A DNA stretch of 64,000 nt. Origin: Stylophora pistillata. Lineage: Eukaryota. This document shows, piece by piece, positions 1 to 64,000 of the stretch. The stretch covers positions 1,313,998 through 1,377,997 of the forward strand of contig NW_019217790.1 in NCBI RefSeq assembly GCF_002571385.2, in the 5' to 3' direction. The translations under genes and the position numbers were made by a program. The notes beneath the pieces are model-generated. The model was given only the letters and a program-made list of their open reading frames with translations, made no database searches and had not been told where the DNA came from. The number at the start of each line of letters is the position of its first letter. Position 1 is the first letter of the stretch.

Positions 1-44
1 CACCCCCCTTCGCACAATTATCAGTTCCTGAGGCAGATAATAAC

Positions 45-2181
45 CTGGATGTCCTCTCTTTCCTCTTCTTCCTTTTTGACCTGATGATGAAACACAGACA
101 GACAAGTTGATCTTATCATCTGCTGAGAACTTTTGACAAGGAATTAAAGCCTCTTAAAAAAAAGAATTGTAACACCTTCGTAGAATCACTATCTTGGTTG
201 TTTTAGCTTTAGGATTTCCAGGCAGATATCTTCGTCAAATAAGTAAATGACAGCTAAAATTGAACGATTACACTACTAAATAAAAAAAGCGTCTTCTCCC
301 TCTTATTAAGATTTCCTATTTGATCAATGATACAGAAAGAGCGGTCAAACGTTTTCGTGAAGAATTTGTGTCTCGTTTATTCACCCAGTTTTTTACTCCA
401 GAACACGGTCAAAGACTTACGCTGGACTTACGAAGTTAGGTCATGCCTTACCTGGCGGTCCTCGAGTTCCGGGGGGTCCCGAGGGGCACACGATCCGCGC
501 ACAGGCGTCAGGAGATTTTCGTTTGCGCCTCTCATGGAAAACGTTCTTGACATCAACAATTTCAGTCATCTGTACAAGTTTAAAAAGTACGATGTTATTG
601 AGCCTCTAATTCATCATAAACATGCTGCAAGTGAATCAGAATGACAGCGGGTCTGCTCTCCCGCGTGCGTGTTTCTCGTGTTCTAGTCGAGATAATTGGG
701 TTCTCTAATGTAGCAGTGATCAGACCCCGGTCAAGATAATTGGGTTCTCTAATGTAGCAGTGATCAACTTGTCATAACTCCAAATCATAGCTCTATTTGG
801 GAGACAGGGAGCTGATGCGATCGATAAAATTATCAACTGAAAGGGAGTTGTCCTATTTTTAGTTAACTTATTATTTTTCTTTCTTTTCTCTCGTTTGTCC
901 AGGTGGAATCACCGACAGCCGGGAGTCCTAAAAATGATAATTGATAAGAAGATACATGAGCTACCTGTGGCGTCAAACATTACCATCTCGTTGAAATTGT
1001 TGTTCATTAACATGTTCTAAAGTGAGTACTTTTACCAAGACCAACCATGGACTGTGAGGCTAAGTTTCAGTAGTTTTGCTCTTTGGGTCAAAAAAACCAC
1101 TAGTTTCTGCGATATAACTACGAAGAGTATGCTCTTGACTGCGGAAGTTACAACCGAATGAAAGGGAAAAGAAGATGACTGAGAAAAGCGGGAAAGTGGG
1201 AATGAATGAATGAGTCGTACTACATCATGCTTCTTGTTGGAATGTGGCAGTGTTTTATTCAGGATTGAAAACTTCTACAGGAAAAATGGACATAGAACGC
1301 GACACAGGAAAAACTACGCAATCAAAAATACGAGATTGGCTATACATCGTTTAATTTTCTGAAGAGCAGGGTCACGTTTGTGGTATTTGCACATGGAAGT
1401 CAAAATATCCGCCCAGGGAGGCCGTAACTGATGATGTCAATGTTGGTATACACACAATTGCAGATGAAATTAGCAGTAAAAACCTCTTCCTTTCTGCGAA
1501 TTTTGTCCCATGCTGTCCGGCTTAAAATTCCGGAAGGAAACTAAAGCTCGTATAAAACAATTAGCAACATGATATCCGCTTTTCGTCTGCGTGAGGATAG
1601 CTAATTACCCTGTTCTAACTAATACGAGTGGAGGATTACAAGGCTTATTTCTTTCAGGCGACAGAAAATAACATCTTACTCTAGGAAGAATTTTATTTTG
1701 GTGATTTGAAAAGATAACGATCAGAAGTAATGGATGTATGCAGACTTATTTTCAGCACGCAATCAAGGGTGACCTAAGTTCCAAATTTGCATCAGTTGTC
1801 AACAAGGCTGATTATGTAGAAAGAGACATCTCGTCGCGTACTAGTCTACGTATTATCGATGACATGAAAGTAAGCTTCTGATTGCGTAGGACGTAATCAT
1901 CGATAATTTTGGACTTGTTGCATTACCTGAGGTCGTGAGTCCTTGTTATCACGCTTGTCTTGGGTACTTGAGGGCGAAATAGTTGTCTTTACGGCGTTCA
2001 CTGTTCCATCCTCCAATAAAATAACTCGACCCCGCAAATCTTGGATGTGATGTCTCAACTCGTTGTAATCTCGCATCAAATAAACGACGAAGGCACTCAA
2101 TGACACGCAATACACGAGTAATAACACCAGAGCTAGCGCCACAAGAAGCCGAAGCGTGCTTGTCTTCGTTTTGTCCGCCAT
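45..2181 (-). CDS. Type II transmembrane collagen-like protein (MACIT/collagen XIII-XXIII-XXV or gliomedin/EDA-like architecture); 3' part lies beyond the left edge
   Basis: Exons 2181-1927, 569-452 and 80-45 have GT-AG ends and consistent phases (0,1,1). The translation gives a short N-tail, a TM helix (LLVALALVLLLVYCVSLSAFVVYL), a coiled-coil (YNELRHHIQDLRGRVILLE), a furin-type site RRKR, CARIVCPS, then Gly-X-Y repeats GPPGTRGPP|GQKGRRGKRGHPG (36-nt exon). Confidence 0.8.
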
Positions 2182-3884
2182 TGTTTATGAGTTCCGCGTT
2201 GACTCAATGCAGCCGAGTTGGAATCGACATGGCGTACGGCGTCAGGGCTGACTGGCTCTGTGGCGAGGTCTTTAGACTTCCTGTCATCGAGGTCATTAGT
2301 TGGGTTCCTAGAATTTACGCATCAATAGTAAAATCGAATCACGTGACCCTCGTGTCAGTTCATTTATCAGCATTGCTGCGCTCCCTGAGTGGGTTTGGCT
2401 GCCCGAAATGTTGGGAAGAAGTCCGAACATGCACGCAGGGGTTGGGAAATTTCCTGAGCCGAATGGCAAGGAATATAATTAGAGATTAGCTCAGTTAGAC
2501 AGACAGACTGTAAATTTTCGGAGCACTCATGATGAATAGGGAAAGTTGCTGAAAGGTGCAGTGAGTAATTCTTGATTAGATAGCATAAAAGGTCAGTAGA
2601 ACAGAAAACAATGCCCCAGCGCGGATTTGAAAGGCGGGCTAGTGTAAAATATTGCATGCTTCTTCTCTGTTCGCCAAAGGAAAGCGTATTATGACAGGAA
2701 TAATCATTTTTAAAACAACCACAATGCTTCCAGATGCCACTAAGACTCTAATGTTGGATCTCTCCCCTTTGCTGGGAAGTCATGCACACCCTGAATAAGA
2801 ATACTTTCTCTAAAAAGCATAGGTTTATGAGGTCTCGCACCCGCAATGACGCTTAAGGTGAGACCGGGGGAAAATCTGAAAGCGAAGAGGACTGGAGAAG
2901 ATTTTGGACCTTGGTCTGCTTCCACTGTAATCAGGGCTTCCCGGCCTGCTTCAGTAGAGAATGTCCGAGGAGGGGCCGGATGGCGGATGGGGCATGCTAC
3001 ACTCGAAAGCCAAGAATCTTCAATCGCCCCCATAAACGGAGTAGACAGAAATTTGAAGAGGGGACACACCGCAGCAACAAAAACAGCGCCCGATCAACGC
3101 AATTAACCTCTCATTTTTTTATTTAATACATCCAAATAAAGTGAGAAAGGTTACGTTGTGTACGCTAAGTTTAAGAAGAGCGTCATGTTACATCCTGTTT
3201 TTCATTTTCTCAATCCTTCGTGAACCTTGTTCATACTTGCCTTACCAGTAAAAGTCCCTTTTTCTACTTTACTGGATTTATGCTTAACATTGTTTATCCG
3301 CAAAGTTGAACAGCCATTTGTGTGTCATAAAAAATAACGAAAACTGCGGTGAATTAGCTAACTTGAGATGGTACTTCAGATACGTTAAGTATAAGCGTGT
3401 AAGCATCCTTGTGACGATAATCTCCTTTAAATCCATTCTTAGATAGGATGTCACGCAACGCAAGTACAATGCCTATTTTATGAGACATGCAGATCTACAG
3501 TTTCAAAGGAGTGATCGAAAGTTTTACCAAAGAGAAAACTATATTTTTGCAATAAGCTCTGTTTTGTTTACGATCAGCGGTAATCACTTGACAACAAGTA
3601 ACTTGCTACTCTCATAATGTTTTCAGACATGCACATAAATTTAAAGAGTCAAAATTCCAATTAGCAACTGTCCGAAACGGCAATCTTTCAGTTTGGAGAC
3701 TTGGCCGTTTCTTTCAATTACTTCTGGCAGTTAACACAGAGTCGGATGAAAACATCAAAATCAACGTGTGTCGAAACACACTATAACCTTGTAAAACGAA
3801 AACAAAAACCTGAAAGATTTATCTAGTAAGGGATTTTATGGAGAGCGTGGGATAATGTCTTTCATTGCCACTTGCGTAAGAAAG

Positions 3885-3954
3885 TACCGAGCAGAGGCCC
3901 TTTGATCTTCCTAGATTAGTCGGGAAGATCAGAAGGGCCTCTGCTCGCAGGGTA
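3885..3954. mobile_element. 70-bp palindromic miniature DNA transposon with 9-bp TSD (AcademH-like)
   Basis: Arms TACC..GAGCAGAGGCCC / GGGCCTCTGCTCGCAGGGTA. Perfect direct repeat GTAAGAAAG at 3876-3884 and 3955-3963. Confidence 0.8.
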
Positions 3955-4180
3955 GTAAGAAAGCGGCTTTGAGTGACATAACGGTTGTTGAAGCGCGTCG
4001 TTACAAAAAAAATATGTATCTATATACAGCTTCCGACAAAGGCTGCATTGCCATTGCCAAACTCTATATAGCCAAAAATTACTTTCCTCTACACTCCTAC
4101 AAACATAAAGTATACGTGCTTTATTCTGGTTCTGTCCGGGCTGCTAATATGCCGAAATTGTACTTTTCTGATGGTATTCA

Positions 4181-7100
4181 TTAATAATTGTGATTATCCT
4201 GGTTCTGTGCCTTCTCGAAGAACATGAAATCCTACAAACAGGAGAGAGTAAACTGGTGTCAGTAACCGTCAACAACAGCAAGATTTGAGAAATCATCGTA
4301 CAATTGATTTCGAGAGCCACACACCAACACTACGTAAGTAGCATCGTTTTCATTAAGAACTGAAGATTGGAGATTTGAAAATTTTTCCGCCAGAGGATCA
4401 GGACCCCCCCCCCCCCTTTGCTACCCCTCTACAAATACTCCACAATGAACCCTGAGTTTAATCAGCATATGATTTGCCCTTACAATGGCACCCCTGAATC
4501 ATACTCTTAAGGCTGAGAGATTAGAGGAAATAATCACCAACTAAAAAGGGCCCTTGATTGTTTAACAAATTCTCCTTGTCAGTACCTTAGGAAATGTATA
4601 GAGAAAAGTATGGAGAATATGTATATTGATGTTATGGTGCAAAGGGTTCATACAGTAAACGACCATCAAGCAAACTTACAATGAGGAAACAAGCACCAAG
4701 TACAACAGCCTTCATCTTAACATCAAGGTCCATGGGAACTGCAAGTATGGAAAAAAAAAAAACTTAACCAAAATGCTACAATCGACGACAAAATTGTTCA
4801 CATATTGATCTTTTCAACCCCCTACCGTATTTACCCGTGTTTAATGCGCACTTTTTTCCTACAAAAATAACCATCAAAATCGCGGTGCGTATTATACACG
4901 GATTCCATTGTTTGCCACGCACGTCCTAATTTGCGTACGTTAAAAACACAACAAAAAACAGTAATACATTTAAAGCTTTGATTAAATGACTTATTTTCAA
5001 TGAACATTTATAGTACATATTAAGTTTTTACTCTAAAATCCAGAGGAAAGACAAAAATCGCTAATTATTTTCGAAAGTGCGCAAACAGGCACGTGGATCA
5101 GATTTCAAAGTGAATATATGCAAATTCGCCGGTAACAAAACGAAAAAGGGCCTGGGACTGAAACTGCGATCGCAAAGCATGCATGGCCGCGTGTCAGTGA
5201 AGAGATCTCATGTTACAGGGAATTTTTCAATGAGAAGCAAGAAGAAAGCGATTCTAAAAATACGACGATATGACTCAAAATCATATTGTTGCTCACTCAT
5301 AATATTCACCGAGCCATGGAATCGTCAAATTAGCTAGACCTCGCTTGAAGTCCTAAAGTTTGATTTCAATACTAACATAAATAACTAAGTAGCAAAAGCA
5401 AAAGATATTGATGTTAACGATATAGTAAATTTCTTATTCTTGTTGTCTTAATAAACAATTGCACGAATATTTAACTTGTCTTTTTTACCGTGAAAAACTT
5501 TTTTTTGATAAATTAGGTTTAAAAACAAGGGTGCGGGTTATACGTGGGCGCGCATTATACACGGTAAATACGGTATTTCTTTTTCCCTCATTAAGTTAAA
5601 CATTACCCTCCCCCCCTCCCCCAACAATGTTGTACTGTGATTCCACAAACTTTTAGCCAACATCGAGTGGGAGGGGGAGGGGAAGGGGAAAGAAAACCTA
5701 CCCCAGCTCCTAACCTAGTTTTTGACTGTCACTCACCCCCTTGTTACAAATTTCTTTCTCTACTGTTAAAACCAGAGATGGCAGTCATTTTTTGCTAAGA
5801 CAATATTGAGCACTTAGTCACCCAAATTACACCTGCTCTGCAGGCTAAAGTAGATTGCGAAGGAGCCATATGAGAGGCCTCAGTATTTGACTGTAACCTT
5901 ATTTTTGTTAATCTTACATCAAATACTGCGTGAAAACAGATTCATAAGTGTAGCCTAAGGAAATGCCAACGACTGAAAATTCCACCACAATGTTGTTGAT
6001 CATTACCTGAAATTCAACATCTCCACAGAGATTGCACTGGCAGAAAGGCCCTTCAATTCGGAGCACTGTTTCCCTGTCGGCATTCTGGATGGCAAACTTA
6101 GGAATACATATTGACCATCTGAAAAGATATTAATATTCATGTTACTACCTAATTTGCTACAAGCATGCAGCTAATTCATTCTAGTTATATTTTCATGATG
6201 TCAAAGATACAGACAGTTATCTCATATAAGTACCTAAAAGTAAATAATAGGCTGTTAAAACAAATTTTTCAGATTCATATTACTCTCCTTAAGCATTTAT
6301 TTGTTATGATGACTTGTCTAGGAACCCTTGTAGTACAATGTTCAACTGAGTGTCAAAAGTAATTTGAGATCACTTTGGTTAAGTTTGATTTCCCTCTGAG
6401 ATTGGTTCACAAGACATATCCCAGCCTCAGACGTATCTCAACTGATCAGATTCAGACAAAAACCAACTGTGACTTTTTCACTTGTGTTTTCCCACACTTC
6501 AAGCATTTTCCTGTTTTTACCATGAGTTCTCATTGGTTCTGTCTGTTATTTCTTTCCATCTGATTGGCTGTTTGGTCTCCTTGCACTCAATCAAAATATG
6601 CTGAGTCTCTTTACATGTAAGCAATATTTTTTCTTACTCTTGAGCACAGTAACCAAGGACTGTTCCAGGTGGTGATTGAACCTCAATCTCTTGAAGACAA
6701 CATGGAAATAGGCAAGATTGACAACGCAGAGGACGAGTCAAGTGTACAATTTCTTGCTGCTGATTGTTCAGGATTTTCATTTCAAAAGGTCTCCCTGGGC
6801 CACAACACTGTCGTGTACAACAATCAGTATCTGAAACAGATCAACAAAAAAATTATTTTTTCATAACCTTCTAATTGCAGTTAATTTGATCTGAATTTTC
6901 CGAAAGAGGTGGGGTGGGGGTGGAAAGGGGTAGTAAAGGATGCTGGGAAAAGGAGGCCATTCATGTAAATAGTATAGTAAAAACAATATGATATTTCATC
7001 AATAAAACCATAATTTACAGTAATGTCACAATCTGATTGGCCAATTTGCTGTTGTCAATACTGGTAATAGTACAGTCAATGATGCATGCATCAACATGTC

Positions 7101-10100
7101 ACGCAATGGTCACACACTGAAAAAAATTGTTTTACTCTATGCAGGTATTGTGACAAAAAACAAATCAACAGCAGTTTGGTGTAGTCTCTACTGGGGGAGG
7201 GGGGAGTGGGGGAGGGGTTCTGTTAATGATTTAGAGTGTGGTAGAAACAGGACTGTTATTCCTCATAAAAAAATTCTTCAAACATGATGTGTCAACTAAT
7301 TCTGACACCGATTGTAGACACTTCTATAAATAGACATCATCTGTTTTATATACCATTTATTTTTTTTAAAAAAAAAAAGATCACTTCTTTTCATATCAAA
7401 TTAATACACAGCATTCGTTTCTTGCTCTGAGACCGTTAAAACAAGAAAGTCAAGGTAAAAGCACTAGACTGAACAAAGCAAAACTCTTATTTTTTCAAGG
7501 TAACTCTAAGAAACACCTTAAAGATCAGCCTATGGGCCCTTTTTAACACAATTAAACAGAAAACAACTTCCTTACTTTTCCTACACTTTGATAATGAATT
7601 CCCTTCCCTTTTGTATACTGCTACCCGGGAAAAGGTACCCCCAGTGGGCATTTTGGGAGGTGCATCCCATATAATCCATAATAGGAAGTAAACAGGTTAA
7701 GGGTGCACTACCATTGAGTGTTACAAAAATACAACCAAACCACCTCACTGAGTTGAAGCATGCAAACCTACAAGGGAACAAGTTGCAACACTTGCAACAC
7801 TTTAGGTGGTGATTTCAAAATTTCTCTCAGAGTGTAGATAACTTACATGTGATGCCGAAGTTGTCAGCATCAGTAAAGGCCTCCTTTACCAAACCTGACC
7901 ACTGCTTTGAAATCCTTCCAACCTGATTCTGGCCATCGGCAGAGAGCACCTATTTAATTCAAAAAGAAAAAATTAAAATAACATCACTAGTTAACACTAG
8001 TAATGAAGTCTCACTAAGTAGTGCTCAAGCTAAGAGGTCCATCTTACTAACCAGTCAACCTTATTTGTTACAGAAAACTAACAGCATTCTGTTTCTGCTG
8101 AAACATCACAATCCACATCAATTGATGATGGAAAATCATTCCTAGTAAAATATGGCTGATTCCGATGAAGTCATTTGAAGGTAGATATAGCTTGCAGTGC
8201 AGGTGTCTTATTCGTGCCAGTTAATGTAACTTGTAAGCTTGTGATCATTTAATATCTGAATGCCATGTTTGATTTTGAGTCCGAGTGGAAGGTGGAGGTA
8301 GGGGGAGGGGGAGGGGAAGGGGAAAGAAAACCTACCCCAGCTCCTAACCTAGTTTTTGACTGTCACTCACCCCCTTGTTACAAATTTCTTTCTCTACTGT
8401 TAAAACCAGAGATGGCAGTCATTTTTTGCTAAGACAATATTGAGCACTTAGTCACCCAAATTACACCTGCTCTGCAGGCTAAAGTAGATTGCGAAGGAGC
8501 CATATGAGAGGCCTCAGTATTTGACTGTAACCTTATTTTTGTTAATCTTACATCAAATACTGCGTGAAAACAGATTCATAAGTGTAGCCTAAGGAAATGC
8601 CAACGACTGAAAATTCCACCACAATGTTGTTGATCATTACCTGAAATTCAACATCTCCACAGAGATTGCACTGGCAGAAAGGCCCTTCAATTCGGAGCAC
8701 TGTTTCCCTGTCGGCATTCTGGATGGCAAACTTAGGAATACATATTGACCATCTGAAAAGATATTAATATTCATGTTACTACCTAATTTGCTACAAGCAT
8801 GCAGCTAATTCATTCTAGTTATATTTTCATGATGTCAAAGATACAGACAGTTATCTCATATAAGTACCTAAAAGTAAATAATAGGCTGTTAAAACAAATT
8901 TTTCAGATTCATATTACTCTCCTTAAGCATTTATTTGTTATGATGACTTGTCTAGGAACCCTTGTAGTACAATGTTCAACTGAGTGTCAAAAGTAATTTG
9001 AGATCACTTTGGTTAAGTTTGATTTCCCTCTGAGATTGGTTCACAAGACATATCCCAGCCTCAGACGTATCTCAACTGATCAGATTCAGACAAAAACCAA
9101 CTGTGACTTTTTCACTTGTGTTTTCCCACACTTCAAGCATTTTCCTGTTTTTACCATGAGTTCTCATTGGTTCTGTCTGTTATTTCTTTCCATCTGATTG
9201 GCTGTTTGGTCTCCTTGCACTCAATCAAAATATGCTGAGTCTCTTTACATGTAAGCAATATTTTTTCTTACTCTTGAGCACAGTAACCAAGGACTGTTCC
9301 AGGTGGTGATTGAACCTCAATCTCTTGAAGACAACATGGAAATAGGCAAGATTGACAACGCAGAGGACGAGTCAAGTGTACAATTTCTTGCTGCTGATTG
9401 TTCAGGATTTTCATTTCAAAAGGTCTCCCTGGGCCACAACACTGTCGTGTACAACAATCAGTATCTGAAACAGATCAACAAAAAAATTATTTTTTCATAA
9501 CCTTCTAATTGCAGTTAATTTGATCTGAATTTTCCGAAAGAGGTGGGGTGGGGGTGGAAAGGGGTAGTAAAGGATGCTGGGAAAAGGAGGCCATTCATGT
9601 AAATAGTATAGTAAAAACAATATGATATTTCATCAATAAAACCATAATTTACAGTAATGTCACAATCTGATTGGCCAATTTGCTGTTGTCAATACTGGTA
9701 ATAGTACAGTCAATGATGCATGCATCAACATGTCACGCAATGGTCACACACTGAAAAAAATTGTTTTACTCTATGCAGGTATTGTGACAAAAAACAAATC
9801 AACAGCAGTTTGGTGTAGTCTCTACTCTTATAGATATTGGTCATCACAGTGACCACTGTGATGACAAATATCATTGTCAGTAAGAGTACAGACAAAGCTA
9901 AACAATTCTTACTTTGTTAAATTCCTTGAAAAGGGTATGCAGAGATTGTTTTGGGATGATTTTTCTGTAGTTAGGCATTTTGTACAACATTGCATGTAAT
10001 ATTTTTAAATATTTCACTAAAAGTATGCAAAAATAAGTTAAAGGAATATGCAAAAGTTTATCATGATCTAATGAAATAAAATATTAACACCACAGTAAAT

Positions 10101-11755
10101 ACATAGGCTTATAAAACTACTAGCAAAACTTTGTGATTTCAAGTTGGTCTCCCTCAAAATCAAGATGTTTAAACCACTACATAATATTATAACTAATTAA
10201 TAAACTGCATTATGAAATTGGACTTCGAATATCTACCAAATTGTATCAAGATGGAACAAACTTTAAAAATTTCACGTTCCTTACTTCCAAATCATAATTT
10301 TAATTAAGTTAGCTCTTTGTTTCGGTGCATTTCACCAAACAAGTAAAGGAAATATGTTAATGTTACGAAACATGTTATGTATTAGCACTAAAACCAAGCT
10401 TCACACGCAAATATCATGTGATATGCTATCAAAGAATGCGGAAAAACGATATTGCATGTTTAATTCGTGAAGCTGGAAAACCACCAACACAGATAATGAT
10501 GCAAAAAAGATTACATTGGTTAAGATTAACATATGCTAAACATGGATTAGCCCGAATCGCTAAGTATCGCTTCAATTTTTAAAAAAATAAATATGAGTTA
10601 CATATATGTTTCTGAATTAATAAAGAGTACGTTTGATTTTAATACAAAACGAGAAGCCCCTAAACAATGGCAATATACGTGACAACTTTGACGAAAAGAA
10701 CTGTACTCACCTTCCGTTGCGAAATACACTTGCTGTCCCATGCTATTTAAAATCTTGTATTTGTTGTTGGTTTCAAAGCCAGTGAAAGCTGTAAAAGTAT
10801 TTAAAAAAATTAGATGTATGTGTAGATAAAATAAATCTAAAAAGTTTTCTTGTAGCCACATAGTTTTTAGACTAGTGAGCAACCTTAAAGAAAAAGCAAA
10901 CGGGACAAACTTCTGAGATCGGAACGTCTACCTTCTAGGAGTTCGACTTGCTGTTTTATTAAAAGTTGATCTATTTGGGTTAGATATTCCAGTCCTGGAG
11001 GACAGTTCGCTGGAACTGGAGGAGGAGGCATCCACTGCATTTGTCCATAACCTGCAGAGGCTGGGGCTGCATATCCTACGGCAAAACAATTTGTAGTTTT
11101 ATAGTTTTAACACTCTAAATGAGAACCTCTGCTAACACGACATCAATAACACGACAAACAAGTATAATAAAAGCGACGCATTTCTGAGGTGATTCTTCTC
11201 GAATCTCGTTGGAAATACACTGAAATACCTCAAGAAAGCGTGTTACATACAATGATTTAAATCAATAACGCTACTTTCTAATAAACTGAATTCGACTTGG
11301 TTCGGTATCCTTGAAAGTTACTTATTCCTGTTTTTAACACGATCCAATTTCAGGAAATCGAAGAACAAATTTCCTTATCGCGTATGGCGGAATAACGCAC
11401 TTCTTCTGACATTGATCGCAAACAAATTCTGTTGACCCGGAGTAGCAGCCCTGATCGGAAGCAATTCAAAAAGCCGTTAAAAACCTAATTTTTTACCAGG
11501 TTGTTGGCTGACAGGCGGCGCATATCCAGGTTGAGCGGGAGCATAGCCAGGTTGTACCGGCGGCGGATGGCCTCCTTGCAGCGGTGGATATCCAGCTTGA
11601 GGCGGTTGATAACCTCCCTGAACTGGTGGATACCCTCCTTGAGTCGGTGGATATCCTCCTTGAGTCGGTGGATATCCTCCTTGAGGTGGTGGATAAGTTC
11701 CTTGAGGAGGGTTACTTTCAACAGGCGGTGGATAACCGTAACCAGGCTGTGCCAT
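4181..11755 (-). CDS. PLSCR: Phospholipid scramblase (PLSCR1/2-like)
   Basis: Exons 11755-11497, 11075-10932, 10788-10711, 9464-9272, 8752-8641, 7949-7847, 4738-4680 and 4231-4181 splice in frame. They encode a Pro/Gly/Tyr-rich N-terminus, [90 protein letters not shown]. Confidence 0.95.
4825..5573. mobile_element. Non-autonomous TA-flanked DNA transposon (Tc1/mariner-pogo-type MITE) in PLSCR intron 6
   Basis: TA|CCGTATTTACCCGTGTTTAATGCGCAC ... GCGCGCATTATACACGGTAAATACGG|TA terminal inverted repeats; no coding capacity. Confidence 0.75.
5669..7192. repeat. 1,524-bp direct duplication of 8303-9826 (contains copies of PLSCR exons 4 and 5)
   Basis: Constant offset of 2634 bp. ORF-track translations are identical (6165/8799, 6375/9009, 6669/9303) and I saw no differences by eye. 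Confidence 0.95.
8188..8481. mobile_element. Older non-autonomous element with TAG..CTA ends and degenerate 9-bp TSD
   Basis: TAGCTTGCAGTGCAGGTGT ... ACACCTGCTCTGCAGGCTA; flanks AGGTAGATA / AAGTAGATT (7/9 match). Confidence 0.65.
11560..11710 (-). repeat. Coding 21-bp tandem repeat encoding (QGGYPPx)n in the PLSCR N-terminus
   Basis: About seven units such as GGTGGATATCCTCCTTGAGTC on the + strand; translation [49 protein letters not shown]. Confidence 0.9.
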
Positions 11756-12074
11756 GATGCTTGAAATGCATTCAAACGAATGTCAACAATCGCATGACAC
11801 TCCTCTACACCTTACCCAATCCCCAGCGAGTGAGGATGCACATTTGACAAAAAAAAAAAAAACTCCCCACCATACCTGTTCAATACAGAATGGGAAAAAA
11901 ATATACAACAAGCTTTACTTTTATTTTCCATATTAAAAACGAAAACTTCAACCGCACGGGGTTGTGCTGTTCCTTTTTTTACCTTATCGCGACTAATTTA
12001 CTTAGATAGAGTCCCTCAGGAGTAGTGTCCTTGTCAACGACAAGCGGCGCGAGGTGGCTTGTGGTCTGAACAAG
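11756..12074. promoter_or_regulatory. Probable bidirectional promoter PLSCR/RNF7
   Basis: Only 319 bp separate the divergent start codons (11755 minus, 12075 plus). Confidence 0.6.
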
Positions 12075-13009
12075 ATGGCTTCCGAAACTTCGCTCGAGGA
12101 GCCACAAGACGTGAATATGGAAGAAAGCACGCCGTCTAAAGATCAAGGAGTACAGAAAATGTTTACTCTCAAAAAATGGAATGCCGTGGCCATGTGGTCA
12201 TGGGATGTAGAATGCGATACGTGTGCTATTTGTCGCGTGCAAGTGATGGGTGAGTTTTAGATTTCATAATTTTCTGAAGTTCAGCAGTCGTTTTTTTTGT
12301 TATTTTTTTTTTATTTCCGATCTTTTGCCAAAGAATTGCTTTGTTTCTCCTCTAATTATTTTTTATATTTATGTAGATGCTTGCCTTCGATGCCAGTCTG
12401 ACAACAAACAAGAGGAATGCGTTGGTAAGACAGTTTTTGTCTTTTTAGTATATATACTTGCTAAACTAAACTATGGAAGTAAGCTTATGTTCTTGAGCTT
12501 TCCAGTTACAGATTTCTGGTATTTCTGATGGTTTGTCCACACCTAAATTATTTATTTAGAAGATCGGAGAAGACGGAGAGTAGACCCAAGAAGAATTATT
12601 GTAACACGGTTTTAACCTTTCACTGCCAAGATCTCATTTTTAGTAATTCTCCTTACGGTCTGCCATACAACTCTTATGCTTTTAGTTCGGAGTATTTACA
12701 GCTGGATCAATGAATAATTCCCTAATTGATTATTATTTTTTATCTCCACCAATTGTCTGGTTGAAATTTTATTGATATTATATGGAGAAACTTTGTTTTG
12801 GTCACATGTGAGAGTTAAGGCACAGTGACATCTTATTTTCAATAAAGGAAATTGAAGCAGTGTTGATTTTAAATTTTCTCATGTTTTCAGTTGTGTGGGG
12901 AGAGTGCAATCACTCATTCCATAACTGCTGTATGTCACTCTGGGTAGTGCAAAATAACAGATGTCCACTGTGTCAACAAGAGTGGGTGGTCCAAAGAATT
13001 GGCAGATAA
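12075..13009 (+). CDS. RNF7: RING-box protein 2 (RNF7/RBX2/SAG)
   Basis: Exons 12075-12249, 12377-12424 and 12891-13009 encode [37 protein letters not shown]...[37 protein letters not shown], an RBX2-type RING-H2. Confidence 0.97.
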
Positions 13010-13233
13010 CATACAGCAGTGTAAACATCAGGAATATTATTTCAAGACACTTGCTCTATCTCTGTTTATCTGAATTCTGCATTGGAAGAACACTATTCTA
13101 CCTTTTGACAAAAGCATGTATTCCTCATTCATTAGAATTGTAACAATGTCTGTATTCCTTAGGTTCTAATTAGACAACAAATCACTGAAAAGATAATACT
13201 TTAATTTCTACTTTGTATATGGCGATTGCAGTA

Positions 13234-13377
13234 CAGTGGAATCTCAATTTCTCGAACCTCCCAATATCTTGAACCAAACTGTGTTTCCCTTGGATTTGCT
13301 TCACTTGTAATTTCACTCCCGATTTCTCAAACCAATTTGCGTTTCCCCTGGAGGTTTGAGAAATCGGGATTCTACTG
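13234..13377. mobile_element. TA-TSD MITE with CAGT..ACTG ends (pogo/Tigger-like) downstream of the RNF7 stop
   Basis: TA|CAGTGGAATCTCAATTTCTCGAACC ... GGTTTGAGAAATCGGGATTCTACTG|TA. Confidence 0.7.
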
Positions 13378-23718: not shown

Positions 23719-26700
23719 GGTACAATGAATATATGAAGTTCATATATTCATTGTACCTGATTTTTCATCACGGGTTTATTACGAATCAACTTAATGGCCT
23801 GCTCCCAGTTGGCTTGTTAGCTCAATTGGTAGAGAGCTGCACTAGTATCGCAGAGGTCAGTGGTTCAAATCCCATACAGGCCTGATTTTTTCAGGTCTGA
23901 TTTTTGCTATTGCATAAATAGCGCTCTCTACTGCGAGGATTGTGCATCATACGTATTATTATTGTTATTATTAACTAGTAGTTGCTTTCGTGATTTTTAT
24001 ATGTAGGTCGGTTTTGTTATCAAAGTTAGTTTGGGTCTGATACGAGTCTGATCCTAGAGAACCAAATTTAATAAAGATGTATTCATTATTATTATTATTA
24101 TTTATTGATACTAATATTGTGGATCAACAGGCAAACAGGTCAAGATACAGTTGAAGAAGTCCGCAGCCGAGACTTCCGCAAAGATTTGGAAGAGAGAGAA
24201 CGTCAAGCAGCACGCGAGCGAGTTAAGGAGAAAGGAAATAGATCAGCAGTTGAACAGCCAAAGAGACCCCGACTTGATCAACCACCTCCCTCAAATCTAG
24301 ATGCAGATGATCCAGTTGATGATGATGATGACTATGATTCTGATGAAAGGTGCTATGTTTTTACATCTCATTGACTCTCATATTACACTGTGTTGAGCAG
24401 ACATTGGGAAGTTTTTTCATTCAAGTTCTCACAGAAGTTTGTGCAAAAACTGTCAACAGTACTTTCCATTAGCACATGTAGAAACTCATTTCACATTGTA
24501 GGTCCTACAAGTCAATATTTTTAAATTTATACACAAATTCATATCTTTTTTCTTAATCAATGGTCCATAGTGATGATGAAGATGACACAGCAGAACTTCT
24601 TGCTGAGCTGCAGAGAATAAAAAAAGAAAGAGCCCAAGAGGAAGCTAAAAAGGTTTGATATACTATTGATTACTCCTTGAAAGATTACATGTTTTTTTTC
24701 CTCTCTCTTTTTCTTCATAAAATATTGCATGCATGTACACTGTAATTACACAGTGATTTGTAGGTGTCCTGTTCCAGGCATTCAGTAAGTAAAATGAAGT
24801 GAAGTTAGTAGCAGAGGTGTGAAAAAAAAGGCAGCCTTGGGTCTGGTGGCATAATGATTGATGACACAACCCAAACCTCTCTTAATTTTCACTCTACCAC
24901 TGCTATCCCACTCTATACAATTTTACACAGATTTGGACTGTTTTATTTGCTTAACCCATTAATGGCCGCAGCTTTTGTGGAAAACTGTGTTTTGAAGCTA
25001 GTCCAGCAGATTTCGGGTCACTGTTGGGGTTTTAAAAGCTCTAACTTACCAAAAACCACTTGACAGCTCATGCACTCGACGGCCTTTCGATCCAAATGCA
25101 AAATGGCGGCCTGAAAATCTCGGGCACGCGCAGAGAGCAAAATTTCGACATAGTTTTTGGGTTGAAAAGTCANNNNNNNNNNNNNNNNNNNNNNNNNNNN
25201 NNNNNNNNNNNNNNNNNNNNNNNNNNNNNNNNNNNNNNNNNNNNNNNNNNNNNNNNNNNNNNNNNNNNNNNNNNNNNNNNNNNNNNNNNNNNNNNNNNNN
25301 NNNNNNNNNNNNNNNNNNNNNNNNNNNNNNNNNNNNNNNNNNNNNNNNNNNNNNNNNNNNNNNNNNNNNNNNNNNNNNNNNNNNNNNNNNNNNNNNNNNN
25401 NNNNNNNNNNNNNNNNNNNNNNNNNNNNNNNNNNNNNNNNNNNNNNNNNNNNNNNNGCCCCACTTACGACTTCTACTTTTCTCTCTTTCTCCTGCCCTTT
25501 TTTTCCCCTCTCCTTGCCTAAAGTTTCTCCTCACTTGCTGGAAATTGAGTAGGCTTCATTTTGGTGTAGAGATTTTTCAGAAACTACTCATTATTTTCAA
25601 AGCACATGCTCGGAAAGGTAGGTGGGTAGTGAAACACGATCTTCGTGCAGATTTTCCGGTCAAAGTGACACGGTTTTTTGGCTATTTCTCCAATCTCCTC
25701 CACTCAATTGCGCTCATTCTGGTATCGTCTGCAAGATATTTTCAACCCGTTCAAGTAGATGCTCGAATTCGTGCTCCAGGGTTAAAATTGATGACGTCAC
25801 AGGGCATAGAAAGGGTGTGGGTCCCCATGGGCGCATACGGGTGCACTGGACGTTAATGGGTTAAAGCCTGGAACAGGCTAATGTGGAGGTAATCTGTAGA
25901 ATACTGTATATTTTCTGCAGAACATAATCATGCACTACTAACTATCCAAAACTTTATTGGTTGTGCTGCTCGACGTAACAATCCATAATTATTTGAATTA
26001 TGACAAAACTCTTTGAAGAGATTATATTTCATAGTTTCACCTTATGCAATGGTGGTGTGTTGTATGGCAGGAGAGAGAAAAGAAAGAAGAAGAGGAACGA
26101 ATAAGAATGGAAAATATCATGACAGGAAATCCTTTACTCAGTGCACAGAACAATTTCAAAGTGAAGAGGAGGTATTCAGTGGTGATGATAAAATCATGAC
26201 ATTGGCAGTGAATTTCTCTAATTCAAGTGTTTGGCTTATTTGTATGCATTGTTTGTTTATTCTTTAAAATCACTATATCCATTGTGGAACCTAACTTTAT
26301 CATGTTGGTTTTTCATATATTAAGATGGGACGATGATGTTGTATTCAAGAACTGTGCAAAAGGAGAGGATGGAAAAAAGGTGAGATGCATACTCTCAAAA
26401 TTATTTGTCTCTAGAATTGGCAACACCTGTTTAGTAATTTCCTCCTCTGGTGTACATTTTCCTTTAAATTAACTGAATGAATTTGGTATCTTCAGAATAA
26501 CACTCCCTCGGTGATGGGGTATTCTACTCATCATCTGTTTTCTGAATTATGGAGAGAGTTATTTGTTGAAAATATTTTTATGACATGGTACACATATAGC
26601 CTATGTTCAGTAAGAACATTCAGTAAGTGTACTCATTGATATTAGGGACCTTAAGAAACCACAATGGCGACGGCAACGAGGACATGGAAAAACAAGAGAT

Positions 26701-27284
26701 CTAATTGGCAGAACAACAGCTCAGCACGTGCGTTTTGAAACTTTGTACATTTCTTAGCCGTCCTATGCAAAACAACAACTTGAAATAGCCAAAATTTGCT
26801 TAGTCTGAGAACCGAAACCGCGACGGCAAATTATTTTAACTTCCATTTGGAACTCAACGGCTACTTTATACATCATGCTGAAGTCGAGCCATAGGGCTGT
26901 ATGAGACAGTAAGCTCCTGCAGCCATTTTTAAAATTCTAACTAAGAGTAGAAATTCATTTTTTAATCGAAGTCTTCCTTGGTGTCGCCGTCGTGGTTTCT
27001 TAAGGTCCCTATTCTCCTCATTGACACACCCTCAAAGTTCTCTTCAAGACAGTGACAGTGAAGTTCAATTGATCTCTTGCTTGAGAGCCTCTGACTTGGG
27101 TACAGAGAAATCATGGACTTGACAATTCTCTTCTTTGAATAATTATTGTGTATTATGTTAATAGTTATTGTAGTTATGATTTTTACTTTTGTTCTTGTTT
27201 GTCCTTTTATAGGAACAACACTTCATCAACGACACCTTACGTTCAGAATTCCACAAGAAATTCATGCAAAAATATGTAAAATAA
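22886..27284 (+). CDS. CWC15: Spliceosome-associated protein CWC15
   Basis: Exons 22886-23016, 24131-24349, 24571-24652, 26071-26171, 26325-26379 and 27213-27284 encode [92 protein letters not shown]. Confidence 0.97.
23397..23457. repeat. (TTA)n microsatellite; a second tract at ~23688-23718
   Basis: Direct inspection. Confidence 0.9.
23720..23955 (+). mobile_element. tRNA-derived interspersed repeat (SINE-like)
   Basis: GGCTTGT-TAGCTCAATTGGTAGAG (A box) ... GGTTCAAATCC (B box) ..ACAGGCC at 23811-23882, with an imperfect anticodon stem. Same family as 36700-36965 and 41277-41612. Confidence 0.7.
24955..25860 (+). mobile_element. piggyBac-like non-autonomous element (TTAA TSD), interrupted by a 284-N gap
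   Basis: TTAA|CCCATTAA ... TTAATGGG|TTAA; a close copy lies in the opposite orientation at 54590-55213. Confidence 0.85.
26643..27011. mobile_element. ~370-bp MITE with AGGGAC..GTCCCT TIRs
   Basis: TAGGGACCTTAAGAAACCAC / GTGGTTTCTTAAGGTCCCTA; a colinear second copy lies at 33537-33906. Confidence 0.8.
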
Positions 27285-30200
27285 TGAAAATGAGGTGACT
27301 GTTATCAAGACAACTTTGCATACAAATATCTTCTTCTGGTAACAGTAAAATGCTGGGTAGCAACTATTATTAGAGAGAACTTTGCTTTCCAAGAACTGAG
27401 AATGCTTTTATTGTAAGTAGGGAGACCTTGTTCATTTATCTCTCATATGCACTCCAGTTCATTTCTCAAGATGGTCTCATCTGATATCCTCACACAGAAG
27501 GAGAGCATGTCTGCTTGTGAAGCAGTGTACTAAACTACATTCATTCAACTTACAACCAGTTTTTTCCATCTAATTTCTGATCATCTGATTGATCATAAAT
27601 TAACCAGTGTTATTTAAGTGTGGTGAATATTTTTCCTGGAGTTTTTTTGCTTTCGCTTGTCTAAGAAACATGTGATAGAAAGTTAGAAAGGGAATGTGAG
27701 AATTTGCAAACTTTTTTAATTCTATAGTTTAGAAAATGGTTTTTGGAGTAGTACCTCCCATCATGTGAATACTTAGTCATCTGCTCCAGTCAATCTCTTC
27801 TGTAATCTCTTTACATAAAAAAAAACCTGAAGGATCTTAATTCCAGTGAAATAAAAGCATCTTTTGCTGACTTTGCCTACTTCTGTATACATTAACAGTC
27901 CTAAAATTTTTATCTTGATGTAACTGGGTCTCACCAAACTTTAAACATATAACTCTTCTTGGCCTTGGAGGAGTACCCACCCTAAACAATCCTTTCATAC
28001 TCCCTGGGGCCTGTTAATGCCAACTTTCTTGGTTAAGAAGGTGTAGACAAATTATCTCATTCACAAGTTATTAATTTCAAGTCTTTCACCATGGCCAGCT
28101 GAAACATGGATGTGCAAGTGTGTTTGTACCAGGAAATGAAAGTCGATCACAAGGAAATCTAGTACCAAACTTGGCAATCAAGTAATCCTTTACACTGCAT
28201 CACTATGGATATTCTCCATACTGTTCTTCAGTCATTTCTTGGGGCACTAACAAGAATTTGTTGAACAATCAAAAGCTTCTTTAGTAGCAGATCATTTTCT
28301 TTATTATTGTGCCCTTAATGTTTGATTTAGGGGTGGTCTGTAGGGAGAAATTAGATGTCAGTTGTTTATAAGGGTTAAGAGCATCTGAGGGACATTACAG
28401 TCAAAATTTAAGCCAAAAAAAAAACAGTAAAATACTTTTGAAGTGTTTATTCTATGAATGATGTCAGTTACTTGTAGGAAATGAATATTCTGAGAGCTAT
28501 TTACAATTTAAAATTTAAGCTATCAGTAGTTAAAGACAATAGCATTACACATTTAAATGGTCCTAACTGTTGCAGTTACATGTAGTATTCTTAGCCATAA
28601 AAATTGACTATAAAAACTGGTGCTACATAGATCTTGCCACATACATGTACGCTATGGATATTACAATACCATGACTGTGAATTTGGCACTTGAAAGTAAT
28701 AATGACTAAATGAACTTGCAAGCTTTGAGAATGTTATCCAGACTTGAGAAAAGAATGAAATTGCCGACTGAAAATGAATAGATAATGTACAAGGTAAATT
28801 TATCATAAGGCCCATACAGCCCTGTGTACACTTTTGTTAAAAAAAAAACATAATTGCAAAGTCCCTGTATGAGAACTGATGGTAGTGATATCACAAGTAG
28901 GACTGGAAAATGCATAATGACCTTGTAAGAAATAGGCTAAAAGAAAAGTTGCAAGAAAAAAAACCAGCCCCAGTCATACAATAAAACACTTATTGGTTGA
29001 TATAAGTTAGGCTGAGAGGGAAATATTTGCTCTCGTTCCATACATCATGTTCTTGAGAGAACAATTTCCTATCCAGCCCTACTTCCCAGTCAATAGGTGT
29101 ATTAACAAAGCATTTTATCCTTCAACACCCAAGAGCTCATTTGCAATCTTCTCTTTCACATTCTACATATTTCCTTTCCATTGCTGATAAAAATATCCAT
29201 TGGCATTATATCATGATACCAGCCTCTGACCCATAAGTTTGTTACATGTTCATCACTGATGAAAACAGGTGACAGGTTTGACTGAAATCACTTCTATCTA
29301 TCAACTCTAGCCTGGCCTGCTGCTCAATAAACTGCTTGGTCAGGGAAAACTTGGGACAAGCAAAAAACCCGATAGCTCTTTACCACTCCTATTTACAGCT
29401 AATCATATTTACACAACTTGGTTATGACAGATCTACTTCACCAAACTGAAACATCTTGGGGGATTAGTACTTTTAAAAAAAAAGATGGTAAATACAGGGA
29501 AACATTTCAAAGCCAGGAATAAAGGCTATGATCAGATGAATGCCATATAGTCCATTCTGGATATGTACATCTCATAAAATCTACCTAACCAACAAGGCCC
29601 TCAAGATGAGTCTTTAGAAAACTCAAATCAGCGGTTCCCACAACCGAAAAAAGGCCGGTCATCCCACCAACACCCCTGTTGAGGACCATTCCCAACCAGG
29701 TCAAGATCACCAAATAAAATCCACTCATGAATCAACGAGACTACTTATCTTTCACATTCATACATGCAAAATGAGCTGGGAGTTTTATGCAAGACAATAC
29801 TTCATAAGAACAACCAAAATTTTCACAGATTTGATTTCAACAAGTGCCTTTGTTGGATGATTTTTCAGTCTTGCTTGTACTAGGTATGGGAAAATAAGAG
29901 TTTTCCCTCTGACTAGTTCAAAGATGTTGTAATCACTGAAAGTCACTGAACATTTACATTTCACATGGCTATAGCTATTAATTAGAATATTAAAATTTTA
30001 AGTGATCACCTCAGATAAAATCTTTGTTTAGAAACTAAACACAGTAACTGAATGGTTGAGAAACTTCAACTGCAACTCATGACAAGGCAAATCAATAATC
30101 TGATCTTTTCAAAATCCAACATAGGCACTTGTATGACCTGAAACTACTGCACTCCAAAAGCACAGCTGCATGGGTTTCAACAAGAGCAAAATTAGCTGTT

Positions 30201-31321
30201 TTTGTCAAGCAAAATCATCTTCTATTTTCCCTGAAATTAAATTAACATTTGAGTAAAGATCAAACTTCCAGTAGAAACCTACTTTGCAGTTTTTTCCCAT
30301 GTAACTCAAAACTTACTGGAACCCCTACAGCTGTACAGTTCTGTACATTCTACTTATGAATTAACCTGTGCTGAAACTATAAGTACAAGAGCAGTCTGTG
30401 CCAATGTCCAAAATCAAAATATTCAACTCAACATAATGGTAAGTTATGGTTAAAATTTCCTTGACACAGGTGTTAGAGGTAGAAAAAATACATGTTGGAC
30501 CCTAAGGTGATTTGAACACAAAGTTTCAAAATAATTTATCTACAAATTAGAGGGGGAAAAAACATCCACAAACTTAAAGTAAATTTACATGACAATCAAA
30601 TAATCCTGGAGACCAATCTTGCATATTGTAAGGTTCCAACACTCTTGGAATATATGTTTAGAGTGACTATCAAATTGATTTTTACCATCCTACGATGATG
30701 ACTACCTAACTCTATATTTGGTCAAACTATCTTATAATAAATGTACAAAATGGCAAGTGTTCTAATATTTATCTATTGCCATTGTGAAAATGGATCTATG
30801 TACTCTTATAAAGCTCTAAAATACTGTATGTTCATTTATTTTTGGGATAGAAAAATAAACCTGAGGGTAAAAAATCAATATAGGATGTTAGTAAGAAAAA
30901 AGTTTTTTCTACATTTTTTGAGTATCCTCTTTTCTCAAACAGTGGTATGAAGCTTGTACCTAATGATTAGTATGTGAAACACTAAACATAAATCAGACCC
31001 TTTCATTTTTCTATTTTTCACTCCCTCATTAACTCAGCAGCTCTTCACTCTGGCTATCTTTTTAAGACTTAAATGTACAAATATACAACCCTTTCCTCTT
31101 TTTTCATAAGTGGTATTTAAAAGCTTAGTACACTGATGTTTGGACCTCAGAGGTAAATTCACTATCACGAACCCCTAATCTTAAGATTTCAAATTTACTT
31201 GACTGTTCTACCTAACCATCATACAGCTCTTGGAAATAGATGTACCCCAAAAGGAATCAGGAAAACAAAAATTACAAAATAGAAATAGATACCTAAATGT
31301 ATCTCTCAACTTGTGCTCTCA

Positions 31322-34300
31322 TTAATCTTGAACAGGAGAAAAGGTGAAACAAGATGGTGAATTCCCTAGTGTTCTTGGGAGGCTTTGGGTTGTTGATGGA
31401 CCTGCCAGAGGTGATCTTGGGGGAGTAAATTTTGAACGGTACAATGGTTGTCTTGGTAACTCTCCAAAGAGCATTGGAGTAGCAGTTGACGATGATGTCG
31501 AGGCATCTGAAGCTGAAGAGCTGCCAGGATCCTCATGAATATTATTTACCTCCTCAAAGTTTATATGCTCTGATTCAACTGGACCGTTTGGAGAGCAGTT
31601 GAGTGGTGACACATCACAGAGACGTTTTGATGGACTGACTCCAGGCTCAAAGCCTTCTGATGGCCCTAAATACAAGAAAATTCTGATGTAAAATACTTTG
31701 TGCCGTTTAGTCATGATAACAATGTCACTAAATAAAATTTTTTTATAAATACCCCATGGTTAGCAACATCACAATGTGTTAACCTACATTTTCTTTTCAG
31801 TGTCAAGGTACTTGGTCTAAAATATACAGGGCTGAGACTTCTACGCCTGCAAATTGGTATAAAAAAATTAATCAACCTTAAGTTACAAATCATGCACAAA
31901 ATTTAGAAGTGACAAAAAAACAACATCACAACTCTTTCAGCTTACGTGAATGTTGTTCTAGTAGGACTTGGTATAGGACTTGGAGTGAGGCTTCTTGCGT
32001 TCCTCATCCCCTGAAAGCAAAAAATAATTGTTTTTTTTTTTTCAAAAATAAAAACTACAGCTAAATTATAGTCACTAGGCTAAGACTAGAATAATTATAG
32101 TCCACTTTAAGAGCTCCCCTGGCATACTAACATCTACCCTGCGAGCAGAGCCTTTTCTTCTTCTCTTCTTTTGAACCATCCAAGGGAAAAGGCTCTGCCA
32201 ACATCCTGTTGTTGCTTTGAAATGCCGAAAGCCCAAAACTCCGGGCTACTCAAGCCGGTTTTGCCCCCAGTCAAACCGGTTTTGGTGCACACGCCTTTGT
32301 TTTTCATGTACACAGATGACCAAATCTGCGCCCACAATAGTTCAAGGGGGCCTGGAAAAGGATCAGTTTCTAGGCAACCGCCGCACATGTTCAAACAAGC
32401 AACAACAGGATGTTGGCAGAGTCTTTTTCCCTTTTTGATTCGAGGACTGCTCACAGGATAACTAACATCACTCATTTTCTTTTTTTTGACTCGTGCAACA
32501 GACTTTGCCAAAAAGAAGAGACTGCTTATAGTCAATATAGTCACTGGTATACATATCCAAGTACAGTCTAGCATAGTTTTTTGTCAGTACATTGGCCAAT
32601 TTTTCATTCCATATTCAAAACTAGAGAAGGCCGGAAGACCAGCTTTTTGTACTGAATTTGTAGACAGATTACTACAGTTCACTGAGAGTACAAACTATTG
32701 GGGCCTTTTGTGAAAATGGATTGTTTTTGACAATAAATATATAACCTTTTGTAAACACTGGTCATCAAATATAATTGCATCATACGTATAATTGCATTGT
32801 ATCAACAATCCAGTACAGTAGTTTTTTCAAAAATCAAGTGCTCAGTCAAATCTCTGAGAACCTGGAGAATACATTACTTAGAGACACATATCCTGAACAT
32901 TTTGTCTAGATTACACTTCAGTAGTTTGTTGATGTATTATGACTGTCTCGGTAAGTGACATCATGGAAAGGACTACTGTCATTCAAAAGGACTGACATCA
33001 AATACAATCTTGACTCTGATTATGAATTCTGCTCAAACCATCAAAACATCAGCTTCTCTTTTCAGGATAACTCTACCCTGGATAATCAAGCTAAACGATT
33101 TGATCATTTATACACTGGTTTAGAAACATTTGAATTGAAATATTATCATAGATTCTGACCCTCTGATTGTTTGTTGGTGACGATGATAACGATGATGGTG
33201 ATGGGAATGGATGTCTGTGGTCATCAAAGGAGTTGCGTCGTTCATGCATGTCTGCATCATGGTTTTTATCATGATCCTGTAAAGAAGAAGTAAAATAAAC
33301 ATAGTTGTTTTTATGGTTAGAGAAGTCACCCTACAGAAATGTGAAAGCTTTCAAAATGTTGATCAATGATTTAAAGGTTGAACTGTGATTTATCCTCAAG
33401 GAGTATCTCTTTTTCTATACTTGTCCTATTTCCTTTTACTGCTTTGCGGAAATGAGAACTTGGATCAGTTACAGACCTTCAATTGTAAAGCCATCAAGCT
33501 GTTCAGAATAATCATTACACACTTTTTCTCAGATAATAGGGACTTTACGCAAACGACGACGGCTACGGCAACGAGATCGTGGAAAAACAATAGATCGAAT
33601 TGGCAGAACAATAGCCCAGCATGTGCGTTTTAAAACTTTGTACATTTCGTAGCCGTCCTTTGCAAAACAACAATGTGAAATCACCAAAATTTGTGTTGTC
33701 TGCGAAGTGAAACCGCAGCGACAAATTATTTTAATCTACATTTAGAACTCAACGCTACTTTTATGCGTTATGTTGAGTTTGAGGTCTGGCGCCCTATGAG
33801 ACGGCAAACACATGCAGCCATTTTCGAAATTCTAACTAAAAGTAGAAACTCATTTTTTAATCGACGCCTTCCGTGGTGTTGCCGTCCTGACTGCTTAAAG
33901 TCCCCAATGTTTTTGGTAATGGTAAACAAGACTATTCTGAGGCCCATGCAATGCACAAAGCCTCCAGATTTTAAATTCCCCTCACTACATATGCTATAAA
34001 TATCAGAGAAAATTATTAAGGAATTATTCAGAGTCAGTTAAGTATTTCATTACTTCAACATGCAATAACACATCAAAATAATAAAGAATGACAAAAAATT
34101 TAAAATAAGAATGGATATTCCTAAATAAAAGACTGTCACTTCTCACAAGACTCACCATTAAAGTCATGTGATCATGCATTCCAATTGTAAGAGATAGTTC
34201 ACTGTGGAAATAAGCAAAACAAATAGTAATAGTAGTTTGCAAAGTATTTCATCTTTTGTCCGAAACTTATAATTAATAAGAAACAGTCATTATTTTCTCT

Positions 34301-35980
34301 ATAGAATTATTCAAATTTAAGAGAAAACTTATGAATCACATGAAAAAAATTTCACATTACCCTCCATTCAAAACTTCTCCTGATCCATAAAGGGATAAAA
34401 ATCTATAATAAAACTGACTGACTCCTTAAAAAACCCTGCCATGTACAGGTTAAATTGATGCCTAGAGTTATGGCTCTGTGGTATGTAAGGAGACTCTCAT
34501 CATGAATTTCTAACCAAAACATCCATTATTTTGCAGCAAATATCATCATGTGTGAGACAAAATTAGTTTTTCGATAATTTTTTCATTTTATTAATACTTT
34601 CACAAATGACTCATAATTTCAGAATCAGGTACTAGTAATTTCGGAGAAAAAAGTTCAGAGCCAAGGAGGCAGAAAATTGATGCTGCAGTGAAATTCTGGA
34701 TATGTTAGACACAATGTTGTGCCAATGCACTCAATTAGATTTGCACCCAGGTAGTCTGGTCTACAGAGAGGAATTAAAAAACTTTAAACAGGATATAAAT
34801 ATTTTATGAAAATTGAAGACGTTAATTGCTTGTCAAATGTATGTGAAATGATTTCAGTAATATAAACTTTATTTCAAAAGACTATAATTGTTATGGATTT
34901 TTTAGTAATTTGAAGCTTTAGATATTTTGTTAGAAATAACGAACGATGTGTCTGACTTCCATCAGGTACGACTTGGTAGCATTTAAGGTAAATACAGTGT
35001 AAATGAAAATTAACCAAGGGCAATATCTAAGAATGTCACAAAATAAATCTTATGGGAATATTCTACTTTCTGGCTACTGAAATTCAAAAGACGTCTAGCG
35101 TAACAATAGAACAGACAGAACGAAAAGTCGCCGGATTGTAAATACTTCTACTAAGTTTGCTGTTATCTTAAATTCCACTCTAATCTCGCGTAAGTCAAGC
35201 GTGATCATCGATCTAACACAAATACAGCATACAAACAAGCCCGTCAGTAACGATGTAGAAAAAAATGCTCAGAAGAGAAGTACGAATCTCCTCATGCGAA
35301 GTTATCACATCTATAAAAATAAGAATGAATGAAAACAAATTATAAGAGTTTAGCTGCCAAGCATTTACTTACTGTGCGACTTACCTTTCAATTTGTCTCT
35401 CCCGACTTGCCTCGTCCATACTTTCTAGCTCTTCCTATGAAAGTTACAATGAAATACAATAATTTTTCTCCTTACCTTATCACGATTAAGGGCTCAACCA
35501 AAGCCTTTTTGATAGCATTATAAATGCTTGAAGATACAGCATCATTTACAGAGAATGTACTAATTTAGAACTCAGCATGAATTGATAACAAGACGAAGTA
35601 CAAAGTCGTTACAAGAAGTTATTCTACAGAACAAAAAAAAAATAAAATAAAATATACCCTTTTGATCTGTGCTATTCTTGATGCAGGAGATCCCTGAAAA
35701 ATAATTACAGCAGAAGAGAACACACAGCTGCTTAGAACTGCAAAATGTAGCCCAAAATAGGAAATTCTTTCTTGACATTTTTCGCGGAATTTTTACTTAC
35801 AATGTTCACAGCCATTTGACTCGTCGAAAATCGACGCTGCCTTGCAGTCTGCAGTGGCTGAAATATAGGAATGGCCTCACTCACTACAGCAGCGCTCACA
35901 TTAGGAGCTGAATTTGATCTTCGTAGGGTACTTGAAGGTAAATGGCCTAAGTCATCGGTTTCCATTGCATTAGCCGCCAT
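31322..35980 (-). CDS. FAM122A: FAM122/PABIR family protein (PP2A-B55 inhibitor)
   Basis: Exons 35980-35801, 35693-35658, 35434-35385, 34201-34156, 33276-33160, 32010-31946, 31846-31788 and 31665-31322 are phase-compatible. Motifs are LRRSNSAP, SRIAQIKREE (cf. RLHQIKQEE), SPIPSPTR, RRSLSP..RPS..LKRK, SPSKR and the terminal FTFSPV. Confidence 0.88.
32135..32460. mobile_element. 326-bp non-autonomous element with perfect 9-bp TSD (AcademH-like)
   Basis: TACCCTGCGAGCAG ... CTGCTCACAGGATA; ACTAACATC at 32126-32134 and 32461-32469; same terminus as the 3885-3954 element. Confidence 0.85.
33537..33906. mobile_element. Second copy of the 26643-27011 MITE family
   Basis: Colinear similarity over the full length; degenerate TIRs TAGGGACTTTA / TAAAGTCCCCA. 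Confidence 0.75.
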
Positions 35981-36313
35981 ATTTGCTTTACGGCTATCAC
36001 AGACAACATCTGGAAGCGCGCAAGGGATTGTTCCGGTTTGGCGCTTCCGCTCGTGCCAGTCTCCATTTCCTGTGCATTTTCCAAGGTGGAGGAAATCGAC
36101 TAAGCTAAAACATCATGAAAAATGCAAATCTAAAGCAGGAGACCGCTTTATTTCCTATGCTACCTGAAGTTATTATGTCCACAGTGTTAACGTAGCCTCA
36201 ACCTACAAATATACGCACTTATTGCTCACTAAAGGGATACCTTTGCTTGTCCGCAATTGGTTAAACTTGTCATGTGACCGTTATTCTTCGGCTTATTTCC
36301 AAATTATCTTTGT

Positions 36314-36344
<31 letters not shown>

Positions 36345-36699
36345 ATTTAACTCACTTTCATATGAATGATTTAGCATCAGGCCGTGTTTTGAAAGAGTCC
36401 AAAAGTAAAGAAAGATGTTTTCTGTCTTTGTCACGAGCGTGGGAAGGTCTGTGTATGAAAAATAATGCAGTCATAACCCATCGTTACCCGTTACTTTACT
36501 GATTCATTTCCATCATTTGGCTGAAAAATCGGAAATCATTCAGTATCATCAAGTATCCTTGGCCACCAATCCTCGTCACTAAAAATCATACTTAGGGCCG
36601 ACGTTAGACATCATCTGCCGTCACTGAACATCACTATCCACCATCCTAAGGCATCGTTGCCATTAATCAACATCATACGCTGTTACAACAAATCTATCA

Positions 36700-36965
36700 C
36701 CGTATATATGCACGATCCTCGCAGTAAAGCACTATTTAAGCAATAGTGAAAATCAGGCCTAAAAAATTTCAGGCGTGTACGGGATTCGAACCACTGACCT
36801 CTGCGATACTAGTGCAGCATTCTACCAATTGAGCTAACAAACCAACTGGTAGAGCGCTGCACTAGTATCGCAGAGGTCAGTGGTTCGAATCCCGTACAGG
36901 CCCGATTTTCACTATTGCTTAAATAGTGCTTTACTGCGAGGATTTTGCACATTTACGTTTCATAA
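36700..36965. mobile_element. Head-to-head inverted pair of tRNA-derived repeats
   Basis: GGGATTCGAACCACTGACCTCTGCGATACTAGTGCAGC.. is mirrored by ..GCTGCACTAGTATCGCAGAGGTCAGTGGTTCGAATCCC; arms extend to ATCCTCGCAGTAAAGCACTATTTAAGCAATAGTGAAAATC and its reverse complement. Confidence 0.75.
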
Positions 36966-37033
36966 CCGTAGTTAAGATATATGTCTTTCATATAATCGTT
37001 GTGTTTAAATCTATCACCGTTGTTGAATATCAT

Positions 37034-38194
37034 TCACCATCATTTGACTTGATCTGCCGTCACTACACATTGTTTACAGTCAGTAGACATCATTTACCTT
37101 CACTTGCTTCCTTGGACAGTGTCTTTTATGTCTATTCTTTCATCTTTCATCGTGTACTAAAAACTAATACACGTCATTAAGTTGAAGAAAGACTAATGAC
37201 AGGGAGGGAATTTCTAAGGATGGCAAAGAAAGTGACGGGAATAATGTCTATTGATGGGAATCATGCATCTAGGAGGGAGTGGTGTCTGAAGACAGGAGTG
37301 ATACCCTGGTCTGATGATGGGGAACGCTACAAATGACAAGGTAGTCTCCCTTGCAGCCCTTTCCGGCGTCGTCACGCAAGCGAAAACTCCCTCACCAACG
37401 GCTGCTCACATTCGAACAACATTCCTTTCCCATTGTAATGTGATACAATGAATATATGAAGTTCATATATTTTGAACTGCGGTACTAGATAAGTATGATG
37501 CACGATCCTCGTATAGCGCTCTCTACTACGAGGATCGTGCATCATACGTACAACTCAGATACAATGAAATATATGAAGTTCATATATTTTGAACTGCGGT
37601 ATTAGATACGTATGATGCAGTTCAAATACCGCAGTTCAAAATATATGAACTTCATATATTTCATTGTATCTGAGTTGTACGTATGATGCACGATCCTCGT
37701 AGTAGAGAGCGCTATACGAGGATCGTGCATCATACTTATCTAGTACCGCAGTTCAAAATATATGAACTTCATATATTCATTGTATCACATTACAATGGGA
37801 AAGGAATGTTGTTCGAATGTGAGCAGCCGTTGGTGAGGGAGTTTTCGCTTGCGTGACGACGCCGGAAAGGGCTGCAAGGGAGACTACCTTGTCATTTGTA
37901 GCGTTCCCCATCATCAGACCAGGGTATCACTCCTGTCTTCAGACACCACTCCCTCCTAGATGCATGATTCCCATCAATAGACATTATTCCCGTCACTTTC
38001 TTTGCCATCCTTAGAAATTCCCTCCCTGTCATTAGTCTTTCTTCAACTTAATGACGTGTATTAGTTTTTAGTACACGATGAAAGATGAAAGAATAGACAT
38101 AAAAGACACTGTCCAAGGAAGCAAGTGAAGGTAAATGATGTCTACTGACTGTAAACAATGTGTAGTGACGGCAGATCAAGTCAAATGATGGTGA
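37034..38194. repeat. Long inverted repeat (570-bp arms, 21-bp spacer) ending at an N-gap
   Basis: 37034-37603 is the reverse complement of 37625-38194; ORFs 36926+ and 38048- share an identical peptide. Confidence 0.9.
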
Positions 38195-38809
38195 NNNNNN
38201 NNNNNGTCTGACAAACAACCAATGAACACGCGATATTTTCATTCCCGCGAATTCACAGGAAGCGTGTTAGCGTTAGTTTCTAAAGATGGAATGCGATGTT
38301 ATCGAAACTCCGAAGAAAATATCAGATAATGATCGCTGTTTTGTTTGCTCTTCTGCTGTTTCTAAAATCTGTTTATTTGGGAGAAGTGCTTGGAATTTTC
38401 CTGAGATGATAAAGGCTTGTATCGATGTTGACCTCTACAGTTATTCGAACTCAAGAGAGCGACCAATTTGTCGCGAGTGCTTCAAGCTTCTAATAAAGTT
38501 CTTCTCTAAAGTTCTTCTATAATTACTGTTATGGCTTCTTTCTGATGCAAATTCAAGCTCTCAATACCAAAAGCATCTCACACTGAGTCGAAAGCGTCTT
38601 CAAGAGATGTCATTTTGTCAGTTTCAACGCTCAGATAATACGAACTCTGTGATTGGTTTGATTATTGAGGCGTGAACGCTTTCCAGAATATGGTAAGTAA
38701 ATGCTGATTGGCCAATTTCCGGAAAGGAATGTTGTTCGAATGTGAGCAGCCATTGGTGGGGGAGTATTCGCTTGCGTGACGACGCCGGAAAGGGCTGTAA
38801 GAGAGACTA
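37342..38809. mobile_element. Non-autonomous DNA transposon with ~90-bp TIRs, TAG..CTA ends and 9-bp TSD (AcademH-like), retaining a Cys-rich ORF fragment
   Basis: TAGTCTCCCTTGCAGCCCTTTCCGGCGTCGTCACGCAAGCGAA.. / ..TTCGCTTGCGTGACGACGCCGGAAAGGGCTGTAAGAGAGACTA; ATGACAAGG at 37333-37341 and 38810-38818; ORF 38286-38522 has CFVC...CREC. Confidence 0.8.
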
Positions 38810-40054
38810 ATGACAAGGCCGGAGAGAATAAAATCAAGGGACCGTAGTGAAGATGCTGCCGAGACCAAAACATTGCAGACTGCAAGTGGTCATACTACAT
38901 AGGACACCATTTAACGCGACACGATAAATTCCAAAATGAAAGTCAAAATGAAGATATAGGCATGTCGTTGTCTTGTTACGTTTTCTGCACAATACGCAAA
39001 GTCCCTGTTTGTTACTGTCAGGGGAAATGCCTCGGAAGTAGGCCAAAGGAAGCGTTTTCATCAAAACAAAAAAAAAAACAAAATCAAACCAAAAAAAAAA
39101 ATGCCGACGCCAACTATCAACTTCGCGCCAAAGGCTGCAAAGAATGATGAACTAGAAATCAAACGGTATCAATTCGATTAAGAAACATCTACAAGTACTA
39201 TTAGATTTTAAGCATTTTTTTTTCTTTTTGACCCCTTTATTGCAAAAAAAATTATCTTTAGTAAGTGCATACTGTAGAAAATAACTACACACGAAATCGC
39301 AGCTACTAAGATTAGCCCTAAAAGGCATATGAACGATTTAAGATGACAAAACGTTTCCATTAAATGGTTAGAAACCAGCCACTAACACCTAGTTTTGAAC
39401 GTCGTTCGACCAGTGAGCATGCAAGACAAGTTCTCCCTGACTTTTAAGTTTTGTATATGTACAAATGGTACAGCCTCTTCATCGCACAAAGTTACTACCT
39501 CATCGACGTTCTTTAAAAAATGCAAATGATCTCTTAATCGACCTTCTCGCAGCCGCTCGCCTTGCAAATGCGGGTGTAGTGAAATGTTCTAAAGAACATG
39601 TTTTTGATATTACTTTAGTACATCAGCGAGCCTACCTAATGATGTATGTTCTCAGTCTTTGCGATCTTTCGTTGTTTAAGCTTGAGTCCTCTTTCTTTGA
39701 GGGTTATAAAGATAAACTTGTGGCTCCTCTCTTGTTACACTTAATTTTCAGAAGAATTACTACCGAAAAAAGCCAAATTGCACTTAAAGATTGCCATGCG
39801 TGACAGCCGGCTTACGCGACCTCCTTAAGTACTTTTGTGTTCTTTTAATATCGAAAAAATTCCCTTAAATTACATCTAATTTATTAGTTCAAATTCCAGT
39901 CGAAGAAATATCAAGCACTACCTCGTCTTTCTTACATCCTATCGTAAACAATATTCTACTCCTTAGACACGTCGTCTCTATTCCTGCGATCATCGAAATT
40001 TTCACGGTCTTCTTCATCCATTTCGGTATCACCCATCTGATTTTCAGTTTCGTT

Positions 40055-43000
40055 TTAGTCTTCTACAAGTGGTTCTTCCTTGGTTAAGAGAGTCTTCTCT
40101 GTATCGCCTGCGGAATCAATCGCTTGATCATCAGCCGTTTCTTCGATAATCTCTTGATGTCCTTCCCCTGACTGATATTCACTTTCAAGTCCACCTCGCT
40201 TTGAGGAACCAAAGGTGACTGAAAATCCCGAGCTTGGACTCGATGTTTGGTTCGAACTACCAAAAGTGAAAAATGGTTTCGTATCACCCTCTTGACTTGA
40301 TACACCGAAGCCATACGTAAAGCTCCCGCCGGAGGATGAGGCGCCAGATCCAAATAGGAACGACGATTTGGCTTCCTTCTTTTGGCCTTGACTTGGTTCT
40401 GCTCCTGGTTTAATACTTCCACAAGCTGCACACGCTACTTTATCGCTGTCGTTGTTTACCATACAGACAGCACATTCCCACGATCCTTCAGCAGGTTTAA
40501 ACTTGGACACAAGATCTTCTTTGGCATCTATGGTCTTGGGTTCTATGTGTGGTTTCACTGGTGTCGGGTTCTTTAGCATTTCGAGACATTCTTCAAACTT
40601 CTCCTTGTACTGCTTGGCTGTCTCTTCTGATTTAAATCTCACAGCAAGTCGCTCAGCTCTACATTCCCCCTCTGAAAAGTCTGCCATTGTGCTCCACACC
40701 CACGATCTATCTGAACCTGCATTGGGCTGTAGTTTCATGTCAGCGGTTATCTGGTGATTTGCACATATTTTAAGCACCTGATCCCGCCGCATCAGAACTC
40801 TCATCTTTCCACTTTGTCTATTTTTCAAAAGCTTTATATCCCCAACTCCTCGCTCTTTCCACTGCTTGTACTCAGCAACAAAACGATATAGCTTGGCTCG
40901 GTGAGAAAAAATTACCTCATCATCCTCTTCACCAGTTTTGACATCAATCTTTTCGGGAAGAGGAATAATCGGCTCAAAATGTGGTCCATCGTGGTTATCA
41001 TCACCTGTTTCATCATCTTCGTCTGCATTTTTGGAGGCAAACAGTTGTGACCCAGCTCCTGAAAATCCACCTTTAATTTTCTGTTCAAAAGGACTGCTGC
41101 CCAGTGAAGAAGCAACAATGGATTGGAAGGTCTAACACGACACACTTGCAGAGCCGAAAAGAAAGCCTGTCTCGTTGGAGGTCGAGGTGGAACTTTCCTG
41201 AGGATTGGGATCACTTGTTGGTTGATCCGACTGCCTGTTAATTCAACATAGCAATGTGTTACGTGACTCCATCAATTTGAATATATGAAAATCATATATG
41301 TGTACTGCGGTTTCATGAGGTATGAAAGCGATCCTTGCAGTAATAAACCCTTCTTATGTAGTAGTGAAAATAAGGCCTCAAAAAAAATTAAGGCCCGTAC
41401 GGTAGTTGAACCCATTACTTCTGCGATACCGATGCAGTGCTCTACCAAGCAAACTAACAAGCCAACTTGGACTTGTTAGCTCAGTTGCTGGAGCACTGCT
41501 CCGGTATCGCAGTGGTCGTGGGTTCAACTACCGTACGGACCTGAATTTTTTCAGGCCTTATTTCCACTACTTCATAAGTAGGGTTTATTACTGCGACGAT
41601 CGCTTTCATGTTACGTGACGTTTAGACATATATACATCCACATAACTTGAAAAGATCGAGATATCGATTTCATATATGTATGTGCATTCCACTGCACCAA
41701 CGAAGGATTACCCACCTGGCGACCGTCTCCGACACATCAGAGCTGATTTCAGGCGACGAGTTTTCATATCCAAAGAAGTTACTTGGCAATTGAAGCCGTT
41801 TGGCTTTCTCCTTTTGATCAGCCGTCACTCCTTTCTCAAAGAATATCACAATATCTTCTCCAGGTTCCTCTGAGGCTCGTGTGTCAGGAGGTTTGCTTTC
41901 TGGTTTTGATGAAGACAGACCCTTCTCTGGTTTAGATACAAGCAACTGTGCAGCACTGTCGAAGGTTTCTTTGAATTTAGTAGCAACTTCACTTGTTCTA
42001 AACCTTGCAGCTAAAGTCTCTGCTGTGGCTTCTTCTTCCGAGAAGTCAGCAAGTGTTGTCCAGAGCCATGCCTTATCGGAGTTTGGAAAAGGCTTCAGGA
42101 TCATATCCGTAGAAATCACGTGGTTAGCACAGAGTTTCAAGACATGTTCACGCCTCATTAAAATCCTGTTTTTATTAGATTTCGAGTCACACAGTATCTT
42201 GATATCGCCAACACCTCTTTCTTTCCACTGCGATGTATCACCGTCATACCTGAACAATTTACAACGTTCACAGAAAAGCACCTCTTGACCTTCTTCTCCT
42301 GTTCGGCATTCCACCTTATCAGGAAGTGGTATTAGGGGCTCGAAATACGGACCATCATCTTCTCCACGGCCAGGACTCTCAGGAGATGACGGCGTCGTAG
42401 GTGATGATGGTGATTTAGGTTTGCGAGATGGTGACCCAGGTAAAACTGTCAAACTGAAGGTGAACTTCACAGGTGTTGTTCCACCAAACGGAAGACTACT
42501 GGGTAAGTTACTCTTTTCAGGTGTCGTTGCAGGCTTTTGCAGCAAGATACTTCCTTGCTTACTAGGAGAAGATGTCTTCCTTGGAGACAGGTAAATTTCA
42601 TCTTCTTTTTCTTCATTTGGATCTCCACGTCCAATAGTAAAGAGTTTCGAGCTAGCCAGTGCCAGGCCACCAGGTGATTGGATAGTGAATGAAGCTTGAG
42701 AAGGCTCCTTTATTACGTCCTGAGCAGTGTTTGCTGCTTCTGATTGAAGGACCCCAGCATTCGACACTGGTCCTGAAGATTTCAAATTTTCTTCCTTGGC
42801 TTTGGACATTGTTCCCTGAGGTTCTGTTGCAGTCTTACCAAAGTTACATGCAATGCATTGTAAATGTTCGGCATTGTTATCAACGTCACACACTTCACAT
42901 ATCCACGAACCTGGAGCAGGAGCAAACCTCGACAAAAATTGCTTATAAAGTGCACAACCAGTTCCTTGTTCATTACCAGCTGCCTCCTTTGCAGGGCTAG

Positions 43001-46000
43001 TTTCTAAGGGTAATGTCTCTTTGAGGTCATCAAATACTTCCTTGAACTTTCCAGCAATTTCTTCAGACTTAAACCTAATGGCGAGCCTCTCTGGTTTCGC
43101 CTCACCCTCGGTATAATCGGCTGGAGTGAACCACATCCAAGAACGATCTGATCCAACATTGGGTTTGAGTTCCATCCCAGCACTGATGTAATGATTGGCA
43201 CACAATTTTTTTATCTGCTCCCGTCTCATGAGCACTCTTCCTTGACCAGACTTTGGATGCTGTAAGAGCTTCATTTCTCCAAGCCCTCGTTCTTTCCATT
43301 GACTAGAATCACTGTCAAACCGGTATAGCTTGCCTCGCTCGCAAAACAGCACATCTAAACCTTCTTCACCTGTCACAACATGAATTTCATCTGGGAGAGC
43401 AATGATTGGCTCAAAGTGAAGTTTATCGTCATCTTGCCCTTCGACGTCTTCACTAGTCTCAGCAAATAACTCTTTACCAGCTCCTTGAAATGGTTTAAAG
43501 CTCTCTCTTTCCTGAGTCATGGAAAATGCATCGTCTTCTTTGGGCTTTAGAGATGAAAATGTCAGTTGACCAACCGCAGAGGACTCTCCAAACACATGTG
43601 AGGTGGGTATACTTAGTTTTGGCCTTAGATCACCATCTTTAGATCTGGGCTCAGTGCCCTTTGCTTCATTCTCGTTCTTTGATATCATAGGCTCTTTTGA
43701 TATCCCATAACCATAGCATCCACTGCAAGGTGAGTGTTTAGTATAATTGAAGAAATTTACCGGTAGACAAAGGCGACATGCTTTCTCGCGATCACCTATT
43801 GTGGCACGAACTTCATAAACGAGAACACAGTCTTCGTCTTGCTTTTTTGTTGCCTTAAGTGGACTCTTAGCTGTCAAAAAACGTCTCCCAGTCACGTGAG
43901 AAGGAAGAGTGGCAGGCCCAATGTTCTCTGATGGGACGGAATGAATCGGAACTGGTTTCACTGGGGTGGTTACCACATTTCCTTTACCAGATTGAAACTG
44001 TACCTGCACTTGAGATGGTTGCATGGCTGGCATTCTCGAGGGAGACTTATCTAATTCATCCTCTTCATCGTCGGTGGCAGAGTAACTTATGGTTTCATCG
44101 TCAGAATCTTCCGTGTCATCAATGTATTTAACATCATCATCATCATGATTATGGTCATATTCTTCTGCTACAAACGATGTAGGCACGGTTGTGCCATGCA
44201 AGGAAAACTCCTCTCCTGGCTCGTCAACAACATAAGGTGTAAAGTCATAGCCTCCGGCTGGGGAGTCTGGAGTAACTAATTCTTGCTGTTCTTTTGCAGC
44301 AGCAAGGCGTCGAAGTAACTCACTGCTAGAAAAGTCCATGTCGGGTCTGCTACTTAAAGTAAATGCCCCTTGCATCTGAGAATGTGTAAACGGTTGAGGG
44401 AACATTTCTGGCGTCTGTGGAGTACCCTTAAGTTGTGATTTGGCAGGATCCGAGAGCGGCCCTGTTCCCCGGTGCCACAAATTAGCTCCACCGAGAGGTG
44501 GAAGGGACTGAAGTTGACCAAACTGAAAGGTACCAGTGGGTTGTTGCCAAAACAATTTCTGCTCGGAAATTCCTAGATTGGTGGTGGGCGTACTAAATGA
44601 AAACGGAGGATAAGTTTGACCCTGCAAAGCATGCTCTAAAACATTTAGTGGCACTTGACTGTCCCCCTCATTTTTCTCGCCTAATTGAGGATCCGCCTGT
44701 TTATCGGATGCAGATAAATCTGGATCAAAAGATGGGGACTTCCCAGTATTAAAGGAACCAAATGGCACGCCGGGATCAGCCAGTTGTGGTGTCCCACCAA
44801 ACACAGACGTTTCGGTAGACAACAGAGTGTTTTCAAAGGCAGCTTTCTCTGTTGTCGACAAGGAAGGAAATGATGCTCCAGCCATGCCTGACGAGCCAAA
44901 AGTGAAGGCAGGGGAGTTTGATTTGTCTGCATTAGCAGGGACTCCAAAGGGCGCCAACACAAATGGTTGAGTCATTGGAGGCTTTGTCCCTGCTGGCAGA
45001 GTGGAGGATACACCACACACTTGAATTGGTACAGCTCCTTCTTCGGACTCAGATGCCTTGTTATGAGTTGTTCCGTCTGATGAAGTACCAAACACAAATG
45101 GCGAACTACTTGAACTTGTCTTCTCTATTCTGGTACCATTTTCTCTGAGTGAAAAGCTAATTGGCAAACTGCTCGAGGCTGTATTCAGCGTTTGCACGCC
45201 GCTCTTTCCAAAGTCAACTTGCGACCCGGTAGAACTAGTATGAATAATTTTGTTAGCATCTTTTCCTATTGAAAAACTAAAAGAGGAGCTGATTGAGGAA
45301 CCATCCGATGTTTCAAGACCACTATTCACAACGGCAAATGTTGTTCCTGCATCGACATTTGTAACTAAAGATGGGCCTTCAGATGAAGGTTTTCCTTGCA
45401 AACCAAGTGGTGGTGAACTACTTGGTGTTGCTCCACTCGAAAATTGAAAACCAGACTTGGAAGCCTCAGGGCGGGAGACAGCTGCATTTACTCCTGACAA
45501 CTTGGCAGCTCCACAGGCGATGCACACACTTGTATGTTCTTCATTGGAAATTAAACACACAGAGCATGACCAAGAGCCAGGTTTTGCAGCAAATTTACCC
45601 ATGAGGGCGGAAGTCTTCTTGTTTGTGGATTGTGCCGTTTTATGTACGTTAGAAGTATCTTTCTTTGGTAAATTTTGACAGTACTCAAACTTCTTCTTGA
45701 ACAATAGGAACTCATCTTGGGTTTTGAACCTCACTGCCAATTGCTCTTGCTTCTCAATCTCCTCTGAATTATCAGCAAAAGTATTCCAAATCCACGCATT
45801 GGTCGTGCCTTTCTTTTCTGTTAATTTCATATCATTTGTGATGAAGTGATTAGCACAAATCTTATGGATTGCCTCGCGTCTCATCAATATTCGACTACGT
45901 CCCTTCTCTGAGTTATACAGAATCTTTAATATGCCAATACCGCGCTCTTTCCAAGCAGATACATCTTTGTCATAGCGATACAGCTTGGCTCTGCTACTGA

Positions 46001-49000
46001 ACATGACCTCTTCATCTTCCTCTCCAGTTTGTACTTCAACTCGTTCAGGGAGGGGTATGAGTGGCTCAAAATGAACATCTTCAGTGTATGATGTAGAGGA
46101 ATCATGTCTTGACCTTCCAGGCGATACAGGTGAAGTCACAAGCTCCTCAGCCTGCTCTACTCGCTTTTCTGGGTTGTTGCTTGCGCTTAACCCAGCAAAG
46201 AAACTTGAATCAATTTTTAATGGTCCCTTGATCCGAGGCGAAGTAAGAGGTTTTCCGCTTTTCGTTGCAGACATATGCTTTGTACCAGCCGGCGTGGATT
46301 CGAACAAAGGTTTACTCTGATCTCTTGGACTTGGATAAAGTGAAGTGGCATCAGGAAATGAAAGATATCCATAACTTGACGCCTGTATTATGTTCAATTG
46401 TTTCTAAAGGAAAAAAAAATTGTGTATTTGATTTTCATAGCGCGTGACGAAGATAGTACGTTTAGATTTTACACTCCTTCCATCTTTATTTAAAAATACG
46501 TTTTATAAGGCAAGAATATTATCAACGACAAACTCAATAACGTGAGAGCTTTTTGCACTAACCTGCAAAAGTTGTATTTGCTCAGACATGCTGTTCATGG
46601 CCTCATCTCTAATGGCCATTTGTTCTTGCAGGTAGCCATTATTGAGAGTCACTTCACTCAGTTTAGCAATCAGATCTTTTGTGCTGGCGTCATGTGGCTA
46701 AAGAAAAATTGAGGGGAAAAAAGTCTCCCTTCAAATCAAAAAGTAAATAATAGAAACATTTGGAATAACCGAGTTTGCCTTGCAGTGCTGCAAATAGCCC
46801 ACAGCCTTAAAACCAGTTGCCCAGGGAATTCTTTAGAGGACTGTTTTACATGACTGTATATTATCATTTAAAAACCTCAGCAAAGTCATGGAAGAAGTCG
46901 TTGTCTGTTGGTCAAATGCAGGTCTGGTTCATGAAAACTCACCGTTCAGTTCTGCTATAATAAGTTCTCTTTGTTACTAAGCAAAGATTATTTTCTGTCT
47001 CCAGGACATTCAAGAGGGAAATATGAATCAAATCCATTTCATCTTCAAAGAAGAATGAAACTCTTACCTGATCCAACCAGAAATTGTCATCGGATTCTTG
47101 TACCTCTGATGCATTAGTTGAGCTACGCCGGCTTCCCGGATAAGACGAACTTTGATGACTGTCCAGACGTTGGCCTAAAAAAAAGGAAATTCGTCTGTGC
47201 TCTTTTTCAATGTACCTTTTTAAAGAAATACTCACTGTCACGGATAAGTATTGTTTTGAGACTATCCTACTGTGTTATGTCCAATGCTTTGCCCTAAATT
47301 TCCTGGATTGTAGCTTTCCTTGTAGCTAGCATGTAGTATTTTTCGGAAGACAATTTTATATTTTTATACTTTACAGAACTATCAAAAACTCTGTTCAGGT
47401 CACTATACATAGGATTTCCAATGAAGAATTTAGTATTTACATTAAACAATCCTTACTAGATTTTTAAAGTAAAATAAACAATCTGACGGTAAGACTTCCT
47501 CAAATGCGCTAGGGGCCTGGAAAGTAACAGAAAGAAGACAGGATAGGTGGGGGGACAAAATGTCCGTTAAGACCACGTGATACTGAGGAACGGGAGTGAA
47601 GGGTTCCATTTTTGCAAAATTGTGCCAGGCTACCTGATGCTGGCTTAGACTGTAAAACTCCGGTTTTCATCAAGCTCTCTATTTCTGTAAGCTCATCCAT
47701 GACAGCCTTTCGACCAATCTAGGGAGAGAGAATATCAATATTAACATTTCCAAATGAGTGGTAGTATCACCAATATTACTTATTTTGATCTTGTCCTGAA
47801 CGCAAGCTCTGTTTGAGGAAATACCATACAAAGGGTTTGTGGAGATCATCTTATTTAATTTATCGACTCAATTGACAAGTGACAATGAATCCCCAACTTG
47901 AAAACATGTCACCATTTATGTTATATCAAGTAAAACAAATAGGAAGTCCAGTAACTATGGCAGAGCATCGATGCGTGGAATCCGAACGTCTGAGGTTCGA
48001 TTACTAAAGGAAAATCAAATTTTTTCCGCTGCCTCACGCTTGTGAGAAGACGAAAAACATCACCCTTTCTGTCAAGTTATCACACACTTAAACTCTTAGA
48101 AAGTGACGAAAGTGGAAATCTAAATCGACAGTTTTTCCATAAGACACCGGTACATGGATGTGCACCTTTCAGTCTAAAATAAATAGTGTAATAATTGGTT
48201 CAAACATACATCAGAGGAATTAGCCATCTTTAGGTAAGACTGAAGTAATTCTCGTGCTTTTCGCAGATTTTGGTAATACTCCTGGGATGGTAGAGTGGAT
48301 TCCGCCTCGGATTCCTCAGTTGCTGCACACTGCTCAACATGTGCAAGGTATTTGTAACCCTAGAAACAAAACCAAATGACTTTGAAGTCAATAACAATCC
48401 AAAAACTACCCTTGAAGATAATGGCATGGAAGCAACGATTTCCATCTTTACCTCTATTGTATTTTAAAATATCTCATCCTATTTTACTACTTGGCCGTCA
48501 AACATTCCTTTTAAAGAACGTCGAAAAGAATTTGGATGTGCCAGTCAACATCATGGATGATCCTTTACGGGCCAGTCTAGTGATCTTCCTGAGAGGCACT
48601 GCTAGCACTTCTGCTGGCTATACAAATTGAAACGCACAAAACAGACTTCTCCTTGTCTCTCTTACCTGTGCAAGATTGTACAGCCCTGGAGGTGTTTTGA
48701 CCTGTTCAAAGAGTTCCATGGCTTCAAAGATCTTCCCTTCCTTCAAAAGGCCACCTCCTATTGCCAATCGCACAGACTGACACTGTGTCTTCAAATCATC
48801 TTCCTGTAGATAAAGTGACAGAAACTTTTAGCTGTAAGATAATCAAGCCACATGGAATGAATCATTTCCCTCCACTCACCTCTAGTTCATCAAACACATG
48901 AAGAAATAAGGGATTCCCACAATATGGTATGCTCTCATTCCTATGGAAAACAAGTAGCCATCGATCAACCACAAAATCAATTTGTCAGTCAAAGAAGGTA

Positions 49001-49717
49001 ATTTTGGTTTTATGAACTGAGTTAATAATGTAAATTGGCCACTGTAAAGATTTTCAAAGCTGACATTAGCATTAGCCTTTCGTCAGAGCAACTCAGTCAG
49101 GTACACCAGAGGAGACACGTGACCCAATTTTGAGTTGTTTCTTGTGACTCATAAAATTACTTTTAACTTGAAGGAAACAACAGAATAGTAGCATGACATG
49201 ACAGAAAAACGATTGGAGAGGAGACATAGACAAATAAGATACTAGCAATGTCCAAACAAGTAGAAGGCCGCCTACAGGAAGATGAAAACAGAAAGTTAGG
49301 GGGGGAGTTTTCTACAAGCTTAGGCCGGATTTGGTCATGGTGGCCATAGGAAAAGTTAAAAGGGAACTCACTTTTCAAGCATTTCCAAGATTTTGGCTGC
49401 CTGTCTGAAGAAGTGTAAACTCCATTTTTCCAAACTCTGAAATGAAAAATATATATAATGAAATCTAGCCCCACACCAAAATATTTTGTTATGGAATGGC
49501 TCAGTGAAGAAAAGGAGAGGTAAGAAAATCAAGTTTCTACAATTTCATAGCACCTGATCCCTAATTTTAAGTATCTAAAGTATTACAAGCTTCCGTCAGA
49601 GAAAAGTGAGATATTTTAAGACTTACAATAAATGTCGATAACTTGCATTCTGATCACTATGTATGTAGTCTACTCAACTATAATATATCAGCTATAACAT
49701 ATCAACTATAATATATA

Positions 49718-49816
<99 letters not shown>

Positions 49817-49913
49817 AAGCATACGCATCAGTTTAAAATCAAAAGGGAGCTAAAAAATCCGGTTTCTTCTCACAAAATAATAATTTCTTGAGGGCGTTTT
49901 TAATAAAACAATG

Positions 49914-49945
<32 letters not shown>

Positions 49946-49966
49946 TATAGCCAACTCGGCGCTACC

Positions 49967-50002
<36 letters not shown>

Positions 50003-53000
50003 ACACTCCTGGAATAATTGTTAAATATATGATATACATTATAACTATCAGCCTTTATAATATACAACAACAGACCTTCCAATGCTCCTCATAGAACCAT
50101 GGATTTGGAACACTTCCCTTCAGATATGTTGCCTGAAACAACATGTTGGATATATTACGTTCTGTCAACTAATTTAAAACAAACTCATTTTTCCCTCAAC
50201 CTGACCAGACATTAAGTAGATTCACATTTCATTTGTAACCTCTCAGAATGTCAAAATTTACAAAGTTCCAAAATACACATAGCCACCTAATACTCTGCTA
50301 ATTAATCTTTTTTATTTGTCACCTTGTCAATGTGATTCTTGTGAGCTTAATTTTGTTTTCAGTTGACCTTAAAATTAGGGGAAAAAAAAAAACAAAAAAG
50401 GAGTGATGATATTTCCTTCTTACTAACCTTTGATCCAAAGGCATTAGCAAGATAGATCAGCAGTTGAACTTCCTGGCCATGTCTCTCGTCCACAGCTCGT
50501 ATCTTCTCCATACCACACTGAACAGTGTGGCAAGTTTTATTAGAATCTTTAACACTATATAACAATTAAAGTATGGTTAATAAGTTTATGATTCAATAAA
50601 ACACAAATTTTTGAAATTAACAAAAAAATATCTGATAGTCTCTTGGCCAAGAAAAAAACACTGCATTACACCAGCCACGAAATTTTCCCACAATTGTAAA
50701 ATCACAGGGTAAAACTTTTTATTTTAACACCTTTCCACCTTCTTTTTAACCATGCATAGGTTACTTTTGCAAGGAAAAAGCTTTATCAGAAAAAGTAACC
50801 CTGTTCCAAGCTTTATAAGAAAAAGTAACCTTATACTATTAGTGCAAAAGTTATTTCTTTCGAAATCTGCGACAAGTACACGATCTCAAGTGGTATGAAT
50901 GCAAAAGAAAAGACCAATGGATTTCCACTACCCTTGAATAGGATGGTTCTTCATCAATATATTACCCCTAATTAGCTGGTACAAACAGGGGTGTGTGTTT
51001 CAACCCCAGAAGGACAAGGCAAATTAAGAGGGGTCAAACCAACCACCTGCTGTTGCAAAGAACCTACTTGTATTCCATTTTACCTGAATCGTGTGAATAA
51101 GCTCTGTACCCAAGAAATTTGTCATGGCTGGATAAACAAACACCAGGTATAAACAGTTTGATCACATCTACCTTAACTTAACTAAACCTCTACCTGAATT
51201 TTCCAGTGTAGAGATTATATGCACATGTCCACCACTCCTGTTGAACAGGTAAGCTTAGAGTATCACAAAGCGGCTGAGGTAGAATTTGAGGCTCATAATC
51301 CTCATAAAAAATGTCTTTGTCCTCCAGAACTCTAGCTGCTGAAGTCCTTACAACTGCATAAACAAATGCCTAGTAGTAAACAAACAGCTATTTTAAGGTG
51401 TATTTTTGAAAAAAGGTTTGAAATGACTAGATGATGCTGGAAAGAAGCAGGTGTTGGGTATCCTCATTTAAAGTTGTAACATCTTCTTGGCTACATCTAC
51501 AAACACATTGTATGATTCATGAAAGAAGTAGCTGGCAAAACATTACCAATCTACCTAATGAAATAAGCTGACTGCCAGTTCTATTGTAAAACCCTGTAGC
51601 CACAACAGACAAAGCAAAGAAACAAATCCAAATGCTTATCAATTTAGTTATAATTGTTTGTCCATGCAGAAGTCTCTGCATTACCTCTAGGTCCCTCAAG
51701 CATAACATGTTAGGAGCAATGTGTTTCTCAATGCTTGGAACATCAAGTCTCAGCTCTGGAAAAATGTCCTTCACCATGATACCCACTGAAGGAGGAAGAT
51801 CAATGTTAATCAGCAAGAAATCTGAAGTTATAAATAAAAAATGAAGAGAAAAGTCAAGTGTAAGGAAGCTTTAATCCAACCTCCAGGCCTCATTTCCTTG
51901 TTGTATTGATACCAGTGTAATCCAATCCAGGTCATGTTTTCCAGGCTACGAGGATTCTCCCCAACTGCCACTACAATTCAAGAGATTCGAAACTATTACA
52001 CAACTGAAAAACTAAGCAATGACCAACCAAAGAATAGGAGAAGTCTAGCTAAACTACTGACAAATGATTTTATCCATCAAATTCAAAACAACAATTTTAG
52101 CAATTTCCTGATTGAAGCAGCATGCAGGATGATTGTCTCATATGCATGACCTGTACTACCAGACATATTTAGCAAGGACACTTCTTCTGAAAAACATCTG
52201 TGACCTTCTCTCCCCCTCTCCTTCCAATGTTGTCAGATGCCAAATGTATCTATGACATCAGGCAGACCAACACTGAGAGGGGAGAGGGGAGGTGTCTCAC
52301 GAAATGTGTTTGAGAGTGAACCTCACCAACAAGTTTTTCAGTGGCCTAGTGGGAAGAACATCCAGGGGCAACTTCCTAAGGAAGACTCAGTATTATCCAT
52401 ACCACAGTTATGAAAAATTCATAATTAATCTTGACTGTCGGCCGACTGTTGGCCAAGAGTTGGCTGTTTGTCGGTCGACTGTCGGCTGTTTGTTGGTTGA
52501 CTGTTGGCCAACAGTCAGCCAACAGGTTTTTTGGGGAGCTATTATTGAATTTTACCCATTTTCTAGACAAAACTTTCCACTATTCTTGCAGAATGACAAC
52601 CTTTCATCACCATCAAAAAACAGTCTGCAGTTTACCTTCATCCCAACCAACCAGTTGATCAACATCTGGTATTGTCATCTCAGTATCACAATAGTCTTCA
52701 TCACATGCCAAGAAAGACTATGGAATGAAGAACAAAAAGGAAAATTATCATCAAAGTCCACCAACTCCTTAACTCAATCTTATCTCTGACAGGAACAGCA
52801 GAAAATGTACTGCAAAACATCTCTAGTCTCAGATTGAGAATCCATTATTTTTCCTTTCTGACAAATGCTGTCTCTAGACTCCACTGAGTTATGGATGCAT
52901 GTGGGAGGTTGCTGAGCATGAAAGAAGTGCCAGAGTCACTCGAGGCAAGTGCATCCACAACTCAATAGTGTATGCTGTGGTGTTTATCAATTGTTTTATA

Positions 53001-56000
53001 ACATAAAAAACAACTTCTTGCAAAACATTTGCTTACTTAGAAACATTTGCTTGCCCCAGCAGCTACACCCATTGGCAAATAGTAGACACTGAGTTGACCT
53101 TTCAGACCATGCATTGTATGTAATTTATGTTATAACTGACTAGAGCTCATCTTAACACTTAACAATGCAATGCTTACTTTAGACAAATCTCTCTCATCTC
53201 TGTAAAGTGCACTGAGGATGTCATGTTGCCCCTGCCTTGAGCAGCAGTCTGTGTGACAGGTGTCCAACCAATCTTGACCTAGCTTGTCTCTTGTGGCCAT
53301 GAGAAAATGCCCTGCGGATTGAAATATGCTTTCAATGGAAAAATAGCTTGGATCCCTTGAACAAAACCTATTTAAACACACCTATTCAACTTCTCTCAAG
53401 TCCCTTATCTCAACTCCCGTTATCATGGACTCTTAGTTCTTATTCACCACTTTTCAAGCCATGTAACAAATCAACGTAGCTTGAGGGTAGGATGGGAAGA
53501 AATAAAACAAATAAACCACTTACCAGTTTGGCTGAGCCTTGAGCAGGCCATGATGTACCATTTGAGAGGGTCTTTGTTTTTAGGGGCTCTAGCAACCCAG
53601 GGTGTCTTTGTTTCAGGCTGAAGAATACTGACACTTGCCAAGTAACAGGCACAAGCCAATCTCAGCCCTCTAGGCCAAGTTACAAATTTCTATAGTAAAA
53701 AAAAAGAAAACATAACCAGATCTTACCAAATTAAATATATCTTCCAATAAAAGACTCGTTTTCTATGATGACACTCAAAAGAAGCCTCAGGTGAATTATG
53801 TAATTTATTTCCAGTTAGGAAACCAAAAAAAGATTAATCCTTGGAAAAGTCAACTTTAAACAGGTATTTAGACACAAAAGGACTGTCCAAATTATTTTTA
53901 CATGGACTTATACTTGACACAACTTAACAAAACAAGATTCAAGACTACCATTGGTAAACATAAATTATGACATTTTTTCAGGCAGCAGTATTTTCAAAGC
54001 TTGTACAGAAAAATGTTACCCTCATTCATTTCCACAGTCAATGAAAAATGACAATAGTTTGCAGCAAGTAAGGTAAGAATCAACCATCATAATGACTGAG
54101 CAAACATTCACAGTTCTGTACGCCATGAACCTTTATGGTAACCACTACATGTCCACGAGGAAATGATCAAATCATCATTATTAACCTAAGTTGACTTGGA
54201 CAGAGCACACGTATTTTTTCTACAACACTTGGAATACCTCCTTGGCAAGTCGAATTAAAAAAGTGCCGCAGTACATGTAAAGCTGAGCTTTCATCTCTGA
54301 TAGAATCACTTCCCACTCAGTTGGTCCACCTGATATTGATCGTCTCGGTGACTGGCGGATTTTACGCCCATAAGCCATAAACAAACAGTGATCTAACCTA
54401 ATAATATTAAATGATGTTAATATTTTATTATTATTGATCAATACTTCATCAGCCTAACTATTAGCAATGTTTTTAAAAGTAATAAAAAAGGATGTGTTGT
54501 TTGGTCCATAAGGTGTCAAGTACATGTAATCTTCATCTTTGTCTTTGTCAATGATGACATGTGTGATCAAAGGTGTTAATGAGCATTAACCCATTGACGT
54601 CCAGTGCGCCTGTATGCGCCCATGGGGACCCACACCCTTTCTACGCCTTGTGACGTCATCACTTTTAACCCTGGAGCACGAATTTGAGCACCTAGTTGAA
54701 CAGGTTGAAAATATCTTACAGATGATACCAGAATGAGCGCAATTGAGTGAAGGAGATTGGAGAAATAGCCAAAAAACCGTGTCACTTTGACCTGAAAATC
54801 TGCACGAAAATCGTGTTTCACTACCCACCTACCTTTCCGAGCATGTGCTTTGAAAATAATGAGTAGTTTCTGAAAAATCTCTACACCAAAATGAAGCCTA
54901 CTCAATTTCCAGCAAGTGAGGAGAAACTTCAGGCAAGGAGAGGGGGAAAAAAAGGGCAGGAGAAAGAGAGAAACGTAGAAGTCGTAAGTGGGGCATGACT
55001 TTTCAACCCAAAAACTATGTCGAAATCTTGCTCTCTGCACATGCGCGAGATTTTCAGGCCGCCATTTTGCATTTGGATCGAAAGGCCATCCAGTGCACGA
55101 GCTGTCAAGGGGTTTTTGTTAAGTTTGAGCTTTTAAAACCACAACAGTGACCCAAAATCTGCTCGACTAACCTCAAAACACAGTTTTCCACAAAAGCTGC
55201 GGCCATTAATGGGTTAATGGACAGGATGCAAAATTGAGAAAACTTTACCAAAGCAAAAATACAAAACTGGAGGGGTGTGCAGAATGAGGCTTAAATGACA
55301 TCCAGTGCAACATTTACTTCTCCTTCTTTTATCACCAGGAAATATTGGAGAGTCAGTTTTCATCCAGGTGTGGCACAGTCATCCATACTGTTCATTATAA
55401 CTAAATTGATTTTAAGTAAGTGATTTCCTTTGCCCTACCTGAAGAGAACATTGATAACTTCACGAGTGCTGCATTCACGGAGATTTAGCTCCAAAAACTG
55501 ACAAAGTGCAATGAGAAGGTAGGCATGTACATCAAGTATGCTGTTACCAGTACCTACTGCCTCATCTTCCAGTACTGCAGGCAATAGAAATTTGAATAAA
55601 TTTACAGCAAAAAATGTAAACTTTAAAAACAATGCCTTAGAATTAATTATGTACCAAGGGATTTAGTAAATTTCAGTCTACGTCAATGGTCTGCAAAGTT
55701 AATATCAAATTGTCTATGTGACTGTTAACCATAAGAGAGCTTTTTTGTCACTCAGAAAAAGTAAAGTATGGTGAAAAATCCAGCATCCAATACTCACTGT
55801 GCTTTTCCAGAGATGCAAGGTATTTCTACAAAGAAAAGAACAGGCTTAATGATGTTGTTCTGTCATATAACAAGAGTAGAGGAGTCTTCAACTGCAAGCA
55901 GTCATGCTCTAGAGTCTTACCTCAAACATTTCCACACTACATGCAACCCATGGTAGACTGTCTTGGAAGGCTTTTGTTTTCAAAACTGTCGCACAATGAC

Positions 56001-58205
56001 TAAAAGCCTCATCAAGACGTCCTGAAAAAAAACAAACAAACAAAGAGTTTCTCCTTACAATATCAATACAATACTAAGAAAACAAGTGATGAAGTGATGG
56101 GAATAAAGAAAAAAGTGGGGTGAATAATTATTAGTTGATCCAATGACAAATTCTCTAAACTTACATGAAAAAAAATGTATAGCAGACACTATGGAGATTT
56201 CAAGACTTGAAAAGCATCATAATCAATGATCAGTAGTACATTACCTCTCACAGCATACAGTCTCACCAATCTTACATGTAAGTCAACTTCTCTGGGCCTC
56301 TTGCTCTAAATTAAAAACAGAGATAGGTACATCATATATTGTATACAGTTGGAGACCGTTTTTTACCCTGTCTTAGAAGAAAGTATTGTGTGTGTGTCAC
56401 ACCCTCCTTCTTCCACTTATTTGCACCGTTACCCATTAATAATGGGGAGTATAAGGAAATAACGAAAGAGAGAAACTTACAAGTTCTTCAGAAATCAAAT
56501 CTTCAAGAGCCTCATAATCTCCAACTTCAGCTGACTCCAGAAGATGCAACTGTAGTGTAAAGAAAACTTGATTGGTTAGTTTGTTAATTCATAAGTAGCA
56601 AAACATCAATATCACTTTGACATTTTAGAAAACATTTGAAGCACATGTCACTCAAAACAAAACCTCACCCTCAGACTGAACACATCTGGATGGCCAGGAA
56701 ACAGACGAGCACCTCTGTCTGCCCATGCCTGTGTGGTCAATTCACAAAATTAATCCACATTAAGAAACAAAATTTCAAAGTTTCACCATTTGAGGTAAAG
56801 AGTTGTATTAGTACTAACCTTAGCTCTTTCTGGATGAACTGGAACATTGCAGTATAATTTTACCACTGAAATAGATTTTGCAATAATTTCAATTATTGTT
56901 GTTCTTTTCCAGTTAATCACTATTTGATAGCTTCCTTTAAAACAAGTCTTTGATATAAGAAAGCAATTAAAGAAACAGAAGAGAGGGATCAATTTGCAAT
57001 TCAATGAGCATCATCCTGACCTTTCAAAACTAGTTCCTTTTGACTGTTATTCAATTCCAAAGACCTGTAAGATTCAATTGTTTAATATCATCACAATTAT
57101 TATCAAATTATTGCTGTAATCATTATCATTATTGTCATAATTGATAATAGTATACACTGAAACAATTGATACCATCAAGGCCATGCTCTGATTGGCTATT
57201 CAAATTCCAATATCAGCACGAGCAGGATTTTCACCCAAAAATATTGTAATTGTTGCAGGAAGAAATGGGTTATAGTCATCTTTTTGTGCTTTATTATCTC
57301 ACTGTTTTAAGAGACACTAAAACAGCTACTGAACTCACCACTTTGCAGCTCTGTAAATATCCACTACTAGCCACCTTAACTTCAGTGAATAGTTGTTAAT
57401 TACTCATATTACATTAATTTATTATAATTGACTCTAAATCCTAAGACATCAATCACCATTTTGAGAACTACTACACCTTGAAGAGCATGACTAAATATCA
57501 AACAGAAAAACACACAATACCTGCGATATGAAGCCACAGCCCTTTCTAGTTCACCCATTCCTTCACACAGCTGCCCCATGAGATAATGACCCCTATGGAT
57601 TGGAAGCAAATATCAATGGAGCATCATTTAAATATTAGGGTTTATTTCTCATAAAAACTTAGCTGTATATTATCTGATTTGGGGATGAATGAATGAATGA
57701 ATGAAGAACTTTTTTTAACGTGTCTTTGAGAAAGCAGCTGGGGGGAAAAGTCCCCTCTGCAAATTGAGGACACCTGTTGATGCTATCTAAAATGGATTAG
57801 TAAAACAAATAGATAAATTACCTTATTTAAATTTATAAAAGAAAAGAGTAGCGTATTCTTCAAGTATCCCTTTAAAGGTTTTTCTACTGTTGTAGCTCTT
57901 ACAAAACAACTCAACATACACACCATAAATAATCAAAAGGATGGGAACATTTAGTATGATTAACATCTGACATTCATGAGCACAAAACCAAATAAAGTGA
58001 TATAGCGAAAAAAAAAAAAAAAAAGAAAAAGAAACCCATAAAATAGTATAAGCTGTGAAATTATCTGAGACTGACTTACCATAGAACTTTTCAATCGGAG
58101 ACAAACACACATAATTATTACCTTAGCTGTCAGTCTTTTTATATACGTATAAATCAAACCTACCTAAAATCAGTCTCATTTTCGCCAATGTAAGCTTCCA
58201 GATGT
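40055..58205 (-). CDS. RANBP2: RANBP2/Nup358 nucleoporin and SUMO E3 ligase (5' exons not in window; in-frame TAG at 41132-41134)
   Basis: Many short TPR/helical-region exons from ~58205 to ~46562 (HYLMGQLCE..RAVASYRRSLELN..QKELVLK, WADRGARLFPGHP, MTWIGLHW). A 4.7-kb exon (46403-41716) carries three RanBP1-type domains (HFEPLIPLP..WKERG), two RanBP2 zinc fingers (WxCxxC..CxAC), FG motifs and two IR-like repeats. The last exon, from 41234, carries a fourth RBD and a third zinc finger. Confidence 0.95.
41277..41612. mobile_element. Head-to-head inverted pair of tRNA-derived repeats in the last RANBP2 intron
   Basis: Arms GAAAGCGATC..GTGAAAATAAGGCCT..CCGTACGGTAGTTGAACCCA..CTAACAAG / CTTGTTAGCTCAGTTG..TGGGTTCAACTACCGTACGG..AGGCCTTATTTCCAC..GATCGCTTTC. 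Confidence 0.75.
47950..48070 (+). mobile_element. Degenerate tRNA-derived SINE of a second family
   Basis: GGCAGAGCATC..GGAATCCGAACGTCTGAGGTTCGATT (B-box-like). The tail CACGCTTGTGAGAAGACGAAAAACATC has a reverse-complement relative at ~36410-36444. Confidence 0.5.
52430..52530. repeat. Degenerate 12-bp tandem repeat (CCGACTGTYGG-like), self-complementary units
   Basis: gactgtcggccgactgttggccaa..gtcggtcgactgtcggc..gactgttggccaacagtcagccaacag. Confidence 0.6.
54590..55213 (-). mobile_element. piggyBac-like non-autonomous element, 624 bp, TTAA TSD
   Basis: TTAA at 54586-54589 and 55214-55217, CCCATT..AATGGG ends; reverse-complement copy of 24955-25860. Confidence 0.85.
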
Positions 58206-58419
58206 CTAACAAGGGAAAAATGCACACTACACTTTTAACTACAATTATCATCATGGCAGTGCTCTATATAAATCATCACATCCCCACAAAACTTCCCCCA
58301 TCCCAACTCATCCGATTGAGAGGCTGATCGGGGTCACAACAACACATTCATGGGATAAAAGAGAAGTGACATCCTTCCTAGGCTGAGGGGAACACTTGAC
58401 TGAGGGGAATCAATTGATT

Positions 58420-61400
58420 AAAAGTTAGGGGTGCAAGCATCTATCGATACGGGGTGACAATATATCGAAAGCGTTTGTTGAGGGTAAGAGTAAGCGGTAG
58501 TTTGGTCAGCAGGGAAATTATGAAACCCATGAATATTCTGAAAGCCCCCAAAAGGATGACATTTAAAACTGAAGAGAGGTTTGACTAAGACACTAGAAGG
58601 CGTAATGATGACAACGACTATTAAATCATCTTTAAACAAATCAGAGATTGAGTTCCCTGAGGAAAACCTTAAAAATTGTTCTGTTAAAAACCAGCCCTTC
58701 TTGGGTTATTTTGAAAAAAGGGACGAGTTTGAGGATATGCTCCACAGGTTTCTTCTTTTAAGTTCCACATGCTTTGTAAAGAAGGCCTTGCACTCAAAGG
58801 AGTTAAATCACAAGAGGTTTTCAAAAATGGTAGGGAGTTTCTTTTATTTTTAGCTGATTTTTTGCTTTTATCAATTGGGAGTGGACCTTGTAGAGACCTG
58901 ATTGTTTGATCTTTTGTAAAAACTTATGCAATGCACCAGCGGAAAAGTGTTGAAACATTTAAAACTGTTTGATATAAAAGAAAGCCCTTGGAAAAAACTT
59001 TAAGTGCTTAACCTAGTATACCAAAATACTTTTTCAAATTATGTATTCTAATTAGTGTCTCTCGTCTTTAAACACAATGGTGGTAAAGTACCAATCCAAT
59101 TTTTTGGCAAACCGTTACCATTGTAAGCAATGAAACTCGGCATTGCCTTCAAGGACCAACAAAGGTGAGAAATCCTTTTGTAAACAGAGTTTGAAATGTA
59201 ATCAAATGTATCAGTTGTACTCCATTTTGTATAACCCATGAAACTATTATAAGTTTTTTTAGGTATTTTAGTGAAGGAATCCTTTGAGCTTTTTGCATGC
59301 AGAGGGAAAGCTTTGCTCTATTTGATTTGACCCAATGTCAAAGGGTCTTGATGTTGGCTGTCAAGCCATGCTGACCTGTCACAGAAGCTTTGATAGAAAG
59401 CAGATCTGTGCTGCTCAGTAATTCTTAGCAAACAGAGTTGTGAAGAGGGTGGCAAATGGGGAGTTCCAAGCACACATCACGCATCACCGAGATTTGTAGC
59501 GTGATGCAAGTGAAATAGCTGCAATTGAAGAACAGTTTCCAGGAAGTGTGGCATACATTTGCGACTTTCATGGGATAAAGACTCTTCAACGGTAGGCATG
59601 ATCGAAGAAGAACAATCTACCATCTGCAGAACAAGATATGTTTCTAGAATTTATGAAAGGCATAGGCTAAGTGTCTTATAAGGATCAATTTAAAGAGTGA
59701 GTAAAGGCACTTAGAAAATCCAACCTTTACAAAGATCATGAAACTTTGAAGGACTATGTTGAAAACACCTGGCTGTTATGTGCTTATTGATGAGTCCAGG
59801 CTTTTCGTAAACAGCAGGCAATCAACATAGTAAATACCAGCAACAGAATTTAAGCACAGAACAAAGTATTTAATACGAATATTTATCAAGATCAATAGAC
59901 AAGTCCATTTATGGTATTGCAACTATTTTAGTGGAATGATTTATCCCGGAATTCCTATCAGCAATACCTGCAAAGCAATTTAATATTCAGTAGTGCTTAA
60001 GGAAGGTACAATTCCTCTATTCCTGCTTACATGCAAAACAGACCCCCACAATTTGTGAAGCACTGCTTGAAATCTCACTTTCAGGCAAGTGAATACCAAG
60101 ATGGCGATGTATTGATCCTCTGTTAATTTCCAGAAAGGTGAATTTCACATGAAAAGTTTCAGTAAGTTGAAGCAGAAACATCTTGTCCAATTAACAATTC
60201 CAAGTTGCACCTGTGAAGCCTGGCAGAAGTCCCAATACCCTAGTAAGCACTTCTTCATGGTGTTCAAAGCCTACCGAGAGTGGGACTTTAATACTCTTCC
60301 AGAGGACTATAAAATCAGTGTATTCATCACTCTTGACACTGAACATTTGAATGTTAATTTCCTGGTCTTCAGTGAGGAAGATGCACCACTGCATGCCGCT
60401 CAAATAAGAGACAATTTCATTGAAGAGAAGGAAGATGCTTTTAGTGAATGCAGCCCGTCAGAACTGCCGGATATCAAGGAAACTCCTAAGGACAGCACAG
60501 AAACACAAGTTGGCAGAAGAGCAATTGAAGGGATTAAAACGGGTCTGCCTTCCCTCAGCACAAGACTGAGAAACAACCTTCAAGAGTAACTGAATGCTGT
60601 GAAAGATGTTGCTTTTCTCATGGATGACAACAACATACTCATGCAGGGAGGCATTAAGTGGCATAAAGGTAGTCTTCACCATGCTGACAAAAAATTGTCT
60701 CAAAAATCATGGCCTCCCTCTTAGAAATAGTCCAGTGAAGGAGAAATTAAAACTAAACCAAGTTGAATAACACCAGGTGTTGCACAAAAAGCTACCTAAA
60801 CAGAGGAAATGGAAGAAGAGGACTTCTACACCTATCGTGTTGCCAGACAAATGATGACGAGCGAGGTAACTTAACAATAAAAATATTGATACATATATTT
60901 GAATAGAGCTTACTTAGTCGTCTTAAAAAGAAATAGGTTTTTACATGTGAAAACTTAAGGAACTATTCCTCTTTATGACCAGATCATTCTTTCCATCGCA
61001 TAAAAATAGAAATAGCGTTCCTACCACTTAAACTGTTCATCATTTTTTCGGCAAACTGGAGAAGTAATTGCGGACTTGCCGTGACTTTGAGTAGTGAGGA
61101 CAGTGACCAGTGCAAAGAAACAGAAAATAGAATTTCTGAAGAACCCAAGCAAGCAACAAACAGTTTGCGGTTAATCTCTTATCAGGCTAAGCTCTTTGAT
61201 TTTAAGAGGGTACTACTCCAGTAAATTTTGCCATTGTTTCTATTTTTCATTTCTGTCTCTTTCAGAGACAGTACCTTTCATGGCTAACAGCAAATTTGGA
61301 AATGTGACCCTGTCATGTGTCTTCTCGATGCAAAGGGAGTTAACCTAGGGATACACCATGTCATGCTTGAGATCGAACCTTCAAGACTAAAGGTTGGTGA

Positions 61401-63760
61401 CCTGTGGATACTTCTTCCTCTGCATGTGGCCATGCAACACTCCTCAGAGACGAGCTCTATTAAGGACTTTGTCAGAGGTTGAGCCATAGACAAGGTACCA
61501 TGTTCATAAAACAATCTGTGTCACAAAATATTATTTATGTATATGCTACAATCAATCAATTTTTGTGCCTCTTCTATTATACCAGGTTGTGGAAGCTGTG
61601 CTATGGAAATTGACCCCACAGTATAATGGCCTGTTTTATGCAGACAGCACCTTGGCTGAAATTATTAAAATTGGATGTAATACATATTTGGTTTGGTCAG
61701 GAGAGAGATTCTCAAATGTTACCAGGATATTTGTTCAGATCATAAAATCTGGAAGCCACTGGACTCTGTTGGTAAGTGTAACATACACACTGGTAACATT
61801 ACTCAATGGCTATCTGAATCATATACATTTATTTCTTGACCAGTGGTTTCTATAACAAAATTAAATTACAAATTAAATTACACTAAATCTAACGACCAAA
61901 AATAAATGACAAATGAAATAAAAAAAACCAAATAAACAGGTGGAATGAAAACTTAAAACACACCTGACGGTTTGAATTTTGAAAGAATGCAAGACGCAGC
62001 TTAAAGACATACAACACCAAACTACATAACATAACAAAACTTTTTGCGCAAACACTGCAATATATCTGTTGATGCAAGGGGACTCAACCCCACCACATGA
62101 ATGGATCACTGGTCTCCAAAATTTGTTTTAACAGTAGGCTTTTGTTAAAACTTAATTGAAGTGTTTTACTGAAAGAGATAACCAATTCATAGCAAATTTG
62201 ATTAAGGAAGGGTATGTTTGAGGTGAAATTAAGAGCCCTAACTTCTTGTTTTTAAGATCTTGGACAAATCAACAGCGAGCAGGTACTACTTTGACCCTTT
62301 GGCAGGAGATGTTCCATGAGAAATAAGTCCTCTAACAAATCCTTCTCTTGCATCACTGTTAGATAAGATAAGGTAAGACTAAGTACTGTAGACATGACTT
62401 ATTGACTTGCCCTGTTCTGCCAACAGAAGAGTGAACATGATAGGAAAGTAAGCTACTTTCAGTGCTTTTAACAAGTGTAAAGTTATAAAGTCATAAGCGA
62501 AAAAAACCTGTTCCATTGATTTAGAATGGCAGTCGCTTTGACAATAAAGTAGCCCTTTACTTGCCTGTCATTATATTTGTAGTGAGGTAGCTGACACCAA
62601 AACAGGCTGGCTTTCTCTGGCCTTGCATCAAGCCCGTGCACTTTAAACAGAAGGATGGGTACAACTGTGGAATTCTCATTTGTCTCATAAGCAGATAACT
62701 CGCTATGCACCCACAGGCGACATTTAGTTTATAGTTTGATATAGAAGTCGCTATTCTTATTAAATCATGAGGTGCTAAGGTATGAAATCTTTACCCTCAC
62801 AAAATAACGAGCATTACCATTCGACATGCTAGCAGCTGGATGAAGTGCATTCGATTATTTATACCTGGACAACCAATGGTTTCTGCCTTAAAAGGAATTT
62901 AAGGGAATACTGCATATTCTTCACTCATTTTTCCCAATAATTGATTGTCATTTTCAACCGTTTCTTTCAGTTTGCAAGATGTTTGTGCAAAGAATCCTCT
63001 GTAGATGCAGCTTTCGACATACCAACCAAACATGCACGACTAACGTCTATGGTGTTTGGCTGTTGTTATGATGACATTCACGAATAAGTAACCTAAGTAA
63101 CAGCTTGTTTCCAAACTGCATATCCTTTAACCTTTCCAAGCATCAGGTTTGATCCTGATACAGGGTTAAGAGTCAAAGTCAGAGATCTGAGCCAATAAAG
63201 AAGAGATATTTAATTGAATGATAATGAAATATATGTTTCGTCTGCTGTATGAGAAATATCAAAGTCGGCAAAGTGTGCCATGACAACGATGGAGAAGATA
63301 GGCTGGAATGTGACAGTTGTGGCCAGTACTTCCACACAAGTTGCACCAAAGTGGACTTCTCAGAAACTCTCTCTAGCTACTTTGTCTGCCCTTGTTCATA
63401 TTACATAAACAAAAAACTAGACTCAATGCTGCAAGGAGAATCTCTCTCAAAATTTACTTTTTAAGAGATGAAATTATTGTCTAAAATTCAAACATTACTG
63501 TTAGGTTTATTGGCACATTGATAACCTTGTAAATAGCTCATCTGAAAACATTTGTATTAGTTTTGTATATCTTTATACTCTGTTCAGTGCGATCTTACAC
63601 ATTTTGGGTTTGAACTTTTTGTGGGGAACAAGTGCTACACCTTACATGACGTTTTTAATTTTGACCGCTGTACCTGTTTGTGCGACCCTCGACGAATGCC
63701 TTCGATACAGTGTCACCCAACAGAGCTGAATAACGTGAATGCATGCGCTAGCTTTTTTTG
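58420..63760 (+). mobile_element. Decayed Mutator-like (MULE) transposon with transposase, SWIM finger, Ulp1/C48 peptidase and PHD finger remnants
   Basis: EIAAIEEQFPGSVAYICDFH (~59507-59571), NTSNRI*AQNK (catalytic E position is TAA at 59851), SWIM CTCEAWQKSQYPSKH, SHWTLL (~61754), YYFDPL (~62284), KQKDGYNCGILIC (~62645) and PHD-like LECDSCGQYFHTSC..FVCPC (63249 ORF). There are many stops, and degenerate inverted ends at ~58420-58490 and ~63685-63760. Confidence 0.8.
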
Positions 63761-64000
63761 CGGAAACACGGATCTTGAGTCATTCGCATGAATGATTTCC
63801 TATTCTGTTGTTTTGAGATGTCGTTTGCCTTGCTGCCTTTCTTTTACAGAACAACTCCAAAACCTTGGTACACCCCCTGAAAAGTTTCAAAAATTAATTT
63901 TCTCCTTAAAACCTCTGGAAATAGGAAAATGCCTTCGACGAAAACAGAGTTCCTCGGTTTTAAAAGACAGCCCTTACTATTTTGCGCTAATTTCGCTAAA

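What the first reader, a model, noticed from the sequence alone, without database searches (positions are those of the whole stretch)
41132..41134. In-frame TAG in RANBP2 just upstream of an intact fourth Ran-binding domain and zinc finger
Seen: the last exon (acceptor at 41234, phase matches the donor at 41716) reads TGFLFGSASVSC-TAG-TFQSIV, then stays open for ~358 codons. That stretch holds a complete RBD (HFEPIIPLP..WKERGVGDIK), a RanBP2 zinc finger and FG motifs. The paralogous pre-RBD motif earlier in the gene is HVFGESSAVGQLTFSSL, so Leu (TTG) is expected here, one base from TAG. Inference: a consensus error, a nonsense allele, recent truncation or stop readthrough. A stop in the last exon would normally escape NMD.
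Basis: partly seen in the sequence, partly recalled or inferred. Interest (0 to 1): 0.7.

Follow-up and report, generated by a model that had tools for sequence, protein, structure and literature searches.

The report
Assembly-only stop in coral RANBP2
The stop codon is really in this coral genome assembly, but the other samples checked read leucine at that spot, so it is likely an assembly quirk in a duplicated region (or one colony's rare variant) and not a real truncation or readthrough of the nuclear-pore gene RANBP2.

Summary
The in-frame TAG (41134-41132, minus strand) is there as described, upstream of an intact Ran-binding domain and zinc finger. It is not a feature of the species. Of 8 public runs laid, 7 cover the codon and all 7 read TTG (Leu): 9 of 9 raw RNA reads, and 5 of 5 contig sets, from 6 studies. 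RNA uses the 41716-41234 junction. Leu stands in 80 of 83 homologous alignments, and the downstream domain is as conserved as those upstream. Readthrough and a fixed truncation are therefore out. The codon lies in a 5.9-kb segment (46104-40194) whose two ends recur, 98-99% identical and inverted, around a 3-kb N gap about 40 kb away: a likely collapsed duplication. So the base probably comes from a collapsed copy or a miscall (0.62), or is a private allele of the sequenced colony (0.3); no run of that colony was identified. The exon may not be the last one, which weakens the NMD-escape argument. Three public models of this scaffold each dodge or end at the TAG. Low interest; an annotation fix.

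The parts
41132..41134 (-). TAG in this assembly; TTG (Leu) in all other samples that cover it (the differing base is 41133)
40055..41234 (-). Exon 30 of RANBP2 as assembled (coding part to TAA at 40057-40055); fourth-RBD-type exon with a short end that does not match the Pocillopora continuation
40583..40945 (-). Fourth Ran-binding domain, intact; 123 of 135 residues identical to Pocillopora, like RBD2 and RBD3
40406..40489 (-). RanBP2-type zinc finger
   Evidence: 26.8 bits, cut-off 27
41235..41715 (-). 481-nt GT-AG intron, spliced in RNA; holds a high-copy palindromic repeat (about 41278-41609)
41716..46403 (-). Large exon 29: RBD1-3, zinc fingers, IR1-M-like repeats
40194..46104 (.). Segment whose two ends recur inverted on either side of an N gap at G000:C7:1397015-1399995; inferred collapsed duplication that contains the TAG
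   Evidence: depth and contig ends
41023..41896 (-). 874 nt skipped, in frame, by a minority joint (GC..AG ends) that removes the codon; used by model XP_022791125.1; likely a genomic deletion in one copy
41093..41096 (-). Two in-frame AG acceptors downstream of the TAG; 41096 used by model PFX33958.1; no read support, weak sites
39235..64000 (-). RANBP2/Nup358 gene, 30 exons as assembled; start codon at window-equivalent 64561, just outside the window; RNA 3' end near 39235

Best explanation
The TAG is present in this assembly but the other samples that cover it read TTG (Leu), and it is likely an assembly-side artefact: a base from a collapsed duplicate of RANBP2's 3' part, or a plain miscall, written into the consensus. 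Shown: TTG in other samples, normal splicing into the exon, Leu in homologues, an unrelaxed downstream domain, and inverted 98-99% identical copies of both ends of the surrounding 5.9-kb segment around an N gap. Inferred: the gap hides a second copy of the segment, reads of both copies were pooled, and the stop came from the second copy or from error. RANBP2 is then translated through Leu into RBD4 in the ordinary way (2,833 aa as assembled; probably longer, with a fifth RBD, if the 3' end is mis-joined).
For: At 41133: X22 2 of 2 reads and X24 7 of 7 reads (6 start places) show TTG; X2 contig 35.3 of 35.3 depth; X1, X12, X7, X16 one contig each, all depth TTG. 7 of 7 covering runs, 6 studies, none with TAG. 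Leu in 80 of 83 alignments that span the column, incl. three Pocillopora species, Desmophyllum, Acropora. RBD4 vs Pocillopora 123/135, RBD2 123/135, RBD3 122-123/135; dN/dS 0.09 against the neighbouring copy over the RBD. Flanks of the N gap match 46104-45944 (99.4%, 161 nt) and 40360-40194 (98.2%, 167 nt). X2 contig depth 19.5 on the unique 3' end against 41-47 inside the segment; its 3,381-nt contig from 42724 would end at 46104 if colinear. No second assembled copy of the codon region in G000.
Against: No run was shown to be the sequenced colony: every run laid differs from the window at other sites, so error, collapsed copy and private allele were not separated. Contigs drop rare variants and a stop allele could be depleted from RNA by NMD, so only 9 raw reads test it directly; by hand, about 8-9 sampled chromosomes without TAG allow a frequency up to about 30%. 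The tool warns that contig depth is no copy number. The gap (2,981 N) is shorter than the 5.6 kb it should hold. In X1 the depth at the codon (114) is close to that of the unique 3' end (99), so a full second copy is not seen there. Protein databases cannot show homologues with a stop.
Confidence: 0.62

Rival explanations
1. The TAG is a real, rare nonsense allele of RANBP2 itself in the sequenced colony, probably heterozygous, which the haploid consensus happened to pick. It would give a 2,474-aa protein with three RBDs, or be removed by NMD if the exon is not the last.
For: The window differs from the runs at other single sites as alleles do (41078, 41849, 41850, 41874). [quoted passage not shown] Single-base consensus errors are rare in short-read assemblies (own knowledge).
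Against: Not seen in 7 of 7 covering runs. No decay downstream. The site lies in a likely collapsed duplication, where consensus bases are least reliable.
Confidence: 0.3
2. Splicing bypasses the stop, through the in-frame acceptors at 41096/41093 or the GC-AG joint 41897-41022, as two public gene models have it.
For: Both routes are in frame. The 41897-41022 joint is in contigs of X2 (depth 12), X1 and X7 (loose ends at 41022); its GC..AG ends are what splicing would leave. Models PFX33958.1 and XP_022791125.1 use these routes.
Against: No joint at 41096/41093 was listed; raw RNA shows only 41716-41234. The skipped stretch is conserved coding sequence. These acceptors score -1.6, -1.8 and 0.3 against 4.3-19.4 for the gene's 29 real ones, and the GC donor context 0.8 is near the bottom (matrix trained on those same sites). 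X1 and X2 behave as DNA (contigs run into the intron, no spliced joint), so the joint looks like a genomic deletion. With TTG there is nothing to bypass.
Confidence: 0.05
3. The TAG is fixed in the species and is either read through or marks a recent truncation.
For: Only the open, conserved frame downstream.
Against: mRNA and DNA of other samples carry TTG; homologues carry Leu; the context TAG-ACC-TTC is none of the leaky contexts I recall (UGA-CUAG, UAG-CARYYA).
Confidence: 0.02

Closest known systems
RANBP2 / Nup358 of stony corals (Pocillopora verrucosa XP_058947600, P. meandrina CAH3149658.1, Desmophyllum, Acropora palmata)
   Same: TPR-like N-terminus, RBDs, RanBP2 zinc fingers, IR1-M, the same RBD4 exon start (QSDQPTSDP...FLFGSASVSSLTFQS), no cyclophilin domain.
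   Different: They have Leu at the codon. Pocillopora and Acropora have five RBDs; the assembled gene here has four and another C-terminal end.
Public models of this scaffold: XP_022791131.1, XP_022791125.1, PFX33958.1 (labelled Stylophora pistillata)
   Same: Same locus; XP_022791131.1 maps letter for letter to the window in 30 exons.
   Different: They end at the TAG, skip 874 nt, or use acceptor 41096. None has the form that reads support (41716-41234 junction with Leu).
Reference-only premature stops (consensus errors, private alleles, paralogous variants in collapsed duplications)
   Same: One base from a conserved sense codon, absent from other samples, in a repeat beside an assembly gap. 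The class is recalled, not taken from a call.
   Different: Which of the three sources applies here was not settled.
Great-ape RGPD genes (RANBP2 segmental duplicates; PMC6920530, passages read)
   Same: Part of RANBP2 is duplicated and joined to another coding region.
   Different: Here the 3' part of RANBP2 follows an N-terminal coiled-coil-like region (P0018/P0214); no GRIP domain was found. An analogy, not homology.

Membership tests
RANBP2/Nup358 (invertebrate type) | Several Ran-binding domains | tested here: met
   4 Ran_BP1 stretches in P0213, 604 bits
RANBP2/Nup358 (invertebrate type) | RanBP2 zinc fingers | tested here: met
   3 stretches, 65.8 bits, cut-off 27
RANBP2/Nup358 (invertebrate type) | IR1-M SUMO E3 region | tested here: met
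   PF12185 39 bits, cut-off 25, partial
RANBP2/Nup358 (invertebrate type) | N-terminal TPR / alpha-helical pore anchor | tested here: met
   TPR hits at residues 61-91, E about 1e-4, below cut-offs; colinear with Desmophyllum and Acropora N-termini
RANBP2 (vertebrate type) | C-terminal cyclophilin domain | tested here: not met
   None in P0213, P0221, P0124, P0122; cyclophilin-bearing queries gave no such hit in the window plus 40 kb. Sequence downstream of the window start was not searched.
Programmed stop-codon readthrough | Stop codon present in the mRNA | tested here: not met
   9 of 9 raw RNA reads and the spliced contigs of X7, X12, X16 read TTG
Programmed stop-codon readthrough | Stop conserved in relatives | tested here: not met
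   Leu in 80 of 83 alignments; proteins cannot show stops, but full-length orthologues run through
Programmed stop-codon readthrough | Leaky context after the stop | tested here: not met
   TAG ACC TTC against recalled motifs
Programmed stop-codon readthrough | Ribosome footprints or peptides across the stop | not testable with these tools
   no such data
RGPD-like RANBP2 duplicates (for the neighbouring copy) | Near-identical segmental duplicate of RANBP2 | tested here: inconclusive
   Only the two gap flanks can be read; depth is suggestive
RGPD-like RANBP2 duplicates (for the neighbouring copy) | GRIP domain fusion | tested here: not met
   No GRIP hit in P0214

The most novel reading that the evidence does not exclude
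Corals carry an RGPD-like chimera: the 3' part of RANBP2 is duplicated, inverted, behind an unrelated coiled-coil gene and kept about 99% identical by gene conversion, with segregating variants in the duplicate (this TAG, an in-frame 874-nt deletion). A similar coiled-coil plus RANBP2-part protein is annotated in Oculina patagonica (58% over 178 aa), so the arrangement would be old and convergent with the ape RGPD genes.
Probability: 0.3. Interest if true: 0.45.

Novelty: not a real feature. Interest (0 to 1): 0.12.

Why it matters
As a biological finding it does not: the gene reads Leu in the other samples checked. Practically, the three public protein models of this scaffold are each wrong at this spot, and the 3' end of the gene is probably mis-joined, so domain counts and variant calls made on this reference are unsafe here. 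The only lead with some interest is the neighbouring coiled-coil/RANBP2 duplicate.

Tried and rejected
Readthrough, fixed truncation, RNA editing: rejected, as DNA-like and RNA runs both read TTG. Alternative acceptors 41096/41093: no joint listed, weak sites. A second premature stop at 40055: TAA aligns loosely with Lys/Gln in Pocillopora, but no difference was listed there (complete table) or among the rows shown (114 rows hidden), so it is taken as the real stop of that end. A second assembled copy with TTG in G000: none found. Conspecific proteins reading through the codon: none; best hits were 89% identical. JGI metagenome scan with a 20-nt stretch beside the codon: 2 hits, both unrelated chance matches. 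ESM Atlas on the coiled-coil region: best score 0.77, no lead. Earlier findings near this place: none. Literature searches (listings and abstract starts only) showed no paper on coral RANBP2, on this stop, or on readthrough in corals; the library lacks most subscription papers. No supplements were read; I do not expect them to bear on the verdict.

Full report
Observation. The TAG is at 41134-41132 on the minus strand. Spliced from the donor after 41716 to the acceptor before 41234, the frame reads ...SETVARQSDQ...TGFLFGSASVSC*TFQSIV and stays open for 358 codons. The open stretch holds a full Ran_BP1 domain (E 1.3e-52) and a RanBP2 zinc finger just under the Pfam cut-off. Proteins on a contig of the same length as G000:C7 are labelled Stylophora pistillata; one maps letter for letter to the window in 30 exons with 29 GT-AG introns. 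The gene is the coral RANBP2/Nup358.

Reads. One search listed 24 runs; I laid 8. In one search (three raw RNA runs, 2% of each read, and one DNA-like contig set) position 41133 shows the letter that gives TTG in 2 of 2 reads of X22, 7 of 7 of X24 (6 start places) and all 35.3 depth of X2; X23 has no cover. In one search, X1, X12, X7 and X16 each have one contig over the codon, all TTG. So 7 of 7 covering runs from 6 studies read Leu (codon effect), none TAG. The 41716-41234 junction is in 1, 10 and 2 raw reads and in the contigs of X12, X7 and X16. Limits: contigs drop rare variants, NMD could hide a stop allele in RNA, and every run differs from the window elsewhere, so none is shown to be the sequenced colony. 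By hand, 8-9 sampled chromosomes without TAG allow a frequency up to about 30%; fixation is excluded.

Homologues and constraint. Among 355 proteins held, 83 alignments of at least 45% identity span the column: 80 Leu, 1 Ser, 1 Phe, 1 gap. Three Pocillopora species read SVSSLTFQS, Desmophyllum SVASLTFQS, Acropora TVASLSFQS. Against Pocillopora the window's RBD4 is 123/135 identical, RBD2 123, RBD3 122-123, RBD1 128-129; dN/dS against the neighbouring copy is 0.09 over the RBD and 0.49 after it. There is no sign of decay behind the stop.

Bypass routes. In-frame acceptors exist at 41096 and 41093. The public models of this scaffold show three ways round the stop: XP_022791131.1 ends at it, PFX33958.1 uses 41096, XP_022791125.1 joins 41897 to 41022. 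No joint at 41096/41093 was listed, and these sites score below all 29 real acceptors (matrix trained on those sites). The 41897-41022 joint is real sequence: X2 has it at depth 12, X1 and X7 as loose ends. It is in frame and has GC..AG ends, which argues for splicing; but X1 and X2 run unbroken into the intron and lack the spliced junction, so they behave as DNA, and the GC donor context is poor. I read it as a genomic deletion in a minority copy (inferred).

Why the assembly is weak here. About 40 kb beyond the gene start lies an inverted RANBP2-like gene (P0018/P0214) with a 2,981-N gap. The left flank of the gap is 99.4% identical to window 46104-45944 and the right flank 98.2% to 40360-40194. 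The TAG lies between these points. X2 depth is 19.5 on the unique 3' end and 41-47 inside the segment, and its 3,381-nt contig from 42724 would end at 46104 if colinear. The tool warns that contig depth is no copy number; the gap is shorter than the segment; and X1 has 114 at the codon against 99 at the 3' end, so a full second copy is not seen in every sample. A collapsed duplication is the likely reading, not a shown one.

Is it the last exon? Pocillopora and Acropora RANBP2 have five RBDs. In Pocillopora the RBD4 exon goes on with a second zinc finger and is followed by an RBD5 exon; those parts match the neighbour beyond the gap, with a 433-nt intron between them. The window exon is RBD4-type up to about 40194 and then ends otherwise. 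Raw RNA depth is about 30-75 from 39400 to 40741 and 1-15 upstream, and many reads near 40711-40724 carry the neighbour's letters. This fits a 3' end fed mostly by an RBD5-type exon, that is a mis-joined assembly; 3' bias may add to it.

Mechanism and odds. Shown: the gene is spliced normally and reads Leu in other samples. Inferred: the A at the middle codon position came from a collapsed copy or a miscall (0.62) or is a private allele of the colony (0.3). The latter is plausible since C-terminal RanBP2 domains are dispensable for viability of mouse fibroblasts (PMC3160583, abstract and passages). Splice bypass 0.05; readthrough or fixed truncation 0.02.

Comparison with what is known. The gene is an invertebrate-type RANBP2 without cyclophilin. 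The stop fails every readthrough test that could be run. The neighbour recalls the ape RGPD duplicates (PMC6920530, passages) but has an N-terminal coiled-coil-like region and no GRIP domain; a similar protein is annotated in Oculina, and Pocillopora has duplicated RANBP2 3' parts (98% over 319 aa). Six literature searches (listings only) showed nothing on coral RANBP2.

Verdict. Observation confirmed; not a feature of the species; interest 0.12. The useful outcome is a correction to the gene model and a warning on this region of the assembly.

Noticed in passing
G000:C7:1394069-1402375 (L008, L009), beyond the window: Inverted chimeric gene: about 190-aa coiled-coil-like N-terminus, patchwork RANBP2 pieces, N gap, zinc finger exon, RBD5-type exon (P0018/P0214). 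A protein with the same N-terminus plus RANBP2 parts is annotated in Oculina patagonica (P0020).
   Followed up: partly
G000:C7:1379224-1381820 (L007): A second copy of the coiled-coil exons, ending in an IR1-M-like piece of RANBP2, head to head with the RANBP2 start and followed by a tandem array of about 114-nt units.
   Followed up: no
window 41023-41896: In-frame 874-nt joint with GC..AG ends, seen in DNA-like contigs (X1, X2) and in X7; removes the IR-like repeat, the intron and the codon. Deletion or intron-loss-like event not settled.
   Followed up: partly
window 39235-40741: RNA depth is roughly ten times higher than upstream, with a step near 40741; suggests the 3' end belongs mostly to an RBD5-type exon and that the assembled exon is mis-joined.
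   Followed up: partly
window 41278-41609: High-copy palindromic element (MITE-like) in the intron: depth in the thousands in X2, read on both strands in RNA, related copies at 36713-36902, 23803-23940 and 15228-15306.
   Followed up: no
P0221, P0122, P0124, P0213: Coral RANBP2 proteins lack the C-terminal cyclophilin domain and have 4 or 5 RBDs; in Pocillopora the RBD4 and RBD5 cores are nearly identical, as by gene conversion.
   Followed up: partly
window 25173-25456 and 38195-38205: N gaps inside the window.
   Followed up: no
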